A stretch of 58,345 bases of DNA, from the NCBI GenBank assembly GCA_964351475.1, contig CAYGOB010000002.1, positions 1 to 58,345 on the forward strand, in the 5' to 3' direction. The notes beneath the pieces were generated by a model. The model made no database searches. It worked only from the letters and a program-made list of their open reading frames with translations, and had not been told where the DNA came from. The DNA is from an uncultured Candidatus Saccharibacteria bacterium. Its GTDB lineage: Bacteria; Patescibacteriota; Dojkabacteria; SC72. The translations under genes and the position numbers were made by a program. This document shows positions 1-58,345 of this stretch, piece by piece. Every line of letters begins with the position of its first letter. Positions within the stretch are counted from its first letter, which is position 1.

Positions 1-677
1 CCAATACAGTGGTCTTCTACATGTATCCAGTCTCTTACTTGTTTACCATCACCATATACTGGTATTTCTTGATTCATTATGGCTCTTGTTATGGCTAATG
101 GTATTAATTTCTCTGGATATTGGTATGGTCCATAGTTGTTAGAGCAGTTAGATATTGTTACAGGTAGTTTGTGTGTAGCGTGGTAGGCTCTTACTAAATG
201 GTCTGATCCTGCTTTAGAGGCAGAGTATACACTTCTAGGGTCATATACCATATCTTCATGGAATTTTGCTTTAGGGTTATTTAATGGTAGTTCTCCAAAT
301 ACTTCGTCTGTAGATATATGATGGAATCTAATGCCTCCGTGTTTAAGTGCCGCTTCTAGTAGTACTAGTGTACCTTGTACATTTGTTTTTACAAATTCTT
401 CGGGTCCTTCTATGCTTCTGTCTACATGGGATTCTGCAGCGAAGTGTACAATAAGGTCTTTCCCTTTTACTAGTTTATCTACTAATTTTTTGTTACATAT
501 GTTTCCTTTTACAAATGTGTATCTTTTGTTTTTTTCAATGTCTTTTAGATTATTTAAATTTCCTGCGTATGTTAGTTTGTCTAGGTTAGTTATTTTATCT
601 TTGGGGTATTTTTTAAGCCAGTATTTAACAAAGTTTGAGCCTATGAAGCCTGCTCCACCTGTTACTAGGATTTTCAT
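1..677 (-). CDS. rfbB: dTDP-glucose 4,6-dehydratase, N-terminal ~225 aa only (C-terminus lies beyond the left window edge)
   Basis: Not in the ORF track because there is no stop in the window. The reverse complement from ATG (comp. 675-677) reads MKILVTGGAGFIGSNFVKYWLKKYP... (Rossmann GxxGxxG). It runs in frame to ...DWIHVEDHCIG at the window edge, the conserved RfbB/RmlB pattern. Track ORF 331..702(+) is its antisense shadow. Confidence 0.9.
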   Translation of the reverse strand, partial: MKILVTGGAGFIGSNFVKYWLKKYPKDKITNLDKLTYAGNLNNLKDIEKNKRYTFVKGNICNKKLVDKLVKGKDLIVHFAAESHVDRSIEGPEEFVKTNVQGTLVLLEAALKHGGIRFHHISTDEVFGELPLNNPKAKFHEDMVYDPRSVYSASKAGSDHLVRAYHATHKLPVTISNCSNNYGPYQYPEKLIPLAITRAIMNQEIPVYGDGKQVRDWIHVEDHCI

Positions 678-751
678 GTATTTTTATATATTAAAAATTT
701 AATATGTTACTATGGGTAGTTTACAGTATTTGGGGGAGTTACGAAAGGCTC

Positions 752-1333
752 TCATTTTTTATGCTTATGGACCTTTAAGAAAGGATTGTCGTATATATCT
801 AAATCTATTATACCCACCTCTATATCCTTCATCTTTTCAAGAACAAGCGGTAGGGTTAGTTGATCTCGATAACTATACTGACTTATCAACGCCCACCAAT
901 ACTGATTTAGATTCGAGAAGTTGATTTCTGAATTCCTGTACATAACTCCAGTTGCAAAGACAGGAACTTTAGTTACATCTTTTCCAACATCCTTATATAA
1001 TTCTCTTATTTTCTGAACTTCTAAGTTATTTATATAGCCACTCTTTTGACATAACCTTAATTCATCCTCTATCGTATCATGAAAAGGATGCTTAAAGATA
1101 CAAAAATCAGCTTGTAATAATGATTTAAAGCCTTCTAGATCTAAAACCTCTACACTTGCATCTAACCAAAGATCAAAACCCTCTGGATTCAATACTTTGT
1201 ACAACCTAGCTTTTAATCTATCTGAAAAATTTCCCATACACCCAGAATATGGATTATAGCCCTCATCATAACGAATATTTGCAGAAAAATGTAAATTGTC
1301 GTACTCTCCAAAACACGCTGTATATGTTATCAT
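752..1333 (-). CDS. DUF616 / TOD1-MUCI70-like putative glycosyltransferase
   Basis: 193 aa. FGEYDNL near the N-terminus and WWALISQYSYRDQLTLP near the C-terminus resemble the DUF616 signature (Ww...RDQlSf) as I recall it. Located next to rfbB. Confidence 0.5.
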   Translation of the reverse strand: MITYTACFGEYDNLHFSANIRYDEGYNPYSGCMGNFSDRLKARLYKVLNPEGFDLWLDASVEVLDLEGFKSLLQADFCIFKHPFHDTIEDELRLCQKSGYINNLEVQKIRELYKDVGKDVTKVPVFATGVMYRNSEINFSNLNQYWWALISQYSYRDQLTLPLVLEKMKDIEVGIIDLDIYDNPFLKVHKHKK

Positions 1334-1416
1334 TCTATATATGATATTATCTCTTCAGTAATTTTACAATCTTAAAAGGGTTTTAACCAAGAAAGGTAAG
1401 AAATAAAATACTGTAA

Positions 1417-4206
1417 TTGCATCTTATTTTAGTTTTAAATTCTTTAATCTTGAAAAGTAAAAACGAGCAAAATTGGAAATTCTACGAACCTAAATTTGAA
1501 TTCTCAAAAAACTTACCTGTTGCCAAATCTGCCTGGAGCGGGCACTATCTCTTTGCATATGACCTGGTAGCGAATACAAAACCCCGTCTTGTCGTAGAGC
1601 TTGGAACACATAAAGGTAACTCTTTCTTTTCTTTTGCACAAGCAATAAAAGACCTAGAGCTTAAAACAGAACTACACGCTGTAGACACATGGGAAGGAGA
1701 CAAACATGCAGGATTCTACAAAGAAAAAGTGTACGAAAAGTTTTTAGATATTAAAGAAGAGTATTACAAGAATGTTCGGATTATTCCTCACAAGATGTTT
1801 TTTGATGAAGCTGTTGAAAAGTTTGAAGACAACAGCATAGATCTTTTACACATAGATGGACTACATACATACGAAGCTGTTAAACATGACTTTGAGACAT
1901 GGTTACCTAAAGTAAATACGAAAAGAGGTATTGTTCTTTTTCATGATATTTATGAGAAAGCAGATGATTTTGGTGTATATAAATTGTGGGAAGAAGTCAA
2001 AAAGAATTACACAACGATATCTTTTGAACATTCTCACGGATTAGGAGTTCTGCTTGTCAACAAAGATTACAAACTTCCTTCACATAAAATTGTAGAAACT
2101 CTTCTTGGGTATTACAACAATTTTTCTAAACTACAAGATTTAGAAAAGGAGATTCTTGACAAAGAGAAACATATTAAAAACTTGGAGGAGGAAAATCGAC
2201 AAAGAATAAACTCGTATCAAAAGCTGAATAAGGAAAATACTACCCTACAAGAGAAAAACCTCTTTTTAAGAGAGGAGAAGGAAATTCTCAAAAAAGAAGC
2301 CACTGAATTCCGTGTATTTAAACAAACTAAAATTTGGAAATGGCTAACTACGTATAGGAAAATTAAAAAGTATACAAAAAACTTTTTTATCAATATCTAC
2401 AAAGATGGTCCCATAAGAACTTTTAAAAGAATATTTCAAAGGATAGGCAAGATTATTAAATATCGAAGGCAAAAAAGAATAGATCAAAACAGATACAAGT
2501 ACTGGGTTAAAAATAACAAAATAACTAAAACCAGAAGAAAAAAAATAAAAGAGAAAACCAAGAACCTCTCATACAAACCTTTTATAAGTATAATAATGCC
2601 TGTATACAATGTAGAAGTTAGATGGATAAAAGAAGCCGTTAAATCAGTTAAAGATCAAATATATACAAATTGGGAGTTATGTATAGCAGATGATGCATCA
2701 ACAAACCCCCAATTGATTAAATATTTAGAAGATATTTCCAAAGATCCACGGATAAAAGTTGTATTTCGAGAAGAAAATGGACACATATCAGAAGCCTCAA
2801 ACTCTGCTCTTGAGCTAGCCACTGGAGAGTTTGTGGCCCTAATGGATAATGATGACATAATATATCCCCATGCTCTTGCAGAGGTTGTTAAGGTGTTAAA
2901 TGATAAAAAAGATACAGATTTTATATACTCTGATGAAGACAAGTTGAATATGAAAGGAGAAAGAGTAGAACCTTTTTTCAAACCCGATTGGTCTCCTGAT
3001 CTATTTCTTTCTACCAATTACATCTGTCACTTCTCTGTGATTAAGAAAGATATAGTGGATAAAGTTGGTGGTTTTAGAAAGGGATATGAAGGCTCTCAAG
3101 ATTATGATCTTTTCTTAAGAGTAACAGAGGAAACAGATAAAATTGAGCATATTCCAGATATACTCTACTCTTGGAGAAAAATCCCTGGGTCAACTGCTGC
3201 AGTATATGGAGATAAAAGCTATGCAAATAAAGCATCAATACAATCTTTGGAAGATGCAATAAAAAGAAGAGGTTTAGACGCTACCGTAGAGAAAGGTCTA
3301 TTCCCTGGTTCGTTTAGAGTTAAATATAAAATAAAAGAGAGTCCCTTAGTTAGTATTTTAATCCCTACCTTAGATAAGTATAAATATCTTGAGAGATGCA
3401 TATCATCTATATTTGAAAAAACTACATATGAAAACTTTGAAGTTATAATCATTGATACAGGTAGTACAGAGAAAGAAACTTTAGATTATTACAAAACCCT
3501 AGAAGGCAACTCTAAAATTAAATTCCTATCTTGGGAAAAGAAATTTAATTATTCAGCAGTAAATAATTACGGTGTAAAACATTCTAAAGGGGAGTACATC
3601 TTACTATTAAACAACGACACCGAAATCATTACCCCTGATTGGATAGAAGGTATGTTAGAACACGCACAAAGAGAAAAAATCGGAGCTGTGGGAGTTAAAC
3701 TCTACTATCCAAACAACACTATACAACACGCTGGTGTTGTTTTAGGTATAGGGGGACCTTCAAAAGAGGAAAGTATAGCTGCTCATGTTATGAGAACATA
3801 CCCTAAAGATATAATGGGAATTCCTTTCGCAACAAAGGATATAATCAGAAATTATTCTGCTGTTACTGCAGCTTGTCTAATGGTAAATAAAGAAAAATAC
3901 TTAGAGGTTTCTGGTCTAGATGAGAATTTTAGAATCGCCTTCAACGATATAGATTTCTGTTTAGAATTAAAGAAAAAAGGATATTGCAACTTGTATACTC
4001 CGTATGTTGAGCTGTACCATCACGAATCTGTATCAGTAGGTAAACCTGAGGAGAAATCAAGGGATATGAGAGAACTAGAGAGAGAAGTTCGGCTAATGAA
4101 GGACAAATGGATAGAACTTATTCATAATGATCCTTTTTATAATGAGAATCTTTGCTGGGAAGAAACAGATTTCAGTATTAAAACCCTTCTAGACAAGAAA
4201 GCTTAG
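1417..4206 (+). CDS. Multidomain enzyme: class I SAM methyltransferase - coiled coil - basic linker - GT2 - GT2 (WsaE-like architecture)
   Basis: 929 aa. MTase motifs are LVVELGTHKGNS, HIDGLHTYEAV and VLFHDI. A K/E/L heptad-like stretch lies at aa ~235-300. First GT2: ISIIMPVYNVE...DDAS...DNDD. Second GT2: VSILIPTLDK...IIIDTGS...NNDTE. No ATG occurs in the first 125 codons. The ORF opens with TTG right after TAA at 1414-1416, and a second TTG lies at 1450. Confidence 0.85.
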   Translation: MHLILVLNSLILKSKNEQNWKFYEPKFEFSKNLPVAKSAWSGHYLFAYDLVANTKPRLVVELGTHKGNSFFSFAQAIKDLELKTELHAVDTWEGDKHAGFYKEKVYEKFLDIKEEYYKNVRIIPHKMFFDEAVEKFEDNSIDLLHIDGLHTYEAVKHDFETWLPKVNTKRGIVLFHDIYEKADDFGVYKLWEEVKKNYTTISFEHSHGLGVLLVNKDYKLPSHKIVETLLGYYNNFSKLQDLEKEILDKEKHIKNLEEENRQRINSYQKLNKENTTLQEKNLFLREEKEILKKEATEFRVFKQTKIWKWLTTYRKIKKYTKNFFINIYKDGPIRTFKRIFQRIGKIIKYRRQKRIDQNRYKYWVKNNKITKTRRKKIKEKTKNLSYKPFISIIMPVYNVEVRWIKEAVKSVKDQIYTNWELCIADDASTNPQLIKYLEDISKDPRIKVVFREENGHISEASNSALELATGEFVALMDNDDIIYPHALAEVVKVLNDKKDTDFIYSDEDKLNMKGERVEPFFKPDWSPDLFLSTNYICHFSVIKKDIVDKVGGFRKGYEGSQDYDLFLRVTEETDKIEHIPDILYSWRKIPGSTAAVYGDKSYANKASIQSLEDAIKRRGLDATVEKGLFPGSFRVKYKIKESPLVSILIPTLDKYKYLERCISSIFEKTTYENFEVIIIDTGSTEKETLDYYKTLEGNSKIKFLSWEKKFNYSAVNNYGVKHSKGEYILLLNNDTEIITPDWIEGMLEHAQREKIGAVGVKLYYPNNTIQHAGVVLGIGGPSKEESIAAHVMRTYPKDIMGIPFATKDIIRNYSAVTAACLMVNKEKYLEVSGLDENFRIAFNDIDFCLELKKKGYCNLYTPYVELYHHESVSVGKPEEKSRDMRELEREVRLMKDKWIELIHNDPFYNENLCWEETDFSIKTLLDKKA

Positions 4207-4234
4207 AACGCAAAATTGATACAGAGATTTATTC

Positions 4235-5587
4235 CTAAACAGCTGCAAACCAAGTGTCTGTTAGGTTAGAGAAAAAGAAAGGTATACACCCATAAAAGAA
4301 AAATATTATCAACATAAAAATTATTATCCCTCTTAACCACTTGTTCTTCATCTCCACCAGATACCGAATCATAAGAAGATAGATAATTGGTAATACTGGA
4401 AACAAGTATCTCCCCTGCAAGGCCAAATCAAAAACATTATATCGAAAATACGTTCTAAAATTTTGATAAACTAACAATACAAACAAATAAAATAACACCA
4501 TTATAATAATATTGTTTTCCAAAAAATCCTTCTTGCTCCACTTTCTAAATATATTTACAACTAAAATAAGAGATAATAAAAAATATAGGTTTACAAGATA
4601 TCTATCCATAAGCATTCTTTGATGCCCAAAGATTCCATATACTCTCTTAATCATTTGCATACTCCAATTAAAAAGATATTCCACAGGTGTAACTCTAGCA
4701 TCTAATATCTCAACAAATTCTGGGTAAGTAGAAAAGGTAGCTCTCCCGAAATCTTTATCACGAGCATAAACTGCATTCTTTAAACAGTCTTCTGTATCCA
4801 ATATTCTGTCACACTGAACTTGCACTTGCCCGTACCTAACCATATTTCCTCCATACAGCGTAATTCCCAAACCAACAACAATAAAACTAATGAATAGAAG
4901 TATTTTATATTTCGAAAAAACTTCTTTAACAACAACCTTGAGTTTACTTTTTCTAATTATAAAAACAGGAAGTAATATCAACTGTATAAATATGACTGGA
5001 AAGACACTAAATTTCGTCATTATTGCAAGAACTTGGAAAATAAGTAGATACAACAAAAACAAGCTTCTCTCTGTCTTAAAATATTTAATAAAGAAGTATA
5101 TAGTTAAAAATATGAATAAATTCGAAAGATTGTCATAATTAACACTCGCAGAAAGAAATGCAAACATCAAGGTATTTGCAAAAAGGAAAGGAGGTAAAAG
5201 ATTGTAGAATTTCTTATTAATTACTTCTTTGGATATAAAATAAATTACTATTAAACCTAGGATAGATTGAAAAAGATTAAAGACTCTTAGAATCTTAAAA
5301 TCTTGAAAACCTGTTATGTTTAAATTAATCAACCTCGCGTTCAACCAAAAACTAAGATATGGGATTCTAGTTATATCTCCAAATCTATGAGTTTCTTCGG
5401 AATTCTCTGGAATTAATAAAGTTTCTGAGTAGAAAGTAGATACATTTATGTGATAGTTTTCATCAGGTGCAGTCCCTCGCCTGATATTAGACAATATATA
5501 CAGACCGAAAAGAAGAAAGATTAATAATATAATGGATAGAAGAACTGTTTCTACATTAAATAAATTTTTTATCTTTAATTTAGACAT
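4235..5587 (-). CDS. Polytopic GT-C-like membrane protein (DUF2142-like, PDExxH loop motif)
   Basis: 450 aa with >=10 hydrophobic segments. APDENYH follows the first TM segment, an acidic first-loop motif typical of GT-C glycosyltransferases. Its start overlaps the upstream gene's stop by 8 nt. Confidence 0.55.
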   Translation of the reverse strand: MSKLKIKNLFNVETVLLSIILLIFLLFGLYILSNIRRGTAPDENYHINVSTFYSETLLIPENSEETHRFGDITRIPYLSFWLNARLINLNITGFQDFKILRVFNLFQSILGLIVIYFISKEVINKKFYNLLPPFLFANTLMFAFLSASVNYDNLSNLFIFLTIYFFIKYFKTERSLFLLYLLIFQVLAIMTKFSVFPVIFIQLILLPVFIIRKSKLKVVVKEVFSKYKILLFISFIVVGLGITLYGGNMVRYGQVQVQCDRILDTEDCLKNAVYARDKDFGRATFSTYPEFVEILDARVTPVEYLFNWSMQMIKRVYGIFGHQRMLMDRYLVNLYFLLSLILVVNIFRKWSKKDFLENNIIIMVLFYLFVLLVYQNFRTYFRYNVFDLALQGRYLFPVLPIIYLLMIRYLVEMKNKWLRGIIIFMLIIFFFYGCIPFFFSNLTDTWFAAV

Positions 5588-6530
5588 CTTCTTTCTTCAA
5601 GAATTTTAAAAATATATATAATACTAAAACCCAAAAGACCATGACTACAAGCCCTACTCCCCTATCAAGCAAAGCCAACTGCATCACCTGTTCATTAGTA
5701 ATACCTAGTATATCAGATGTTATTACAAATATACCTTCCCTTATTCCCAAAGATCCGGGTGTTAAGCTAACTAGCAAAGAAACACCTGACAAACAGGAAT
5801 AAAGTATAACACTCACAAGATTAGTATTTATCCCTAATGCTTGAAATTGCAAATAAAATAACAATACTGAAAATATGAACCCTAAAATTGTTATCATTAA
5901 TAAGGATATTAATAACTTCTTATCTTTTAATATAATGTTCCATCCATTAAGAATGTTTTTAATAATATTTACAACCCTATTAACAAATTTGTATTTTCCC
6001 TCTCTTATCTTTTCAACAGGGAATTTAACTACACTAAGAACAATCATAGAAACAAATAACATCCCAAAGAAAGCATAAAGCGGTAAAGATAGAACGCTTG
6101 TTCTTGACTGAATCAAAAATAAAACAATTAACGCTATGAGGGAATTAACTAAAAAAACAATAATATAATTACCATACAAAGAAGATATAAAATGAGAAAA
6201 TGGAAATTTAAATTTCTTCTTAAGATACACTGATTTATATATCAATCCTCCTCTCATAGGCAAGAAATAATTTGCTAAAGAGGATACTACTGCTAAATAC
6301 GAAGCTTCTGATATATAAATATTTTTCTTAAATGATTTAAGTATTATTTTAATAAAGACTCCATTCAAAAATAATACCCCTGTATTAATTATAAATATTG
6401 GAATCAAGTATTTAGGTGAGGTAGACAATACATGTACGAAATCATCCCTGTTATTAATAAAGTAATATATAAAAAAAACTAATACTACAATTGTTATAAA
6501 GATTTTTACATATTCTCCAAGTTTTTTCAT
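5580..6530 (-). CDS. Lysylphosphatidylglycerol-synthase-TM-region / UPF0104 flippase-like membrane protein
   Basis: 316 aa, ~8 TM segments. The C-terminal LTPGSLGIREG motif is characteristic of the LPG_synthase_TM family. It has a 4-nt overlap with the GT2 upstream and an 8-nt overlap with the GT-C downstream. Confidence 0.6.
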   Translation of the reverse strand: MKKLGEYVKIFITIVVLVFFIYYFINNRDDFVHVLSTSPKYLIPIFIINTGVLFLNGVFIKIILKSFKKNIYISEASYLAVVSSLANYFLPMRGGLIYKSVYLKKKFKFPFSHFISSLYGNYIIVFLVNSLIALIVLFLIQSRTSVLSLPLYAFFGMLFVSMIVLSVVKFPVEKIREGKYKFVNRVVNIIKNILNGWNIILKDKKLLISLLMITILGFIFSVLLFYLQFQALGINTNLVSVILYSCLSGVSLLVSLTPGSLGIREGIFVITSDILGITNEQVMQLALLDRGVGLVVMVFWVLVLYIFLKFLKKEDV

Positions 6531-7513
6531 TTATTTTTCTTAAAAAGTAATCTAAAGACACCTTTGTACACTCCTGTACCAAAAGATAAAAGAACCAACG
6601 GACCAATAAGTATAACTGCTATAAAATCAATAAGAGAGAAACTTTTTATTAGTATTAAGTATATAAAAGCAAGTAAAAACATAAAAGAACAAACATATAA
6701 TAACCAGTCCCAAAGGAATACTATTAAAAACAGAAGAAGCAGAGGAAGAAAAAGGATAGCAGGTATAATCAAAAAATATTTTCTTTTCGAATCTTTATAA
6801 TAATCTACAAAACGAGGGCCTCTTTGATAAGTATGATAAAAAAAATCACCAAATTCATTTCTTTCACTATAATAAACTCGAACTTTAGAATTTTTGAGTA
6901 TAGTTACTCCATTTTTTACCATATTCGAGAAGATTAGAGTATCATCACTAACCCACTTTCCAGTATCCTTTGGTAATGATTTTAAAAATCTTTCTTTTTT
7001 ACAAAAAAACGGAGAGAATCCTTTTGGGATGATGTCAAAATTACTCTTATCAATATAAACATCTGGATATTCATATCCCCAATATTTTCCATAGAGAATT
7101 TTCCTAAAAACAAAAAAGAACCTGTTAATTAAGCTACCCTTCCTGTTCTGATAAGGATTACCTACAATAGGTTCATATCCCCTTTCTTTTATTACTTTTA
7201 ATATATCTGTATCAGCTATACATCTGTGATCAATGAATAAAAGATTTTCATATTTCGCATTCTTTACTCCTTCTAATCTGGCTTCTATTCTTCCTTTATT
7301 AACATCAAAATCTATTATCTTGATGTCAACACCCTCCTCCCTAAATCTTACTAAGAACTCTTCCATAATCTCCCTTGAATCATCAGTTGAACAGTCATTA
7401 ACCACAACTAATTCATAATCTGATTTCGGATACTCTATATTAAGGATAGCCTCTAAGCACTCATTTAATGTCTCCTCCCCATTGTAAACAGGAAGTACTA
7501 TTGATATTTTCAT
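6527..7513 (-). CDS. GT2 glycosyltransferase with C-terminal TM segments
   Basis: MKISIVLPVYNGEETL...VVVNDCSTDDS plus a hydrophobic C-terminal ~90 aa. Confidence 0.85.
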   Translation of the reverse strand: MKISIVLPVYNGEETLNECLEAILNIEYPKSDYELVVVNDCSTDDSREIMEEFLVRFREEGVDIKIIDFDVNKGRIEARLEGVKNAKYENLLFIDHRCIADTDILKVIKERGYEPIVGNPYQNRKGSLINRFFFVFRKILYGKYWGYEYPDVYIDKSNFDIIPKGFSPFFCKKERFLKSLPKDTGKWVSDDTLIFSNMVKNGVTILKNSKVRVYYSERNEFGDFFYHTYQRGPRFVDYYKDSKRKYFLIIPAILFLPLLLLFLIVFLWDWLLYVCSFMFLLAFIYLILIKSFSLIDFIAVILIGPLVLLSFGTGVYKGVFRLLFKKNK

Positions 7514-7608
7514 AGTTAAAAATCAATTTTATATTCAGCATATTCTACTATAAACAAAACTTCTTTCACAGTAAAACAAAAATGTTATACTGACTATTAC
7601 GATTAAAA

Positions 7609-8247
7609 ATGAAAACAATGTTATACGAAACAAATAAATATATCGACTCATATCATTCCTCTCCAGGCAAAAGAATTTACAGAGTTATAGACTCTATACA
7701 AATCAATAAAAATGACGTCATAGCTGATTATGCTTGTGGAAACGGTCTTTTAGCATTGGCATTAAATAATCATTATAAAGAATATTTTGGAATAGATACT
7801 TCTTCCTCCTTCATCAATAAATGTAACCAACTATCTAAAGAACAAAATTTTAAGAATACAAATTTTATAAAGGCTGATATTATAGAATTCTCAAAAGATA
7901 ATCACAACAAATTCTCAAAAGCATTTACCCTTGATTTTTCTGAACATATAGATGATCCTTCATTTATCAAAATATATACATCCATAAGAAATACTCTTAA
8001 AAAAGAAGGCCTTCTAATAATACATACTCCTAACAAAGATTTTTTATTAGAGAAGTTAAAACAGAAAGGTTTTCTACCACAAACAAGTGGACACATAGCT
8101 GTTCGAAATTCTCAAGAATATAAAAGATTATTGAAGAAATGTAATTTCAAAAACATTAAAGTCTCATACTTAAATCACTACAAGAAACTTCCTAATTTGG
8201 TTCCTGGGTCTTCAAAATCACGTTTATTAATTACCTGCACCAAGTAA
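7609..8247 (+). CDS. Class I SAM-dependent methyltransferase
   Basis: DYACGNGLLA (motif I, GxGxG-like) and LIIHTPN. 212 aa. Confidence 0.8.
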   Translation: MKTMLYETNKYIDSYHSSPGKRIYRVIDSIQINKNDVIADYACGNGLLALALNNHYKEYFGIDTSSSFINKCNQLSKEQNFKNTNFIKADIIEFSKDNHNKFSKAFTLDFSEHIDDPSFIKIYTSIRNTLKKEGLLIIHTPNKDFLLEKLKQKGFLPQTSGHIAVRNSQEYKRLLKKCNFKNIKVSYLNHYKKLPNLVPGSSKSRLLITCTK

Positions 8248-9321
8248 ATACTTTACTATCTCCTTACTAGGCTTAATTTCCTCAAACAAAGCCTTCCTTC
8301 TGTAATTATTATAATTCTCAACAAACTCATCTATAACCTCTTTATCAAACTTAGAAAGTACAACATTTTCTTCTAACCCTTCCTTTCTCTCTGTCTCATC
8401 TCTAAATAATATAGTAGGTATGCCAAGATAACTCAACTCTTCCTGATTACTACCTCCATCAGATATTACAAACTCTGCATCATTACACACATTAATCCAA
8501 TCTATAAAATCAAACCTTTCATGAAGAATTATTCTTTTATTCCTATCTAACTCATCATACAAATCTAAATCCTTTAACCTCTCTCTTGTAGTAGGATGTA
8601 ATGTAATAACTAATTTATGCTTCTTGGATATCTCCTTTAGATATGGAATTATTGTATCTGTAAACCTATCCTTAAATATATTCTCATACCTATGTATAGA
8701 CACTAATACATATGGTTCTTTCTGAAATTCAAACTCTGTTTTCTTCTCACTCTCTACCGCATACTTAACCCCATCCAACATAGTATTAGCTCCAATATTT
8801 ATTTTTTCTCCTTTAAATCTTTTTAGATTACTCATAGTCCAATCATCAGAACAAAAATAAATATTGGAAAGAGAAAAGGTAATTAGTCTAGATATTTCCT
8901 CTGGGAATGGACTAAATATATTAAAAGATCTAAGACCTGCTTCTACATGTGCTACCTTACAACCTGCTCTTCTACCCATGAGCGCTGCTAACCATGCTGT
9001 AAAGGTATCTCCATGAGTAAGAACTATACCTTTTTCAGGAAGGTATTTCTTTGCTTTAAAGAGAGACTTAAAAAACATATCTACGGTCCACCTAAAAAGT
9101 TTGGATTTAGTATTTGATTCTTCTCCTTCGTAAATAACAACATCTGGTTTTCTTAAACCATACACATCTAAAATTTCTTGAACATTTTCTTTGTGTTGTA
9201 CTGTGTATATTAGAGTGTACTCAACACCTTGGTTCTTCATCTCATACATCACAGGAGCCATCTTTATGAACTGTGCTCTGGTACCAAGAATTATATATAT
9301 TGGAATTCTACTCTCCTCCAT
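8227..9321 (-). CDS. UDP-N-acetylglucosamine 2-epimerase-like (WecB/Epimerase_2 family)
   Basis: ILGTRAQFIKMAP, HGDTFTA...VAHVEAGLRS...PFPEE, SIHRYEN and SDGGSNQEE...R..TER match the Epimerase_2 pattern. Confidence 0.75.
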   Translation of the reverse strand: MEESRIPIYIILGTRAQFIKMAPVMYEMKNQGVEYTLIYTVQHKENVQEILDVYGLRKPDVVIYEGEESNTKSKLFRWTVDMFFKSLFKAKKYLPEKGIVLTHGDTFTAWLAALMGRRAGCKVAHVEAGLRSFNIFSPFPEEISRLITFSLSNIYFCSDDWTMSNLKRFKGEKINIGANTMLDGVKYAVESEKKTEFEFQKEPYVLVSIHRYENIFKDRFTDTIIPYLKEISKKHKLVITLHPTTRERLKDLDLYDELDRNKRIILHERFDFIDWINVCNDAEFVISDGGSNQEELSYLGIPTILFRDETERKEGLEENVVLSKFDKEVIDEFVENYNNYRRKALFEEIKPSKEIVKYLLGAGN

Positions 9322-10258
9322 ATTTATCTTTTTTTAATTCGTATATTATCCTCTCCTGATTTATTCTTACTCTATTAAACATATCTGCTAACAATCCTAC
9401 GATTACTAATAATAATCCAAAGATAATAAATCCTAAACCAATAAAACCAAAAGCTTTGTAAGGGGTAAAACTACCTGTTAAGAAGTAGTGTGTAAACATA
9501 AATATTTCAAACACCAACCCAATACCCATGGATACACCTCCCATTCCTCCAAAAAAGAGCATAGGTTTATAGTCTCTAAGAGTTTTTAAGATTATTCTAG
9601 ATGTTCTAAAAGTATAATTAATAATACTACCTGCTACTCTAGATTTTCTACCCTTGAAATATTTAATATCTACTGGGAATTCTACTACCCTTAGACCTTT
9701 GTATACCATATCTAAGATTGTTTCTTGGGTATAAGTAAAAGCACCAAATAGATTTAATCTCATTAGAGCTTCTCTGTTGTATGCTCTAAAACCACAAGAT
9801 ACGTCTCTAAACTTCTGTCCACTGATTATGGATATTAGTCTAGACATTTGGGTATTACCCCAGTATTTAGTTTTTGGCATATTCTCTGGCATACCTTTAC
9901 TGAACCTATTACCTGTTACCATATCTGCATTATTTTTTAATATTGGTTGTATTATTTCTGGTATCTGTTTACTGTTAAATTGTCTATCTGCATCTATACT
10001 TACTAATATGTCTGTATTATTTTGTAATGCATACTGTACAGCACTTTGAAATGCACTACCTACTCCTTTGTTAATGTTGTGACTTACTACATCCGCACCA
10101 CTTGCTTTAGCGATACTAGCTGTATTGTCTGTACTACCATCATCTACAACTAATACCTTAATATTGTCTATACCATTGATGTTTTTTGGAAGATCTCTTA
10201 TTACATCTCCTATACCTTCTTCTTCGTTTAGGGCAGGCATGTATATTAGTAAGTTCAT
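9308..10258 (-). CDS. GT2 polyprenyl-phosphate sugar synthase type (DPM1/GtrB-like) with C-terminal TM hairpin
   Basis: IYMPALNEEEGI, VVDDGSTDNT, SIDADRQ and two C-terminal TM helices. Confidence 0.8.
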   Translation of the reverse strand: MNLLIYMPALNEEEGIGDVIRDLPKNINGIDNIKVLVVDDGSTDNTASIAKASGADVVSHNINKGVGSAFQSAVQYALQNNTDILVSIDADRQFNSKQIPEIIQPILKNNADMVTGNRFSKGMPENMPKTKYWGNTQMSRLISIISGQKFRDVSCGFRAYNREALMRLNLFGAFTYTQETILDMVYKGLRVVEFPVDIKYFKGRKSRVAGSIINYTFRTSRIILKTLRDYKPMLFFGGMGGVSMGIGLVFEIFMFTHYFLTGSFTPYKAFGFIGLGFIIFGLLLVIVGLLADMFNRVRINQERIIYELKKDKYGGE

Positions 10259-10275
10259 TGTTTTATTATTTTAAT

Positions 10276-10917
10276 TTAATTTTTTCCCTCTATAAATAAC
10301 AAATAATACCCTAGTATAGGTATTTCAAGGTTGACAGAGCCTGTCCTATTTAGATCCCTATATGATTGTCTCAAATATATCTCTTCAACTTTCAACCCTA
10401 TCTTCCTAAACATATTTTCAACTACACCAATATCTGTATATTCCCTTAAATGCGTAGGATCCAATGCCCAACCAATAGGGGCTTTATAAAAATACCAAGC
10501 CCATTTCTTTTTAAATACGGTATCTATTTGGTATATCCCATCCTTCTTTAATAAACGTTTTATTTCAGACAATAGATTCTCTTCATTCTTTACATGTTCT
10601 AATACCTGAGAGCATAAAACACAATCAAAACTATTACTATTCAATTTTATATTCTCTCCATTTGAAACTATAAACAATGAATTTGGTATATTTAATTTCT
10701 TGGCTCTCTCAATACGATTCTCAGAAAGATCAACTCCTACATAATTATACTTTTTCCCAAATATGTCGTAGAGATATTTTACTGTATATCCTTCTGCACA
10801 ACCTATATCTAGTATTTTTGAACCTTTAGGAAGTTTCTCTATTTTTTTTATAATACTTGGAGATAGAATAGCCCCTTTACTCTTCGGATGTTTTTTTGCG
10901 TATTCTTCTATATTCAT
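10276..10917 (-). CDS. Class I SAM-dependent methyltransferase
   Basis: ILDIGCAEGY and CSQVLEHVKNEE (Methyltransf_11-like). Confidence 0.8.
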   Translation of the reverse strand: MNIEEYAKKHPKSKGAILSPSIIKKIEKLPKGSKILDIGCAEGYTVKYLYDIFGKKYNYVGVDLSENRIERAKKLNIPNSLFIVSNGENIKLNSNSFDCVLCSQVLEHVKNEENLLSEIKRLLKKDGIYQIDTVFKKKWAWYFYKAPIGWALDPTHLREYTDIGVVENMFRKIGLKVEEIYLRQSYRDLNRTGSVNLEIPILGYYLLFIEGKN

Positions 10918-10938
10918 TCTTTTAAATTTTTATTTTAT

Positions 10939-12213
10939 CTACCTCCCCACTCCCCTATATATCACTTCGCCCTTTTCAATCTTTTCCTTGTCCAACCTAT
11001 TCATCCCATCTACAACCACTTTAACATTTTTATTCTTTATTATCTCCTTAGTTAAATCGCCAAACCTATCATGATATGTTCCAAGTATTACAGCCTCACA
11101 ATCCCTTAAACCTTCCTCAAGTGTCTTTACATTAGACATATCTAAAACAAAAGGATCATAAACTAAAACATCTGCTCCCTTACTCTTAAGAATATCCCAT
11201 ATCTCTAAACATGGACTCTCTCTTAGGTCTGCAATGTTGGATTTGTAACTTAAACCAAGCAATAAAATCTTAGTACCCTTTATAGGTCTCTCCACTTCAT
11301 TCAAAGCATCCTGTAACCTCTCTACGGTATACTCTGGCATACTATTATTTACCTCTCTAGCCATCTTTAAGAACTGATGATTAAAACCTGACTCAGCTGC
11401 CCTCTTAATTAAGTAGTACGGATCTACTGCTATACAGTGACCACCTACACCCCTACCAGGCCAATGTGCCATGAAAGAGAATGGTTTGTTAGATGCTCCT
11501 TTGAGTGTTTCTACTAAATCTATACCCATAGCATCAAAAGACTTAGCTAACTCATTTACATAAGCTATATTAATATCCCTAAATGCATTCTCTACTATCT
11601 TAGTAGCTTCTGCTATTTTAAGACTAGACACTTCATTTACTTGTGCTTCTAAAAATGATCTGTAGAAATCTCCTACCTCTTTAGTTTTTTCAGGCATTAA
11701 AGTACCTAAATTCCTAGGTATATTGTATACATTCCATTTAGGATCTCCTGGATTAATTCTCTCAGGACACATAGCAATATTAAAATCCTTCCCTGCTTTT
11801 AACTTACTACCTTTTTCTAATACAGGTAGTAATATCTCCTCACATGTCCCTGGGTTTACTGTAGATTCTAGTATTACTGTTTCTCCTTTAGAAAGATATT
11901 TCGCTACTGTTTTACCAGCACTAATTACAGGAGTATAGTCAGGAGTGTAGTCATCTAGTACGGGAGTAGGTACACAGATTATGTAGTAGTCACTATCTTT
12001 AATTTCTTTTTCATCGGTTGTTGCATGCAAATCTAATTCTTTAAGATCTTGTTCTGCAATGTCGTCTGTTATGGGGCATTCTTTATTCTTTATCTTTTTT
12101 ACTTGTTCTTTACTAATGTCAAAACCTACTACATCATACTTACCACTTTTTTCTACAGCTAAGGCTAGAGGTAGTCCTACGTAACCAAGACCTATGATCG
12201 ACACTCTTTGCAT
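10939..12213 (-). CDS. Nucleotide-sugar 6-dehydrogenase (UDP-glucose/GDP-mannose dehydrogenase family; WecC/WbpA-like)
   Basis: VSIIGLGYVGLPLALA N-terminal Rossmann fold, a catalytic-Cys region GVGGHCI, and LGLSYKSNIADLRESP. 424 aa. Confidence 0.85.
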   Translation of the reverse strand: MQRVSIIGLGYVGLPLALAVEKSGKYDVVGFDISKEQVKKIKNKECPITDDIAEQDLKELDLHATTDEKEIKDSDYYIICVPTPVLDDYTPDYTPVISAGKTVAKYLSKGETVILESTVNPGTCEEILLPVLEKGSKLKAGKDFNIAMCPERINPGDPKWNVYNIPRNLGTLMPEKTKEVGDFYRSFLEAQVNEVSSLKIAEATKIVENAFRDINIAYVNELAKSFDAMGIDLVETLKGASNKPFSFMAHWPGRGVGGHCIAVDPYYLIKRAAESGFNHQFLKMAREVNNSMPEYTVERLQDALNEVERPIKGTKILLLGLSYKSNIADLRESPCLEIWDILKSKGADVLVYDPFVLDMSNVKTLEEGLRDCEAVILGTYHDRFGDLTKEIIKNKNVKVVVDGMNRLDKEKIEKGEVIYRGVGR

Positions 12214-12290
12214 CTTGTATTTCTGTTTTAATTAAGCTGTACAATAGGATAATACCATAAAAAGACACATTATCTTAATAAAAGATATCC

Positions 12291-13265
12291 TTAAATAATA
12301 CTTAACATTCTTAAAAATATATTCTCTATTTTTACTTTCTCTAAAAAGACAAAGATGCTAACTGCTAACCTTACAGACAATGCCTCTCCCTTTGGTTTTA
12401 ATATTCCTATCTGTTTGTTCTTTCTATAATTAGGAAAATTATTTTCCAACCAATTAAAAAGTTTTAAGTATTCCTTCTTAAGAATTTTGTATTCAACTCC
12501 CCTACCAGAATGTATTAAATACCATACACAAGCTTTAATGAAAAAATATTCAAAATATTCCTCCTCTTCCTCTGGTACACCTATCTTATCTACATCATTC
12601 TTTATTTTGTTAAATACTTTTGTTAGGTCTACAAAAGGATTAAGTTTTTTTTGTGTAGTATTAGAAAAAGATGTTTCATTGTAAACCCAGTTATATCCAT
12701 TGTAATCTGTGGTCGAGACTCTTAATTTGAAATTAGCAAGCATATTGAAATATACATCCTCCCATATATTACTCTCTAAGAATCTGATATTGTTCTTTTT
12801 TAAACTCTCTGTCCTATATACTCTTCCCCATGGAGCTACCATCATATATTTAGTCCAAGGATTATCTGTAGCATCTCTTTTGAACATTACAGATCCATCA
12901 CTCTTTACTCTTCTGTATCCACCTATTAACATGTCAACATTCTTACTTTCTATTTCTTGTATAAAAGTTTCAATATATTTCTCATCTATATAATCATCGT
13001 TATCTATGAAAAATATATACTCTCCTTTTGAATATTCCAAACCTCTATTTCTAGCTACTGCTGGTCCAGCGTTTTCTTGTAGGTATGATTTAATCTTATC
13101 TGGATGTTTTTTCTTATAGTTATCTATTATCTCTTGTGAGTTATCCTTAGACCCATCATTTACAAGAATTATTTCGTAATCTGTATATGTCTGTTTCAAT
13201 ATACTGTCTAAGCACTTTTTTACATTCTTCTCTGCATTGTATACAGGTACTATTATGCTAACCAT
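12291..13265 (-). CDS. GT2 glycosyltransferase
   Basis: VSIIVPVYNAEKNV...LVNDGSKDNS...IDNDDY. Confidence 0.85.
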   Translation of the reverse strand: MVSIIVPVYNAEKNVKKCLDSILKQTYTDYEIILVNDGSKDNSQEIIDNYKKKHPDKIKSYLQENAGPAVARNRGLEYSKGEYIFFIDNDDYIDEKYIETFIQEIESKNVDMLIGGYRRVKSDGSVMFKRDATDNPWTKYMMVAPWGRVYRTESLKKNNIRFLESNIWEDVYFNMLANFKLRVSTTDYNGYNWVYNETSFSNTTQKKLNPFVDLTKVFNKIKNDVDKIGVPEEEEEYFEYFFIKACVWYLIHSGRGVEYKILKKEYLKLFNWLENNFPNYRKNKQIGILKPKGEALSVRLAVSIFVFLEKVKIENIFLRMLSII

Positions 13266-13304
13266 AGTTTTTTAATATATTTAATTAGTATATAATCATA
13301 CAAT

Positions 13305-13988
13305 ATGAACAAGTCAGAAGTATATATTACTATCCCCCTTTACAATGATGAGAGTATGATAACTAAGGTTATTAAAGACCTAAACCGTAATGGATACAAC
13401 AATATCGTAGTAGTAGATGATGGGAGTAAAGATAATGGATATGATATTGTAAAAAAGAATACCAATGCAATAATAACTAAACATGTAATAAACAGAGGTC
13501 AAGGAGCTGCATTACAAACAGGTATGGAGGTAGCAATAAGTAAAGGAGCAAAATATATCGTACATTTTGATTCAGATGGGCAACATGATGTTAAAGACCT
13601 AGACAAAATGTTGGAAACTTTAATAGAAGGAAACTATGACATTGTATTAGGTTCTAGATTTTTACAAGAGAATGATATCCCCTTTTCAAAAAAAATAGTT
13701 CTTAGGTTAGGAATAATATTTACATATATACTCTCTCGTATATGGTTAACAGATGTACACAACGGTTTAAGAGTTATGACTTCAGATACTGCTAAAAAAT
13801 TAGATATTACTCATGACAGAATGGAACATGCTTCCGAGATATTAGATAAGGTAAAAATATTAGATCTTAAATATACTGAAGTACCTGTAACAATACATTA
13901 CACAGAGTATTCTATGTCTAAAGGACAGAGTGTTTTTAACAGTATAAGTATTGCATTTCAATTAATTTTATCCAAGATAAAAGAATAA
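13305..13988 (+). CDS. GT2 glycosyltransferase (short soluble polyprenyl-phosphate-sugar-synthase type)
   Basis: ITIPLYNDE, VVDDGSKDNG and FDSDGQH. Followed immediately by a DUF2304-like membrane protein whose ATG overlaps the stop (TAATG). Confidence 0.8.
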   Translation: MNKSEVYITIPLYNDESMITKVIKDLNRNGYNNIVVVDDGSKDNGYDIVKKNTNAIITKHVINRGQGAALQTGMEVAISKGAKYIVHFDSDGQHDVKDLDKMLETLIEGNYDIVLGSRFLQENDIPFSKKIVLRLGIIFTYILSRIWLTDVHNGLRVMTSDTAKKLDITHDRMEHASEILDKVKILDLKYTEVPVTIHYTEYSMSKGQSVFNSISIAFQLILSKIKE

Positions 13989-14317
13989 TGATTATTCAAA
14001 TAGTAGCTACAGGAATAATATTGGTAATATTTGGACAGTTAGCTCTCAGGGTTATTAAGGATAAGACATCTATAGTTAAAATATTGTTTTGGTTAATATT
14101 TTGGGCAGGAGCATTAGTATTAATATGGTTACCTCAAGGAACTATAGATAGTATTGGACAATTCTTTGGTGTAGAAAAAGGATTAGACTTGGTAGTTTAT
14201 ATGTCCATAATAATACTCTTTTACATAGTGTTAAGAATATACGGAAAAGTCGACAAACTACAAAAGAACATAACTAAGTTAGTAAGAGAAATAGCAAAAA
14301 CAAATGTCAAAGAGTAA
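13988..14317 (+). CDS. Small 3-TM membrane protein, DUF2304-like GT2 partner
   Basis: 109 aa with three hydrophobic helices. A translationally coupled pairing with a short GT2 is the usual DUF2304 context (from memory). Confidence 0.55.
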   Translation: MIIQIVATGIILVIFGQLALRVIKDKTSIVKILFWLIFWAGALVLIWLPQGTIDSIGQFFGVEKGLDLVVYMSIIILFYIVLRIYGKVDKLQKNITKLVREIAKTNVKE

Positions 14318-15131
14318 TCCCTTAGTCTCTGTACTAGTAGCTACATACAATTCAGAGAATTTTATAAAAGATAATCTGGACAGCTTAATATCTCAAACAT
14401 ACAAAAATATTGAGATTGTTGTTTGTGATGACGCATCCTCTGACAACACAGTATCTATTGTTAAAAAGTATCAAGAGAAAGATGAAAGAATAAAGATAAT
14501 ACAGAATGAGAAAAATCTAGGAATAACTCTCAATATGAATAATGGAATCAAGAACTGTAATGGTAAATATATAGCTATATTAGATGCAGATGATTGGGCA
14601 TATCCATATAGAATAGAAGAACAGGTTAAAGTAATGGAGGAAAACCCAGAGGTTGCTTTATGTTCAGGATATATGGATATATGTGATGAAGAACTTAATG
14701 TAAAAACTGTTAGAGAATATCCATTAGAAAACGAAGATATTAGAAAAGCAATAGTTAGGTACAATCCAATATCTCACCCTGCTTCTATGTGGAGGACTTC
14801 TGAGTTAATAAAAACTTCTCTTTACAACAACAGATTCCCAATAGCTAGAGATTATGATTTGGTGGTCAGAATATCAGAATTTGGAGAATACAAAAATATT
14901 CCAAAATCCTTAATAAAGTACAGAGTTAGGAAGGGATCAGAAACTGGAAAGAGAACAAGACAAACTCAATGGTATTCTTTTTATGTACAAATGAAAGCAC
15001 ATTTTGAATATGATTTTCCTCTTAAATTTGGAGATAAAATATTTCTTTTTTTTAGATTAATAGCAACAGTAATACTACCAGTATCGTTACAGAGGTACAT
15101 TGCTAATAATTTTTCTAAGGTGAATAAGTAA
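14304..15131 (+). CDS. GT2 glycosyltransferase
   Basis: VSVLVATYNSENF...VCDDASSDNT...LDADD. Confidence 0.85.
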   Translation: MSKSNPLVSVLVATYNSENFIKDNLDSLISQTYKNIEIVVCDDASSDNTVSIVKKYQEKDERIKIIQNEKNLGITLNMNNGIKNCNGKYIAILDADDWAYPYRIEEQVKVMEENPEVALCSGYMDICDEELNVKTVREYPLENEDIRKAIVRYNPISHPASMWRTSELIKTSLYNNRFPIARDYDLVVRISEFGEYKNIPKSLIKYRVRKGSETGKRTRQTQWYSFYVQMKAHFEYDFPLKFGDKIFLFFRLIATVILPVSLQRYIANNFSKVNK

Positions 15132-15133
15132 AA

Positions 15134-17095
15134 TTATTCACAACCTACTATTTCAAAGAGTATAGAATCTCCACTTCGAAATACCGGTTTGAAAGCTGTA
15201 GTTGTAAGAATGTTATCATCACTAAGAAGAGGATTATGAAAAGGCTGCATTGCAGCATGATAGTAATATGTATATCCTAGATCTATAAATTTCTGCCTAT
15301 ATGTACAATCTTCTATATCTTCTCGCAAAGCAAGATAATATTTAAAATTTCGAAGAGTTTCCTTGCTGTCATATTCATAAAAGGGCTTAGATATCTTTCT
15401 ACCAGTAAAGACTTCTATATACCCTCCTGAATCAGAAGAGAATATTATGTCATACAACAAATATGCATTTATTAGAAATTTTTGTTCCTCTGTCGTATTC
15501 CTTTCTATCCAATCAAATACTACAATGTCATCTTCTAAAACATAACTATTCAAGTCAGACATAAATCCTTTACTCTGTTGAAAAAGCATATAGGAGACCA
15601 AAAGAATTCCAGAGATAAACATTCCTATAATTATATAGTCCCATTTGTTTTTATCTAAAAATTTTCTAACTAAGAGACTGTATAATTTGGATAAGAAAAA
15701 CCCACACAGTACATATATATATATTAGTAATGTTATTAAATAACTCTCAAAGACTATAGTTAACATCGACATTCTTAATGTCGAAAGAATTATCATAAAA
15801 AGTAGAACTCCAACAATCCAGAAAAAAACTACCATTAATCTCTTGTTTTTCTTTAAAAGAGAATTAACAAATAGAAGAGGAAGAGCAAGAAACGAAATTA
15901 AAGTGGGATACCTGTTCCAGTCCTTTAGACTTCTCTGAAGATATGTTCTTATGTGTTCAAATAGATATAAAATTCCTTCCCATATCGTTTCGAAATCACT
16001 ACGATAACCTACACTAGTTCTATCAGGATTAACCAAGTTCTCAGCTATTGCTAGTTGATACTTGTAACTCCTCAAAGCCCAACCTAGACCAAATAACATA
16101 CCTAACACAATCAAAAACCCTTTCCATTTAAAATCTTTAAAATACAAAATAAATACAACTCCTACAAAAACACTTCCTATTACTGCAATAGGATAATGTG
16201 TTAAAAACAACGAAGCTATAGCCAATCCTGAAATTAATAACACCTTCCAATGCTTATTTTCAATATATTGAGTTATTGCAAACATAACAAAGAAAAGAAC
16301 AGGAATTGCCATTATTAGTGTATTCTTCCCTGCATTAAAAGTTAACATAGCAGGGTAATACCCAACTGAGAACAAAACAGCCGTAACTAAACCCCATACT
16401 TTATCTTTTAGAAAATTCTTTAAAAATACATATGCTACTATTCCTGAATAAGCACTAAAGAAGCCACTCAAGACCAGAACCTGCCTGGAGACAACAAAGC
16501 CTCTCATCATAGCCCCAAATGCTGAAATAACATGTAAGCCCGGAGAATAAAAATATTCTATTAACCCTGTTTCCATGATATTTCTAGCCATCATCGAATG
16601 TGAAAGAGGGTCATGTAGAGGAGCTATATAGTGGTTTCTCAATGGAAAAACCTTCGCAACCAATGCTACAGAAAAAAGAAGCAGTACTAAATAGTCATAA
16701 TCCTTTATCTTTAGATTTATATTCTCAAAAACTTTAGCTTTTAAAAAAACAAAAAAGGATATAGCAACAAAACCCAAAAAGAAAAATATATTAACAGGAA
16801 TATTTACAATAGCAAACAAAGAGATAAATACTAAAAACAGAGATGTAAAAACTACTCCACCTAAAAGAAAATGCTCTAAAAGATTTACACTCTTCTTAAA
16901 GAAAAACATACTCCACCCAAAACCTAATAACCCCCAAACAATGTAAATAGACCATTGATATCCAAGAAACAGTGTAATTACAGAAATAGCAAATAGAGAA
17001 AAATATACTATCCTAAACTTTTTTCTATTCTCGAACAAAGATTTAATAAAAGGTAATACTTTTTTAACTTCCTGTTCTAATTCTAAAGTCTTCAT
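15134..17095 (-). CDS. Large polytopic membrane protein with C-terminal soluble domain (GT-C-like, possible ligase or polymerase)
   Basis: 653 aa with >=12 TM segments, the loop motif PLHDPLSHS, and a ~150-aa non-hydrophobic C-terminus. Last gene of the wzm-wzt operon. Its start overlaps the upstream stop by 32 nt. Confidence 0.5.
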   Translation of the reverse strand: MKTLELEQEVKKVLPFIKSLFENRKKFRIVYFSLFAISVITLFLGYQWSIYIVWGLLGFGWSMFFFKKSVNLLEHFLLGGVVFTSLFLVFISLFAIVNIPVNIFFFLGFVAISFFVFLKAKVFENINLKIKDYDYLVLLLFSVALVAKVFPLRNHYIAPLHDPLSHSMMARNIMETGLIEYFYSPGLHVISAFGAMMRGFVVSRQVLVLSGFFSAYSGIVAYVFLKNFLKDKVWGLVTAVLFSVGYYPAMLTFNAGKNTLIMAIPVLFFVMFAITQYIENKHWKVLLISGLAIASLFLTHYPIAVIGSVFVGVVFILYFKDFKWKGFLIVLGMLFGLGWALRSYKYQLAIAENLVNPDRTSVGYRSDFETIWEGILYLFEHIRTYLQRSLKDWNRYPTLISFLALPLLFVNSLLKKNKRLMVVFFWIVGVLLFMIILSTLRMSMLTIVFESYLITLLIYIYVLCGFFLSKLYSLLVRKFLDKNKWDYIIIGMFISGILLVSYMLFQQSKGFMSDLNSYVLEDDIVVFDWIERNTTEEQKFLINAYLLYDIIFSSDSGGYIEVFTGRKISKPFYEYDSKETLRNFKYYLALREDIEDCTYRQKFIDLGYTYYYHAAMQPFHNPLLSDDNILTTTAFKPVFRSGDSILFEIVGCE

Positions 17096-18974
17096 GTTTT
17101 TTAGATAAATTAATATTATAAAAAGGATCTCTATTTATATATCCTGGCCATTTATTTTTTAGAATCTGACTACATTTCTGATCTCCTTGAGGATCACTAA
17201 CCTGGTTCTTCTTTAATCTAGAAACAGACTCGTAATGTATTAATTCAGAGTATGGAGTATATACATTGTAATAACCACTATCATAGAGTTTAATACCTAA
17301 GTCCACATCCTGAAATACTGGTTCTAAGCTCTCATCAAAACCACCCATCTCTTTAAAAAGAGAAGTTTTTATCATGGCACAAGCACAAGTAACTGAAATG
17401 TAATTCTTAACATTAACAACAGGGCTATCAAAACCATGAGTATGACCTGAAGCCCTTCTATATGCATGGCCTGCACTATTTCCCAATCCTACAACTACAC
17501 CAGCATGCTGTATACTTCCATCAGGATAGTACAATCTACTCCCTACTAAACCTACCTCTGGTAACTGACATATTTCTAACATACTTTTTAACCATTCTTC
17601 CCCCTGGACTTTAATGTCATTATTAAGCATTAACATATATTCAGAATCTATCTGATTAACAGCCCAGTTATATATCTTTCCAAAATGATATGGTAAGTCA
17701 TATTTAACAACCATTATCCTTTCGTCCTTAGTTATCTCTTCTAAATACCCAAATGTTTTCTCCTCCTTGGATTGATTACCTACAAGTACAATTTCGTAAT
17801 TATCATACTTTGTTTTTTCTAAAATACTTGGTATGGCCCTTTTTAATAATTCAACCTTATCCTTAAAAGGTATAACGATGGATACCTTAGGATTTCCAAC
17901 TATCTCATACCTAACCCTCCATGCTCCCTCATACAAACCTTCTACCACCTCCCCTTTTAAATTTCTTCTCGTCAAATAGTCTTGCAAAACATACTTTTGT
18001 CTATCATATGCCCAACCCTTGGCTTCTTTTCCTGAGTAAGCAGTAGAACTTTCAGTAATTCTCCAATGGTAAAGAATCTTGGGAATATGTATTACATTCT
18101 TAAAATCCCTGTTATTCTTTAATGTCATATACCTAAGTACTAAATCCCAATCCTGAGCTCCATCTGTTCCCTCCCTTAGACTTCCTAACTGTTGAATAAT
18201 ATCTTTCCTATAACAAGTAACATGAGCTGTATACATCTGAGAAGTTAGAAGATGTGGAGAAAAATCTGGCCAAAAAGATGGTGCAAATCTCCTTGCTCTC
18301 TCATCTATCTTGTCAAAATCACTGTACATGAATTCTACTTCAGGATTTTTCTTTATACTCTTAGCTAATTCCAAAAGAGCATTAACAGAAAGTGTGTCAT
18401 CACAATCCATAAATACAATATAATCTCCTGTAGCCATATTAATTGCATTATTACTATTCTTTACAATATTTATTTCCTTTCTTAACTCCTTAGAAAGAAA
18501 AGAAAGTTTAACCTTCTCTGTATACTCCTCTTGAAAACTCTTAAGAAATCTTTCTGTTTCTTCTATACTCTTACTTGATCCATCAGAAATACATATCTCC
18601 CAATTCTCATATACTTGGTTGGTTATCGAATCCAGTGCTTCTCTAAGAAATTCCTCCTTAACATTCCATACTGGTAAAACTATACTGAACTTAATATCTT
18701 CTCCAACACTTTCTAGATCCCTCCTCATTGATTTTTCATTTAGATATTTACTCTCTACATTCTGCATCCATTTGTTATATTGAAAATCTCTAACTCTGCC
18801 AGGATTTATTCTGTTTCTAAAAAAAGAAAATACTCTTTTTAAAAAAAGAAAGATAGCCTTAAAAAAACCATGCCTTTTAATATCCTTGTTAAAATCCTCT
18901 TTGTAGAGAGGTATCCTATCTTTAACTCTTGAAATTAAACTGTTTCTATTCTGCATTTTTGTATGCACTAACAA
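17064..18974 (-). CDS. Tandem GT2-GT2 glycosyltransferase, paralogue of the C-terminal two thirds of 1417..4206
   Basis: FSIVLPVWNVKEE...DCDD and VSIVIPFKDK...NNDI. It shares YSDxDK...FxPxFxPDxSP, the HIPxILYxWR motif and the C-terminal DPFYNxNL with the 929-aa protein. Confidence 0.85.
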   Translation of the reverse strand: MLVHTKMQNRNSLISRVKDRIPLYKEDFNKDIKRHGFFKAIFLFLKRVFSFFRNRINPGRVRDFQYNKWMQNVESKYLNEKSMRRDLESVGEDIKFSIVLPVWNVKEEFLREALDSITNQVYENWEICISDGSSKSIEETERFLKSFQEEYTEKVKLSFLSKELRKEINIVKNSNNAINMATGDYIVFMDCDDTLSVNALLELAKSIKKNPEVEFMYSDFDKIDERARRFAPSFWPDFSPHLLTSQMYTAHVTCYRKDIIQQLGSLREGTDGAQDWDLVLRYMTLKNNRDFKNVIHIPKILYHWRITESSTAYSGKEAKGWAYDRQKYVLQDYLTRRNLKGEVVEGLYEGAWRVRYEIVGNPKVSIVIPFKDKVELLKRAIPSILEKTKYDNYEIVLVGNQSKEEKTFGYLEEITKDERIMVVKYDLPYHFGKIYNWAVNQIDSEYMLMLNNDIKVQGEEWLKSMLEICQLPEVGLVGSRLYYPDGSIQHAGVVVGLGNSAGHAYRRASGHTHGFDSPVVNVKNYISVTCACAMIKTSLFKEMGGFDESLEPVFQDVDLGIKLYDSGYYNVYTPYSELIHYESVSRLKKNQVSDPQGDQKCSQILKNKWPGYINRDPFYNINLSKKHEDFRIRTGS

Positions 18975-19680
18975 CTTTTTCAGGCTCCCCTATCTCATAA
19001 CTCTTATCTTCCTTTAACCATAGTACCCTGTCTGAATACTTCTCTACTGAATCTAATGCATGAGATACATACAGTATAGATTTCTTACCCTTAATCTTGT
19101 CAAAATATGCATAACACTTCCTTTGGAAATCTGCATCACCTACTGCTAATACCTCATCTAAAACAAGTATGTCTGACTTAACTCTAATTGCTATTGAAAA
19201 TGCTAACCTTACTGCCATACCAGAAGAGAAATTCTTTATAGACATATCTGCAAAATCTCTTAACTCTGCAAAATCAAAAATACCATCAATATATTCATCT
19301 AATTCCTTCTTAGTAAGACCAAGTATCGTACCATTAAGATAGACATTTTCTCTTGCACTAAGATCTGGATTAAAACCTACACCTAATTCTAAGAAAGGTA
19401 CTAAATCTCCATTTACTTCTACCTCTCCCTCATCTGCTACATATATCCCAGATACTATCTTTAGTAATGTAGATTTACCTGATCCATTTGGACCTATTAC
19501 ACTAAAAAATTCTCCTTTTTTAACTTCAAAAGAAAGATTTTTAAGAGCATTAAATTCTCTATGTTCTGTCTTTTGAAAAGGATTTAAAAATCTTTCTTGT
19601 AATGTATTCTTATTCCCCTTAACCGGTACTTTAAATTTCTTACTTACATTCTTTACTTGTATTGCTATATTGTTGTCCAT
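18946..19680 (-). CDS. wzt: Polysaccharide/teichoic-acid ABC exporter ATP-binding protein (Wzt/TagH type, NBD only)
   Basis: Walker A GPNGSGKST, signature FSSGMAVRLAFS and Walker B ILVLDE. At 244 aa it has no C-terminal carbohydrate-binding extension. Confidence 0.9.
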   Translation of the reverse strand: MDNNIAIQVKNVSKKFKVPVKGNKNTLQERFLNPFQKTEHREFNALKNLSFEVKKGEFFSVIGPNGSGKSTLLKIVSGIYVADEGEVEVNGDLVPFLELGVGFNPDLSARENVYLNGTILGLTKKELDEYIDGIFDFAELRDFADMSIKNFSSGMAVRLAFSIAIRVKSDILVLDEVLAVGDADFQRKCYAYFDKIKGKKSILYVSHALDSVEKYSDRVLWLKEDKSYEIGEPEKVVSAYKNAE

Positions 19681-19684
19681 ATCT

Positions 19685-20461
19685 TTAAAAATGTTCTGCT
19701 ACTTTTTTTACATTATGTTTGAAATATATATTTCCAATAATTACTAGGATTATGGAAAATATTAAAGATCCTAGTACAAAATCTAAATTAACAATGTTTT
19801 GATATGTAAGAGCTTCTCTTACACTCTGTATGTAGATTGCTATTGGGTTGTACTCTGCTATGAATCTGTATCTTTCAGGAATCATTTCAATTGGGAAGAA
19901 AACTGCTGAAGCATAGAACATTAGTTGTAAACCTAGTTCTGTTATGTGAGTTAGGTCCCTAATATATACCATCCAGATACTGGTAAAGAATGCTATGCCG
20001 TACATAGCTAAGAACATAACTAAACCAATGAGTAATATGTAGGATACTCCTATTACAGAAAACTGGATATCTAAGACTGTCCCTATGACTGCTATTATGA
20101 GGAGATTAATACCAAAATTAATTAATGACATAGTAAGTGCACTAATTACAACAATATCTCTTTTAAAATTAATCTTAAGTATCAGATCTGCTCTTTCCAT
20201 TATTGAACCCATACCCCATGTAATTCCTTCATTAAAGAAGGTATAGATTACTAAACCAGAGAGAAGATATACTGCATATTGCCTAGATGTTAAATTTCCT
20301 ACCTGACCAGATACTGCAGAGAATACTACATAGAGAATTATGAACATGAAGAAGGGTTTGAGTAATACCCAAAAGAACCCTAATAAGGATCCTTTGTATC
20401 TCATCTTAAAGATGGTTTTAACAAATTGCTTGTAGAGGTCTATATCGTTCTTACTTATCAT
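19685..20461 (-). CDS. wzm: ABC-2 type polysaccharide exporter permease (Wzm/TagG type)
   Basis: 258 aa, 6 TM segments, adjacent to wzt. The N-terminus YKGSLLGFFWVLLKP is typical of ABC-2 permeases. Confidence 0.85.
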   Translation of the reverse strand: MISKNDIDLYKQFVKTIFKMRYKGSLLGFFWVLLKPFFMFIILYVVFSAVSGQVGNLTSRQYAVYLLSGLVIYTFFNEGITWGMGSIMERADLILKINFKRDIVVISALTMSLINFGINLLIIAVIGTVLDIQFSVIGVSYILLIGLVMFLAMYGIAFFTSIWMVYIRDLTHITELGLQLMFYASAVFFPIEMIPERYRFIAEYNPIAIYIQSVREALTYQNIVNLDFVLGSLIFSIILVIIGNIYFKHNVKKVAEHF

Positions 20462-21305
20462 CTAGGTACTGTTTTAAAGTAATATTTTTAGAATGTAATA
20501 TCTTCCATATAATCCAAGAACAAAGATACCATACTGTTTCTTTTATTGCCACAGAGAGACCTTTTCTATCCTTAATACTAACATATCTGTTTTGCATATT
20601 CATCCAATTTCTTTTAAAACTTCCTATACTTTTTGTAGAGGCCATATGGTCGTGATATACAACTGAATTACCACAGTAATATATGTCATATCCTAGATCT
20701 CTAATTCTTAAGGAGAGGTCTACATCTTCGTAATAAAGAAACATCTTAGGATTAAAGCCTTTAACTTTTTTTATTACTTCTTTTGGTATGAGCATAACAG
20801 CACCACATATACCATCTACTTTTTCAACAATATTGTATTTGGGGTCATCATACTCTCCCTCATACCTGTCATATGCCATGTAGTGTTTATCTATGTCCAT
20901 ACCTGCAGAGTTAATTACATACCTCTCATCTTTTTTTTCTGAGAGTAATATTTTAGGTCCTACGGCTCCTACGTTTTGTTTTGTTCTTACAACTTCTAAA
21001 AGATTTTTTAACCAATTAGGTTCTACTGTAATGTCGTTATTCATAAAGACATAGTTGTCATAGTCAGGGTACTCCTCTAAGGCTAGGTTGTGTGCCCTAC
21101 CGTAGCCTAAATTATTGTCTGATTTTATTACCTTAATAGCAGGGTACTGTTCTCCTAAAAATGATACAGAGTCGTCTGAGGAGTTATTATCTACTACACA
21201 TATGTCATAGTTAATGTCGTTTCTGTCTGTTTTTAAGATAGAGGGCAAGGTTTTTTCAAGGAGTTTTTTACCGTTATGGTTTACTATTATTATTAGAATG
21301 TTCAT
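20451..21305 (-). CDS. GT2 glycosyltransferase (rhamnosyltransferase-like)
   Basis: ILIIIVNHNGKKLL...VVDNNSSDDS...NNDI...YYEDVDLSLR. Confidence 0.85.
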   Translation of the reverse strand: MNILIIIVNHNGKKLLEKTLPSILKTDRNDINYDICVVDNNSSDDSVSFLGEQYPAIKVIKSDNNLGYGRAHNLALEEYPDYDNYVFMNNDITVEPNWLKNLLEVVRTKQNVGAVGPKILLSEKKDERYVINSAGMDIDKHYMAYDRYEGEYDDPKYNIVEKVDGICGAVMLIPKEVIKKVKGFNPKMFLYYEDVDLSLRIRDLGYDIYYCGNSVVYHDHMASTKSIGSFKRNWMNMQNRYVSIKDRKGLSVAIKETVWYLCSWIIWKILHSKNITLKQYLDDK

Positions 21306-21354
21306 GTTGGATTATTATATCAGGATATTTACTGGGTTCCCATATAATCTTTCC

Positions 21355-21383
21355 TTGTTAGTAAATTAAAGTGTAGGTATAAT
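21355..21383 (+). promoter_or_regulatory. Sigma70-like promoter candidate TTGTTA-N17-TATAAT
   Basis: TTGTTA at 21355-21360 and TATAAT at 21378-21383, spaced exactly 17 nt, ~39 nt upstream of ATG 21422. The AT-rich background makes chance matches likely. Confidence 0.35.
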
Positions 21384-21421
21384 GGGAGGTTAAATAGAAA
21401 TATATTTAAAAACTCTTACTA

Positions 21422-22684
21422 ATGAATATCAGAGAAATATTTAGAGAGATCTATCCCGTAGATGAATACAAGAAACTTAAGAAAGAAAATCCTTTTCATT
21501 TTTGGTTAACAATATTAATTCCCCTCTCTCTCTTGTTTTTGTTTTTTTATCTATATCTCTATCCTTTTGGATACAGAAAGGAATATACAATTACACAAGA
21601 TAATATTCTAGAAGAGAGAGGAGATCTTTCTTTTTCTCAAGGACAGGGAGAGACTGACGGTCTCTTGCACATAACTGTAGATCCTAAGATAAGGGTGCGA
21701 AATCTGTTTGGAGAGGTAATCGTTAAGGGTGAAGGTGTACATATTTTACATCCTAATATACAAGAAGAAGAAATGTTAGACGTATGGGAATATGAAGTAG
21801 ATAGGTTTCAGATTGAGGGTATCCTCTCAGAAAGAGAACCTACAATCTCTAGAAGTAATGAAGATGAAGAGAAAAAGGCGGATTTTGGGGAATACAAATA
21901 CACTGTATTAGATGAATATGATGTTAAAGATTCTAATACCCTTTCTTTCTATCTTAGATGGGAGGCTTTGACAGAGGAAGCTCTTGTTGGCAATCAGTTA
22001 CTTCTTAAATACCAAAATTTAAGAATAATACAACATCATGAATCAATAGAATTAAGGGTAGATGAAGTCTATGACGGAAATCTTTACACATACCAAATAG
22101 GAGTTTTAACAGAGGAAGAGGAGAATGAATTAATAGCTATATATACCAAACCAGAGAACTCACTAAATGGTTATATTGAATTAGTAGTGAACAATTTAAG
22201 AAGTGGAAGAGTTATTGTAAGTTCTCCTTACAATTTGTTTACAGATTATGATGACCTTCGACAGTATGAAGAACCTCTTAATGAAGAGTTAGTTAAAGAT
22301 TTAAATCAAGAAAAAATATCCTTAGGGCAAGAATTGTATAGAGTAAATATAGAGAACTCTTTTCCAGAAGATCTTGTATCTGCCATTAATTTAGATGTTT
22401 ATTATACTGAGAAGTACAAGACTCCCTTGTTAAGAGAAAAGGAGAAGTCCTCTCCTCTAACATTATCAGAGTATTATCCTAAAGTATTTTACAATTACTT
22501 CAGAGGAAATATTTATGAATTAAGAGTGGGTTATGAGTATCCTTTTGAAAAGATACAAGAACACAGTAGGTTCTATGGCCATACTCCTTTTACATTTCCA
22601 ATAGCAGGACAAACAGAGGATATAGAGGAGATAACTTTTATAACAACTAGAGACCCTATATGGAGAAAGTTAAAGAGTTTGTAA
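21422..22684 (+). CDS. N-terminally anchored extracytoplasmic protein of unknown function (possibly beta-sandwich/LamG-like)
   Basis: 420 aa, one TM (FHFWLTILIPLSLLFLFFYLYLY), then an acidic beta-rich region. Overlaps the next GT-C gene by 25 nt. Confidence 0.5.
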   Translation: MNIREIFREIYPVDEYKKLKKENPFHFWLTILIPLSLLFLFFYLYLYPFGYRKEYTITQDNILEERGDLSFSQGQGETDGLLHITVDPKIRVRNLFGEVIVKGEGVHILHPNIQEEEMLDVWEYEVDRFQIEGILSEREPTISRSNEDEEKKADFGEYKYTVLDEYDVKDSNTLSFYLRWEALTEEALVGNQLLLKYQNLRIIQHHESIELRVDEVYDGNLYTYQIGVLTEEEENELIAIYTKPENSLNGYIELVVNNLRSGRVIVSSPYNLFTDYDDLRQYEEPLNEELVKDLNQEKISLGQELYRVNIENSFPEDLVSAINLDVYYTEKYKTPLLREKEKSSPLTLSEYYPKVFYNYFRGNIYELRVGYEYPFEKIQEHSRFYGHTPFTFPIAGQTEDIEEITFITTRDPIWRKLKSL

Positions 22685-24630
22685 AAAACAAAAATTCATA
22701 TAACTGCTTACTGTTCTTAATAAAAAATATTCTCTTAATGCTATCCTCTATTTTCATATTACATCTTTTGAATGTCATTAATATAAGCGACACAATTTGT
22801 TCACGTACCTTCCTTTTATCATTAATCTACATTTCATTCTTTCTAAATTATTTAACCTTTAAAAAAGAGAAAACAGTAAATTTAATTCTAAAATCTTTTT
22901 TTCTCTTTCTTCTTTTACTTATTCTCATTAATTTAGTTACTAACATAAAGACTCTTTTACCATTTTTACAAGACAATCTTGATGTGTACTTAAATCATCT
23001 GCTCTTCTTAACTGGAATCTCACTCATACTCTTTAACAAAGATATTTTTATTAAAGAAAAGAAAATTAAAAACAAAAAAGATCTCTGGTATATACTCGCT
23101 CTTATCCTTATCGCTCTACTCTTCTTAGCTGTTCACCTATCAATGTTTAGATATCCTGGAGGACATCCTGATGAATTCAGGCACATACTTACTGGGAAAA
23201 CTCTAGTTGAAGAAGGAGCGTTTCCAATATTAACTAGAGGTTATGATGGACAAGGTTACTTAAGAGGGGCTCCTATGTCCATTTTAATAGCAATCTTCTT
23301 TTCCATATTTGGTTTTAGTACCAGGATGGCTAAATTCGTTCCAATATCTCTAGGTTTTTCTACTCTGTTACTGCTATACAAAGTTTCTAAGTATGTAATA
23401 AAAGACAAGATTATTAGGATATTATCTCTCCTACTTTTTGTTCTGAGTCCATGGTTAATATTTATACACTTCTATATCAGGCATTATGTCTTTCTAGAAT
23501 TTTCTTTTGTATTTACTATTTTTCTTTTTATAAAGATCCTAGAAAATATTAAGAATAGAAATAGATTAATTATATATTCTTCTCTACTCTTACTTACTAA
23601 CTTAACTAATTATTTCTTAACATATGACTCTACTAAATTCGTAATACCCTTTGTTTCTCTTTGTGGGATTATTTATCTCTTCACTTCCAAGAGGATTAAG
23701 ATTAATCCTAAGAATAAGGTAATTAAGAATTTCTTAAATCTTAAAAAGAAGAAGAAGTTTTTTATTATATTAATTGCTACTGTAATTATGTTTTTAATAT
23801 CTTCCATCTTCTTGGATTATCAATCATTATTTAATACTCTTTTAAGTGGTAGGACTAATACTGTAACAGGTCATTATAATTTTAATAGCTTTTTCTTTGG
23901 TATATATTCTTTCTTTACAATTTTTCTAATATTTGGATTATTTAGAAATATATTTAGCAAAAAGAATAAGAATAATTTGGTGTTTTTTCTTGTAATACCA
24001 ATAATGATTTTACATTTTCTGTCGAATACTCCTATGCAGATTATGAGGGTTTTAGTTTATCTTTTACCTATGTTTTATGTTTTAGCTTGTTATGGTTTGG
24101 AACAGGTTTTAGGGGTTTTTAAGAAGAATAAATTTATAAAAGTTTTTATTTTAATAACTTTCTCTCTAATATCTGTTTCTATATTAAACAATGATAGAGA
24201 ATTAATATTTTCTAGAGGTTATCCTATTTTCCCTTTAGAGATAGGTTATGATGAGTTTGAACCTATGTATGATTATGTTAAGGAGAATTTAGATGGGTAT
24301 ATATTAATAGAGACTGCTTATTCTAATCAGAGTGGTATTGTTTATGATGTAATTACAAATTACAGGCTTGATCTTAAAAAATCTCAGGTATGTACATATA
24401 CTATGTATTATGATGAGGATGAGGATATTTGTAGACATTATTATACAGATACTTCTGCTATTCATGACAGAGAAGAGTGGAATGAGTTAATAGAGAATAA
24501 TAGTGTTTGTGTATTACTAAGGAGTTATGCTCATAATTTTTTAGAGAGTAGTGATATTAGAAGAATTAGGAGAGATTTTGAATTAAGGGAGAGTTTTATT
24601 GGGTATGATATTTATTGTAGGGACAGGTAG
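22660..24630 (+). CDS. Polytopic GT-C-like membrane glycosyltransferase (PDExxH loop motif; ArnT/PMT/DUF2142-like)
   Basis: 656 aa with >=12 TM segments, HPDEFRH after an early TM, and a ~150-aa soluble C-terminus. Confidence 0.6.
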   Translation: MEKVKEFVKNKNSYNCLLFLIKNILLMLSSIFILHLLNVINISDTICSRTFLLSLIYISFFLNYLTFKKEKTVNLILKSFFLFLLLLILINLVTNIKTLLPFLQDNLDVYLNHLLFLTGISLILFNKDIFIKEKKIKNKKDLWYILALILIALLFLAVHLSMFRYPGGHPDEFRHILTGKTLVEEGAFPILTRGYDGQGYLRGAPMSILIAIFFSIFGFSTRMAKFVPISLGFSTLLLLYKVSKYVIKDKIIRILSLLLFVLSPWLIFIHFYIRHYVFLEFSFVFTIFLFIKILENIKNRNRLIIYSSLLLLTNLTNYFLTYDSTKFVIPFVSLCGIIYLFTSKRIKINPKNKVIKNFLNLKKKKKFFIILIATVIMFLISSIFLDYQSLFNTLLSGRTNTVTGHYNFNSFFFGIYSFFTIFLIFGLFRNIFSKKNKNNLVFFLVIPIMILHFLSNTPMQIMRVLVYLLPMFYVLACYGLEQVLGVFKKNKFIKVFILITFSLISVSILNNDRELIFSRGYPIFPLEIGYDEFEPMYDYVKENLDGYILIETAYSNQSGIVYDVITNYRLDLKKSQVCTYTMYYDEDEDICRHYYTDTSAIHDREEWNELIENNSVCVLLRSYAHNFLESSDIRRIRRDFELRESFIGYDIYCRDR

Positions 24631-24673
24631 AATATAATAGGTAATGTGTACATGAGCAGTGATGAAAATTTTT

Positions 24674-26125
24674 CTATTTCTCTAATATTCTATTTATCAT
24701 TAACTGAATATTCTTTATTGATTCTTCCTTAAAGAAGAAACTACTATCTAAATCTAAACTTCCTGAATTATACTTAAAATCCTTCAGAAGATCCTCTGCT
24801 GTATCTATCTTCTTTGCATAACCAGAATTAATTAATTTTTCCATATACTCTATCCCACTCGTATTTAAAAGATAAACACTCGGATTAAAAACTAATCCCT
24901 CATATATAGCAGTAGAATATACACCTATATGAATCTTTGACTCTGCCATTAGTTTATACAAAGGAGTAATATTCTCATCTATAACTGTAATATTACCTTT
25001 TTTATATTCCTTTAATAACCAAGGATAGTCCTCTTTCCATGACAAAAACTCCCCTGGATGAAGTTTATAAATACGTTCATAATCTAATTCCGATTCCTTA
25101 TTAATAAATTCAACAGCTAATCTTGATAATTCTCTTCCTATTGTTCCTTGAGATAAGAAAAGAATCTGATTCTTTTTTCTACTATTTCTATACTTAGAAC
25201 TTTCTTTTTCAAAATATGGATATCCTACAGAAACTACCTTATCTTTTTCTATTGGTAAATCGACAGCCTTGTTCCAAAAATCACCAAAAGTAAAAAAATA
25301 ATCAGGAAATGCTCTCTTTGTTCCATTATTGGGGTAGGAATATCCTAAATGATATTTATCAATAATACCATGTTGTAATTCAATTGTTTTTATACCTAGA
25401 ACTTTGCATACTTCAATAAATGTTTCTCTCTCCGAAGAGACAAGAAGGATAGCTAATTTCGGTCGAACTTTTCTTAAAAGTCTTTTTAGAAAACAATAAT
25501 GTACGTTCCTTTTAACAATGGTCTTTGCAAAAATTTCCGCCAAATTTATCCTAATCTTGAATTCTTTGTATATCCCCTCCTCAACTTTATTTATTTCCTC
25601 TCTTTCATCATCACTAAACTTAACACTTTTATAAAAAAGTTTCCTAGCAAGTCCTCCAAGTATATAAACATAATCTAGATATTTAATACTCTTTATCTCT
25701 GTAGGTCTAAAGTGTTTATATCCATACGGTTTCTCCCAGTATGTAAAACTGGTAGAAATATTTTTAAGAATCTCATCACAATATATATCTGTCCATTTAT
25801 TATTAGAAAATTTTCTCCGAGAATGTCCAAAAAATAAAATTTCTTTTTTATTTGCGAGAAATGGATTTTTAAAAGTCACAGACAAGAACAAGTTAATAAA
25901 TAGATTAAAGAAAGATAAAGGAGAAACAAGATTTGATTTAGAGGATTTTTTTCCTATTCTTAATCTGTTACTTAACTCATTAAAAACAAACCTTCTGACT
26001 AAATCCCAAATATAAATTTCTCTAATTCTAAAATTGTATAAATCTAATTCATTTTCTATTTGAAAAAATCTTTCTGTCAAATCTTTCATGTCTTTTACCC
26101 TATCTTTCATTTTGAAGATTTGCAA
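24674..26125 (-). CDS. Unknown protein, possibly a GT-B-fold transferase (HP motif)
   Basis: The track start at 26125 is TTG. The first ATG is at comp. 26108-26110 (MKDRVKDMKD...). The C-terminal half has LFLSQGT..., YKLHPGE and GVYSTAIYEG, reminiscent of sialyl/Kdo-type or capsule GT-B enzymes. Weak recognition only. Confidence 0.4.
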   Translation of the reverse strand: MQIFKMKDRVKDMKDLTERFFQIENELDLYNFRIREIYIWDLVRRFVFNELSNRLRIGKKSSKSNLVSPLSFFNLFINLFLSVTFKNPFLANKKEILFFGHSRRKFSNNKWTDIYCDEILKNISTSFTYWEKPYGYKHFRPTEIKSIKYLDYVYILGGLARKLFYKSVKFSDDEREEINKVEEGIYKEFKIRINLAEIFAKTIVKRNVHYCFLKRLLRKVRPKLAILLVSSERETFIEVCKVLGIKTIELQHGIIDKYHLGYSYPNNGTKRAFPDYFFTFGDFWNKAVDLPIEKDKVVSVGYPYFEKESSKYRNSRKKNQILFLSQGTIGRELSRLAVEFINKESELDYERIYKLHPGEFLSWKEDYPWLLKEYKKGNITVIDENITPLYKLMAESKIHIGVYSTAIYEGLVFNPSVYLLNTSGIEYMEKLINSGYAKKIDTAEDLLKDFKYNSGSLDLDSSFFFKEESIKNIQLMINRILEK

Positions 26126-26177
26126 TAAAAAAATTAGATATTTAGATTATTTTATCACAATACTGTAGAATAAATTA

Positions 26178-27089
26178 ATGAAAATTCTTGTAACTGGAAC
26201 ATCTGGTTTTATAGGCAACAAATTAGCAAGCAAACTGAAAGACAAAAACTATACAGTCATTGGAGTTGATATTAAGCGCAATAAAACAAACCCCTCTTAC
26301 AAAAGCATAAAAATAGATCTCGCAGATTGGAATCAAGTAAAAACTCTAGACAATAATTTTGATATTATTTACCATATAGCGGGGCATAGTGCAGGAGACC
26401 TTAGTACAAAGAATTATGCGGAAGATTTAAGAAGTAATACTCTCTCTACTGCTAATATAATAAAATTAGCACAAAACTCTAAAACCAACCAAATTATATA
26501 TGCTTCGAGTATGGCTGTTTATGGAGAGCAGGAGAAATTCCCAATGGCTGAAGATAGAACCCCTAATCCCCTGGTATATTATGGTGCTAATAAGTTGGCA
26601 TCTGAATACTATCTTAAGATAGCAAGCTCTAAGGAATTGCATACAACTTCTATTCGTCTTTTTAATATATATGGACCAGGACAAGATGTTCAAAATCTCA
26701 AACAAGGTCTGGTAAGTATATTTATAGGAGAACTTATAAAAAATAAACACTTGGATATGAGAGGTAGCCCTAAAAGATTCAGAGATTTCTTATACATCGA
26801 TGACACCATAAAAGGATTGATTTTGTGTTTGGGAAACAAAAAAATAAATGGAGAGGTTATAAATCTAGCGTCTGGAAAAGCGCATACGTTAGGAGAATTA
26901 ACAGAAATTATTAGAAAGAATCTCCCTTTTGAAACAACTATCTCTTACTCTAAACCTTCCTCCTTTGATCTTTATGGGATGCATGGAGATATAAGGAAAG
27001 CGAAGAGACTTCTAGGCTTTAAACCGCTGGTATCATTAGAAAAAGGGATCCCTTCTACTCTAAAGTATATAAATGAAATCACCTCATAG
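26178..27089 (+). CDS. NAD-dependent nucleotide-sugar epimerase/dehydratase (extended SDR)
   Basis: MKILVTGTSGFIGNKL and catalytic YGANK (YxxxK). 303 aa. Confidence 0.85.
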   Translation: MKILVTGTSGFIGNKLASKLKDKNYTVIGVDIKRNKTNPSYKSIKIDLADWNQVKTLDNNFDIIYHIAGHSAGDLSTKNYAEDLRSNTLSTANIIKLAQNSKTNQIIYASSMAVYGEQEKFPMAEDRTPNPLVYYGANKLASEYYLKIASSKELHTTSIRLFNIYGPGQDVQNLKQGLVSIFIGELIKNKHLDMRGSPKRFRDFLYIDDTIKGLILCLGNKKINGEVINLASGKAHTLGELTEIIRKNLPFETTISYSKPSSFDLYGMHGDIRKAKRLLGFKPLVSLEKGIPSTLKYINEITS

Positions 27090-27137
27090 AAACCCTTTAA
27101 TCAAGACCTTTCCCTTGGAACCAGAATTCTTATATAT

Positions 27138-28052
27138 CTAAGTCTTCTTAAAAATAGCTCGTATATGAAACCCTTTTTCTCTCTCTCCATATTTATCAGG
27201 AGTTAAAACTTCTCCATTAAACCTTTCCAAATAAGAAATCCCGCATTCTTTTATATCCAAGCACTTAAAACCAGATTCTTCAAAAACTCTTTTAAGAGAA
27301 TTCTTTGTGAAAAAATGTATGTGTGGTGTATCTTTTAAGGGTAACCTCCAATACTGATGAGTAGAATTAGGGACTTCTACAAAAAGAAAACCTCCCTTTA
27401 TACAAATATCCGTTAGAGACCTTATCACATCTTTTAAATCTAATACATGCTCCAGCCAATGACTTGTATGTATATAGTCATACTTCTTCCTAGTCTTAAA
27501 AGGAAAATAGTCTGCAATTTTGTTGACTCCCCTCCTTTTATAATATTCCTCCCATATAACTCCTGGTTCACAAACATCCAATTTTAAACTAGGCTTATTG
27601 CACTTATCTCTCAACAGCAGAGATGCTAAAGCAGGCCCTGCTCCTATTTCCAATACTTTATTTATTCTTTCTTTGGCTATTATATTTAGAGAAGTTTCAA
27701 TCTGTATTTTAGCCCTTGGATCTCCCTTGTAATCTACTTCTGTAAAAAAACTTTTCCCCGTTTTTTCCAGTCTTCCAGACCAATATTGGTCTGAATAATA
27801 ATCTTTTAATTCCTTTTTAGATGGGGGGGTATTCATAACTCCATAACCACAATTGGAACAAATTTTGATATTTCCTCGAAAATGACTCTTTTTTTTACTT
27901 GAGATTTTTTTTAATCTAGAAAATCTTTTAGGTATTAAAAAATTCAAATATTGTAAAAATCTTTTCAAAACAGACTTTATTCGTAAGTCCACTTTGTGCC
28001 GATTATACTTTACAAGATAAAAATCCTCAAAACCACAAATTGTACAAATCAT
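27138..28052 (-). CDS. Class I SAM methyltransferase with N-terminal CxxC...CxxC zinc-ribbon-like segment
   Basis: CTICGF ... CSNCGYG, then VLEIGAGPA and SHWLEHVLD. Confidence 0.75.
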   Translation of the reverse strand: MICTICGFEDFYLVKYNRHKVDLRIKSVLKRFLQYLNFLIPKRFSRLKKISSKKKSHFRGNIKICSNCGYGVMNTPPSKKELKDYYSDQYWSGRLEKTGKSFFTEVDYKGDPRAKIQIETSLNIIAKERINKVLEIGAGPALASLLLRDKCNKPSLKLDVCEPGVIWEEYYKRRGVNKIADYFPFKTRKKYDYIHTSHWLEHVLDLKDVIRSLTDICIKGGFLFVEVPNSTHQYWRLPLKDTPHIHFFTKNSLKRVFEESGFKCLDIKECGISYLERFNGEVLTPDKYGEREKGFHIRAIFKKT

Positions 28053-28071
28053 AAAACTTTAATATTAGAAT

Positions 28072-28797
28072 TTACTTTTTATAACCAACATATATTGTTT
28101 CCCAATTTTCTCTCCATCCACCCAAAGAATCTATAGGTGGTTTATCTACCCCCCCCTTAATATTCCCTCCTCGCATATCTTTTCTTCGCATTTGAATATC
28201 ATACCCAGCTAAATGTCTTTTTATTTGACTCGTTCTTTCGAAGAGATATGCTAACCCATAATGAGAATAACGAAATGTATCCACAGGAACAGGATGATAA
28301 CGCCATGAGAAAGGGGTTACACATATCACTATCCCCCCTTTTTTAGTAATTCTTACTGATTCCTCTGCGGCTCTCCAAGGTTCCTTAATATGCTCAAACA
28401 CATTGTTGCTAAAAACCACATCAAAAAAGTTGTCTGGGATTTCAGGGATATGACAAATATCTCCATTTATAACATTAGATTCTTTTATACTTTCATCAAT
28501 TTCCAATATCGAATACTCAAACCCTTCGGCAAGATAACTATATTCACCAAAACGACCTCCTACATCTAAAAACCTTAACTTCTCAACTTTTCTTTCTTGG
28601 TACTTCTTAATGAGACCTCGAATATCATCATAGTTGTAAAACTTAATATCTGGAGAGTACTCTACATCTTTGATATATGGTTCTTCACTAGATTTCCTTA
28701 TCTTAAAAAACTTACCTCTTCTTTTCCAGATTCCCGAGATTCCTTCCTTTTTTAAAATCTTATTGAACGTTTTCCCTTTTTTTTTCAAGCTTCCCAT
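28072..28797 (-). CDS. Class I SAM methyltransferase (Methyltransf_11-like)
   Basis: FLDVGGRFGE and VFSNNVFEHIKEPW. Confidence 0.8.
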   Translation of the reverse strand: MGSLKKKGKTFNKILKKEGISGIWKRRGKFFKIRKSSEEPYIKDVEYSPDIKFYNYDDIRGLIKKYQERKVEKLRFLDVGGRFGEYSYLAEGFEYSILEIDESIKESNVINGDICHIPEIPDNFFDVVFSNNVFEHIKEPWRAAEESVRITKKGGIVICVTPFSWRYHPVPVDTFRYSHYGLAYLFERTSQIKRHLAGYDIQMRRKDMRGGNIKGGVDKPPIDSLGGWRENWETIYVGYKK

Positions 28798-28813
28798 AAC
28801 TTTTTAATAAAAA

Positions 28814-30640
28814 CTATTTACCCCTCCCCACCATCTCCCTAAACTTCTCATTCCTCTCTTCTAATTCATCATACTTACCTTTATCTATAATCCTGCCCTT
28901 ATCAATTAAATATATCCTATCACAATTTTTTACACTAGTAAGCCTATGAGCTATAACAACCATAGTCTTTAATTTAGAAACTCTCTCTATTGCTTTTAAT
29001 ACACTCCTCTCTGTAACATTATCTAAAGAACTAGTAGCCTCATCAAAAACTAACACCTCTGGATTATGATACAAAGCCCTAGCTATACCTATCCTCTGTC
29101 TCTGTCCACCGCTTAATCTTACTCCTCTCTCTCCAATAACAGTATCATACCCTTCTGGTAATTCCGTCTCTATAAACTTATTAATATTTGCCATCCTGGC
29201 CACCTTCTTAACTTGTTCTAAATCTATCTCTTCATCACCATACCCAAATGCAATATTCTTAGTAATAGTATCATCACATAAGAATATGTCCTGAGGTACA
29301 TAACCTAAATTAGCTTGCCAATTCCTTACATTATTTTCTGTTATCTTATTACCATCTACATATATACTACCCTCTGTAGGAGTTAACAAACCTAATACAA
29401 TATCCACTAATGTAGTCTTACCTGAACCAGTAGTGCCCACAATACCAACAGACATACCCTTACTAATATCCATATCTATATCCTCTAAGACCCTGTTTCT
29501 ATTCCCATCGTATGAGAAAGAAATATTATCTAACTTAATTTCCTTCTTAAACTCTATCGGTTCAGGTAAGACTACATCAAAATCTACCTCTACATCAGAT
29601 AATCCCCCTTCATTCATATCATAGTGAATTTTGTTAAGAACAGGTCTATTAAATCTAAATTCTGTAAAAGAGCTATATATACTTTGAAGAGCAGGCATTA
29701 ATCTGTACCCTGCAAAAGCAAATAGACCTATTAAAGGAATTATTTCATTTGTCATTTGATCTGAGTATATGAAGTAAAGAACTAAACCTAATACTCCTCC
29801 AAATGCTACAATTTCCATAATAAATTTAGGTGTTTTACCTAAAACCTTATACCAAGACTGTAAATCTGAAAACTTCTTAGAATGTTTAGAGTAGTCCTCT
29901 AAAAAATATTTTTCTCTTCCTAAAACCTTGGTATATTTAATTCCCCCCATAGCTTCTCCAACCGCTTTAAATCTAGTTCTGTTTTCTTCTATTCTTTGCC
30001 TTCCTGCACTTTTAAGTCTATTAGAAAAAATTGTATATATTAATAGATAAATGGAGCCCAATGCTACTAGGGTTATTAGAGTCATTATAGGATTAACTAC
30101 TATTAACATAATGAATATCACAGAAGCAATAACTCCTCCTTCCACTATATTAAGAACTGCCAATAAAAATTTCCCTGTTAATTCATTTACTTCTGTAAGG
30201 ATATTCTTTCCTAGATCAGAGCTATTATGGGTTAGAAAATAGCTATATGGTAGAGATAGATATTTACCCAAGAGAGAGACCGAAAGCCTATTATCAAGTT
30301 CCCATACGAAGGATGTCTTAAGTTTTACAGATAGTACAGATACTAAATTACCTATGATTAACAAAAGAAGTACTAGAATTCCTACAGTGAACATAAATTT
30401 ATTTACTGTAGTGAAGTTAAATAGATCATAGAAATACATAAGCTGATCATTAGATTCTACCAGTGTAGGATCCATTACCATATTAAGAAATGGTAAGACA
30501 GAGAGTATACCAATTGCTTGAAGAAGACCTACCAAAAGGTCTATAAAGAGAACTTGAAGAAGTTTAAATTTTTCTTTCTTTTCTAGTAAATCATTAATCT
30601 TGTAAAGAAACCCTAATTTCTGTTTGATTTTGGCTATCAT
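28814..30640 (-). CDS. ABC exporter, fused TMD-NBD half transporter (MsbA/PglK-like)
   Basis: 608 aa, 6 N-terminal TM segments, Walker A GTTGSGKTT, signature LSGGQRQR, Walker B LVFDEATS. Confidence 0.9.
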   Translation of the reverse strand: MIAKIKQKLGFLYKINDLLEKKEKFKLLQVLFIDLLVGLLQAIGILSVLPFLNMVMDPTLVESNDQLMYFYDLFNFTTVNKFMFTVGILVLLLLIIGNLVSVLSVKLKTSFVWELDNRLSVSLLGKYLSLPYSYFLTHNSSDLGKNILTEVNELTGKFLLAVLNIVEGGVIASVIFIMLIVVNPIMTLITLVALGSIYLLIYTIFSNRLKSAGRQRIEENRTRFKAVGEAMGGIKYTKVLGREKYFLEDYSKHSKKFSDLQSWYKVLGKTPKFIMEIVAFGGVLGLVLYFIYSDQMTNEIIPLIGLFAFAGYRLMPALQSIYSSFTEFRFNRPVLNKIHYDMNEGGLSDVEVDFDVVLPEPIEFKKEIKLDNISFSYDGNRNRVLEDIDMDISKGMSVGIVGTTGSGKTTLVDIVLGLLTPTEGSIYVDGNKITENNVRNWQANLGYVPQDIFLCDDTITKNIAFGYGDEEIDLEQVKKVARMANINKFIETELPEGYDTVIGERGVRLSGGQRQRIGIARALYHNPEVLVFDEATSSLDNVTERSVLKAIERVSKLKTMVVIAHRLTSVKNCDRIYLIDKGRIIDKGKYDELEERNEKFREMVGRGK

Positions 30641-30737
30641 AAGCTAAAGATATAAATATGACAAAAGAGTATACCACTAAAGTAAAATTTTATATATTTG
30701 AAACTTTGGAACTATTTGCAGACCATATCTATTATTA

Positions 30738-31520
30738 CTATTTCTTTTTATATTTAATTTTATGTATATATTTTAACAAGCCTAACTTTCTTAGCAAAAA
30801 AATAACAAATAACTTTACTCTACTCTTAATATAAAACCAAATAGCATATTTCAATCCAAAATACTTTTTAAGAGATCTATGTCCTTCTGAGACTTTTGAG
30901 CTAATACCACCTTTCTTAAAATAGACAATTGATCTATCAATCTCCTTCATTTTTACACCATTAGTATACATTCTACAAAGATATTCATAATCCCCAGAGC
31001 CTTTATATGAAATATCGAAATCCCCTAATCTTTCAAAGATCTCTTTCTTATAAAAAAATGCTTGTTGTGGGAGGCTACGAGGTTTTATTAAATTCTTCCT
31101 ATTTACAGAACATCTTGTCTCAAATTTCATATTCAACTCATCTATTAACTTAATAACATATCCATAAATTAAGTCTACTTCAGGATTTTCATTAAAACTT
31201 CTTACAACATCTCGTACAACATTATTATCACAAAAATAATCATCTGAATTTAAAAAATGAATAATTTTCCCATTTGCTTCTTTAAGACCCTTGTTCATTG
31301 CTTCATATATTCCTTTATCTGGTTCAGATATCCAATATTTTATTTTACTCTCATATTGTTTAATTAGATCAACTGTTCCATCAGTAGATCCACCATCTAT
31401 AACTATGTATTCGATATTGGTATAGGTTTGAGAAAAGACAGATTTAAAACATCTCTCTAAGTATTTTGATGAATTGTAGGTTACGGTTATAATTGTTACT
31501 AATGATTTCTCTCTTCTCAT
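30738..31520 (-). CDS. GT2 glycosyltransferase
   Basis: VTIITVTYNSSKYL...VIDGGSTDGT...NSDD. Confidence 0.85.
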   Translation of the reverse strand: MRREKSLVTIITVTYNSSKYLERCFKSVFSQTYTNIEYIVIDGGSTDGTVDLIKQYESKIKYWISEPDKGIYEAMNKGLKEANGKIIHFLNSDDYFCDNNVVRDVVRSFNENPEVDLIYGYVIKLIDELNMKFETRCSVNRKNLIKPRSLPQQAFFYKKEIFERLGDFDISYKGSGDYEYLCRMYTNGVKMKEIDRSIVYFKKGGISSKVSEGHRSLKKYFGLKYAIWFYIKSRVKLFVIFLLRKLGLLKYIHKIKYKKK

Positions 31521-32860
31521 CCCTTCACCTTGCTAATTGTATATAAATATTTACCACTGCTCAAAGATTTTATATTGTTAACAAAAAACCACTCCACTTC
31601 ACAATCTCCTCCCATCACCAACCTTATCTTTTTCTCTATATCCTTTGCCTCTTCCTTATTTTCCTGATTATTAAGCTCTATTTTTATAACTATTCTCTTA
31701 TACCCTTCTTGTATTACTTGAAACTTCTTAACCCAATTCTTCATATAAAATAAATGGGTAAAGTACTCTCCGTCTATAATATCACCATCCTTTGTTCTAA
31801 ATAGATTTACATCTCTACCTCGAACACTCTCAAGCATCGGAAACCCCCTCCCACATTTACATCTTCCATCCTTTGATAATACTGCTAAATCTCCTATATC
31901 ATACCTTATCAACGGCACAGAATAATTGTTTAAAGTTGTAACATAAACCTTGCCCATTTTACCTGGTTTACTTGGATTCAAATCTTTATCCAAGACTTCT
32001 ACAAACAAATTCAGATTATTTAAATGTAACTGATCTGTTTCAGAACACGAACATGCTATATCTCCGACCTCTCTGGAACCATACCTGTTAAAGACTTTAC
32101 AATCGAAAACTTCTTCTATAAGCTCTCGCATCTCAGGATACAAAGTTCCTGCAGATGTTATTACACCCTTGGGACTATGGATTTCAAGTTTTTTCCCCTT
32201 AATAAATTTAGCAAACTCATAAACTGATTGTACATATGCTTCTACAATCTCTGGTTTAAAGGAGTTAATCTTCTCGACATAGTTAAGCATATCTTCCTCA
32301 GACATCTTAAAAGAATTTAACATAACCCTTTGAGAGATAAAATTTTTAACCTGTGCTTTTAAACCAACAGAACCTTTTAAAATGTCTCTCTCAGAACCCC
32401 AAAGTTTAACTAGTTTACAAGGATAATCACAAATAAAAGAGTAAAACAACCACTTAACAGCCATCCCGCTAGTCCAAGTTCTATTATCTTGATAGAACTT
32501 CACAGGCTCTCCCGTAGAACCTCCAGATGTATTTAAATATGGCTTCCTTTTCTCAAAATTAGGATCAGTTGATTTTAATTTCTCAAAATTTTCCTGTATT
32601 ATATCTTTCGTTAAAATCGGAATCTTATTAAAGTTCTTAAGAAGGATTTTATTATCTTTAATAATTTCAATTTCATTAAAGAGTTCCCTGTAATAGGGGA
32701 CATATTGATATGAGTGCAACAAGATCTTTTTTAAATTCTCCTCCTGAATTTTCGTATTCTCTTCTAGTGTATTGTGTTGCTTTTCTAAAAAACTTCTATA
32801 AACATGAAATATATTCCTGCCTTGCAATTTTAGACCTAACTCAAGCAACTTATCTTTCAT
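31517..32860 (-). CDS. CapK / coenzyme-F390-synthetase-like adenylate-forming enzyme (PaaK superfamily)
   Basis: NTSGGSTGEPVKFYQD (AMP-binding P-loop-like motif of the CapK/PaaK family), YGSREVG, IRYDIGD and CKCGRGFPMLESVRGR. Confidence 0.75.
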   Translation of the reverse strand: MKDKLLELGLKLQGRNIFHVYRSFLEKQHNTLEENTKIQEENLKKILLHSYQYVPYYRELFNEIEIIKDNKILLKNFNKIPILTKDIIQENFEKLKSTDPNFEKRKPYLNTSGGSTGEPVKFYQDNRTWTSGMAVKWLFYSFICDYPCKLVKLWGSERDILKGSVGLKAQVKNFISQRVMLNSFKMSEEDMLNYVEKINSFKPEIVEAYVQSVYEFAKFIKGKKLEIHSPKGVITSAGTLYPEMRELIEEVFDCKVFNRYGSREVGDIACSCSETDQLHLNNLNLFVEVLDKDLNPSKPGKMGKVYVTTLNNYSVPLIRYDIGDLAVLSKDGRCKCGRGFPMLESVRGRDVNLFRTKDGDIIDGEYFTHLFYMKNWVKKFQVIQEGYKRIVIKIELNNQENKEEAKDIEKKIRLVMGGDCEVEWFFVNNIKSLSSGKYLYTISKVKG

Positions 32861-33962
32861 TAATATATTTCAGAAATTTATTTGCATTAACAGTTATATC
32901 ATGTGTTTTAACAAAATATTCCTTAGCATTCACACTAAGCCTATCATAAAGATTTTTATCCCTTAATAACCTCTCACACTTCTTTTCTAAAACTTCCTGA
33001 CTATCATTACACACAAAACCACACTCATGCTTATCTATAAAATTATTGGGATTAACCTTTAAGGATAATATCGGAGTCCCCTCCCTAGTCGCTTGTATTA
33101 AGGAATTAGCAAAACCTTCTTTTTCTGAAGTTATTACATATATCTTCGCCTTTTTAAAATAGTTATCTATTTTATCAAAAGGTACAAAATCTATAAATTT
33201 AAGGTTCTTGATTCTATCTGCTTTCTTCTTAATTTCGATAAAATAATCTGGACTATCTGTTGCTTCAGGACAAATCATAACAAAATATTCCTTTGGAAAA
33301 CGTTGAGCTAGGTTGATAAAAATCTCTGGTCTTTTCCAGCTCTCCGATCTCCCAACCCAAAGTATAATATCTTTACTAATCTCTGTCTCATTATGAGAAG
33401 ACAACCAGGAAGATGATAGCGTAATTAACCTAGATCCACCTATATTATTTCTTAAATTCGAATTTTGATACTCATTCTGGACAAAAACAATACCGGCATA
33501 CTTAAAAACTAAACTTGCTATATATCCCTTTAGTTTACTCCCATATAATCTATGTGTACCATCTGCCTCACTATCATGAGCAACCATATAAACAAATTTT
33601 TTCTTCCTTAATTTACAATATAGAGCTATTAAACCAGACTCCACTGTTAAAGTTCTCTGAACGTATACATCTGCATTTACCTTGTTAAAAATCTTAAAGA
33701 AATCTAATACCTGCTTTAATTTGTTATCTTTAAAATTTAGACCTTTCCAAACTTTAACTCCATCATAAGTTTCTTTTTCTTCTTGACCATAATCAGCTAC
33801 TATAAAATAAATATCTAACTCCTTTTTCTTAGCTAGTTCCTTTGAAAGCAAAGTTAATTGAACTTCAGCCCCACCAAATGTGGATTTAATCTCAGGATTA
33901 AATAAAGGATATGCTTTGAGAGACACAAAACAAATTTTAGTTGATTTGTTCACTTCCTTCAT
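32850..33962 (-). CDS. GT4 (GT-B fold) glycosyltransferase
   Basis: C-terminal EGFANSLIQATREGTPIL (the E-x7-E region of GT4). 370 aa. Confidence 0.8.
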   Translation of the reverse strand: MKEVNKSTKICFVSLKAYPLFNPEIKSTFGGAEVQLTLLSKELAKKKELDIYFIVADYGQEEKETYDGVKVWKGLNFKDNKLKQVLDFFKIFNKVNADVYVQRTLTVESGLIALYCKLRKKKFVYMVAHDSEADGTHRLYGSKLKGYIASLVFKYAGIVFVQNEYQNSNLRNNIGGSRLITLSSSWLSSHNETEISKDIILWVGRSESWKRPEIFINLAQRFPKEYFVMICPEATDSPDYFIEIKKKADRIKNLKFIDFVPFDKIDNYFKKAKIYVITSEKEGFANSLIQATREGTPILSLKVNPNNFIDKHECGFVCNDSQEVLEKKCERLLRDKNLYDRLSVNAKEYFVKTHDITVNANKFLKYINER

Positions 33963-35275
33963 ACCTCACATACCGTATATAAATATTTACCACTCTTAGT
34001 AGATTCTATATTATCTACAAATTTCCATTTAATATTAAACTCCTCCCCCACTAATACCCTAATCTTTTCTTCTATCTCTTTCATCTCTTCCTTATTTTCT
34101 TTTCCTTCTACCTTAATTAATATTGTATTAAAACTTTTTTGTACTGCCTGAAACTTCTCTATCCAATCCCTAAAAAACAACATCTGAACTAAAAAATGAC
34201 TATGCTTTAAACTACCATCCCTCTTCTTAAAAAAACCTAATGTCCTACCTACTACCTGCCCAACTGTAAGATATATTTTAATACCACCTAGTTCATATGA
34301 TTTATTACCCTCTGTTGCTACATCTCCAATATCATACCTAATTAAAGGCATAGAATAATTATCCATACAAGTTATTAAAATTCTTTTTTCTTCTGAATCT
34401 CCATCTAACTCTAAAAGGTGTCTCCAAAAAGAAATATCTAAATTCCGATTCTTTCCTTCTAAACCAATCCCTCCCATCTCTCTAGATCCATATTGGTTGT
34501 ACACTTTACATCCAAAAGCTCCTTCAATTACTTTTCTGTTTTCTTCATAAAGAGGACCTATTGTGGAGATTATGAACTTAGGAGTATAAAGATTTATTTT
34601 ATTCTCTAATATGTATTTACTAAATTCATATACACCATCTACATATGCCCAGTAAGATACTGGTTTGAAACTGTTGTGTAAATCTATTAGCTCTTTTATT
34701 TTCTCTTCTGAGAAATCATAGCAGTTAAAGAACTTTCTGTTGTAAACAAAATTAATTACTCTATCTTTAAGTGTGAGATTCCCTTCCAAGATATCTCTAT
34801 CTGATCCCCACAGTTTTATTTCTCTTTCTCCTACTTGCTTTCCATACTTATTAAAGTAATACATCTTAGTAGCCACATTCCAATCATCATACTCTCTATC
34901 TTGTAAAAATTTTACAGGTTCTCCTGTACTACCCCCTGATGTATTCTCATAGGATTTTCTTTTTTTATGATCCTTAGAATAAAGATTATCTCCTTCTTTT
35001 CTAATAATCTCTTTAGTTAGTATCGGTATCTTATTAAAGTTCTCTAAATATACTCTACCATCCTTTACTACCCCAACATCTTTTAAGACTCTACTGTAGT
35101 AAGGTACATTTTCATAGGAATGAAGAAGTAAATTTTTTAATTTCTCTTTCTGTAATTTTTCTATCTCTTCCTTAGACATCTTTTCATATTCAAGTATCTT
35201 CTTAAAATACTTCATCCTCTTACTACCCTCTAACCAAGAAAGAAAACATATTGTAGGTTTACGCCAGTTAAACAT
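33959..35275 (-). CDS. CapK / F390-synthetase-like adenylate-forming enzyme, paralogue of 31517..32860
   Basis: NTSGGSTGEPVKFLQD, YGSREMG and IRYDIGD, with the same N-terminal LLLHSYENVPYY block. It lacks the CxCGR motif of the paralogue. Confidence 0.75.
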   Translation of the reverse strand: MFNWRKPTICFLSWLEGSKRMKYFKKILEYEKMSKEEIEKLQKEKLKNLLLHSYENVPYYSRVLKDVGVVKDGRVYLENFNKIPILTKEIIRKEGDNLYSKDHKKRKSYENTSGGSTGEPVKFLQDREYDDWNVATKMYYFNKYGKQVGEREIKLWGSDRDILEGNLTLKDRVINFVYNRKFFNCYDFSEEKIKELIDLHNSFKPVSYWAYVDGVYEFSKYILENKINLYTPKFIISTIGPLYEENRKVIEGAFGCKVYNQYGSREMGGIGLEGKNRNLDISFWRHLLELDGDSEEKRILITCMDNYSMPLIRYDIGDVATEGNKSYELGGIKIYLTVGQVVGRTLGFFKKRDGSLKHSHFLVQMLFFRDWIEKFQAVQKSFNTILIKVEGKENKEEMKEIEEKIRVLVGEEFNIKWKFVDNIESTKSGKYLYTVCEV

Positions 35276-35353
35276 ATATTACAGAAACTATAATTAAATC
35301 TATATGGTATTATATTAGCCATAAAGTTTAGGTTCTGTATATTATAAACCAAA

Positions 35354-37267
35354 ATGGATAAGAAGAAAGAAATCTCCCTGCCCTATTTTGTACTAGGCGT
35401 TAGTCTACTAATTATTTTGTATCTCTTTTTACACTTTATATTCGGTATTCATACATATACTAATTTACTAATCTTCACTATACTGACTTCTATCCCTTCT
35501 TATCTTTTAATCTTATTTATTAAAAACAATCCTAAGAAAGAAAAGAATTTTCGAATATTTCTTCTAATATTTTTACTAATATTGTACTTATACTTGTCTT
35601 TTTATAACTATATAAATATAGAATTTGTTAACCTTCATTTAGACAAAATCTCGGTACTACTCTTTGCTACCCTCGCTGTCCTACTTACTACAGCAAAAGA
35701 GAGTTCCACAAAGAGATACTCTATAAAGAAGTGGGTTACCACTTTTTTATTAGTAGTCATCATATTAGTAGGAGCAGGATTAAGAATTAAGGATACAAAA
35801 AATCTCTCCTTTAGAAACGATGAGTATCAGGTTGTTGCAGCCGCTGCTGGATATAGATACACAGGGACATTCATGTATTGGAACTTCCTAACAGACACTC
35901 CTGATTCTATACAAAGTTGTCCAGAATTAGATGAAACATGTAACTATTACACTAGAGCATATCCCCACTCTATGTTAATTGCACTCTCTTTCCGCTTGTT
36001 TGGTATCTCTGAGCTATCTGCAAGAATTCCATCTCTTGTATTCGGAATTCTTCTTATACCTCTTTCATTTTTCTTTGCAAAGTACATAACAAAAAGAGAC
36101 GACATTTCTTTAATATATACCTTCCTAATTGCAAACTATGGTTTATTTATACATTTGTCAAAATATACTAGGATGTATGCTCTAGTAATTCCTATTACAA
36201 TTTTATCTGTCTATTTTCTTTACAGAGGTCTCTTTGAAAAACCAAGAAAAGAAATTTCTAACAAATTCCTCAGCAGCTATTTTTCATACAGATATGTTGA
36301 ACTAATTGTAGGATCGTTACTTTTGTACCTTGCTTATCTTCTGCATATCAATGTTGTTGCTATTGTACCTGTATTATTCATATTTATAATTTACAAATTT
36401 TTGTCTACTAGAGAAAAAAAATATTTACCTATAATCTTGCTAGGGGTGTTATTCATAGTCATTTCTGTTTTAAACTTTAATACATCGCTATCTATTCGAA
36501 TAATATACATAATCTTTAAGTGGATGTCTCCCTTTGGAAGATTTAATTCAGTATATCTAAGTCATTTGATCGGGTATCCACTAAACCTCCTAATTGCAAT
36601 TCCTCTTATCCTCTCAAGTATACTTTTTATTAAAAAACTTAAACTAAAAGAACAAAGAGACCACTTAGTATTTCTAATAATTTGTACAATTACTGTAATA
36701 ATTTCTTTCGTATTCATAGCCGACAGATATGCCTCCTCTGTGTATGTCTCTATGTTTATGCCATTTAGTTTTCTGTTAGTTACTTGGTTATTCTTTTTAA
36801 TAAATGAAAAAATTATTTCAAATATAAAGAACAGAAATCTTTTTGTTATATTACTTCTGATCATTATAATGGGTTTACCTATGCTTTTAAGAAAGGTTGA
36901 AGATACTGATCCATCGCCTCCTCTAGATCATAAACGTGCGTATTCAATAATAAATGAGAGATTTGATCCTGAAAAAGATATTATTCTAGGCCAATATCTA
37001 AGAAACTACTATCTTGATCCAGAGAGAATTGATCCAGATAGAATATACTCCCTAAATATAAAAGAAAGATTAACCTATGAAGAATTCCTTGAGCTTGTAA
37101 GAAATGCCCCTTCTGGATACATCGTCTGGGCAGACAACAAAAAATGGCATATAAGACCTGAAATAAGACAATATTGCTGTGATAACTTCGAACAACTAAG
37201 TGGAGAAAGTTGCTCAGAACCAGTAAATGACTACAGAATAGAAATATTCTACTTCTCTAATGAATAG
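35354..37267 (+). CDS. Polytopic GT-C membrane glycosyltransferase (ArnT/PMT_2-like)
   Basis: 637 aa with >=12 TM segments, the loop motif RNDEYQ, IPSLVFGILLIPLSFFFAKYI, and a soluble C-terminal ~130 aa. Confidence 0.65.
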   Translation: MDKKKEISLPYFVLGVSLLIILYLFLHFIFGIHTYTNLLIFTILTSIPSYLLILFIKNNPKKEKNFRIFLLIFLLILYLYLSFYNYINIEFVNLHLDKISVLLFATLAVLLTTAKESSTKRYSIKKWVTTFLLVVIILVGAGLRIKDTKNLSFRNDEYQVVAAAAGYRYTGTFMYWNFLTDTPDSIQSCPELDETCNYYTRAYPHSMLIALSFRLFGISELSARIPSLVFGILLIPLSFFFAKYITKRDDISLIYTFLIANYGLFIHLSKYTRMYALVIPITILSVYFLYRGLFEKPRKEISNKFLSSYFSYRYVELIVGSLLLYLAYLLHINVVAIVPVLFIFIIYKFLSTREKKYLPIILLGVLFIVISVLNFNTSLSIRIIYIIFKWMSPFGRFNSVYLSHLIGYPLNLLIAIPLILSSILFIKKLKLKEQRDHLVFLIICTITVIISFVFIADRYASSVYVSMFMPFSFLLVTWLFFLINEKIISNIKNRNLFVILLLIIIMGLPMLLRKVEDTDPSPPLDHKRAYSIINERFDPEKDIILGQYLRNYYLDPERIDPDRIYSLNIKERLTYEEFLELVRNAPSGYIVWADNKKWHIRPEIRQYCCDNFEQLSGESCSEPVNDYRIEIFYFSNE

Positions 37268-38382
37268 GCTCCTTCGTATAACTTAACATACTCCCCAGCC
37301 ATATTATCCCAACTCATACCCTCTGCCTTCCTTCTACTCTCTTTACCCATACTCTCTAACAATTCCCTATCACTATACAACCTCTCTAAACCTTCTTTTA
37401 TTTCTTCACTATTCTCTTTCTTAACTACAAAACCATTCCTACTATCTACTAACTCCTTAGTACCACCTACATCAGTAGCTATTATTGCTAAACCACTAGC
37501 CATAGCTTCTAACAAACTATTACTCATACCCTCATTCTTAGAAGGAAGTACAAACACATGACACCTTGGAATATTCTTAGCTATATCCTCCCTCGAAGCT
37601 TCTCCTTTAAATTCTACCTTATCCTGTATATTCAACTCCTCTACCATAGCCTCTAATTCTTCCCTCTGATCTCCATCTCCATAGAATAATAATCTTACAT
37701 TTTCCTTACCGTTTTGAAACTCTCCAAAAGCTTCTATTAAATAGTTAAGACCCTTTCTCTCTGTTAACCTAGATGTAGACACTATTGTAAACTCATCCTC
37801 CTTCTCTTTAGGTTTAAATATATTAGTATCCACACCGTTATATATAACCCCAATATCTTTCTTGTCATACGTCTCGTATGCTAGATCTCTAAGACCTGCA
37901 GAATTAGCTACTACATACTTAGCTCTCTTCCATATTAATTTAGAAAGATGTTGAAATATATATTTATCTAATTTTTCATACTTTTTACTATAGAAGGGTA
38001 CATCACTACCCCTTAAAGAAACAATATATGGTTTTCCTATTAACATTGCTAAAAAACCAGAAGGTATTCCAAAAAAAGCATGAATTAAATCATATTCTTT
38101 TCTGTTCTTTAACATCCATTTAAAAGCCTTACCTGAATATTTAAGTAAATTCTTATTACTCTGATTATGTAAACCGCCTTCCTTATCTATATCTAACCTT
38201 ACAACCCTAACATTATCCCCTATACTCTCTTCCATATACTTACCTACTGAAGATGTAAGTAATATCAACTCTATATCATCTTTATCTTTTAACTGTTGTA
38301 GAAGATTATATGTGGCAGTAGCTGCACCTCCTCCCAAAGGAGGATATTCATAGTTAAGTATCAGTACTTTCATTTTCTTCAT
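37249..38382 (-). CDS. GT4 (GT-B fold) glycosyltransferase
   Basis: ILNYEYPPLGGGAATA at the N-terminus and EGMSNSLLEAMASGLAIIATDVGG. Confidence 0.9.
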   Translation of the reverse strand: MKKMKVLILNYEYPPLGGGAATATYNLLQQLKDKDDIELILLTSSVGKYMEESIGDNVRVVRLDIDKEGGLHNQSNKNLLKYSGKAFKWMLKNRKEYDLIHAFFGIPSGFLAMLIGKPYIVSLRGSDVPFYSKKYEKLDKYIFQHLSKLIWKRAKYVVANSAGLRDLAYETYDKKDIGVIYNGVDTNIFKPKEKEDEFTIVSTSRLTERKGLNYLIEAFGEFQNGKENVRLLFYGDGDQREELEAMVEELNIQDKVEFKGEASREDIAKNIPRCHVFVLPSKNEGMSNSLLEAMASGLAIIATDVGGTKELVDSRNGFVVKKENSEEIKEGLERLYSDRELLESMGKESRRKAEGMSWDNMAGEYVKLYEGAYSLEK

Positions 38383-38389
38383 ATATGGG

Positions 38390-38419
38390 ATTATAACTCT
38401 TAAGCAGTATATATGTCAT
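38390..38419 (-). promoter_or_regulatory. Promoter candidate ATGACA-N18-TATAAT ending 7 nt before the ATG (leaderless-type)
   Basis: On the minus strand, ATGACA is at comp. 38414-38419 and TATAAT at comp. 38390-38395. A 7-nt spacer (CCCATAT) precedes ATG at comp. 38380-38382. Confidence 0.4.
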
Positions 38420-38490
38420 CCAGATACAATAGCTTGTAAACTCCTTAAAGATTCCCATTTCTATTTCAACATTGAGAAAATCCTTAAAAT

Positions 38491-39483
38491 ATGGTAAAAA
38501 TACCTGTTACATCAACAAATTACAATATGCCTAGAACAAAAAATAAAAAAATATCCATAGTTATTCCCGTTTTAAACGAGGAAAAAAACATTAAGATATT
38601 AAACAAGAGAATTAAAAAAACTCTTAAAGACAATTTAGACTACGAAGTAATATGGGTAGACGATGGAAGTACAGACAAAACACCTCAGGTATTAAAAGAA
38701 ATTTGTAAAGAAAGAAATGTAAAAGGAATATCCCTAATGACAAGAACAGGTCAGAGTGGAGCTTTAATGGCTGGTATAAAAGAAGCTACAGGAGAATACA
38801 TAGCAACTATGGATGGAGACAACCAAGATGACCCCAAAGACTTTATTAAAATGCTCAAGAAGTTAGAAAAGGAAGATTTAGATGCTGTAATTGGTTGGAG
38901 AAAGAATAGATGGAGTGGAAACTTCTTTAGGAAATTACCATCTTTAACTGCAAATAAGATTATGAAGATTGCTTTTGGAGATCTGGGTATCCATGATACT
39001 GGATGTATGATGAAGGTAGTAAAAGCAGATATCATGAAAGATATTAAACTGTATGGAGAACTACATAGATTCATGTCATATCTCCTAGGAGTATACGGTG
39101 CTAAAATGGCTGAGATTCCTGTAAATCATAAACCTAGAAAACATGGTAAGAGTAAATACGGTTTAAAAAGAACCATTACCGTACTCTTTGACATTCTCAA
39201 TGTTAAATTCCTAACTATGAAAAGAATAACCCCTATTCAATTCATGGGACCCTTAGCAGTACTAACATATATTGTTAGTGTTGCATCTGGAGGTTATCTA
39301 CTCTACGGAAAGTTTACTAATGATATTAACATTACTGGTTCACCACTGTTTACAACTTCCTTAATATCTTTCATGATGGGGACACAATTCTTTCTTTTTG
39401 GATTACTAGGAGAATTAGTACTACGTTCTTACTACGAAAATGGTAAGGGTAAGAGTGTATATGCTATTAGAAAGAAATATTAG
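38491..39483 (+). CDS. GT2 polyprenyl-phosphate sugar synthase type (ArnC/GtrB-like) with C-terminal TM helices
   Basis: ISIVIPVLNEEKNI, WVDDGSTDKT, MDGDNQDDP and two C-terminal TM helices. The start may instead be the internal Met at 38527. Confidence 0.85.
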   Translation: MVKIPVTSTNYNMPRTKNKKISIVIPVLNEEKNIKILNKRIKKTLKDNLDYEVIWVDDGSTDKTPQVLKEICKERNVKGISLMTRTGQSGALMAGIKEATGEYIATMDGDNQDDPKDFIKMLKKLEKEDLDAVIGWRKNRWSGNFFRKLPSLTANKIMKIAFGDLGIHDTGCMMKVVKADIMKDIKLYGELHRFMSYLLGVYGAKMAEIPVNHKPRKHGKSKYGLKRTITVLFDILNVKFLTMKRITPIQFMGPLAVLTYIVSVASGGYLLYGKFTNDINITGSPLFTTSLISFMMGTQFFLFGLLGELVLRSYYENGKGKSVYAIRKKY

Positions 39484-39486
39484 AAG

Positions 39487-39618
39487 CTATTCCGCATCCC
39501 TCATCTTCCTTATATATTTAACACTATCCTTATATTCCGGAGCATGTATAGCCTTATGCCCATATCTTTCCCAAAGAGATTTATTTTTCTTCAATTGTTT
39601 CTCTTTTTTCTTTTTCAT
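39487..39618 (-). CDS. Possible small basic protein (43 aa)
   Basis: My own translation gives MKKKKEKQLKKNKSLWERYGHKAIHAPEYKDSVKYIRKMRDAE*. It is below the track cutoff. It is the only open frame of plausible composition in the 225-nt gap, and no homologue is recognised. Confidence 0.25.
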   Translation of the reverse strand: MKKKKEKQLKKNKSLWERYGHKAIHAPEYKDSVKYIRKMRDAE

Positions 39619-39708
39619 ACTTCAATAATCTTAACAAAAATCTTTACCACATTCCATTAAATTAACCCATATGCTAACATATAATATATAAATTAAACTG
39701 TTCAAAAT

Positions 39709-40941
39709 ATGAAAATATATAAAAAGATACTAAACACCCTACCCTTACTCCTGTTACTCTTTACAATATCCTTAATACTACCTAGTAGATCGGAAGCTGC
39801 ACAATTTTACTTTAAGTCATACACCCTATCCCAAGACGAAACTGTAAACGAAGACATCTATGTAGTAGGTGAAGAAGTAAGAATAGACGGTGTAGTAGAT
39901 GGAGATGTAATTGCCTTTGGAGACACTATACAAATAAATGGAACAATTACAGGAGATGTATACCTAATGGCAAGTAAGGTAGATGTAAATGCAAACATAT
40001 ATGGTAATACCTTCATATTTGCAAACAATACAACCATAGAAGGACTAATAACAGAAAACACCTACATAGCTTCTACCTTTCTCTCTTACAGTGCAGACAC
40101 TCAAAGAGACATGTTCTCTCTTTTCTTAGAAGGTACCATTAAAGGTTCTGTAGGAGATGACCTAAGAACAGTTGGAATGAGATCTAACATTGACTCAGTT
40201 GTAAGAGGAGATCTTGTTTTAATAACAAACCAAGAAACCATTAACGAAGACAATATTACAGGAGAAATATATGATGGTGCTAGATTACAAGACATCGCCC
40301 GAGCACAAGGAGTAGACCTAGATGAACCATTAAATGTAGAAATGTCATCCCTTAATTTCAGACCTACATGGAGAACTAGAATGTTAACGCTCTTTGTAAA
40401 CTTCCTTGCTATGTTACTAGTAGGATTCATCATAATAATGCTCTCCCCTATTAAGACATACCAAATCCAAGAGAGAATTACAGGTTCTACAAATGAATTC
40501 TTTAAGAGCTTAGTAGCTGGTTTTCTAATATCCTTACTAATTCCCCTTCCACTCTTCATACTCTCCATCTCAGTCATAGGTACTCCCGCAGCTATCTTAA
40601 TAATTGGTTTGCTAGCCTTCATAATGATCTTTGGTAAGATCTGGGTAGAAACAGCATTCGGTAGAGAAATATTAATTCTCTTTAAAGTGGAAGAGTACAG
40701 ACCATTTAAGTCATTTTTAGTAGGAAGATTATTAACAGTACTGGTTAATATCATTCCAATAGTAAGAGGTTTTTACAATGTAATTCTTGCATTCGTAGCA
40801 CTAGGAGCAGTAGTTAGAATGAAAAGAGGTTACTACCTAATTGCAAACAAAGAAGCTAAAGAATTTAGAGAAAAGAGTAAGAGTACAAAGAAAACAATTT
40901 CAAAAAAGACAACAAGCAAGAAAGCAAGTACGAAGAAGTAA
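39709..40941 (+). CDS. Secreted beta-helical repeat (bactofilin/polymer-forming-like) domain fused to a multi-TM region and a Lys-rich tail
   Basis: Signal peptide ...PSRSEAAQ. Repeats such as DGVVDGDVIAFGDTIQINGTITGDVYLMASKVDVNANIYGN. About 4 TM helices and the tail KSKSTKKTISKKTTSKKASTKK. Confidence 0.55.
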   Translation: MKIYKKILNTLPLLLLLFTISLILPSRSEAAQFYFKSYTLSQDETVNEDIYVVGEEVRIDGVVDGDVIAFGDTIQINGTITGDVYLMASKVDVNANIYGNTFIFANNTTIEGLITENTYIASTFLSYSADTQRDMFSLFLEGTIKGSVGDDLRTVGMRSNIDSVVRGDLVLITNQETINEDNITGEIYDGARLQDIARAQGVDLDEPLNVEMSSLNFRPTWRTRMLTLFVNFLAMLLVGFIIIMLSPIKTYQIQERITGSTNEFFKSLVAGFLISLLIPLPLFILSISVIGTPAAILIIGLLAFIMIFGKIWVETAFGREILILFKVEEYRPFKSFLVGRLLTVLVNIIPIVRGFYNVILAFVALGAVVRMKRGYYLIANKEAKEFREKSKSTKKTISKKTTSKKASTKK

Positions 40942-40957
40942 GTAGGCAATTAAAAGG

Positions 40958-40984
40958 AAGAAGGAGTACACATTACTCCTTCTT
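40958..40984. terminator. Hairpin between convergent genes (bidirectional terminator candidate)
   Basis: AAGAAGGAGTA (40958-40968), loop CACAT, TACTCCTTCTT (40974-40984): an 11-bp perfect stem. No long T-run on either side. Confidence 0.5.
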
Positions 40985-41036
40985 ACCTTAAATATCCCTT
41001 CTCTTTTTTAGGTATTAACTACTCAATCAATAACTT

Positions 41037-41798
41037 TTACTTAAGTAATGCTTCTATAGCTTCTACAAAGGTATCATAAGGATATGCTCCTGCTATTAGA
41101 GTACCCTCTACTGTACCATCCTCCCCTATTAGGCCAACAATAAAACCAGGAGTACCACTAATCCCAGCATTCCTTCCTTCTGTAGCCCTTGCTTCTACTA
41201 CATCTCTGTATGTACCATTATCCAAACATGCTCTAAAGTCATCTCCATCAACTCCTAAATCTACTGCTAGATCTACTAAACCATCTACTGAAGAAACATT
41301 AAACGCTCTCTTATGGTATTCTAGGAAAATTTCACTATCTGACATTCTATGCAAACATACACCACCCTCTGCAATACTGTAACCTAACTGACCAGCTGCA
41401 CTTAATGGAAATTCCTTAAAGACATACAATATCTTTCCCGTATCTATGTAGTTTTCCTTAATACTTGGAAATGTCTCATCTGCATGCCTTTGACAGAAAC
41501 CACATTGGTAGTCACTAAACTCTATTATTGCAACCGTAGCAGTCTCAGGATCTCCCAAAATTGCACCATCACCCAATGTTACTGTCCCCTCTCCAAACTC
41601 CTCACCTATCCCCTCGTCTGCTGTAGGTATCGTACTATCCCCTGCATTATCTAAAGTAACAGGCGCATTATTCCTAGATGCAAAAAATATTACAGCAGCT
41701 ATTAATACCCCTGATATCAATATTGCTATTGGTACCCCTGCATTATCTAAATTAATTACTACCTCATCCTTCTTCTCCTTCTTTTTTGTTTTTGCCAT
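41037..41798 (-). CDS. Membrane-anchored DsbA-family thiol:disulfide oxidoreductase
   Basis: N-terminal TM, the active site FSDYQCGFCQRH (CxxC), and a thioredoxin-like length. Confidence 0.8.
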   Translation of the reverse strand: MAKTKKKEKKDEVVINLDNAGVPIAILISGVLIAAVIFFASRNNAPVTLDNAGDSTIPTADEGIGEEFGEGTVTLGDGAILGDPETATVAIIEFSDYQCGFCQRHADETFPSIKENYIDTGKILYVFKEFPLSAAGQLGYSIAEGGVCLHRMSDSEIFLEYHKRAFNVSSVDGLVDLAVDLGVDGDDFRACLDNGTYRDVVEARATEGRNAGISGTPGFIVGLIGEDGTVEGTLIAGAYPYDTFVEAIEALLK

Positions 41799-41884
41799 AT
41801 TAATAACTAAACAATTTAAATATTTCGAAAGTCAGTTATTATACCCCCAATGGACAGAAATAGTAAAACACAATATAATAAGCT

Positions 41885-42730
41885 ATGGGCAATATGAACA
41901 CGTCGGATAACAAAATAGGACTAAAAGATATCCTTATACTAATACTTTTTCTTCTCTTAATAGCAATCCCTGTTTACTTTGCATACACCATACTTTTTCC
42001 AAGGATAGAAATATTTGACCATGAACAACAAGGTCAAGAACAAGGAGAGATTGATCAAGAAGAACAAGATATAGAGGAGGAAGAATATGATGGACCACAC
42101 TACGAGGAAATATATGAAAATATAGAGGGAGAGAATGCTTACATTGCAGTACCTACTAGAATAGATGAGGATAATGCTCCCAGAATTATTGTTTACAGTC
42201 ATGGATCAAACACTACTGTAACTTTTGATACAGAGGATGAATTTATGCAAGATTTACAAATATATGGAGAATTTTTTACACAACACAACTACATATTTGC
42301 TGCTTCAAACCAACATGGTGCTAACTGGGGCAGTGACCTTGCAATACAAGATACCTCAAATATGATTAATTGGATTAAAGAAAGATATGATACTAGACAC
42401 AGAGTCAATATGGTGGGATATAGTATGGGGGGATTACCTACTCTTAACTTTGCTACCGGATATCCTGAATTAGTTAACAAGATTGCATTACTTGCACCTA
42501 CTACTAGGTCTAATGAGTGGGATGTAGAGAGAGTAGAAAAAATTAGAGATATTGATATACAAATATGGCATGGTACAGCAGATGTAAATGTTGGGTATTC
42601 TCTTTCAACAACTTTTGTAGACCGATTACAATCTTTAGGAAGAGAAATTCCATTGATTACACTAGAAGGTAAAACTCATTGGGATATACACACAGAATAT
42701 ATTGAAGATATACTGGAGTTCTTTGATTAA
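41885..42730 (+). CDS. Membrane-anchored alpha/beta hydrolase
   Basis: N-terminal TM, an acidic Q/E linker, the nucleophile elbow GYSMGG, and HGTADVNV with a late His (KTHWDIH). Confidence 0.7.
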   Translation: MGNMNTSDNKIGLKDILILILFLLLIAIPVYFAYTILFPRIEIFDHEQQGQEQGEIDQEEQDIEEEEYDGPHYEEIYENIEGENAYIAVPTRIDEDNAPRIIVYSHGSNTTVTFDTEDEFMQDLQIYGEFFTQHNYIFAASNQHGANWGSDLAIQDTSNMINWIKERYDTRHRVNMVGYSMGGLPTLNFATGYPELVNKIALLAPTTRSNEWDVERVEKIRDIDIQIWHGTADVNVGYSLSTTFVDRLQSLGREIPLITLEGKTHWDIHTEYIEDILEFFD

Positions 42731-42761
42731 TAGCTACTCTTTCCATTTAAGAAATAAAGGG

Positions 42762-42790
42762 TTGACCTGTATCACTTAATTGGGTAGGAT
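42762..42790 (+). promoter_or_regulatory. Sigma70-like promoter candidate TTGACC-N17-TAGGAT
   Basis: TTGACC at 42762-42767 and TAGGAT at 42785-42790 with 17-nt spacing, 30 nt upstream of ATG 42821. Confidence 0.3.
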
Positions 42791-42820
42791 TAGGGTGTAT
42801 ATAAAATAAATTTCAAGATT

Positions 42821-44635
42821 ATGAAGAAAGTTAAATATTTGCTATTCCCATTAGGAGTCTTCTTTTTGTTAATTATTGGTTCTCGCTTCGTCAAAGCTAC
42901 GGGAGAATGGACCGAAATAGAAATAAATCCACACAGGTTTGGGCATCAATGTTTGGCAGCAACCAACGACAATATCTATTGTATAGGAGGAAGACCAAGT
43001 CCTTTTGCTAATTTTGAACCCCCCAAAAACGAGATGCTTAATACTGAAACCGGCAAATGGGTTCAAAAGACAGGTATAGAAGATGTGGATAATCCATGGG
43101 GAGAAGGAAATGTCCCTGGAGGTGGTCAAACAATTATTTTTGCTACTGCTTTAGGTGATTATATCTTCGTCGTCGATGGGGTTTACATGGCTGATTATGG
43201 AGGTCACGGACCTAATTATGTCTACAGAGCATATAATATTCTAACTGATGAATGGACAATACCTGATTATGCTAAGCAACCACCAGCAGAATTTTTTCTA
43301 ACAGGAGCATTAACATATGACGGCAAAGCACATTTCGTTGGATTCACAGCAGAAGGAGGTAATAGATATCTAACAGTATATGAAATAGATAATGGATTAG
43401 AGTGGACCAAATCATATCAGAGTGATACTCCCACGCCAGCAGAAAATGTTAGATCTTCTACAATAACTACATCCATTGGAAATAAATTATATGTATTTGG
43501 AGGAGCAGGTGTTCAAGCACATGCGAATTATACAAGATCTACTTTTGTTTTCAACATCACTAACCATAGTTGGACAAGAAAAACAGATATGCCTCTGTTA
43601 AGAAGTAACGGTGCCGCAACACCTAGCCCAGATGGAACAAAAATTTATTACTTTGGTGGTGACAAATCACCTCAGATAATGAATAATGATGGCACAAATA
43701 CAGTTCAAATCTATAATGTTGCTTCAGATTCATGGACTATCTCCAGTAATTTTATGTCCAAAAGAGCGCAGGCAGATCATAATTCAGCAACTGCTGCTGG
43801 AAAGGTGTACCTAATCTTAAGTGCCGAGAGTGTCACAGAGGATTACAAAGGAGAAAGACCCGTAATGAACTACTACATTGATCAGAATTTTAACGAACAA
43901 ACACCAGGATGGGGACATACACATTTTGCATCGTTAAACATAATCCACTGTTTCCCAAACTACAGCAGATGTAACTATCACATATCTCCTGGGAGTGAAA
44001 ACACTCAGTTCCCTCTGTTCACAAGTATTCACAATGGAAGGAAAGTTGCAATCGCAGAAGATTTAATAAATAACTCCCTAGCATTTATGATGGAGGGACT
44101 TCCAGAAGATGCACAAAGACTATTGATCACTTTCCCTGACAAGTCTTTCACAATAAGTGGGAGTTTAGATTGGGATGGCATTTTTGTATTACCAAAGGTT
44201 TTACCTTCACCTACAGTTGAACCAGACTCTTTTGAAACTCTTGGCGTGACTATTAAATTAGGAGGAAATGTAGGATTAGAATTCTCTGAACCCGTAAGAA
44301 TTCTGATTCCTGGAGAAGGAGGAAAAGGAGTAGGATATATTGAACCTAGTTCTAATGTATTTAACGAAATTACAACAATTTGTAAGGAAGATGATTTTGC
44401 ACAAGTAAGAGAACAATTAGCTAGTGGAGGAATTTGTAAAAAAGACGAAATCTTTGACCATGAACATGCACAAGACAATCTAATAATATGGACTACTCAT
44501 TTAACTGAATTCGTTACATACCAAGAAGAAGAATTACCTGAAACTGGTATGGGGGTAATTTACTTAGTCTCATTTGGAATAGTTAGTTTGGTTGTAGGAA
44601 GTGTGATAGTTAAGAAGCAGAAATTACTAAATTAG
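42821..44635 (+). CDS. Secreted Kelch-repeat beta-propeller surface protein with C-terminal LPETG sorting signal
   Basis: Signal peptide. Kelch-like IYCIGGRPS, LYVFGGAG and IYYFGGDK. LPETG at nt 44534-44548, followed by a 21-aa hydrophobic segment and KKQKLLN. Confidence 0.8.
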   Translation: MKKVKYLLFPLGVFFLLIIGSRFVKATGEWTEIEINPHRFGHQCLAATNDNIYCIGGRPSPFANFEPPKNEMLNTETGKWVQKTGIEDVDNPWGEGNVPGGGQTIIFATALGDYIFVVDGVYMADYGGHGPNYVYRAYNILTDEWTIPDYAKQPPAEFFLTGALTYDGKAHFVGFTAEGGNRYLTVYEIDNGLEWTKSYQSDTPTPAENVRSSTITTSIGNKLYVFGGAGVQAHANYTRSTFVFNITNHSWTRKTDMPLLRSNGAATPSPDGTKIYYFGGDKSPQIMNNDGTNTVQIYNVASDSWTISSNFMSKRAQADHNSATAAGKVYLILSAESVTEDYKGERPVMNYYIDQNFNEQTPGWGHTHFASLNIIHCFPNYSRCNYHISPGSENTQFPLFTSIHNGRKVAIAEDLINNSLAFMMEGLPEDAQRLLITFPDKSFTISGSLDWDGIFVLPKVLPSPTVEPDSFETLGVTIKLGGNVGLEFSEPVRILIPGEGGKGVGYIEPSSNVFNEITTICKEDDFAQVREQLASGGICKKDEIFDHEHAQDNLIIWTTHLTEFVTYQEEELPETGMGVIYLVSFGIVSLVVGSVIVKKQKLLN

Positions 44636-44655
44636 AAAATATTTAGAACATAAAG

Positions 44656-44686
44656 GAGCCTCTCTTAAAGAGAGGCTCTTTCTTTT
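44656..44686 (+). terminator. Rho-independent terminator
   Basis: GAGCCTCTC (44656-44664), loop TTAAA, GAGAGGCTC (44670-44678), then TTTCTTTT. Lies 20 nt after the stop of the Kelch gene. Confidence 0.7.
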
Positions 44687-44702
44687 CTGATATCATATAC
44701 AT

Positions 44703-45371
44703 ATGCAAAAAGAAAAAAAGATAACTAAAGAAAAAATTAAAAATTTCTTACTAAAAAACAAAATATTTCATGTAGTATTAATATTTATACTTAGCTATTT
44801 AATACTAGCTCCATTTCTTCCTGAAATTGATTACCAAATTAGAAAATTACTAGGTATTAGATACCGAGAGGAAGAAGTTTTTGTATACAACCCAGATAAC
44901 TATGATTTTGATGACGAGACAGATAAACTGAGGAGGGAATATGAGTATGAGCCTGTAACAGGCAACAGATTAGTCATTCCCACCATAGGGGTATACATTG
45001 GTATAGTAGAAGGAAATAATGAGTCTGTACTCTTTAGAGGAGCTTGGAGAAGACCTAATTCTAGTACTCCAGATAGAGGGGGGAATACTGTAATAACAGG
45101 ACACAGATTTCATTATGTACCTCCAAATAACAAAACTTTTTACAATTTAAATAAGATAGAAGAAGGTTCGAAAATATTTGTACTGTGGAATGACAAGGAA
45201 TATATATATCAGGTTTATGATGTCTTTATTGTAGAACCTGATCAGACAGAAATAGAGAATAATACAGAAGATGATATATTAACTCTTTACACATGTCACC
45301 CTCTATGGACAGCAAAACAAAGATTAGTAGTTAGAGCAAAGCTAATAAATATTTTGGAAGTCACTGAATAG
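44703..45371 (+). CDS. Sortase (transpeptidase) with N-terminal membrane anchor
   Basis: Catalytic triad context: ITGHRFHY (His), LTLYTCHP (TLxTC Cys) and RLVVRAKL (Arg). Confidence 0.85.
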   Translation: MQKEKKITKEKIKNFLLKNKIFHVVLIFILSYLILAPFLPEIDYQIRKLLGIRYREEEVFVYNPDNYDFDDETDKLRREYEYEPVTGNRLVIPTIGVYIGIVEGNNESVLFRGAWRRPNSSTPDRGGNTVITGHRFHYVPPNNKTFYNLNKIEEGSKIFVLWNDKEYIYQVYDVFIVEPDQTEIENNTEDDILTLYTCHPLWTAKQRLVVRAKLINILEVTE

Positions 45372-45385
45372 AAAAGAGAAATATT

Positions 45386-45793
45386 TTACAAACTTAAATC
45401 CTCCTGTATCTCCTTCATCTCATCCCCAGGTAATTGCTTTCTATGATTGCCTTCTCTAAAAACCTTAGTATCTTCATATATTGGTTTTACATGTATATGT
45501 ATGTGATCTATTTCTTGCCCTGCCTTTCTACCATTATTCTGGTTTATTAATATCCCTTCTGGTTCATACTCATCCTGTATTTTTTGTGCTATCTTTTTTA
45601 CAACCTCATTCATATGTCCATACAAATCACTAGGTACATCCAAGATATTTCCGTAATGTTCTTTAGAAAGGACTAACGTGTGACCCTTACTTATGGGATT
45701 AATATCTAAAAACGCATAAACCCTCTCATCCTCATACACCTTGTACGCAGGAATATCTCCTTTCACAATTTTACAAAATATACAATCATCCAT
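45386..45793 (-). CDS. HIT (histidine triad) family nucleotide hydrolase/transferase
   Basis: CIFCKI...GHTLV...HIHIHV triad. Confidence 0.9.
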   Translation of the reverse strand: MDDCIFCKIVKGDIPAYKVYEDERVYAFLDINPISKGHTLVLSKEHYGNILDVPSDLYGHMNEVVKKIAQKIQDEYEPEGILINQNNGRKAGQEIDHIHIHVKPIYEDTKVFREGNHRKQLPGDEMKEIQEDLSL

Positions 45794-45795
45794 AC

Positions 45796-46002
45796 TTACT
45801 CCTCAACCACTATAGCTACAGTAGGACAAGCCGCTACAGCTTCTCTAACCTTTTCCTGTAATTCTGGGTCTGTAATATCTTTACCCTTGTACTCTTCCTT
45901 AACATCTACACTACCATCGTCTTTTCCTTCAAAAACCTCTGGGCATATTGCCACACAAGAAAAACATAGTACACATTTTTCTTTGTCTAATACTACTTTC
46001 AT
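45796..46002 (-). CDS. Small monocluster ferredoxin
   Basis: 68 aa with CVLCFSCVAICP (CxxCxxCxxxCP) plus a distal ACPTVAI, like monocluster Fe-S ferredoxins. Confidence 0.85.
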   Translation of the reverse strand: MKVVLDKEKCVLCFSCVAICPEVFEGKDDGSVDVKEEYKGKDITDPELQEKVREAVAACPTVAIVVEE

Positions 46003-46058
46003 ATTAAATATATTTAAAAATTATATTACCCCTATTTTTACAAATACCAACCAATAGG

Positions 46059-47063
46059 TCAAACAGACTTCTTTCTTTTCATCTGTGCCATATATTGAGG
46101 TATTCTTTGTATGAAATGATAAATTGCTAAAAAGCCCATTACCAAAGAAAGTTCAACATGCCAGTACATAAAGTCAAAATCAATATTCCATAATTCAGAC
46201 CTCTTTGTACGTATCATCATGAATATTCCAAAGGCCATACCTGGAATCAAAAGAAGAAGCAAAAGTACTGTGTTCCAAAATGCATTGTATTTGTGGATAG
46301 TAACTCCAAAGAATTTGTCAGCCTTTACTAAGAAATACATACCCCAATACAGAACTGTAGTTAAAACAAAGGGTATTAAAATATTGTACTCCCTTGGTTT
46401 TGTAGTTTCCTCTTCAATATCTTCAACCAATATTTGAGTATCTACTAAATCTACCTCTCCTTTTAGTTCTCCTATTTTGTACTGCTCTAGGAGTTCATAC
46501 GTACCTTCCCTATGATCTCTACCTATCCCAGCTTTGTCTTTGAAATCTTGGGTCATATCCAAACCACACCATTCCCTAATATCCATAAATTTGTCATGGT
46601 CTGGAAGATACTCACTAAAGTCATATACACTATTCTCAAAAACCATCCAACAATCTCCCTCTACATTATGTTGTGCTACCTCTTCCATAGTATACAAAGG
46701 TAAAACTGTTTCAATTAATTGCCCTATGTAATATTCCTCTAACATCTCATATGTCCCCTCCCTGTGATCTCTACCTGCTCCTGCCTTGTCTTTGAAGTCC
46801 TCTGTCATATCCAAACCACACCACTCTCTAATGTCCATAAATTTATCATGGTCTGGAAGATACTCAGAGAAATCATAGACACCTTCCTCAAATACCATCC
46901 AACAATCTTCTGGGGTATTATGCTTTTCTACCTCCTCCATAGTATACTTCTCAGTCTCTTGTAAATCAGAGTCCTCTACACCTGCATAATCTGCATAAAG
47001 AGAACTTGTAAGAAACATTGTAAGAACAATTAAAAAAGGTAAAAGTAAAAATTTCTTTCTCAT
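46059..47063 (-). CDS. Secreted tandem cytochrome-b5-like domains fused to a 3-TM His-containing membrane domain
   Basis: Signal peptide, then two ~77-aa units: YTMEEVxxHN..DCWMVFE..VYDFSEYLPDHDKF...GRDHREGTYE.LE.Y.IG.L. These align with the b5 fold, and both axial His positions are kept even though HPGG is replaced by HDKF. The C-terminus has 3 TM helices with His residues (TIHKYN, YWHVE, IYHF) and a KRKK tail. Confidence 0.7.
   Translation of the reverse strand: MRKKFLLLPFLIVLTMFLTSSLYADYAGVEDSDLQETEKYTMEEVEKHNTPEDCWMVFEEGVYDFSEYLPDHDKFMDIREWCGLDMTEDFKDKAGAGRDHREGTYEMLEEYYIGQLIETVLPLYTMEEVAQHNVEGDCWMVFENSVYDFSEYLPDHDKFMDIREWCGLDMTQDFKDKAGIGRDHREGTYELLEQYKIGELKGEVDLVDTQILVEDIEEETTKPREYNILIPFVLTTVLYWGMYFLVKADKFFGVTIHKYNAFWNTVLLLLLLIPGMAFGIFMMIRTKRSELWNIDFDFMYWHVELSLVMGFLAIYHFIQRIPQYMAQMKRKKSV
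46468..46946 (-). repeat. Intragenic tandem duplication, two 227-bp units with 252-bp period
   Basis: Units 46468-46694 and 46720-46946. Identical runs include CATATCCAAACCACACCA and CATGGTCTGGAAGATACTCA at a 252-nt offset. They encode the two b5-like domains. Confidence 0.85.
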
Positions 47064-47142
47064 ATTAGTCCCTTAGTTGAATTTAAATACAAAAGTAGTA
47101 ACATATTAATAGTATCTATATTAATTTTAAAAGTAAAGTTTT

Positions 47143-47718
47143 ATGAAAAAAGTATTAATAATAATTCTCTCCGTAGGAGTAATTCTAGGAGTAGGAGGAT
47201 ATTTCCTAGTTAAGGAGTCTTATGCTGCTACACCTGCAGATCCTCTTTTTGCAGTTCAAGGGATAGCAGATGATGTACAAAGAGCTTTTACCTTTAACGA
47301 TGTTGCAAAAACACAATTAGAGCAAAAGATATTGGTAAGAAGACAAGAACAGGTTGAGAGAATGACTGAGAGAGATGATGTTACAGATGAGCAGTTAGAG
47401 GAGGCTCTACAATTAATGGCACAACAGAGAACGAGAGTACAGGAGAGATTGCAAATAGTACAACAGACACTTGTTGACAATGATGCGAATGAGAGAGCTA
47501 TAGAGGCTATTGAAGATGTACAAATGAGATATGATGAAAATCTAGATAGACAGTTAGAAACTATTGAGAAAGCCCAAGAGAGAGGAAATGGTATAGGGCA
47601 GAGTGTAAAAGAGGATACAGTAGAGGAAGCAATACAAAGAGGAAGGAATGTTCCTCAAAATATGGGAGATGAGATAAGAGAGCAACAAGGTAATGCTCCT
47701 GAGGATATAGGGAGATAG
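47143..47718 (+). CDS. Anchored helical protein, DUF5667-like
   Basis: N-terminal TM, then PADPLFAVQGIADDVQRAF...AKTQLEQKILVRRQEQ, resembling the DUF5667 start (PGdpLYxlK...) from memory. The rest is E/Q/R-rich helical sequence. Confidence 0.45.
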   Translation: MKKVLIIILSVGVILGVGGYFLVKESYAATPADPLFAVQGIADDVQRAFTFNDVAKTQLEQKILVRRQEQVERMTERDDVTDEQLEEALQLMAQQRTRVQERLQIVQQTLVDNDANERAIEAIEDVQMRYDENLDRQLETIEKAQERGNGIGQSVKEDTVEEAIQRGRNVPQNMGDEIREQQGNAPEDIGR

Positions 47719-47728
47719 ATTAGAGAAA

Positions 47729-49546
47729 CTAACTTACATAACCCTCTGCTTGTTTAGTAAATGCACTAAAGTATCTACCTTCATTTTGCATTAATTTCTC
47801 ATGTGTACCATCCTCCACTATCTTTCCATCATGTAATACTATTATCCTGTCTGCATTTCTTACAGTAGAAAATCTATGTGAGATTATTACTACAGTCTTA
47901 TTTTCAAAGAATTTATATATTCTATTAAATATCCTGTACTCTGACTCCGCATCTATAGCAGATGTAGGTTCATCAAATATTGCAACTGGGGCATTTCTGT
48001 AAAAGAATCTTGCTATCGCTATCTTTTGTCTTTGTCCATTACTTGGCCTTATACCATCCTCAAACCTTTCACTCAATATTGTTTTGTACCCATCTTTGTA
48101 CTTTTGTATAAAATCATGAGCATCTGCATTCTTAGCTGCTTCTATCATCTTCTCTTTATCTAACTCTTTTACAGATTTTCCTAAATAAATATTTTCCTCT
48201 GCATTTAAATGACCATAGAAATTGTAATCCTGAAACAAAACCCCTATATTCTTATACCAATCATTCAGTTTAATATCCTTTAGATTAATATCATTAACAA
48301 AAATATCTCCCTCCTGTGGGTCGTAAATTCTAGCAAGCAATTTAACCAAAGTTGTTTTACCTGCTCCATTTTCTCCTACTATGGCAATTTTCTCTCCAGA
48401 TTTAATCTTTAAGGAAAAGTTGTCAAAAATATTTTTCTCATCATTAGGGTAGTGAAAAGAAATGTTTTTTACCTCTATACTAGGAGCTTCCTCAAATCTT
48501 GGAATCTTAATATCACCATCCGCAACAACAGGTCGAAGGTTAAAGAAGTTGTAAACTTCCTTGGCCTTCATTACAAAATCTCTGAAAGCAATTGCCTCTG
48601 CAAAGAAACTCTCTACCCCTTCATAGAAGTTATTAATAGAACTCATGTAAAATGTTGTATCTCCAATAGATATCTGATCAAGAAGAAGGAGAGCAAAAAC
48701 TTGAAGATAACCAAAAAGAATTACAATATTACTTAGAATTGAAAGGAAAAATCCGCTTAGGGAAGACCCCTTCATTATTTTCATATACCCCTTGTTGTAG
48801 TAGTCAAAGAATTTTGTAAACAGACTATCCAAATAATTAAAAGCCCCTGTTATAGACACCTCCCCTATAAAACGAGTATCCGCTATAGTTCCTGATGTCC
48901 AATAACTCTTTCTCCTTCCAGTAACATGTTTGTCACTTGTCTGCCAGTCAAAATCTTTCTTAAAGAAGTATCTTCTTTGGAAAAAATAAATAATAGAGAG
49001 AACAAGGATAAATGGAACAACAAGAGGAACCTGACTTAGAATAATTGAGCCTGCAACAGCTGTTTTTACAAAAGCAGAAATTAATCTTACAACGTTCCCA
49101 CTTATCTCCATTATAAAGTTCAGCCAGTCCTGCATCTTTTGATGGGTATTGGCTACCTCTGGAAGCTCAAGTGTTTGAGGACCAAGGAAATTACATTTCT
49201 CATAAGCAAGCTTTTGTAAATATGGTCGAGAGATAGTCCTTAAAACTCGATTTGAATAATGCCTTAATTCATCTAAAGCAGAAAAAGCAAGATTTACAAG
49301 TAGAAATATTAAAAGAAAAGGGACCAAATCTCTAACCTGAGTACCTTCAGTGGTTGCCATTCTGATTAATTCGTCTATTAATCTTGCAAAGATGTATATA
49401 TTAACCAGAGATCTTAGATTTCTAACAACCTCTGACAACAGCGACATTATTATTAAAGAAGGAGATATTCCCCATACTATTTTAAGAGACCAGAACGCTA
49501 TTTGAAAATATTCCTTAAAAGAAACATCCTTTTCCTTTTTATCCAT
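47729..49546 (-). CDS. ABC exporter, fused TMD-NBD half transporter
   Basis: 605 aa, Walker A GENGAGKTT, a degenerate signature PSNGQRQK, Walker B AIFDEPTS. Confidence 0.9.
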   Translation of the reverse strand: MDKKEKDVSFKEYFQIAFWSLKIVWGISPSLIIMSLLSEVVRNLRSLVNIYIFARLIDELIRMATTEGTQVRDLVPFLLIFLLVNLAFSALDELRHYSNRVLRTISRPYLQKLAYEKCNFLGPQTLELPEVANTHQKMQDWLNFIMEISGNVVRLISAFVKTAVAGSIILSQVPLVVPFILVLSIIYFFQRRYFFKKDFDWQTSDKHVTGRRKSYWTSGTIADTRFIGEVSITGAFNYLDSLFTKFFDYYNKGYMKIMKGSSLSGFFLSILSNIVILFGYLQVFALLLLDQISIGDTTFYMSSINNFYEGVESFFAEAIAFRDFVMKAKEVYNFFNLRPVVADGDIKIPRFEEAPSIEVKNISFHYPNDEKNIFDNFSLKIKSGEKIAIVGENGAGKTTLVKLLARIYDPQEGDIFVNDINLKDIKLNDWYKNIGVLFQDYNFYGHLNAEENIYLGKSVKELDKEKMIEAAKNADAHDFIQKYKDGYKTILSERFEDGIRPSNGQRQKIAIARFFYRNAPVAIFDEPTSAIDAESEYRIFNRIYKFFENKTVVIISHRFSTVRNADRIIVLHDGKIVEDGTHEKLMQNEGRYFSAFTKQAEGYVS

Positions 49547-49574
49547 TTAAATACTTTAACATATTAATCTAGGA

Positions 49575-49604
49575 ATATTAACAAAAAAAGGCATATTGAG
49601 TCAA
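49575..49604 (-). promoter_or_regulatory. Sigma70-like promoter candidate TTGACT-N18-TAATAT
   Basis: On the minus strand, TTGACT is at comp. 49599-49604 and TAATAT at comp. 49575-49580, 28 nt upstream of ATG at comp. 49544-49546. Confidence 0.35.
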
Positions 49605-49642
49605 TATTGTGAACACCTTGAGGTTCTGGTATAATATATGTA

Positions 49643-50158
49643 TTAAAACATATCCTCGTGAACCTTACTCTCATCGTATTCATCCTCTCTATGTGGAGAT
49701 GGTTGCGTGACGGGATACCCTATTGCCATAATATTTACTACTCTATACTCACTGGGAATATCTAATACTTCCCTTACATACTCTTCCCTATCTCTACCAT
49801 CAGGTGTTTGTCCTCCTCTAACTCTTGTCCAACAAGAACCTAAACCTTGATTAGCTGTTTCAAGATATATATGTGCTCCTGCAATACTACAATCTTCTAA
49901 CCACATATCTGTATCACTCTCCTTTGCTATTATTACAATAGCAACATTACAATTAGCAATAAAAGATTGCCATTGATCACACTCACCCAATTGGGATAAT
50001 TTCTCCTTATCTCTTACTACAACAAACTCCCACGGATTAACATGATTACCAGAGGGACTAACCATAGCAGCACATAGAATACTACGTACTTGTTCTTTAC
50101 TAACTTCTTTATTGGTGAATTGTCTGACACTTCTTCTTTTCTTGAATAATTCATTCAT
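49643..50158 (-). CDS. Nitroreductase family protein
   Basis: KRRSVRQF N-terminal motif, 171 aa, a compact nitroreductase fold pattern. Confidence 0.85.
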   Translation of the reverse strand: MNELFKKRRSVRQFTNKEVSKEQVRSILCAAMVSPSGNHVNPWEFVVVRDKEKLSQLGECDQWQSFIANCNVAIVIIAKESDTDMWLEDCSIAGAHIYLETANQGLGSCWTRVRGGQTPDGRDREEYVREVLDIPSEYRVVNIMAIGYPVTQPSPHREDEYDESKVHEDMF

Positions 50159-50296
50159 TCCGCTAACCTATAGCGTGTGTAAATTTAAGATATAGAGTAT
50201 TGTATACATAAAATTTTCTTTTGTAAAGTTTTAAAATAGTTGTTTCTAAATAAATATGTTAAACTTTTTGTATTTAATTTCAATAGGATACATACA

Positions 50297-50491
50297 ATGC
50301 CACTCGGAAACAATGTAGAAAAATGGGACGAGGAAGAACAAGATTGGGGAGGATTAGATGCAGGGAAATGGGAACCCTTTCTGTACAAAGACCCTATGGA
50401 TGAGATAGAAGAGTTGAAAGAAATTGAAAATGACGACCTAGAACTTAACTTTGGCACTATTGTAAAACGAAAGAGATTGAAAGGAAATTAA
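50297..50491 (+). CDS. Possible small acidic protein (64 aa)
   Basis: MPLGNNVEKWDEEEQDWGGLDAGKWEPFLYKDPMDEIEELKEIENDDLELNF... has more protein-like composition than the Ser-rich antisense ORF 50185..50457. No homologue is recognised. The start was chosen at the internal ATG of track ORF 50240..50491. Confidence 0.3.
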   Translation: MPLGNNVEKWDEEEQDWGGLDAGKWEPFLYKDPMDEIEELKEIENDDLELNFGTIVKRKRLKGN

Positions 50492-51135
50492 CCAAACCTC
50501 AAATACTTAATACTCCTACCCTCTCTAAGATGCTTTATTTCAAAAGTAGTTTGTATATTATTAATATCCTCATCTATACTCAACCCTTCTAAATATATAT
50601 CCTCAATATCTTCTTGTATTTTAAAATCTGAACTCCCTACACTCTCCTTACTATACTCATACAACTCAAAAGAATCAGTCTTAAGATGTACTACCCCATT
50701 CTTCTTTAACAAACCTTTGTATATCTCTAAAAACCTAGGAGATGTTAATCTCCTTTTACTCTGTCTATCTCTTGGAAAAGGATCTGGAAACGTAATCCAA
50801 ATTTGATTAATACTTTTTTTAGAAATATACTCCTTAATATTCTCAACCTGTATTCTTAAAAAATATACATTATTTATTTTATTCTCCAATGCATCCTTTG
50901 CCCCCTTCCATATCCTCTCTCCTTGAATATCTACACCAATGAAAAGAGTATCCGGGTATTTTTTTTTAGCTAACTGCACCGTATACTCTCCCTTCCCACA
51001 ACCCAATTCCAATACCACATTGTTATACTCCTTAAATAATTCTTTTAGCTTACCTTTAACATCTGGTGTATTCCATTCCAAAACATTAGTAAAACTTTTT
51101 ACCTCTTCAAATTTCTTTTTTTTACTCCTACCCAT
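50488..51135 (-). CDS. trmB: tRNA (guanine46-N7)-methyltransferase
   Basis: LELGCGKGEY, FIGVDI, WITFPDPFPRDRQSKRRL: the classic TrmB motifs. Confidence 0.9.
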   Translation of the reverse strand: MGRSKKKKFEEVKSFTNVLEWNTPDVKGKLKELFKEYNNVVLELGCGKGEYTVQLAKKKYPDTLFIGVDIQGERIWKGAKDALENKINNVYFLRIQVENIKEYISKKSINQIWITFPDPFPRDRQSKRRLTSPRFLEIYKGLLKKNGVVHLKTDSFELYEYSKESVGSSDFKIQEDIEDIYLEGLSIDEDINNIQTTFEIKHLREGRSIKYLRFG

Positions 51136-51187
51136 GCTCTATAAATTATATGATATATTTTATATACACACTTTTAAAATGTAACTA

Positions 51188-53902
51188 ATGGACAAGAATA
51201 TGAGTATAACATCTGCCCATTCAAAAACCATACAAGAGATATTTAAAACCCTCACTACCAATGAAAATGGTTTAAGTGAAAAAGAAGTGGAAAGAAGAAG
51301 AGAAGAGTATGGGTCTAACTCCCTTCCAGAAGAAACAGGATATCCACTTTTAAAGGCCCTCTTAAACCAGGTTAACAATTTACTAATATATGTTCTAATT
51401 GCTGCAGCAATAATTTCCTACATCTTTGACCACCACGTTGATGTGTATGTGATAGCTGGTGTCATACTCATAAATATTGTAATTGGTCTGTATCATGACA
51501 TCAAAGCTCACAAAATGGTTTCTTCTCTTAGGAGTAATATTAAAGAAAAGTGCAGGGTAATTAGAAATGGTAAATTAAAAGAGATATCCATTGAGGACTT
51601 AGTACCTGGAGATATTGTACAAGTCAAAGACGGAGATAAAATCCCTGCAGATATTAGGATATTTAAAGCAAAGGAGCTAAGTGCTGTTGAATCTTCCTTA
51701 ACAGGAGAGTCTAAATCAGTTACAAAAAAAACAGACTCCTTACAAAAAAATATACCCCTTGGAGACAGAAATAATATGCTTTACATAGGTACCCATATTG
51801 CTACTGGAGAAGGGTTGGGTGTTGTAGTAAATACTGGTCTTAAAACTGAACTTGGACAGATAGCCAAGGACATACGAGAGATTAAGGAAGAGAAAACTCT
51901 CTTCCACAGAAGAATAGAGAAATTAACAAAGCAAATGGTCATTATTGCCGCTATAGTGGTTGCAATAACATTAGTTGTTGGATTAATTAGAGGGTTAGAG
52001 ACAGAGAGCCTCCTTATGTTTACCATAGCATCTTTGGTTTCTGGAATCCCTGAGGGATTACCCGCCGTTGTTACAGTTGTGCTTTCAATTGCCGCTTTTA
52101 GGATGAGTAAGAAAAAAGCAGTACTTAGAAACTTACCGTCCATAGAAACTCTCTCTTCGGTAACCACAATCATTACAGATAAAACAGGAACACTTACAGA
52201 AAATACCATGACCATAAAAAGAGTTATTTTAGCTAACAAAAAAAACGTAGATGTAACTGGGAGTGGTTGGGCGCCTAAGGGAGAATTTATGATTGGAAAC
52301 AAAAAGATTAACCTTGAGCAGGAGGAGGAGATATCCAAGCTACTAAGGTGGATATCAATATCTCATCAAGGAGAATTAGTAGTTGAGAATGGTCAAGAGC
52401 AAGAGAGGGAAATAGAGGATGTGATCTACAGTATCATTGGGGACCCCACAGAAGCCTCTCGAATGGTGCTTGCTATGAAGGCTGGCTTTAGGAAGGATGA
52501 GCAATTGAAAAATTACAATGTTGTAGATGAATTACCATATGACCAAGAAAGAAAGTTCAGAGCAGTATTGGCAGTAGACAAACAAACAAAGGAGAGAAAA
52601 GTATTCATAGTAGGAGGTGCAGAGAATGTTATACAGACATGTGACCTAGAAGAGAAAGAATATTTCCTAGAAGAAGTTGCTACCAATGCAAATCTTGGTA
52701 TGAGGATGCAAGCTACAGCATTTAAAGAGGTTGATGAGAGGGTAGATAGTTTGGATGGTTTTACGTTTAAAGGTTTTACCTTTAGCTCTATCCTTTGCAT
52801 ACAAGACCCTGTTAGAAAAGATGCTGTGGAAGCGGTTAGTAAAGCTCAAAAAGCAGGTATTCGTATCATTATGGCTACAGGAGATCACAAAAACACTGCC
52901 ATTGCAGTAGCTAATGAAACCGGTATTAAGACTAGTAATGGAAAGTATCCTGAAGCTATGAATGATGACGAACTAAACAAATTATCTGAGACCGAATTTA
53001 AGGAATATGTAAAAAATGTATCTGTATTCTCAAGATTGACACCTTCCACTAAATTTAAAATCGCACAAGTACTACAGGAAGATGGAGAGATAATTGCAAA
53101 AACAGGAGACGGTGTTAATGATGCACCTGCTCTTAAAAGAGCAGATATTGGAATATCCATGGGCAAAATTGGTACAGATGCTGCCAGAGAAGCTAGTGAT
53201 ATTGTACTAACAGATGATAACTTTGCTAGTATAGTTGACGCTATTGAGGAAGGAAGAACTGTTTTTGTAAATATACGAAGAACCAGTTTGTATCTGGTAA
53301 CTACCAACCTTGCAGAAGATGCAATACTAGTATTTGCAATAATAGCAGGTTTTCCCCTACCCCTCCTTCCCCTACAAATTCTTTGGCTAAATCTTGTAAC
53401 CGATGGAGTATCTGACATATCCCTAGCTACAGAGTTACCACACAAGACAGCACTTGAAAGACCTCCTAGAAAAATTACTGAGGGAATCCTTTCAAAGGAG
53501 AATTTCAAGTTTATTGGCTCAATAGCACTAGTCATGTTCATTCTTAGTATTGGTACCTTTATCATATTTTTGAATATGAAGGGTATAGAAGAGGCTAGGA
53601 CTGCAGCATTCATGGTAATGGCATTTACTCAAATATTTAATACATTCAATATGAGGTCCTTAAATGATGGAATATTTCGTCTAGGATTTCTAAGTAACAA
53701 GTATGTCCTTGGGAACTTTTTCTTCTCCTCTTTGCTTTTGATACTGGCCGTAGAATTTGCTCCAATAGCTAATATTTTCAGCTTTGTTATTTTAAGAGTA
53801 GATTCTCTTCTAATCTTGTTTGCTATCTCATCTATAGTTCTTTGGTATGGAGAGATATACAAGCTAATTGTTAAAAGAAATGGAGAGCTCTCATGGAAAT
53901 AG
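51188..53902 (+). CDS. P-type cation-transporting ATPase, type II (Ca2+-ATPase-like)
   Basis: Phosphorylation site ITDKTGTLTEN, TGES, TM4 IPEGLP, MATGDH and TGDGVNDAPALK. 904 aa. Confidence 0.92.
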   Translation: MDKNMSITSAHSKTIQEIFKTLTTNENGLSEKEVERRREEYGSNSLPEETGYPLLKALLNQVNNLLIYVLIAAAIISYIFDHHVDVYVIAGVILINIVIGLYHDIKAHKMVSSLRSNIKEKCRVIRNGKLKEISIEDLVPGDIVQVKDGDKIPADIRIFKAKELSAVESSLTGESKSVTKKTDSLQKNIPLGDRNNMLYIGTHIATGEGLGVVVNTGLKTELGQIAKDIREIKEEKTLFHRRIEKLTKQMVIIAAIVVAITLVVGLIRGLETESLLMFTIASLVSGIPEGLPAVVTVVLSIAAFRMSKKKAVLRNLPSIETLSSVTTIITDKTGTLTENTMTIKRVILANKKNVDVTGSGWAPKGEFMIGNKKINLEQEEEISKLLRWISISHQGELVVENGQEQEREIEDVIYSIIGDPTEASRMVLAMKAGFRKDEQLKNYNVVDELPYDQERKFRAVLAVDKQTKERKVFIVGGAENVIQTCDLEEKEYFLEEVATNANLGMRMQATAFKEVDERVDSLDGFTFKGFTFSSILCIQDPVRKDAVEAVSKAQKAGIRIIMATGDHKNTAIAVANETGIKTSNGKYPEAMNDDELNKLSETEFKEYVKNVSVFSRLTPSTKFKIAQVLQEDGEIIAKTGDGVNDAPALKRADIGISMGKIGTDAAREASDIVLTDDNFASIVDAIEEGRTVFVNIRRTSLYLVTTNLAEDAILVFAIIAGFPLPLLPLQILWLNLVTDGVSDISLATELPHKTALERPPRKITEGILSKENFKFIGSIALVMFILSIGTFIIFLNMKGIEEARTAAFMVMAFTQIFNTFNMRSLNDGIFRLGFLSNKYVLGNFFFSSLLLILAVEFAPIANIFSFVILRVDSLLILFAISSIVLWYGEIYKLIVKRNGELSWK

Positions 53903-54030
53903 CGGTTATTGAAATTAAGGAGAAATTTAAGAAGTATTTAAAAATTGAGTGGCATTACATAAATAGATTCTGGTAGAATGAGGTTAGAGGAGTTATTTAA
54001 TTCCTTAATTTAAATTAAATAAATATATTA

Positions 54031-54576
54031 ATGAGTGATAACAAACCTAAGTCCAAACAAGGCTCTGGATTTTTCAGTTACAGTGTTAAGCCTACAAAGT
54101 ATGCTCCACATATTTGTACTGGAGTAACAATACTAGCTTTAATTGGAATTGTAGTAGGTCTAATTACAGGAAATGCTTTATGGCCAGTAATATTACTACT
54201 CCCTGCCGCCCTATACCAAGCTTACAGAACAGGAGGAAGATCAACTAAGACAGCTTCATTATTTTTAGTCGCAGTACTGATTTTAGAAATAATATTGCTT
54301 GCGTTTGGTGTTAGTTTTAATTTAGTTGAATTCTTAGGTACTACTCAACAAAGAGTTGGAGGTTATTGGGTACCTTTAGGGGATATTACAATTGTAGGAC
54401 CTACTGTAATGGCAGTTCTTGCAGTCATATTATTTACTAAGACAAGAGGCAAATTTACAAAATGGTTAGCAGTAACAATATTTGTTACCTGCTTTGCGAT
54501 AGTGTATACCATTGATCCTGAGACATTTAATGAATTAATTAAATATGCTGTTCAGGAGGGGTTAAGGAGAATTTAA
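54031..54576 (+). CDS. Membrane protein of unknown function (~5 TM)
   Basis: 181 aa with alternating hydrophobic helices. No motif recognised. Confidence 0.5.
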   Translation: MSDNKPKSKQGSGFFSYSVKPTKYAPHICTGVTILALIGIVVGLITGNALWPVILLLPAALYQAYRTGGRSTKTASLFLVAVLILEIILLAFGVSFNLVEFLGTTQQRVGGYWVPLGDITIVGPTVMAVLAVILFTKTRGKFTKWLAVTIFVTCFAIVYTIDPETFNELIKYAVQEGLRRI

Positions 54577-54664
54577 ACCACCTTTAACTTAGCTAAGAAG
54601 CCTGTTCTAACAAGGACTATATTGGTTTTTATGATGAAATTTAATATTCTATGGGTTAGCGGGA

Positions 54665-54738
54665 TCGGGGTGACTCGACTTGAACGAGCGACCTCTTGCA
54701 CCCCATGCAAGCGTTCTATCCATCTGAACTACACCCCG
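54665..54738 (-). tRNA. tRNA-Pro (anticodon GGG), no encoded CCA
   Basis: The minus strand reads CGGGGTG-TA-GTTC-AGATGGATA-GAAC-G-CTTGC-ATGGGGT-GCAAG-AGGTC-GCTCG-TTCAAGT-CGAGT-CACCCCG-A. That gives a 7-bp acceptor stem, a 4-bp D stem, a 5-bp anticodon stem with loop AU-GGG-GU, and a T arm with a TTCAAGT loop. 74 nt. The 3' flank is TCC, not CCA. Confidence 0.9.
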
Positions 54739-54748
54739 TTAGGTGATA

Positions 54749-55330
54749 TTATAGCCCAATTTCATCGCTAATTTCATTAAGACTATCCAAGGCCATTTGT
54801 ACAAACTCTTCCAAAGATACTCCCGTCTTCTCAATATCATAAATTAATTGCCTATTTACTATTTTCGCAAAATCTTTCTTTTTAAACTTCTTCATTACAC
54901 TCTCTACCCTAACACTAGATATCTTCCTATCAGGTTGCACTAGTGCACATGCCACTAAAAACCCACTAATAGTCTCACTAGCACTAAGAGCATAATCCAA
55001 TCTAGATTCTCTCTTTTGAGATATCTTAGGATGCTCTTCGTAATGAGCCTTAATTGCATTGTACATCTCTAATGGAATATCCTCTCCTATCTTCAGATTC
55101 TCAACCTCAAGCAACTTGTCAAACTCTACAACGTGCCTATCTGGATCTTTGTCTACATAATCATAATCTAAGTCATGAAGTAAACCAGAAAGACCCCAAA
55201 GCTCCTCATCTTCTCCAAAATGCTTGGCTAGAGACCTCATAACAACCTCTGACTCTCTCATATGTAATTGAAGCCACTCCGTGGTTATATATTTATCTAG
55301 AAGCTGCTTTACTTTTTTTCTTGTTATCAT
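54749..55330 (-). CDS. HD-domain metal-dependent phosphohydrolase
   Basis: H...LLHDLDY (HD motif) and a later H (KAHYEEH). 193 aa. Confidence 0.8.
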   Translation of the reverse strand: MITRKKVKQLLDKYITTEWLQLHMRESEVVMRSLAKHFGEDEELWGLSGLLHDLDYDYVDKDPDRHVVEFDKLLEVENLKIGEDIPLEMYNAIKAHYEEHPKISQKRESRLDYALSASETISGFLVACALVQPDRKISSVRVESVMKKFKKKDFAKIVNRQLIYDIEKTGVSLEEFVQMALDSLNEISDEIGL

Positions 55331-55725
55331 ATATTTACTCCCAAAATTTCTTTCAACTTATTTTTTAACTCAGAAGCATTAATATATTTTACAGTTAATA
55401 TATCATACTCCTGAGCTTGCTCTATTACATTCACATCATCATCCACAATAATAACCTCAGTAGCATCACATTCAAGAGTACTGAAAAGCTCCTCAAAAGA
55501 TTCCGGATACGGTTTAGAATATTTATGTATAACATCCTTAAAATATTTAAGAAATGGCTTCTTCTTGTCATTTCTTTCCAGGACACTTAAAGAAGAATTA
55601 GTAAAGATATATAGTGAAATATTTTGTTTATATAAAGATTCAATAATATTAAAAACCCCAGGATTTACTTCCCCCCTTTTAGGATCATATATTACTCTAT
55701 GAAAATCAAAAACTACTCTCTTCAT
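55327..55725 (-). CDS. Minimal HAD-like hydrolase (capless), atypical motif I
   Basis: Motif I VVFDFHRV (D-x-H instead of D-x-D), motif II IFTNSS, motif III SKPYPE, motif IV VDDD. 132 aa, with a 4-nt overlap with the HD gene. Confidence 0.5.
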   Translation of the reverse strand: MKRVVFDFHRVIYDPKRGEVNPGVFNIIESLYKQNISLYIFTNSSLSVLERNDKKKPFLKYFKDVIHKYSKPYPESFEELFSTLECDATEVIIVDDDVNVIEQAQEYDILTVKYINASELKNKLKEILGVNI

Positions 55726-55820
55726 CTACCCATAGTATATTAAATTTAGAATAAAAAGTCAGTATAGTCCTTAACACATAAGGATTATCCTCGATGTCGA
55801 ACTTCGTTCTTTCTTTTTTA

Positions 55821-56807
55821 TTACTTAATTTCCAAAATTACTTGGTTAGGACTTAATGAAGCACTCAATTTAAACTCTCTAACTCCACTCATTCCAGTAA
55901 AAGTATATATTGAACTTCCTCCTTCTCTCTTTACCTCCGCTGTTATTGATGACGGTAAGATTAAAGTATCTGCAAAGCTTGCTACCCTATCCATACTTAA
56001 ACTCTGAAACGTTACAACCAAATTATCATCCTCATTGTAAGTTGCACTAACTGAAGGAATTGGATTATCTACGTTACTAGTTACTGTCCATACCAATTTA
56101 AGTAAACCTGAAGTACCACTATAAGTATATGCAGATATTGCAGCTCCATCATCTGCTGTTACTCCTAGGATACTCTGGTCATCCTTTGAGAATTCTTCAC
56201 TCCCTAAATCTACATCAACATCTGTAGCCCCTGGGTATTTAACTTGCAATATTACCGTCCACCTACCCTCCTCTAACTGCTCTGAGGTTAAGTAAAATAT
56301 TGTAGACTTTGACACACCTATGTCATACAATTCCTGATCTGCTTGGGATGAAATATTGTGATATATCCTCGTAACCCCTTGTTCATCTATCCTTCTTTCT
56401 TGCTGATACCCTATACCACTATTATCTCCATCTATACCCTGAAAATCCATTCGAATAACATCTTGATTTGAAAGATATGATGCTGTTACAAATGGCTCTT
56501 CTTCATCCTCTGTAGTTAAAGTAAATGTAAATTGATGAAAACCATCCCTAGATACATCCTCCACGCCCTCTATTGTAAACTTTGCTTCAGATTCTTGCCC
56601 TAACACCTGAGTCTGAGAAGAAAATGATGAGAAATCTGTATCCCCTGTATACTCTATCTCTTCCTCCTCTTCTACCTCCTGAACTTCCTCAATTACCGTA
56701 TCTTCCTCCTCTTCTGGGATTTCTTCCTCTGGCCTCCTTGTTAGAAAGAAAATTAATCCTCCTACCGCTACCAGTAGGAGTAATATCCATACTGTTTTCT
56801 TTTTCAT
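55821..56807 (-). CDS. Anchored extracytoplasmic protein of unknown function with acidic linker
   Basis: N-terminal TM, a poly-E linker (EEEIPEEEEDTVIEEVQEVEEEEE), then a beta-rich T/S/D-rich domain. Confidence 0.5.
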   Translation of the reverse strand: MKKKTVWILLLLVAVGGLIFFLTRRPEEEIPEEEEDTVIEEVQEVEEEEEIEYTGDTDFSSFSSQTQVLGQESEAKFTIEGVEDVSRDGFHQFTFTLTTEDEEEPFVTASYLSNQDVIRMDFQGIDGDNSGIGYQQERRIDEQGVTRIYHNISSQADQELYDIGVSKSTIFYLTSEQLEEGRWTVILQVKYPGATDVDVDLGSEEFSKDDQSILGVTADDGAAISAYTYSGTSGLLKLVWTVTSNVDNPIPSVSATYNEDDNLVVTFQSLSMDRVASFADTLILPSSITAEVKREGGSSIYTFTGMSGVREFKLSASLSPNQVILEIK

Positions 56808-56895
56808 TATTAAATTTATTAAATGTTAAATATATACATATTACCACTTTCTAGAGGATGTTTAAAAGAATATTTAGTTGTGCTAGGATATTCAT

Positions 56896-58317
56896 ATGGC
56901 AAAAACTTTTAAAATATCTGACAAAAAGAAAGGCATTGTAGAAAAGGAAGAAACTCCCGTTGAACAAGAGAGTGCTGTAGAACAAGAGCCAACTGCCCCT
57001 TCTACAGAAAAGGAAAACATTGTAGAGGAGAATGTTGTGGAGAAAAGAGATACTTCCCAAGAAAAGAGTGAAGAGACAGAAGTTAATGAAAAGAAAGAGA
57101 AAAAGAAGAAAGAAAAACCAAAGAAAGAGAAAAAGGTAAGAGAGAAGAAAAATATATTTAAAAATATTAATTGGAAAAATTTCCTCTTTCCTACAGCGGC
57201 ACTCTTAACTTTGGTAGGAATTGGCCTGTTTTACTACTATGGAATATACAGATTAAAACCAAAGTCACCCTATGACGTATTGAGTTTTGACAAGATGTTC
57301 ATTACCTCCAGTCCTGATGACCGTATTTTCCCTAAAGCATTTGCTCTGCTTTCTAGCCCAGAAGAACCTAGAACAGAGGAAAGTCCTTTAAATGGTCTTC
57401 TCTTTTCTAAAAGTGACATGGATCAAATGATGGATAGAAGACCTGTAGCGGTTATGATGAATAATCATGTTGATGCAAGACCTCTTTCAGGATTAAACAG
57501 TGCGGATGTAGTAATTGAAGCTAATGTAGAGAGTGGCATAACTAGAATCTTAGGAATTTTTTGGAGTAAAGCACCCGAGAAAGTTGGCCCTATTAGAAGT
57601 TTAAGACAGCCTTATTTAGAATGGGCTAATGAATATGATCCTTTGTTAATTTATGATGGTTGTGCAGAAACAAATGACCCTAGAACCAACGCTTGTGGCA
57701 ATGTACACTCCTACAAGATGAAGATTATTGCAACTATCGGAGCTTGGAGATCAGGAGAAGGGGGAAGAGTCTCTCCACATAACGAGTATAGTTCCATAAC
57801 AAATGCCTGGACCTACGGAGAGAGAATGAACTGGGATGAGTTTCCTTCAACAATACAGAGTTATACATTTAAGAGAGATGCAGATATTCAAGACAGAGGA
57901 GAAAAAACACATGTTAAGATAGCTTTTCATACAAGATTAGCAAATGGTGGAATGTATGATACGGAGTGGACATATGATATGTCAACAAACAGTTATTACA
58001 GAAAAATAGGAGGGAGAGCAGATATGGATGCAGAGACAAATACACAGATTTCTGCCAAGACCGTCATATTACAAGAAGTAAGAGCCGTACCCTCTGGAGA
58101 TGACAAAGGTAGATTGTTAACAACGACTATAGATGAGAGAGACGCTGTAATATTACAAGACGGGAAAATAATAAATGGGAAGTGGAAAAAGGATTCAAGG
58201 ACCGATAGAACAAAATATTATGATAGTTCAGGAAACGCTATCAAATTCAACCGAGGAAGAATATGGATATCAATGATTCCACATTCTGATGGGAAATTTG
58301 ATATAATTGAACAATAA
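56896..58317 (+). CDS. DUF3048-domain protein (YerB-like) with long charged N-terminal tail and one TM
   Basis: RPVAVMMNNHVDARPLSGLNSADVVIEANVESGITRILGIFWS matches the DUF3048 core as I recall it. It is preceded by ~95 aa of K/E-rich sequence and a TM helix. Confidence 0.75.
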   Translation: MAKTFKISDKKKGIVEKEETPVEQESAVEQEPTAPSTEKENIVEENVVEKRDTSQEKSEETEVNEKKEKKKKEKPKKEKKVREKKNIFKNINWKNFLFPTAALLTLVGIGLFYYYGIYRLKPKSPYDVLSFDKMFITSSPDDRIFPKAFALLSSPEEPRTEESPLNGLLFSKSDMDQMMDRRPVAVMMNNHVDARPLSGLNSADVVIEANVESGITRILGIFWSKAPEKVGPIRSLRQPYLEWANEYDPLLIYDGCAETNDPRTNACGNVHSYKMKIIATIGAWRSGEGGRVSPHNEYSSITNAWTYGERMNWDEFPSTIQSYTFKRDADIQDRGEKTHVKIAFHTRLANGGMYDTEWTYDMSTNSYYRKIGGRADMDAETNTQISAKTVILQEVRAVPSGDDKGRLLTTTIDERDAVILQDGKIINGKWKKDSRTDRTKYYDSSGNAIKFNRGRIWISMIPHSDGKFDIIEQ

Positions 58318-58345
58318 TATTAAGCAGGTTGGGGAACTATGCTAA

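What the first reader, a model, noticed from the sequence alone, without database searches (positions are those of the whole stretch)
1417..4206. Methyltransferase / coiled-coil / GT2 / GT2 fusion: candidate glycan polymerase-terminator with a built-in ruler, using a non-ATG start
One 929-aa ORF strings together four parts. The first is a class I SAM-MTase (LVVELGTHKGNS, HIDGLHTYEAV, VLFHDI). The second is a ~65-aa K/E/L heptad-like segment at nt ~2119-2316 (LQDLEKEILDKEKHIKNLEEENRQRINSYQKLNKENTTLQEKNLFLREEKEILKKEATEF). The third is an ~85-aa extremely basic K/R linker at nt ~2317-2571. The fourth is two complete GT2 domains. An N-terminal MTase plus two rhamnosyltransferase domains is the architecture of WsaE, which elongates the Geobacillus stearothermophilus S-layer poly-rhamnan and caps it by O-methylation. 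Coiled-coil rulers that set chain length are known from WbdD and WbbB in ABC-transporter-dependent O-antigen pathways. Here all three ideas appear in one polypeptide. It sits two genes from rfbB (dTDP-rhamnose pathway) in a locus that has wzm/wzt. The frame opens directly after a TAA with TTG (1417; next TTG at 1450) and has no ATG for 125 codons, so it must use a non-canonical start.
Basis: partly seen in the sequence, partly recalled or inferred. Interest (0 to 1): 0.72.

Follow-up and report, generated by a model that had tools for sequence, protein, structure and literature searches.

The report
Methyl-capping rhamnan polymerase with coiled-coil spacer
This is a real gene from a Candidatus Dojkabacteria bacterium that fuses a sugar O-methyltransferase, a coiled-coil spacer about 12 nm long and two glycosyltransferase domains; it most likely builds a cell-surface rhamnose polymer and caps it, a design already described in Enterococcus, Klebsiella and Geobacillus.

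Summary
One uninterrupted ORF (1417-4206, +) encodes a Methyltransf_24 O-methyltransferase, an 80-residue continuous helix with a single heptad register, a very basic helical segment and two GT2 (GT-A) domains. There is no ATG before codon 127. Alignment with orthologues places the start at TTG 1450 rather than TTG 1417.

The polymerase-terminator reading is supported by homology, structure prediction and context:
- The MTase model is closest to the sugar O-methyltransferase MeT1.
- The GT2-GT2 half is 47% identical to E. faecalis EpaO and 37% identical to EpaN.
- A second, MTase-less copy of the GT2-GT2 module sits beside wzt/wzm, mirroring the EpaN/EpaO pair.
- Orthologous loci carry rmlBACD.
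- Close relatives swap the N-terminal module (GT99, sulfotransferase, other MTases) at one fixed junction.
- Coiled-coil length varies between orthologues mostly in steps of seven residues.

The idea is not new. Klebsiella O7 ORF6, WbbB, WsaE and EpaN already combine these elements, and the MTase plus coiled-coil cassette has thousands of relatives.

Two corrections apply. The "basic linker" is a conserved part of the polymerase module and holds a strong amphipathic helix. The Wzt here has no carbohydrate-binding domain, so one hallmark of capped-glycan systems is missing.

Verdict: a new member of a known kind, of modest interest.

The parts
1450..4206 (+). Gene for the MTase / coiled-coil / GT2 / GT2 protein (918 aa from the preferred TTG start; stop TAG at 4204-4206)
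   Evidence: ORF shown. Start placed by alignment with orthologues and by their ATG starts at the homologous position. Full-length orthologues of about 880-930 aa, 59-71% identical, occur in Candidatus Dojkabacteria.
1417..1449 (+). In-frame 11-codon extension up to the first TTG after the TAA stop; an alternative, less likely start
   Evidence: No orthologue aligns to these residues. The window barely uses Shine-Dalgarno sites (4 of 44 genes), so a ribosome-binding site cannot decide between the two starts.
1450..2064 (+). N-terminal class I, cation-dependent-type O-methyltransferase domain (Pfam Methyltransf_24 core at nt 1594-1950)
   Evidence: Pfam E 1.5e-26. The AF2 model of aa 12-308 has pLDDT 90. 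Best PDB fold matches are M. hassiacum MeT1 (6g80/6g7d, E 2e-10), then Mg-dependent O-methyltransferases. A profile search of PDB sequences finds 6g7d (E 1e-4) and CmcI. The motifs VELGTHKGNS, HIDGLHT and HD are invariant in the family.
2083..2322 (+). Coiled-coil spacer: one 80-residue helix (aa 223-302 in ORF numbering), about 12 nm if straight
   Evidence: AF2 single helix. Single heptad register with 5 of 10,000 shuffles reaching the score. Length varies among orthologues while the flanks stay fixed, and 7 of 11 distinct lengths fall in one mod-7 class.
2323..2571 (+). Basic helical segment (36% K+R, net +27) that forms the N-terminal part of the polymerase module
   Evidence: Composition. 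Predicted helices. Fixed length (55 + 28 aa) in orthologues. Aligns to the N-terminus of the stand-alone 636-aa paralogue.
2410..2463 (+). Cationic amphipathic helix PIRTFKRIFQRIGKIIKY (aa 332-349); candidate in-plane membrane anchor
   Evidence: Hydrophobic moment 0.86, the maximum for the protein (mean 0.24, sd 0.13); net charge +6. The membrane-anchor role is inferred.
2572..3336 (+). First GT2 (GT-A) glycosyltransferase domain, with the DNDD motif
   Evidence: Pfam PF00535 at aa 391-550. PDB sequence match to K4CP (E 2.5e-29). Fold matches to PmHS2 and K4CP. Invariant D477, D479 and D480.
3337..4203 (+). Second GT2 (GT-A) glycosyltransferase domain
   Evidence: Pfam PF00535, PF10111 and PF13641 at aa 645-870. 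Weak TIGR01556 rhamnosyltransferase hit, 35 bits against a cutoff of 200. The two GT2 domains together are 47% identical to E. faecalis EpaO over 583 aa.
1..677 (-). rfbB/rmlB (dTDP-glucose 4,6-dehydratase); 5' part only, because the gene runs off the window
   Evidence: Six-frame translation. 75% identical to RmlB of the orthologous locus L001. Orthologous loci carry rmlB-A-C-D at this position.
752..1333 (-). Divergently transcribed neighbour, TOD1/MUCI70-like (putative glycosyltransferase-like) protein of 193 aa
   Evidence: Weak Pfam hit, E 3.2e-4 and below the cutoff. A 43%-identical copy sits at the same position in L001.
17064..18974 (-). Paralogous stand-alone polymerase module (basic segment + GT2 + GT2, 636-aa ORF; true start probably the ATG at codon 7); EpaO-like
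   Evidence: 34% identical to aa 304-912 of the fusion protein (918-aa numbering from TTG 1450) over 626 aa. 38% identical to EpaO. Two GT2 domains by Pfam. Lies next to wzt in the window and in L002 and L005.
18946..19680 (-). Wzt-type ABC ATPase, 244 aa, nucleotide-binding domain only
   Evidence: Pfam finds ABC_tran only and no Wzt_C. The orthologue in L002 is also 243 aa.
19685..20461 (-). Wzm-type ABC-2 permease
   Evidence: Pfam ABC2_membrane, E 3.9e-13.

Best explanation
The gene encodes a peripheral-membrane enzyme with two activities in an ABC-transporter-dependent glycan pathway of a Candidatus Dojkabacteria (CPR) bacterium.

Proposed mechanism:
- The C-terminal module (basic helical segment plus two GT-A/GT2 domains) extends a lipid-linked polymer on the cytoplasmic face of the membrane. 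The polymer is most likely an alpha-1,2/alpha-1,3 rhamnan.
- The cationic amphipathic helix at aa 332-349 probably holds this module at the membrane.
- The 80-residue coiled coil projects the N-terminal Mg-dependent-type O-methyltransferase about 12 nm away from the polymerase.
- Only chains that have grown long enough therefore reach the methyltransferase. It O-methylates the non-reducing terminal sugar and stops extension.
- The paralogous 636-aa GT2-GT2 protein next to wzt/wzm supplies extension without capping, as proposed for EpaO alongside EpaN.
- Wzm/Wzt then exports the finished chain.

What is shown here: the domain identities, the predicted folds, the heptad helix, the gene context and the homologies. 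What is inferred: the donor sugar, the capping step, length control by the coiled coil and the membrane anchoring.
For: Domains and folds:
- Pfam finds Methyltransf_24 and two GT2 domains.
- AF2 gives pLDDT 89 for the protein modelled from TTG 1450 and 90 for its N-terminal 297 residues, with a single 80-residue helix between the MTase and the rest.
- The MTase fold is closest to MeT1, the sugar O-methyltransferase of mycobacterial methylmannose polysaccharide, followed by Mg-dependent O-methyltransferases.
- The GT half is closest to the dual GT-A polymerases PmHS2 and K4CP (E about 1e-22); single-domain matches include the rhamnosyltransferase RmlT.

Coiled coil:
- A single heptad register; 5 of 10,000 shuffles reach the score.
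- Among 24 Dojkabacteria orthologues the coiled-coil segment ranges from 43 to 114 aa, while the flanking segments stay at 19-24, 55 and 28 aa.
- 7 of the 11 distinct lengths are congruent mod 7 (p about 0.002).
- Two relatives show tandem heptad duplications: KEHNDLE x6 in the MTase-bearing orthologue P0022, and IEIEKNK x3 in P0031, a relative of the GT2-GT2 module with a different N-terminal domain.

Module swapping:
- Relatives 57-75% identical in the GT2-GT2 part carry a different domain upstream of a coiled coil, joined at the same point (...FKQTKIWK...KNFFIN).
- These domains are GT99 (the WbbB beta-Kdo terminator family), a sulfotransferase, Methyltransf_23/11, or an unknown domain.

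Context:
- rfbB lies two genes away.
- Orthologous loci have rmlB-A-C-D beside the gene, and a dual GT2 gene plus wzt downstream.
- Wzm/Wzt lie within 10 kb of most distant homologues.

Homology to the enterococcal rhamnan machinery:
- 47% identity to EpaO and 37% to EpaN.
- EpaN is proposed to add the terminal Rha and the 3-O-methyl cap that was observed by NMR.

Precedents:
- Klebsiella O7 ORF6 was shown experimentally to be both terminator and polymerase.
- The WsaE MTase domain methylates rhamnose in vitro.
Against: - Wzt is 244 aa and has no Wzt_C/CBM. In the prototypes, and in E. faecalis EpaM (Wzt_C, 48 bits), a CBM reads the cap. The Opitutales homologue's Wzt has only a weak Wzt_C hit. 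Export here is therefore either not gated by the cap, or the reader domain lies somewhere I did not find.
- There are no data on the native glycan.
- The island holds at least four other methyltransferase genes, so methylation could be internal rather than terminal.
- The monomer AF2 model cannot show that the helix forms a coiled-coil oligomer, and no standard coiled-coil predictor was available.
- Donor specificity cannot be read from GT2 sequence; the rhamnosyltransferase TIGRFAM hit is far below its cutoff.
- rmlA, rmlC and rmlD are outside the window.
- wzm/wzt are about 15 kb away with many glycosyltransferase genes in between, so pairing them with this gene rests on synteny.
Confidence: 0.6

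Rival explanations
1. The protein is a polymerase, and its MTase decorates internal residues of every repeat unit (as in O-methylated rhamnans or polymethylated polysaccharides) instead of capping the chain. The coiled coil serves only to dimerise or trimerise the enzyme.
For: The closest structural relative, MeT1, belongs to a pathway that makes heavily methylated polysaccharide. The island has several other MTase genes, which suggests a much-methylated product. Wzt has no cap-reading CBM. [quoted passage not shown]
Against: An enzyme that modifies each repeat gains nothing from being held about 12 nm from the polymerase active sites. The same position is occupied in close relatives by GT99, a dedicated chain-terminating beta-Kdo transferase family, and by a sulfotransferase. 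The MTase-less paralogue matches the EpaN/EpaO division into terminator and extender. Coiled-coil length changes in heptad steps between orthologues while everything else is fixed.
Confidence: 0.2
2. The architecture is as described, but the polymer is not a rhamnan. The two GT2 domains use other nucleotide sugars, for example UDP-hexoses, UDP-ManNAc or uronic acids made by the epimerase and dehydrogenase genes nearby.
For: GT2 donor specificity cannot be read from sequence. The best fold matches are glycosaminoglycan polymerases. A UDP-GlcNAc 2-epimerase gene and a UDP-sugar dehydrogenase gene lie within 10 kb. Only rfbB is inside the window.
Against: The GT2-GT2 part is 47% identical to EpaO of the enterococcal rhamnan locus. 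The rml genes lie directly beside the gene in the orthologous loci L001, L002 and L005, and beside it in Opitutales, Rhizobiales, Acetobacterium and Bifidobacterium homologues.
Confidence: 0.15
3. The region yields two separate products: an MTase-plus-coiled-coil protein and a GT2-GT2 protein that starts at the internal ATG (M394). This would match the 536-aa protein found in public databases.
For: A 536-aa product identical to the C-terminal part is on record (P0024). Stand-alone MTase-plus-coiled-coil proteins of 350 aa or less, and stand-alone GT2-GT2 proteins, both exist in other genomes.
Against: P0024 comes from three short contigs that simply begin at window position 2586-2588, so it is truncated by the contig end. 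The reading frame is unbroken. More than 20 orthologues are single proteins of about 880-930 aa.
Confidence: 0.03

Closest known systems
Enterococcus faecalis EpaN / EpaO with EpaL/EpaM (enterococcal polysaccharide antigen rhamnan backbone)
   Same: The pair has the same organisation. EpaN is an N-terminal MTase plus two rhamnosyltransferase-like GT2 domains and is the proposed terminator that adds the O-methyl cap. EpaO is an MTase-less paralogue and the proposed extender. Both sit beside Wzm/Wzt. Sequence homology is direct: 47% identity to EpaO over 583 aa and 37% to EpaN over 522 aa.
   Different: The EpaN MTase belongs to Methyltransf_23, not Methyltransf_24. Its spacer is about 400 aa, contains non-helical domains and has only short heptad stretches. 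EpaM carries a Wzt_C CBM, whereas the window's Wzt does not. The roles of EpaN and EpaO are themselves proposals, not demonstrated activities.
Klebsiella pneumoniae O7 ORF6 (PMC11231755)
   Same: A single polypeptide with an N-terminal methyltransferase, a central coiled coil and two C-terminal GT2 rhamnosyltransferase modules. It was shown experimentally to polymerise and to terminate, in an ABC-transporter-dependent pathway with rml genes.
   Different: ORF6 is 1414 aa and has an extra kinase domain and an Ig-like CBM. It makes a methyl-phosphate cap. Its MTase resembles CgnL. The window protein has an MTase only, so it would make a plain O-methyl cap, and that MTase is of the MeT1/CmcI type.
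WsaE of Geobacillus stearothermophilus NRS 2004/3a (S-layer glycan)
   Same: An N-terminal 2-O-methyltransferase plus two rhamnosyltransferase domains (alpha-1,2 and alpha-1,3). Its gene overlaps wzm/wzt, with rmlABCD in the cluster.
   Different: [quoted passage not shown] Sequence similarity was not tested here.
WbbB (Klebsiella O12 / Raoultella terrigena)
   Same: Terminator, coiled-coil ruler and two polymerising GT modules in one protein. A close Dojkabacteria relative of the window's GT2-GT2 module carries the WbbB-type GT99 domain in place of the MTase.
   Different: In WbbB the terminator is a beta-Kdo transferase, not an MTase.
WbdD / WbdA (E. coli O9a/O8, Klebsiella O3/O5)
   Same: A methyltransferase-type terminator at the far end of a coiled-coil ruler, with an amphipathic helix at the membrane-proximal end.
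   Different: WbdD is a separate protein from the polymerase WbdA, which it recruits. Its amphipathic helix is C-terminal. The polymerase domains are mannosyltransferases, not GT2 enzymes. The cognate Wzt has a CBM.

Membership tests
Capped-glycan ABC-transporter-dependent systems (Whitfield prototypes; census of Mann et al. 2019, cited in PMC11231755) | Wzm/Wzt ABC-2 transporter encoded in the locus | tested here: met
   wzt at 18946-19680 and wzm at 19685-20461. The same arrangement is found in orthologous loci L002 and L005.
Capped-glycan ABC-transporter-dependent systems (Whitfield prototypes; census of Mann et al. 2019, cited in PMC11231755) | A chain-terminating enzyme domain (methyltransferase, kinase, Kdo transferase and similar) | tested here: inconclusive
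   An O-methyltransferase domain is present, with intact motifs and a MeT1-like fold. Terminating activity is only inferred.
Capped-glycan ABC-transporter-dependent systems (Whitfield prototypes; census of Mann et al. 2019, cited in PMC11231755) | An extended coiled coil next to the terminator domain, with the terminator at the end far from the polymerase | tested here: met
   An 80-residue single helix with one heptad register lies between the MTase and the polymerase module. Oligomeric state was not tested.
Capped-glycan ABC-transporter-dependent systems (Whitfield prototypes; census of Mann et al. 2019, cited in PMC11231755) | A carbohydrate-binding module on Wzt (Wzt_C) that recognises the cap | tested here: not met
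   The window's Wzt is 244 aa and matches ABC_tran only. The L002 orthologue is 243 aa. By contrast, EpaM has Wzt_C at 48 bits and the Opitutales Wzt (399 aa) has a weak Wzt_C hit.
Capped-glycan ABC-transporter-dependent systems (Whitfield prototypes; census of Mann et al. 2019, cited in PMC11231755) | The native glycan carries a non-reducing terminal cap and has a modal chain length | not testable with these tools
   This needs NMR or MS of the glycan. The organism is uncultured.
EpaN/EpaO-type rhamnan polymerase modules | Sequence homology across both GT2 domains | tested here: met
   47% identity over 583 aa to EpaO and 37% over 522 aa to EpaN.
EpaN/EpaO-type rhamnan polymerase modules | A pair made of an MTase-bearing copy and an MTase-less copy, next to the ABC transporter | tested here: met
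   The fusion gene at 1450-4206 and the 636-aa paralogue at 17064-18974 beside wzt.
EpaN/EpaO-type rhamnan polymerase modules | The same methyltransferase family as EpaN | tested here: not met
   EpaN has Methyltransf_23. The window protein has Methyltransf_24.
EpaN/EpaO-type rhamnan polymerase modules | Use of dTDP-L-rhamnose as donor | not testable with these tools
   Support comes from context only: rfbB in the window, and rmlBACD in orthologous loci.
WsaE | N-terminal MTase followed by two rhamnosyltransferase domains | tested here: inconclusive
   The domain order matches the published description. Rhamnosyltransferase activity is not shown here.
WsaE | Sequence homology to WsaE | not tested
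   The WsaE sequence could not be retrieved with the tools.
Pfam Methyltransf_24 / cation-dependent class I O-methyltransferases | Profile match above the gathering score, Rossmann-type MTase fold, glycine-rich SAM loop and acidic/His metal motifs | tested here: met
   93.8 bits against a cutoff of 26.3. Fold matches to MeT1 and to COMT/CCoAOMT-type enzymes. ELGTHKGNS, HIDGLHT and HD are invariant and align to the corresponding MeT1 motifs.
Dual GT-A (GT2) polymerases such as K4CP and PmHS2 | Two tandem GT-A domains in one chain, with DxD-type motifs | tested here: met
   Two PF00535 stretches. Foldseek E about 1e-22 to 8viw and 2z86 across both domains. Invariant DNDD in the first domain and NND in the second.

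The most novel reading that the evidence does not exclude
Dojkabacteria may carry a stripped-down variant of the capped-glycan machinery. In this variant the coiled-coil ruler alone sets chain length, and export by a CBM-less Wzt does not depend on reading the cap. The ruler and the cap chemistry would be evolutionarily tunable: length changes in heptad steps, partly through 21-bp tandem duplications, and terminator cassettes (methyl, sulfate, Kdo) are exchanged at one fixed junction. If so, the orthologue series with 43-114-residue spacers would be a ready-made natural test of the molecular-ruler hypothesis, in a phylum whose surface glycans are unknown.
Probability: 0.25. Interest if true: 0.5.

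Novelty: new member of a known kind. Interest (0 to 1): 0.3.

Why it matters
The finding shows that the chain-length-controlled, ABC-transporter-dependent route to surface glycans extends into the Candidate Phyla Radiation. This route is best known from enterobacterial O antigens, enterococcal rhamnan and Geobacillus S-layer glycans. The Dojkabacteria version is compact. The set of orthologues could also serve specialists as a natural allelic series for testing how coiled-coil length sets glycan length. The spacers differ mostly by whole heptads, the cap modules are interchangeable and the transporter lacks a cap reader. None of this changes current understanding of the mechanism.

Tried and rejected
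- Shine-Dalgarno analysis could not choose between TTG 1417 and TTG 1450, because only 4 of 44 genes in the window have an SD-like core.
- Promoter and terminator scans of 1250-4400 gave no more sites than shuffled sequence.
- I looked for a 21-bp tandem repeat in the window's own coiled-coil region and found none. Such repeats occur only in the relatives P0022 and P0031.
- I looked for a separate cap-binding module among the unannotated neighbours. The proteins at 15134-17095 and 22660-24630 are polytopic membrane proteins. The protein at 21422-22684 has a single N-terminal TM segment. None of the three has a Pfam match.
- The 536-aa database protein (P0024) looked like evidence for a separate GT2-GT2 product, but it is a contig-end truncation.
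- I could not obtain Williams et al. 2017 or Mann et al. 2019, nor the WsaE and Klebsiella O7 ORF6 sequences. Direct homology to those proteins is therefore untested.
- No standard coiled-coil predictor (COILS, Marcoil, DeepCoil) was installed. I used a heptad-register shuffle test and AF2 secondary structure in its place.
- A first mod-7 test that included relatives with non-MTase N-termini was only marginal (p about 0.05). Restricting it to true orthologues gave p about 0.002. Because the sequences are phylogenetically related, this value is approximate.


Full report
**Observation**

The window has an uninterrupted ORF at 1417-4206 on the + strand. It is 929 codons long, is preceded by TAA and ends in TAG.

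Pfam finds Methyltransf_24 at aa 60-178 (E 1.5e-26) and two Glycos_transf_2 domains, at aa 391-550 and about 645-870 (E 2.6e-52). NCBIfam gives only generic GT2 matches below their cutoffs, including a weak rhamnosyltransferase TIGR01556 hit on the second domain.

The first ATG is codon 127 and the first GTG is codon 105. The only earlier TTG codons are codons 1 and 12. The four-part description and the non-ATG start are therefore correct.

**Start codon**

In an alignment with 25 full-length homologues, no sequence covers the first 11 residues. The orthologues begin 7-10 residues before the conserved Trp (W20). In two orthologous loci the gene starts with ATG at that position. The homologous codon in the window is TTG 1450, giving a protein of 918 aa.

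This genome hardly uses Shine-Dalgarno sites (4 of 44 genes), so a ribosome-binding site cannot settle the question.

**Organism**

The best hits are 59-71% identical, cover 97-98% of the query and are 879-928 aa long. Those that carry a name come from Candidatus Dojkabacteria (WS6, CPR). The window is 32% G+C.

**Methyltransferase**

A profile of the N-terminal domain finds M. hassiacum MeT1 (6g7d, E 1e-4) and CmcI among solved structures. The alignment covers the SAM loop (VELGTHKGNS against VEIGTYCGKS) and the IDGxH...HD motif.

An AF2 model of aa 12-308 (pLDDT 90) is closest to MeT1 (E 2e-10). MeT1 is a sugar O-methyltransferase of methylmannose polysaccharide synthesis. The next matches are Mg-dependent catechol/CCoA-type O-methyltransferases.

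The residues expected to bind SAM and metal are invariant in the family.

**Coiled coil**

Residues 232-299 follow one continuous heptad register, with a = YLIINYNNKA and d = NLKLRLLLLF. The score is 0.504 against 0.175 +/- 0.072 for shuffles, and 5 of 10,000 shuffles reach it.

Both AF2 models give a single unbroken helix of 80 residues (aa 223-302, nt 2083-2322). That is about 12 nm if straight.

Among 24 Dojkabacteria orthologues this segment ranges from 43 to 114 residues. The neighbouring segments stay at 19-24, 55 and 28 residues. Of the 11 distinct lengths, 7 (51, 58, 65, 72, 79, 86 and 114) fall in one mod-7 class (p about 0.002; approximate because the sequences are related).

Two relatives show the mechanism directly, as tandem heptad duplications. 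They are KEHNDLE x6 in the MTase-bearing orthologue P0022 and IEIEKNK x3 in P0031, a relative of the GT2-GT2 module with a different N-terminal domain.

Length that changes in whole heptads while the register is kept is what one expects of a rigid spacer. It does not by itself prove a ruler.

**The "basic linker"**

Residues 303-385 are 36% K+R with net charge +27. But they are predicted helical, are conserved in sequence and length, and align to the N-terminus of the stand-alone 636-aa GT2-GT2 paralogue.

They therefore belong to the polymerase module. They include the strongest amphipathic helix of the protein, PIRTFKRIFQRIGKIIKY (hydrophobic moment 0.86 against a protein mean of 0.24; net +6).

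I read this helix as a candidate in-plane membrane anchor, analogous to the amphipathic helix of WbdD. That reading is an inference.

**Glycosyltransferase half**

By sequence, the best solved relative is the chondroitin polymerase K4CP (E 2.5e-29). By fold, the best matches are the dual GT-A polymerases PmHS2 and K4CP (E about 1e-22), with single-domain matches that include the L. monocytogenes rhamnosyltransferase RmlT.

A scan of species-representative genomes found the GT2-GT2 module in many phyla. The full four-part architecture also occurs in Opitutales (40-41% identity over aa 25-921) and Rhizobiales.

In E. faecalis the homologous genes are epaN and epaO, directly downstream of epaL/epaM. 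The window protein is 47% identical to EpaO over 583 aa and 37% identical to EpaN.

A 2024 preprint describes EpaN as a methyltransferase plus two rhamnosyltransferase domains. It proposes that EpaN adds the last rhamnose and the 3-O-methyl cap seen by NMR, and that the paralogous EpaO extends the chain.

The window has the same pair. One member is the fusion gene. The other is a 636-aa MTase-less paralogue (34% identical from the basic segment onward) next to wzt/wzm.

**Context**

A partial rfbB lies at 677..1 on the minus strand, with one gene between it and the ORF. In the orthologous loci L001 and L002 the complete rmlB-A-C-D set sits at this position. L002 and L005 also have the dual GT2 paralogue and wzt downstream.

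Across 80 more distant loci, Wzt/Wzm homologues lie within 10 kb in most loci with long flanks, and rml genes in many.

**Module swapping**

Relatives 57-75% identical in the GT2-GT2 part carry a different domain upstream of a coiled coil, joined at the same point (...FKQTKIWK...KNFFIN). The alternatives are:
- GT99, the WbbB beta-Kdo terminator family (P0043);
- a sulfotransferase (P0044);
- Methyltransf_23/11 (P0108, P0101);
- an unknown domain (P0041, P0031).

Conversely, the MTase-plus-coiled-coil cassette has 3196 relatives at E <= 1e-30 among 50%-identity representatives. Of the best 150, 44 are stand-alone proteins of 350 aa or less, 44 are fused to GT2 modules and 62 are fused to other domains. 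This is the behaviour of a mobile terminator cassette.

**What argues against the full model**

- The Wzt here is 244 aa and has no Wzt_C domain. EpaM has one, and the Opitutales neighbour (399 aa) has a weak one.
- I found no detached cap-binding module.
- The island has several other methyltransferase genes.
- Donor specificity, oligomeric state and capping are all untested.

**Comparison with known systems**

The combination of terminator, coiled-coil ruler and polymerase in one polypeptide is established for WbbB. For Klebsiella O7 ORF6 the order is MTase, kinase, CBM, coiled coil, then two GT2 rhamnosyltransferase modules. The paper describing ORF6 calls the strategy widespread and cites a 2019 census.

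The window protein is therefore a new, compact member of a known kind. It differs in four ways: the MTase family (MeT1/CmcI type), the absence of kinase and CBM domains, a short spacer, and a CBM-less transporter.

**Verdict**

Novelty is a new member of a known kind. Interest is 0.3.

Noticed in passing
window 2586-2588 (loci L083, L084, L085): Three independent public assemblies hold sequence 100% identical to the window, and all three break at the same point, just upstream of the first GT2 domain. This explains the 536-aa 'protein' in databases. The cause could be strain-level variation in the upstream cassette or the A-rich, low-complexity basic region.
   Followed up: partly
proteins P0022 and P0031 (relatives of the window gene): The coiled-coil segments contain perfect or near-perfect tandem heptad repeats (KEHNDLE x6 in the MTase-bearing orthologue P0022; IEIEKNK x3 in P0031, which has a different N-terminal domain). 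This suggests that spacer length evolves by 21-bp tandem duplication. No such repeat occurs in the window's own gene.
   Followed up: partly
window 4235-7513 (-): Three adjacent genes encode a PMT_2 (GT-C-like) membrane protein, an LPG_synthase_TM protein and a GT2. This looks like a three-component extracytoplasmic glycosylation system that uses a polyprenyl-phosphate sugar. It lies convergent with the gene under study, and similar genes are present in orthologous locus L001.
   Followed up: no
window 15134-17095 (-) and 22660-24630 (+): Two proteins of about 650 aa, each with 11-12 predicted transmembrane segments and a soluble C-terminal part, have no Pfam match. The positional counterpart in L002 carries DUF7657/DUF7654. 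They may be GT-C-like transferases or ligases for the finished glycan.
   Followed up: partly
window 1-39500: The whole first 39 kb is one glycan-biosynthesis island. It holds at least 12 GT2/GT1 genes and five methyltransferase genes. It also holds a UDP-GlcNAc 2-epimerase, a UDP-sugar dehydrogenase and an NAD-dependent epimerase/dehydratase-family gene. A second, MsbA/PglK-like ABC exporter lies at 28814-30640. No initiating phosphoglycosyltransferase was seen among the proteins I scanned.
   Followed up: partly
window, 44 of the ORFs of 150 aa or more: Only 4 of 44 genes have a Shine-Dalgarno-like core 7-16 nt upstream of the start; the leaders are A/T-rich instead. Among ORFs of 150 aa or more, non-ATG starts are rare: the mechanical list gives TTG for four other ORFs, and for one of them (17064-18974) an ATG at codon 7 is the likelier start. 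That makes the TTG start of the gene under study an outlier.
   Followed up: partly
window 331-702 (+) and 712-924 (+): The first ORF lies antisense to the partial rfbB gene (677..1, -) and the second antisense to the TOD1-like gene (752-1333, -). The 123-aa product has no family match (the 70-aa one was not scanned), and both are probably spurious.
   Followed up: yes
window 44703-45371 (+) and 41037-41798 (-): A sortase gene and a DsbA-like thioredoxin gene lie downstream of the glycan island. The sortase fits a Gram-positive-type envelope, so the glycan may be attached to the cell wall or to an S-layer protein rather than to LPS.
   Followed up: no

Follow-up and report, generated by a model that had tools for sequence, protein, structure and literature searches.

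Tandem glycosyltransferase–CapK cassettes in a surface-sugar operon of a candidate-phyla-radiation bacterium: a predicted module for amide-linked decoration of sugar acids

Results

A seven-gene operon carrying two CapK genes

The window (the whole stretch of DNA analysed, 58,345 nucleotides) comes from a tiny candidate-phyla-radiation bacterium and holds a surface-sugar operon with two pairs of glycosyltransferase (GT) and CapK-type ligase. Seven minus-strand genes run from 35275 to 27138, and two further genes lie beyond the 5′ end of this operon:

37249..38382, minus strand: GT4up, canonical GT4 (PF00534 144.7 bits, and PF13439)
35354..37267, plus strand: polytopic membrane protein, 637 aa (open reading frame), on the strand opposite to the flanking GT4up and CapK-A
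33959..35275, minus strand: CapK-A, 438 aa, predicted adenylate-forming enzyme with a PaaK fold, Cys-less subfamily (PF27533, motifs, model)
32850..33962, minus strand: GT4m, 370 aa, of a distinct GT4 subfamily (PF00534 66.8 bits)
31517..32860, minus strand: CapK-B, 447 aa, predicted PaaK-fold adenylate-forming enzyme with the Cys cluster kept (PF27533, motifs, model)
30738..31520, minus strand: GT2, 260 aa, WcaE/TuaG-like (PF00535 100.3 bits; 92.6 bits with the wcaE model, under its cutoff)
28814..30640, minus strand: PglK/MsbA-type TMD-NBD ABC exporter (PF00005 and PF00664; PglK model 357 bits, below cutoff)
28072..28797, minus strand: class I SAM methyltransferase of the CapK operon (PF08241/PF13489)
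27138..28052, minus strand: SAM methyltransferase, last gene of the operon (PF13489 63.6 bits), with N-terminal Cys pairs (CTICG ... CSNCG)

Base-level reading of the junctions revealed an ATGA overlap of 4 nt between CapK-A and GT4m (33959-33962), an ATG...TAA overlap of 11 nt between GT4m and CapK-B (32850-32860), and a second ATGA overlap of 4 nt between CapK-B and GT2 (31517-31520), by which GT2 is translationally coupled to CapK-B. Purine-rich, RBS-like stretches (GAGG, AAGG) precede the starts at the first and third of these junctions. An earlier sequence-only reading had described two CapKs flanking a GT4 with a GT2 downstream; its coordinates and overlaps were exact, and its glycosyltransferase calls agree with PF00534 in the middle gene and PF00535 in the downstream one. 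The 637-aa membrane protein had no match in Pfam or NCBIfam. Judged by sequence, the ABC exporter is likely to be the flippase for a lipid-linked product. Methyltransferases were recurrent CapK neighbours in other loci as well.

CapK-A and CapK-B are predicted to be intact PaaK-fold enzymes

The two CapKs are 41% identical over 436 aa (E 1e-109), which marks them as true paralogues at the sequence level, and both carry a precomputed assignment to Pfam CapK_C (PF27533). The motifs TSGGSTGEPVKF, YGSRE and IRYDIGD, previously reported as common to both, were indeed found in each, as was a C-terminal SGKYLYT. The core ANL motifs are complete in both proteins:

CapK-A: A3 34907-34942; A5 34478-34492; A7 34322-34342; hinge GR 34241-34255; A10 Lys 33974-33994
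CapK-B: A3 32495-32530; A5 32069-32083; A7 31889-31909; hinge 31811-31825; A10 Lys 31538-31558

Across the CapK family these five elements are invariant or nearly so. The predicted structures were confident (pLDDT 90.6 for CapK-A and 89.4 for CapK-B), and a Foldseek search with the CapK-B model returned the PaaK fold (E 6.6e-28; TM 0.67-0.70 to 4r1l/2y27), with 9s3l also matched. Alignment and models thus concur that both CapKs keep the adenylation catalytic residues, and we predict them to be intact PaaK-fold adenylate-forming enzymes.

With PaaK phenylacetate-CoA ligase (TIGR02155; PDB 2y27/2y4n) the CapKs share the fold, two domains and the A3/A5/A7/A8/A10 motifs, and in the HMMER alignment 'SSGYGMFTGGLG' of BT_0428 corresponds to the family-invariant 'LWGS(E/D)RDI' of CapK. 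CapK also carries about 30 additional N-terminal residues. Besides PaaK and BT_0428, the closest solved relatives were ClxA (9s3l/9s45), NatL2 (6siw) and AjiA1. The top NCBIfam matches were CoA-ligase models (DVU1553 family, which scored 129.8 bits with a cutoff of 300; FlxY; PaaK), but the PaaK model gave just 76.7 bits for CapK-B and 48.2 for CapK-A against a cutoff of 646, and no paa catabolic context is present here. The F390 synthetase model scored 58.1 and 35.2 bits (cutoff 458.7), and 'F390 synthetase-related' models were also weak. Automatic annotation places CapK in the 'phenylacetate-CoA ligase family', and one database homologue is named 'adenylyltransferase'.

Two CapK subfamilies pair with two GT4 subtypes

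As had been noticed, CKCGRG is present in CapK-B and absent from CapK-A; the difference reflects a clade-wide loss and not a local quirk. The CapK-B cluster comprises C270/C272 (32039-32056) and C334/C336 (31844-31861). Within the family its 3–4 Cys residues co-vary, and the whole cluster is gone from the well-supported A-type clade, all 31 proteins of which lack CxCG. By sequence, then, CapK-A and CapK-B belong to distinct subfamilies.

The GT4s are divided likewise. GT4up has the EX7E motif (EGMSNSLLEA, 37504-37533); in GT4m (EGFANSLIQA, 33090-33119) Gln replaces the second Glu, and a Pfam search found no match to the GT4 N-terminal domain. This EX7Q signature is kept by 17/19 members of the GT4m subfamily. 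A-type CapKs pair with canonical EX7E GT4s and B-type CapKs with the EX7Q subfamily, and because each CapK subtype has its own GT4 subtype, it is reasonable to expect different substrates or acceptors for the two.

GT4up orthologues (48-53% identity) lie directly 5′ of an A-type CapK in four loci (L005/G137, L090/G024, L092/G080 and L093/G171), and GT4m orthologues lie between two CapK genes in genomes G137 and G024. In relatives GT4up is the cognate upstream partner of A-type CapK; GT4m is that of B-type CapK. Two other Patescibacteria genomes have the order GT4–CapK(A)–GT4–CapK(B) in one direction throughout; tandem cassettes are kept in G137/L005, G024/L090 and L007, and a Methanosarcinaceae genome has a tandem GT4-CapK-GT4-CapK array. 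In our locus the plus-strand membrane-protein gene (35354..37267) splits GT4up from CapK-A, whereas in L005 and L090 the two adjoin with no such gene between them. The CapK-GT4-CapK string does recur elsewhere among Patescibacteria, in two or more further genomes, as the sequence-only reading required of a conserved triad, but the 'sandwich' it proposed is not the unit: the locus consists of two tandem GT4->CapK cassettes, the GT4 partner of CapK-A being found at 37249-38382, past the opposite-strand gene. When 85 CapK genes from 80 named genomes of bacteria and archaea were surveyed, 36/85 had a same-strand GT4 as immediate upstream neighbour, and 17 such pairs overlapped. The GT–CapK module is real yet widespread, and belongs to an already known family.

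Carboxylate supply

Two further genes in the window, called correctly from sequence before, bear on a possible sugar-acid substrate:

8227..9321, minus strand: WecB-like non-hydrolysing UDP-GlcNAc 2-epimerase (PF02350 177.7 bits)
10939..12213, minus strand: nucleotide-sugar 6-dehydrogenase, most like UDP-ManNAc/UDP-GlcNAc dehydrogenases (TIGR03026 394 bits, above cutoff)

The epimerase scored 199.2 bits with the wecB model (cutoff 210) versus 40.5 with NeuC, and the dehydrogenase 294 bits with the UDP-ManNAc dehydrogenase model, 250 with TviB, 242 with WecC and 175 with the UDP-Glc dehydrogenase AglM. From these matches we predict that a UDP-HexNAc uronic acid can be made from locus genes, with the dehydrogenase as a possible carboxylate source. 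Both genes, however, lie ~20 kb from the CapKs in separate operons, beside a second export system (Wzm/Wzt). Among 602 small genomes pooled, UGDH was carried by 16/20 CapK-positive versus 304/582 CapK-negative genomes (p=0.011), but in DPANN alone p was 0.18. Four CapK-positive genomes had no UGDH-family match (G080, at 99% completeness; G301, although it contains GT4m->CapK; G431; G594). UGDH lies ~2-7 kb from CapK in G137, G066, G090 (where an epimerase gene is followed by a TviB-like dehydrogenase and then GT4m) and G024, yet within 10 kb in only 11/80 loci. The association is therefore modest, and the proposed uronic-acid link, for which the pathway genes are present but remote, is plausible but indirect.

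Gene fusions in relatives

Locus L095 encodes a GT4, then a fusion of CapK with a HisC-type aminotransferase (285 bits with the hisC model; cutoff 276.6), then a PHP phosphoesterase. In L025 a CE4 polysaccharide de-N-acetylase is fused to CapK (CapK part E 2.9e-151 to the family profile). By analogy, the first arrangement would fit an amide ligase for uronic acids; the second points to acylation of a sugar amine, against that reading. Profile searches detected no aminotransferase or de-N-acetylase gene in the window, so that the window gives no hint of a free sugar amine that could be acylated.

Discussion

Gene structure and coupling, the fold, conserved catalytic motifs, cassette conservation and the subfamily split are established. 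Our best explanation, to which we give about an even chance, is that the CapKs act as amide ligases with no need of CoA and decorate uronic acids after one glycosyl transfer and before the next; the module is predicted most likely to add amide-linked groups to sugar acids. The operon (35275->27138) and the GT4 at 37249-38382 would build a lipid-linked surface glycan for export, by means of two cassettes, GT4up -> CapK-A and GT4m -> CapK-B, that each add a sugar and then tailor it. Each CapK would adenylate a carboxylate with ATP, most likely C6 of a (HexNAc) uronic acid with which its cognate GT4 has just extended the polyprenyl-linked oligosaccharide on the cytoplasmic side of the membrane, and would hand the acyl group straight to an amine, e.g. 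an amino acid, without CoA, yielding an amide. The next transferase would then act, the order of reactions being mirrored by the gene order GT4-CapK-GT4-CapK-GT2, and the PglK-like ABC protein would flip the finished product. Here we infer which carboxylate and which amine react, that CoA takes no part, that the substrate is lipid-linked, and in what order the steps follow; the amine would have to be a common metabolite, because the window contains neither aminotransferase nor phosphatase.

The family namesake, CapK of the S. aureus type 1 capsule, is encoded in a capsule locus and carries the same family annotation; it is likened here by description only. In that capsule taurine is amide-linked to GalNAcA, which by analogy would fit the proposed chemistry. 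For V. cholerae VpsH (VC0924), annotated as CapK / phenylacetate-CoA-ligase-like (PMC12505965), genetic work of 2026 showed that BPP-Glc-GulNAcA depends on this protein for its glycine amide (PMC13463779), so that to call CapK chemistry 'essentially uncharacterised' is slightly outdated. VpsH acts downstream of the WecB/WecC-like VpsA/VpsB and ahead of the GT4 VpsI (PMC13463779; PMC12505965). By annotation and context VpsH resembles our CapKs: a glycan operon, an adjoining GT4 (vpsI), a WecB/WecC-like supply of HexNAc uronic acid, and a genetic need for it if a lipid-linked disaccharide is to gain its glycine amide ahead of the following GT step. Its sequence relation to CapK-A and CapK-B, however, appears remote, as a published BLAST E of about 1e-16 to another CapK-like protein suggests, and V. 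cholerae VPS has a single CapK copy and Wzx/Wzy export, in contrast to the tandem GT4-CapK array and PglK-like ABC protein here. In C. jejuni, Cj1437 (aminotransferase), Cj1438C (amidoligase) and Cj1435 (phosphatase) act on a terminal GlcA between glycosyl transfers (PMC12096443). The HS:2 ligase is likewise physically coupled to a GT, by fusion in Cj1438, and the L095 fusion locus mirrors the Cj1437/Cj1435 set, both members of which our window lacks; Cj1438C, though, is an ATP-grasp enzyme with acyl-phosphate chemistry and a fold unrelated to the PaaK/ANL adenylating fold. The logic of VpsH and Cj1438 provides precedents for an amide ligase. CoA-free action has precedents within the PaaK family itself, as ClxA, NatL2 and AjiA1, benzoxazole-pathway ligases that share the CapK fold, form an adenylate and then transfer it to an amine or hydroxyl (PMC7204872, PMC9400959, PMC12519233); they differ in using small aromatic acids, in belonging to secondary-metabolite clusters with no glycan context, and in being about 18-23% identical.

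We regard it as rather unlikely, but worth weighing, that CapK instead adenylates a small free acid, such as an amino or hydroxy acid, which would then pass with no CoA step to an amine or hydroxyl on the sugar installed by the partner GT4, giving N- or O-acylation and no uronic amidation. Every biochemically characterised PaaK-family member (PaaK, HCL, ClxA, NatL2, AjiA1) activates a small free acid and never a glycan, which counts against uronic-acid amidation, as do the distance of the WecB-like and dehydrogenase genes, the scarcity of nearby UGDH, the DPANN result and the four UGDH-negative CapK carriers, which small-acid activation explains by needing no uronic acid. The L025 fusion, too, suggests that the acceptor is a sugar amine newly freed by deacetylation. 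But de-N-acetylase and sugar aminotransferase, absent from the window, are also missing from the 25 commonest neighbour families across the 80 loci, and the aminotransferase and phosphoesterase of L095 suit a small amine donor rather than a small acid donor. VpsH, the sole functional datum for a CapK-annotated protein, needs an activated sugar carboxylate, because its amide is formed with glycine's amino group.

That CapK is a classical acyl-CoA ligase, whose thioester a separate acyltransferase would use to decorate the glycan, is improbable: the family annotation and top NCBIfam models suggest it, but the scores are far below curated cutoffs (129.8 vs 300; 76.7 vs 646), the operon has no acyltransferase, acyltransferases are not consistent CapK neighbours (a hexapeptide-repeat gene occurs in L005 only), and a metabolite-level enzyme would not be expected to couple tightly to GT4s. 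Less probable still is an F390-synthetase-like nucleotidyl transfer of AMP/GMP onto a glycan hydroxyl or phosphate with no acyl-adenylate, as suggested by the weak F390 synthetase and 'F390 synthetase-related' matches and the 'adenylyltransferase' homologue, since those scores fall far short of 458.7, the catalytic Lys of A10 is kept together with the hinge that marks two-step ligases, and fusion to an aminotransferase and a de-N-acetylase points to amine chemistry.

Two paralogous CapK proteins in a glycan operon

The two CapK genes, the glycosyltransferase genes around them and the further genes considered here lie in the window as follows.

8227-9321, WecB-like epimerase
10939-12213, dehydrogenase
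28814-30640, PglK-like ABC protein (PglK/MsbA-type half-transporter)
30738-31520, minus strand, GT2, 260 aa
31517-32860, minus strand, CapK-B, 447 aa
32850-33962, minus strand, GT4 between the two CapK genes (GT4m), 370 aa
33959-35275, minus strand, CapK-A, 438 aa
35354-37267, plus strand, membrane protein of 637 aa between GT4up and CapK-A, no family match
37249-38382, minus strand, GT4up orthologue, EX7E motif at 37504-37533

The four co-directional minus-strand ORFs from CapK-A to the GT2 had been proposed in the sequence-only reading and match the ORF calls exactly. Its overlaps of 4, 11 and 4 nt were likewise seen at base level: the CapK-A/GT4m/CapK-B/GT2 junctions read, in order, ATGA, an 11-nt ATG...TAA overlap and ATGA. 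A promoter and terminator scan of 26900-35600 returned fewer sites than shuffled sequence and carries no information. With 41% identity across 436 aligned residues (E 1e-109), the paralogy of A and B is far beyond chance, and they are the only CapK copies in the source genome (0.65 Mb, 55 contigs, ~82% complete), which belongs to Patescibacteria. The window also carries two export systems in one glycan region, an ABC-2 Wzm/Wzt pair (18946-20461) and the half-transporter at 28814-30640, as well as large polytopic proteins without family matches (15134-17095, 22660-24630 and 35354-37267), a PMT_2-like protein (4235-5587), a sortase with an LPETG-type substrate, and DsbA.

A Pfam scan returned no match for either CapK because PF27533 is newer than the Pfam library used. 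Orphan status was rejected for both proteins, since PF27533.1 (CapK_C) is listed for A, B and nearly all of their homologues in the protein database's precomputed Pfam annotation. The NCBIfam matches, to PaaK, F390 synthetase, DVU1553-family and FlxY ligase models, were all sub-threshold (e.g. 129.8 bits against a cutoff of 300). Specifically, B and A scored below cutoff with the models of PaaK phenylacetate-CoA ligase proper (TIGR02155; 76.7 and 48.2 bits, cutoff 646.3), haloarchaeal PaaK (NF041878; 87.4 and 54.9 bits, cutoff 700) and coenzyme F390 synthetase (TIGR03335; 58.1 and 35.2 bits, cutoff 458.7). Judged by sequence, A and B are distinct from PaaK proper and from F390 synthetase proper.

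Predicted models of B (pLDDT 89.4, pTM 0.86) and A (pLDDT 90.6, pTM 0.87) contain their secondary-structure elements in the same order. Foldseek aligned model B with BT_0428 (4r1l) and PaaK1 (2y27) at E 6.6e-28 and TM 0.67-0.70, and matches at E 1e-21 to 1e-28 comprised these two, ClxA (9s3l/9s45), 2-hydroxyisobutyryl-CoA ligase, NatL2 and AjiA1. The models place A and B in the two-domain PaaK fold of the ANL/PaaK-like adenylate-forming superfamily. Absence of the adenylation catalytic residues had been named as refuting the sequence-only reading; all core ANL motifs, defined as the A3 P-loop, A5 YGxxE, A7 RYxxGD, the A8 hinge GR and the A10 catalytic Lys, are present in both proteins (TSGGSTGEP, YGSRE, IRYDIGD, GR and the Lys in SGKYLYT). 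In two alignments, of 26 and 32 sequences, these residues either do not vary or exceed 90% conservation. As both paralogues keep the full set, both are very probably active adenylating enzymes.

The recurring unit is a GT4 followed by a CapK

The locus had been described as a CapK-GT4-CapK sandwich. This string is kept in two related genomes, G137 (locus L005), from the same family as the source, and G024 (loci L015/L090), the Saccharibacteria chromosome OZ246411, placed in the source's phylum; both read GT4up - CapK(A-type) - GT4m - CapK(B-type), with all genes co-directional and most of them overlapping. Two further genomes, G080 and G171, have an A-type CapK directly preceded by a GT4up orthologue, and a Methanosarcinaceae contig (L007) shows GT4-CapK-GT4-CapK, then a PGA_cap (CapA-like, PF09587) gene at 6668-7690. 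In the window, only the plus-strand gene of the 637-aa membrane protein stands between the GT4up orthologue and CapK-A. From the gene order in relatives and the position of GT4up upstream of CapK-A, the real unit is GT4→CapK, present twice, and the sandwich is better read as two such cassettes.

Two CapK subfamilies with matched GT4s

A tree built from 233 homologues places A in a starred 31-member clade that is uniformly without CxCG, and B in a clade where 66 of 72 members keep it. CapK-B has two Cys pairs, C270/C272 and C334/C336 (32039-32056 and 31844-31861); the aligned positions of CapK-A (within 34271-34294 and 34454-34474) are L, G, L and G. The lack of the motif in the upstream paralogue, which had been noticed from the sequence, extends to the whole of A's clade, and the difference is larger than a single motif and takes in the entire Cys cluster. 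Among 314 family members, 220 have all four Cys (CCCC), 37 lack only the first (xCCC), 56 have neither pair, and a single one has the first pair without the second. This co-variation suggests that the three to four Cys form a structural, possibly metal-binding cluster that was lost as a unit in the A clade.

The GT4s differ as well. GT4up has a canonical EX7E motif (EGMSNSLLEA, 37504-37533), whereas in GT4m (PF00534, 66.8 bits) the second Glu is replaced by Gln290 (EGFANSLIQA, 33090-33119); E-x7-Q, with the consensus EGFPNTFIQA, was found in 17 of the 19 members of the GT4m subfamily. All A-type CapKs seen away from contig edges have a GT4up-type gene upstream, directly or via one methyltransferase gene. 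Wherever a GT4m lies directly upstream of a CapK, that CapK is B-type; canonical GT4s can also precede B-like CapKs. On this evidence, A and B represent two real subfamilies, each with its matched GT4s. GT4m orthologues of >40% identity were found in CapK-positive genomes only. A strict co-distribution of EX7Q GT4s with CapK was rejected: relatives of 30-36% identity occur in seven CapK-negative genomes and three CapK-positive genomes have no GT4m, so that the coupling is frequent, not obligate. Two diverged paralogues in a compact operon, each with its own GT4, make a convenient matched pair for specificity studies, although the locus is not special within the CapK family and work would be easier in cultured carriers.

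Association of CapK with uronic acid synthesis

A uronic-acid route in the window had been proposed as the source of a carboxylate. The WecB-like epimerase and dehydrogenase genes are indeed there, and the dehydrogenase scores best against UDP-ManNAc/UDP-GlcNAc dehydrogenase models; however, both lie ~20 kb from the CapK genes, in other operons. Genes of the nucleotide-sugar 6-dehydrogenase family (UGDH) are found ~2-7 kb from CapK in G137, G024 and two other genomes, G066 and G090, and G090 shows the order epimerase, TviB-like dehydrogenase (430 bits), GT4m beside a divergent CapK. UGDH is present in six of seven strongly CapK-positive Patescibacteria versus 136 of 301 overall (one-sided Fisher p=0.035) and in 10 of 13 CapK-positive DPANN versus 184 of 301 (p=0.18); pooling both groups gave p=0.011. 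Four CapK-positive genomes gave no UGDH-family gene: G080, which is 99% complete, G431, G594 and G301, where a GT4m→CapK pair occurs. Together with the DPANN figure and the distance of the window's own genes, these genomes count against a uronic acid as substrate, as does the low share of census loci (11 of 80) with UGDH within 10 kb. An obligatory dependence of CapK on UGDH was rejected on the basis of these four genomes, which also favour an acyl-donor model, in which CapK would activate a small free acid and put it on a sugar amine or hydroxyl.

Gene fusions elsewhere in the CapK family

Locus L095 (G550, DPANN) encodes an 811-aa CapK-like ligase fused to a HisC-type class I/II aminotransferase (2915-5350, plus strand), the latter domain passing the hisC model cutoff (285 bits versus 276.6). 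An overlapping GT4 lies upstream (1839-2927) and a PHP phosphoesterase downstream (5347-6054). This gene logic matches that of serinol-phosphate amidation in Campylobacter jejuni HS:2, with CapK in the ligase slot. There, the aminotransferase Cj1437 provides serinol phosphate, the ATP-grasp domain of Cj1438, a ligase fused to a GT, uses it to amidate the terminal GlcA of the growing chain, and only after Cj1435 has taken the phosphate off does the next GT act (PMC12096443).

In L025 (G303, Nanoarchaeia), a 721-aa protein (9167-11332, plus strand) fuses a strong CapK match with a PgaB/IcaB-like CE4 polysaccharide de-N-acetylase (PF01522), and a Wzx gene follows at 11335-12843. The arrangement is a hint that, for some family members, the target is a sugar amine that has only just been exposed, and it speaks for the acyl-donor model. 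Both the L095 and the L025 fusion tie CapK to amine chemistry. A third, of 732 aa, in L088 (G076, Patescibacteria; 1459-3657, minus strand) combines a more distant CapK/PaaK-like domain with a SAM methyltransferase, 7 nt upstream of a canonical GT4 (343-1452). CapK has methyltransferase neighbours in L003, L006, G080 and the window too; a specific link between the L088 domain and the window's methyltransferases was not established, as the similarity (E 6e-4 and 0.026) is generic.

A candidate mechanism for CapK action

The only functional assignment in the CapK_C family comes from a 2026 genetic study of VpsH (VC0924, annotated CapK) of Vibrio cholerae (PMC13463779). By genetics, formation of the glycine amide on bactoprenyl-PP-Glc-GulNAcA depends on VpsH (PMC13463779; PMC12505965), whose step follows those of VpsA/VpsB/VpsK/VpsJ and precedes that of the GT4 VpsI (PMC13463779). 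A possible relation of VpsH to A and B is suggested in the literature by the CapK annotation and by a BLAST link, which is remote. As in the VpsH pathway, where such enzymes supply a HexNAc uronic acid, the window encodes a WecB-like epimerase, a UDP-HexNAc-dehydrogenase-like protein and neighbouring GT4s; here GT4s flank both CapK genes, and the epimerase and dehydrogenase lie ~20 kb off in other operons. Direct passage of an acyl-adenylate to a hydroxyl or amine without CoA is documented for the PaaK-family proteins NatL2 and ClxA (PMC7204872, PMC9400959, PMC12519233). Literature searches linking CapK with taurine, or phenylacetate-CoA ligase with O-antigen, yielded nothing relevant.

We propose, at what we consider even chances, that each CapK catalyses ATP-dependent, CoA-independent amidation of a uronic acid supplied by its cognate GT4, interleaved with chain extension. 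CapK would amidate the sugar on the lipid-linked oligosaccharide right after the GT4 installs it; the GT2 would act next, the PglK-like ABC protein (28814-30640) would export the product, and the two terminal methyltransferases would provide further tailoring. Genes for making an amine are missing from the operon, which leaves a common amino acid as the simplest guess for the amine.

The acyl-donor model also agrees with all known PaaK-family biochemistry, but the window encodes no enzyme that would generate an amine, and we consider the model unlikely. A classical CoA ligase feeding an acyltransferase is very improbable, the acyltransferase being absent, and F390-synthetase-like nucleotidylation more improbable still. 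A small-molecule pathway like those of bacillithiol or mycothiol, which also pair a GT4 with a ligase, was set aside because of the GT2s and PglK-like exporter in the operon and its location inside a 35-kb glycan region.

Distribution and neighbourhoods of the CapK family

Of 8,000 candidate database clusters examined, >4,900 scored E<=1e-10 as CapK_C relatives. Species-representative genomes with a relative number at least 555 and range from Patescibacteria and DPANN to Bacillaceae, Nostoc, Planctomycetota and Methanosarcinales. In two sets of 301 genomes, one from Patescibacteria and one from the phylum of the Pacearchaeote, only 13 each are CapK-positive; the family is widespread yet patchy. 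A neighbour census covered 80 loci from named genomes with 85 CapK genes. A same-strand GT4 lies immediately upstream of 36 of these genes, overlapping in 17 cases and within 50 nt in 25, and a GT4 lies immediately downstream of 23; 71 of the 80 loci contain GT4s.

Other gene families recurring at the 80 CapK loci
NAD-dependent epimerases: 28 loci
DUF362: 16 loci; 11 genes directly downstream of CapK (85 cases)
FemAB-like proteins: 13 loci
UGDH (within 10 kb): 11 loci
Asparagine-synthase-like proteins: 10 loci
Wzx/Wzy proteins and methyltransferases: recurrent near CapK, as several smaller families

Pfam already lists the CapK_C family, its annotation extends to thousands of genomes, and GT4-CapK pairing recurs across bacteria and archaea. 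Specialists would not be surprised by the locus. Useful detail comes from the pairing of ligase and GT subtypes in its tandem cassettes, from the co-varying Cys cluster that one subtype has lost and from the EX7Q GT4 subfamily, together with informative fusions elsewhere in the family. More broadly, and short of calling it probable, we suggest tentatively that CapK_C is a large class, so far overlooked, of glycan amide ligases that need no CoA and work in lock-step with a dedicated GT on lipid-linked intermediates. Each cassette would add and amidate one sugar acid before the following transfer step. Every CapK subfamily would have its own GT subtype (EX7E GT4 for the Cys-less A-type, EX7Q GT4 for the Cys-cluster B-type), and tandem cassettes, in bacteria as in archaea, would yield a repeat unit amidated twice. 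CapK_C genes turn up very commonly in surface-glycan loci; should their products be GT-coupled amide ligases, these would explain much of the decoration of microbial polysaccharides with amino acids and amines and constitute a second, adenylate-based route beside the ATP-grasp amidoligases. The function of CapK proteins can be tested directly, and cultured carriers are the easier place to do so.

The DUF362 protein next to CapK is of ~500 aa (e.g. L021:11281-12780), and the window has none. An Atribacterota contig (L077, DAOUWX010000023) carries four CapK-family genes within 10 kb (4684-5922, 8903-10168, 11580-12872 and 13115-14416), and CapK pairs adjoin without a GT4 between them in two Chloroflexota-type MAGs (L061 and L075). 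The CapK match at G066:C9:42621-43916 (Patescibacteria) spans one in-frame TAA and could be a pseudogene or reflect a sequencing error. Nostoc-type loci of heterocystous cyanobacteria (L040, L051, L068, L069, L071, L076, L080, L083 and L084) keep the string GT4 - CapK - GT4 - FemAB-like - Wzy-like, and the CapK family could be studied in these culturable organisms.

What the first reader, a model, noticed from the sequence alone, without database searches (positions are those of the whole stretch)
45796..47063. Secreted double cytochrome-b5-like module fused to a His-bearing 3-TM domain, co-oriented with a cytoplasmic ferredoxin: candidate minimal trans-membrane electron conduit
The 334-aa protein has a signal peptide and two b5-fold units. 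Both canonical axial His positions are retained (LPDHDKF aligns with the HPGG His, GRDHREG with the distal His), although HPGG itself is replaced by HDKF. Each unit also has two Cys (DCW, WCG) that could form a disulfide outside the cell, and a DsbA is encoded 4 kb away. The C-terminus has three TM helices with His at helix ends (TIHKYN, YWHVE, IYHF) and a cytoplasmic KRKK tail. That pattern is reminiscent of small b-type cytochrome membrane domains (DUF4405-like, from memory). A 68-aa monocluster ferredoxin starts 56 nt downstream on the same strand, followed 2 nt later by a HIT protein. Extracytoplasmic b5 domains are rare in bacteria, and a b5-b5-membrane fusion next to a ferredoxin is not a described system to my knowledge. 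It could pass electrons between cytoplasmic ferredoxin and an external acceptor or donor, or bind haem or sterol-like ligands scavenged from a host.
Basis: partly seen in the sequence, partly recalled or inferred. Interest (0 to 1): 0.66.

Follow-up and report, generated by a model that had tools for sequence, protein, structure and literature searches.

The report
Surface cytochrome b5 on two-histidine membrane module
A tiny symbiotic-type (CPR/Dojkabacteria) bacterium that cannot make haem encodes an outward-facing double cytochrome b5 fused to a small three-helix membrane module with two invariant histidines; this probably pairs up to carry electrons across the membrane, but the proposed link to the neighbouring ferredoxin gene does not hold up.

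Summary
ORF 46059-47063(-) encodes a signal peptide, two genuine cytochrome b5 domains and three TM helices. A mono-cluster ferredoxin lies 56 nt downstream and a HIT gene 2 nt after that.

In 115 homologues both b5 axial His and both Cys are 97-100% conserved. The closest structure is bacterial cytochrome b558 (1CXY).

His302 and His316 lie 14 residues apart on the last helix, so one chain cannot hold a haem between them. The membrane module is an undescribed family with no Pfam model (391 clusters). It also occurs behind a Cys-rich head (MJ0753_N) or alone. It has a weak, above-background profile link to haem-b-binding DUF4405, and FezC gives a precedent for forming haem sites by dimerising.

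My best reading (about 0.45) is a homodimeric, half-size dihaem membrane cytochrome feeding tethered b5 haems, loaded with scavenged haem.

The ferredoxin link is only local synteny. It is adjacent in 9 of 37 species, and each gene occurs without the other.

Verdict: a new variant of a known kind, untested biochemically.

The parts
46992..47063 (-). Signal peptide, residues 1-24 (MRKKFLLLPFLIVLTMFLTSSLYA, then DYAG).
   Evidence: Positively charged n-region followed by a hydrophobic core. Ala24 is at least 90% conserved across the alignment. In single-b5 homologues the mature protein starts directly at the b5 fold.
46716..46952 (-). Cytochrome b5 unit 1, residues 38-116. Axial His72 and His100; Cys54 and Cys82.
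   Evidence: Pfam PF00173 stretch 41-116. Genome search hit at 46716-46943. pLDDT is above 90 over most of the unit. Alignment to b5 structures.
46464..46700 (-). Cytochrome b5 unit 2, residues 122-200. Axial His156 and His184; Cys138 and Cys166. A recent internal duplicate of unit 1.
   Evidence: 1CXY alignment E=6.4e-14 with both His and both Cys aligned. Foldseek to 1CXY gives TM-score 0.89 (target-normalised) and rmsd 1.5 A. 83% amino-acid identity to unit 1. H156 is 99%, H184 100%, C138 98% and C166 100% conserved in 115 sequences.
46389..46463 (-). Acidic, disordered tether, residues 201-225.
   Evidence: pLDDT below 50 for residues 204-218. Length and sequence vary among homologues.
46062..46388 (-). 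Three-TM two-His module, residues 226-334. TM1 is 229-247, TM2 256-287, TM3 298-319, followed by a basic cytoplasmic tail.
   Evidence: The domain-only AF2 model has pLDDT 90.2. The profile finds 391 clusters at 50% identity. W263 and N264 are 95-97%, G279 96%, and H302 and H316 99% conserved across 147 representatives. No Pfam model covers it.
46158..46160 (-). His302 codon (YWHVE), at the outer end of TM3. Proposed ligand of the outer haem.
   Evidence: 100% conserved in 115 close homologues and 99% in 147 distant representatives. Aligns to the His of AHEW in DUF4405.
46116..46118 (-). His316 codon (IYHF), at the inner end of TM3. Proposed ligand of the inner haem.
   Evidence: 100% and 99% conserved. 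Lies 14 residues after His302, about 21 A along the helix, within about 40 degrees of the same face.
45796..46002 (-). 68-aa single-cluster ferredoxin. A positional neighbour, not a demonstrated partner.
   Evidence: Fer4_15 and Fer4_13. Adjacent in only 9 of 37 loci. Occurs independently of the fusion.
45386..45793 (-). HIT-family hydrolase, tightly linked to the ferredoxin.
   Evidence: PF01230 at 1.2e-26. The ferredoxin-HIT pair stays together when it is separated from the b5-TM gene.
47143..47718 (+). Divergently oriented DUF5667 gene upstream (context only).
   Evidence: PF18915 at 6.5e-08. Next to the fusion in about 15 of 37 loci.
47729..49546 (-). Generic MsbA-like ABC exporter half-transporter on the same strand, upstream. 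It is the most persistent neighbour (context only).
   Evidence: ABC_tran. Every NCBIfam equivalog falls below its cutoff. Within about 0.8 kb upstream, or immediately downstream in two loci, in 19 of 37 loci.
41037..41798 (-). Membrane-anchored DsbA-like thiol oxidase with a CGFC motif. A plausible maker of the b5 disulfide.
   Evidence: Thioredoxin_4 and DSBA. Syntenic in close relatives.

Best explanation
**What it is.** The gene encodes a cell-surface, membrane-rooted b-type cytochrome. After Sec export and signal-peptide cleavage, two b5 domains sit outside the cell on a flexible acidic tether of about 25 residues. Each has bis-His ligation and is 1CXY-like, and each is probably stabilised by a Cys-Cys disulfide.

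**The root.** The root is a three-helix module. Its last helix carries two invariant His, 14 residues (about 21 A) apart, one near each membrane face. One chain cannot sandwich a haem between them.

**Proposed assembly.** I infer that two chains pair. His302/His302' would ligate an outer haem b and His316/His316' an inner haem b. That would give a half-size, FezC/DUF4405-like dihaem transmembrane wire.

**Proposed direction.** Electrons from a soluble cytoplasmic reductant (identity unknown; ferredoxin is only one candidate) would pass from the inner haem to the outer haem, then to the tethered b5 haem(s), then to an external acceptor. That acceptor could be Fe(III), a host-surface or dissolved oxidant, or an extracytoplasmic enzyme.

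**Haem supply.** The lineage lacks tetrapyrrole synthesis, so every haem would have to be scavenged from outside.

**Shown versus inferred.**
- Shown: domain identities, residue conservation, predicted topology, family breadth, haem auxotrophy, and non-conservation of the ferredoxin link.
- Inferred: haem binding, dimerisation, direction of transfer, donor and acceptor.
For: **b5 heads.**
- PF00173 at E=1.3e-29 in two stretches.
- Best sequence and fold match is 1CXY: E=6.4e-14, TM-score 0.89, rmsd 1.5 A.
- Axial His and the Cys pair are 97-100% conserved in 115 homologues.

**Membrane module.**
- H302 and H316 are 100% conserved in 115 sequences and 99% in 147 representatives at 50% identity or less.
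- The H-x13-H spacing equals that of both His helices of genuine DUF4405 proteins.
- hhalign puts H302 and H316 on the DUF4405 AHEW...HH pair. Score 21.5, against 100 column shuffles (mean 11.7, max 20.1) and a reversed control (7.9).
- 2 of 141 family members give weak direct Pfam DUF4405 hits.
- Other conserved residues cluster at two depths around the two His: Y226, G279 and W301 outside; Y239, W263, N264 and R320 inside.

**Precedents.**
- DUF4405 and FezC bind haem b experimentally. An AlphaFold model in that paper indicates FezC could form DUF4405-like haem-binding sites by homodimerising (PMC11334425).
- CPR genomes are reported to pair b5 genes with dihaem ferric-reductase-like membrane genes (bioRxiv 10.1101/2021.11.17.468889).

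**Autonomy of the module.** It also occurs alone or behind another head, so it has a function of its own.

**Haem supply.** ALAD is absent from 0 of 41 related genomes and cytochrome bd from 0 of 41. Yet the b5 His are strictly kept, so exogenous haem use is implied.
Against: - There is no experimental evidence of haem binding for any member.
- The Pfam DUF4405 model does not hit the window protein.
- The b5-bearing subfamily alone scores only 14.7 in hhalign, and 7 of 100 shuffles reach that. The link rests on distant family members and on about 29 columns.
- The monomer model finds no structural relative in the PDB (best E=4.4), and the profile finds no PDB sequence relative.
- Dimerisation could not be modelled here.
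- TM3 shows no significant one-sided conservation (p=0.59).
- The module is common in lineages that cannot make haem. It also occurs alone in Methanobacterium, a cytochrome-less methanogen.
- In homologue P0018 the membrane-proximal b5 unit has lost both His, so a strict b5-to-b5 relay is not universal.
- The gene is accessory and patchy: 57 of 201 genomes in the class.
- No cytoplasmic donor or external acceptor has been identified.
Confidence: 0.45

Rival explanations
1. Haem capture for a haem auxotroph. The exposed b5 units would act as haemophore-like receptors that bind environmental or host haem. The His-bearing module would store it or hand it across the membrane, for iron or for other proteins, and would not conduct electrons.
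For: The lineage lacks ALAD (0 of 41). The b5 units are extracellular on a flexible tether. The unit number varies through duplication. A His at each membrane face could in principle relay a haem. From my own knowledge, TM His pairs handle haem in the cytochrome c synthase CcsBA, and the bis-His haemophore HmuY exists.
Against: No other classical haem protein was found that would need imported haem: cytochrome bd 0 of 41, and in this genus the only b5 is the fusion itself. Six-coordinate bis-His b5 is typical of electron carriers. The same module occurs with a non-haem head or no head. A three-helix unit is small for a haem pore.
Confidence: 0.17
2. One reading: a self-contained, monomeric b5-b5-3TM conduit whose dedicated cytoplasmic donor is the ferredoxin encoded 56 nt downstream.
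For: The two genes share a strand with a 56-nt gap and no terminator-like site between them. The adjacency is kept in 9 close relatives and in most same-genus genomes. Reduced ferredoxin would be a thermodynamically sensible donor. The basic C-tail could dock an acidic ferredoxin (inference).
Against: Adjacency is lost in 28 of 37 loci. The ferredoxin occurs without the fusion in 6 genomes and the fusion without this ferredoxin in 4. In G001 the fusion gene is cleanly absent from the same block. The ferredoxin's tight partner is HIT. One of the three proposed membrane His is not conserved, and a monomer has no His pair that can hold a haem.
Confidence: 0.1
3. The three-TM module does not bind haem. 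It would be an oligomeric metal-ion, proton or signalling unit, or a conserved scaffold. The b5 units would work independently as a tethered surface redox carrier or sensor for some other extracytoplasmic enzyme.
For: No Pfam, PDB or fold evidence ties the module to a cytochrome at significance. It is enriched in haem-auxotrophic CPR and DPANN and is present in Methanobacterium. Its commonest head (MJ0753_N) has three Cys plus Asp residues, which looks like a small metal site.
Against: Two His 14 residues apart cannot form one metal site. The H-x13-H spacing and the flanking W, Y, N and R clusters are the hallmark of dihaem membrane cytochromes. The profile link to DUF4405 is above background. 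From my own knowledge of b5 fusion enzymes, b5 domains are nearly always fused to their redox partner.
Confidence: 0.18

Closest known systems
Cytochrome b558 of Ectothiorhodospira vacuolata (PDB 1CXY), the prokaryotic soluble cytochrome b5
   Same: Best sequence match (E=6.4e-14) and best fold match (TM-score 0.89, rmsd 1.5 A). Both axial His and both Cys align. The alignment to 1CXY is nearly gap-free, whereas alignment to rat b5 needs a 4-residue gap before the second His. From memory of the 1999 J Biol Chem description, not re-read here: 1CXY has a disulfide and a four-residue insertion before the sixth ligand.
   Different: 1CXY is a free soluble single domain with an HPG motif. Here the motif is HDKF, the domain is duplicated in tandem, and it is covalently tethered to a conserved membrane module.
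DUF4405 (PF14358) flavinylation-associated cytochromes and the ferrosome protein FezC (PMC11334425)
   Same: Membrane helices carry His pairs at i and i+14. The distant members of this family share the H-x13-H-x3-HW signature. hhalign puts the His pair on a DUF4405 His pair and scores above shuffled controls. In that paper an AlphaFold model indicates FezC could form such sites by homodimerising, and recombinant FezC binds haem b. That is the arrangement proposed here.
   Different: DUF4405 has six TM helices and four His in one chain; this module has three TM helices and two His. The Pfam model does not detect it. No apbE or flavinylation context was seen in the loci examined. I had no FezC sequence to compare. 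Haem binding is untested.
CPR cytochrome-b5 genes co-located with ferric-reductase-like (PF01794) membrane genes (bioRxiv 10.1101/2021.11.17.468889)
   Same: Same kind of organism and the same logic: a b5 haem domain combined with a dihaem membrane protein in bacteria that lack respiration and haem synthesis. In this order, pFre is found in 3 of 41 genomes, and none of the three has the fusion.
   Different: There the parts are separate genes and the membrane part is a canonical six-TM ferric-reductase domain. Here it is a single polypeptide with an unrelated, much smaller module. The apparent mutual exclusion is not statistically meaningful (3 against 15 of 41).
Eukaryotic CYBDOM proteins and cytochrome b561 / Dcytb trans-membrane ferric reductases
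   Same: Working analogy only, from my own knowledge: an extracellular b-haem domain attached to a dihaem transmembrane core that passes cytoplasmic electrons to external Fe(III) or other acceptors.
   Different: No homology is shown. Cytochrom_B561 and Ni_hydr_CYTB give only sub-threshold hits (E=0.036 to 0.11) on relatives. The head here is b5, not DOMON. The core would be a 2 x 3-TM dimer, not six TM helices in one chain.

Membership tests
Cytochrome b5 (PF00173) | Profile match above the curated cutoff | tested here: met
   102.5 bits against a cutoff of 23.7, in two stretches. Both units also hit in the genome search.
Cytochrome b5 (PF00173) | b5 alpha/beta fold | tested here: met
   In the AF2 model the b5 units have pLDDT of 90 or more over most 10-residue blocks. 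Foldseek gives 1CXY at TM-score 0.89, followed by dozens of b5 structures.
Cytochrome b5 (PF00173) | Two axial His ligands at the canonical positions | tested here: met
   Aligned His-on-His with 1CXY and rat b5. 99-100% conserved in 115 homologues.
Cytochrome b5 (PF00173) | HPGG motif around the first ligand | tested here: not met
   The motif is H-D-K/R-F/Y throughout the family. Only the His is retained.
Cytochrome b5 (PF00173) | Binds one haem b per domain | not testable with these tools
   Needs expression and spectroscopy.
1CXY-type bacterial b5 | Intradomain Cys pair (disulfide) | tested here: met
   DCW and WCG align with the two Cys of 1CXY. 98-100% conserved. Formation of the disulfide itself was not tested.
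DUF4405 (PF14358) | Profile match above the curated cutoff (26.7 bits) | tested here: not met
   No hit on the C-terminal domain even at E up to 10. No hit in the window's own genome at E up to 0.01, and only one sub-cutoff hit (16.7 bits) among 40 relatives. Only 2 of 141 family members give weak hits, best E=4e-4.
DUF4405 (PF14358) | Six TM helices with four His on two helices (H-x13-H twice) | tested here: not met
   This module has three TM helices and one H-x13-H helix. Genuine DUF4405 proteins have two such helices.
DUF4405 (PF14358) | Detectable remote homology (profile-profile) | tested here: inconclusive
   hhalign scores 21.5 (P=0.0045, 29 columns), above 100 of 100 column shuffles and the reversed control. 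The b5 subfamily alone scores 14.7, reached by 7 of 100 shuffles.
FezC-like homodimeric half-cytochrome | Homodimer that forms bis-His haem b sites between the two chains | not testable with these tools
The precedent is from PMC11334425.
Ferric_reduct / MsrQ (PF01794) | Profile match | tested here: not met
   No hit on the window's genome. One relative (P0265) gives E=0.54.
Prokaryotic cytochrome b561 (Ni_hydr_CYTB, PF01292) | Profile match | tested here: not met
   Only sub-threshold hits on relatives, at E=0.11 and 0.037 and 12.7-14.2 bits against a cutoff of 30.1.
   Adjacent in 9 of 37 loci. Counts across 41 genomes: both 11, ferredoxin only 6, fusion only 4. The fusion gene is cleanly absent in G001.

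The most novel reading that the evidence does not exclude
Haem-auxotrophic, respiration-less CPR bacteria would build a complete trans-membrane electron conduit from one small gene and scavenged haem. It would be a homodimer with two membrane haems, held by one His-pair helix per chain, and two to four tethered b5 haems. Fermenting episymbionts could then discharge reducing equivalents to an external acceptor or a host cell. The underlying three-TM two-His module (391 clusters, no Pfam model) would be the smallest known class of dihaem membrane cytochrome, and would be shared by CPR, DPANN and some methanogens behind interchangeable heads.
Probability: 0.3. Interest if true: 0.8.

Novelty: new variant of a known kind. 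Interest (0 to 1): 0.55.

Why it matters
CPR/Patescibacteria are usually described as lacking electron-transport chains and haem synthesis. A conserved, strictly bis-His cytochrome b5 on their surface implies that they use scavenged haem. It is fused to a membrane module with the exact His spacing of dihaem cytochromes, so they may also move electrons across the membrane.

If the module is a half-size cytochrome that works as a dimer, it would define a minimal architecture for transmembrane electron transfer. It would also give a function to a large unannotated family (391 clusters at 50% identity) that carries several different outward-facing heads.

The protein is small and easy to express, so the hypothesis can be tested directly.

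Tried and rejected
- **Pfam and NCBIfam on the C-terminal domain.** No family found.
- **Fold and sequence search for the membrane module.** Foldseek of the TM-only model against the PDB gave only noise, best E=4.4. The profile search against PDB sequences gave 0 hits at E up to 10.
- **Pfam DUF4405 model on the genome and relatives.** Nothing above the family cutoff; one sub-cutoff hit among the relatives.
- **PF27309.** This precomputed label is absent from the local Pfam copy. It turned out to name the alternative Cys-rich head (MJ0753_N), not the membrane module.
- **Natural six-TM duplications of the module.** None found. All hits had one stretch except P0128, which has a single TM module.
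- **One-sided conservation on TM3 as a proxy for a dimer or haem face.** Not significant, p=0.59.
- **Tandem Repeats Finder.** It did not report the 252-nt duplication. The duplication is nonetheless clear from protein and DNA alignment.
- **ABC exporter as a haem (CydDC-like) transporter.** Rejected: it is generic and MsbA-like, below all cutoffs.
- **Mutual exclusion of pFre and the fusion.** The numbers are too small to count as evidence.
- **Promoter and terminator scan.** Not above shuffled expectation, so co-transcription with the ferredoxin stays undecided.
- **Beta/gamma-crystallin Pfam hit** (26.7 bits against a cutoff of 25). It overlaps b5 unit 2 and I treat it as spurious.
- **Proteiniclasticum 'relatives' from the genome scan.** Spurious frames.
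Full report
**Observation**

ORF 46059..47063(-) encodes 334 aa. A 68-aa ORF (45796..46002, -) starts 56 nt downstream, and a 135-aa ORF (45386..45793, -) follows 2 nt later.

Pfam assigns these families:
- Large protein: Cyt-b5, E=1.3e-29, two stretches.
- Small ORF: single-cluster ferredoxin families Fer4_15 and Fer4_13.
- Third ORF: HIT.
- 41037..41798(-): a Thioredoxin_4/DSBA protein with a CGFC motif.

The N-terminus is a typical Sec signal ending in Y-A, and Ala24 is nearly invariant in the family. AF2 predicts two b5 folds, a disordered acidic tether (204-218), and helices at 229-247, 256-287 and 298-319. Basic residues concentrate in loop 1 and the C-tail. That fits b5 outside and the tail inside.

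**The b5 units**

The best solved relative, by sequence and by fold, is the bacterial cytochrome b558 of Ectothiorhodospira (1CXY).
- Sequence: E=6.4e-14.
- Fold: TM-score 0.89, rmsd 1.5 A.
- Both axial His (HDKF, DH) align with its ligands, and DCW and WCG align with its two Cys.

In a 115-sequence alignment the conservation is H156 99%, H184 100%, C138 98% and C166 100%. Only the HPGG motif is not kept.

The two units are 83% identical in protein and 78% in DNA. Most family members have one unit. The tandem form is a lineage-specific duplication. In one tandem homologue (P0018) the membrane-proximal unit has lost both His but kept both Cys.

**The membrane domain**

H302 (YWHVE) and H316 (IYHF) are invariant. 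These two sit 14 residues apart on the same helix. That is about 21 A, within about 40 degrees of the same face, with one His near each membrane surface. One chain therefore cannot ligate a haem with two His.

No Pfam or NCBIfam model covers the domain. A profile of it finds 391 clusters at 50% identity. Across 147 representatives the two His are 99% conserved, W263 and N264 are 95-97%, and G279 is 96%.

The module occurs in several architectures:
- Behind b5 (37 of 141 members).
- Behind a secreted Cys-rich head now named MJ0753_N (PF27309). This head has three near-invariant Cys plus Asp residues and no twin-arginine signal.
- Behind that head plus a helical insert.
- Alone, at about 100-150 aa, including in Methanobacterium.
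- Once, fused to a spermine-synthase domain.

The module is therefore an autonomous functional unit that accepts different outward-facing heads.

**Relation to known cytochromes**

A 2024 study showed that DUF4405 proteins (six TM helices, four central His) and the ferrosome protein FezC bind haem b. An AlphaFold model in that study indicates FezC could form DUF4405-like haem-binding sites by homodimerising (PMC11334425).

I fetched ten genuine DUF4405 proteins, all above the Pfam cutoff. They carry two helices with His at i and i+14: AHEWxG-x9-HH and LH-x13-H-LGL-HW. The distant members of the present family read WHVExG-x9-H-xxW-HW.

hhalign of the family against DUF4405 aligns H302 and H316 onto the first DUF4405 His pair, with a score of 21.5 (P=0.0045).
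- 100 column-shuffled controls: mean 11.7, sd 2.4, max 20.1.
- Reversed control: 7.9.
- b5-bearing subfamily alone: 14.7, reached by 7 of 100 shuffles.

The link is weak, above background and at motif level. It is not a family membership. The Pfam DUF4405 model does not hit. The monomer model has no PDB fold match, and the profile has no PDB sequence match.

**Organism**

The genome is a 652-kb draft, 82% complete. Its closest named relatives are Candidatus Dojkabacteria; several records carry an automatic 'Saccharibacteria' label.
- ALAD is absent from 41 of 41 related genomes, against 11 of 14 controls.
- Cytochrome bd is absent from 41 of 41.
- Ferric_reduct occurs above its cutoff in 3 of 41, none in this genus.
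- In this genus the only b5 is the fusion itself.

The fusion is single-copy and patchy. It is found in 57 of 201 genomes of the class, and is missing even from closed genomes of the same family. It is an accessory gene of a haem auxotroph, so any haem must be scavenged. A preprint already noted that CPR genomes pair b5 genes with ferric-reductase-like membrane genes (10.1101/2021.11.17.468889). Haem proteins in CPR, and the b5-plus-membrane-cytochrome logic, therefore have a precedent.

**The ferredoxin**

Among 37 species-representative loci the ferredoxin shows this pattern (examples):
- Immediately downstream in 9, all close relatives.
- About 1 kb away in 1.
- 3.3-4 kb away in 6.
- Not seen in the remaining 21.

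On one set of 41 genomes both genes occur in 11, the ferredoxin alone in 6, the fusion alone in 4, and neither in 20. In G001, a 95%-complete genome of the same genus, DUF5667 abuts ferredoxin-HIT with the fusion gene absent. The ferredoxin's constant partner is HIT.

The ferredoxin may still be a donor, but the genomic evidence does not single it out. A generic MsbA-like ABC exporter is the more persistent neighbour, and it is uninformative.

**Mechanism proposed (confidence about 0.45)**

Two chains would pair through their three-TM modules. The two His302 would hold an outer haem b and the two His316 an inner haem b. Electrons from a soluble cytoplasmic reductant would cross these two haems to the tethered b5 haem(s), and from there to an external acceptor.

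- Shown: domain identity, conservation, topology, family breadth, auxotrophy.
- Inferred: haem in the membrane module, dimerisation, direction, partners.

Rivals:
- Haem capture or hand-over (0.17).
- A non-haem module with an independent b5 (0.18).

**Limits**

I had no FezC sequence to compare. Earlier notes of this scan describe the same module and similar CPR b5 systems. I treated them as leads only; the DUF4405/FezC comparison here was made independently.

**Verdict**

This is a real, conserved and undescribed fusion of a 1CXY-type cytochrome b5 to a half-size, DUF4405/FezC-like two-His membrane module. It is a new variant of a known kind. It is interesting as a candidate minimal electron conduit in a haem-auxotrophic CPR bacterium. 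Its cofactor content and function are untested, and the ferredoxin coupling is not supported.

Noticed in passing
window 42821-45371: A 604-aa Kelch beta-propeller protein ends in LPETG, a hydrophobic stretch and a basic tail, which is a sortase-substrate signal. A sortase gene (44703-45371) follows directly. This looks like a surface-display pair, inserted between the HIT gene and the abhydrolase gene compared with relatives.
   Followed up: partly
P0193, P0268-P0385; loci L012-L014: The same three-TM two-His module most often carries a secreted Cys-rich head (Pfam PF27309, 'MJ0753_N'). The head has three near-invariant Cys, conserved Asp residues and a Sec-type signal. It is widespread in Patescibacteria and DPANN/Euryarchaeota, and its neighbours are not conserved.
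   Followed up: partly
L052, L053, L054, L056 (Methanobacterium / Methanobacteriota): Stand-alone members of the module of about 107 aa (LWN...LYWHVEFG...FHI) occur in methanogens regarded as cytochrome-free. This is odd if the module is a haem protein.
   Followed up: partly
P0018 (homologue, 333 aa): In this tandem b5 protein the membrane-proximal unit has lost both axial His (LLENEN, SLDGEPG) but kept both Cys.
   Followed up: partly
window 47729-49546 and loci L015-L051: A generic MsbA-like ABC exporter half-transporter lies just upstream of the fusion on the same strand, or just downstream in two loci, in 19 of 37 species. That is more persistent than the ferredoxin. No specific family could be assigned.
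   Followed up: partly
G027, G031, G024 (same order): These are the only genomes of the 41 with a Ferric_reduct (PF01794) gene. Two of the three also have a separate small b5, adjacent in G031, and none has the b5-3TM fusion. The two systems may be alternatives, but the numbers are too small to tell.
   Followed up: partly
P0238 (822 aa): The three-TM two-His module sits at the N-terminus of a protein with a spermine/spermidine-synthase domain.
   Followed up: no
window 46563-46691 (protein residues 125-167): A Pfam beta/gamma-crystallin hit just above its cutoff (26.7 against 25 bits) overlaps b5 unit 2. The same label is precomputed for two homologues. It is probably a false positive of that model on b5 sequence.
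   Followed up: partly
L015, L017, L019 and other loci: Many public MAG records that clearly belong to the Dojkabacteria lineage are titled 'uncultured Candidatus Saccharibacteria bacterium'. One of them has 93% identity to the window's membrane module. This is probably an automatic mislabel.
   Followed up: no
window 39709-40941 and 47143-47718: A DUF8173 membrane protein and a DUF5667 protein, both of unknown function, belong to the same conserved block as DsbA, abhydrolase, HIT and ferredoxin.
   Followed up: no
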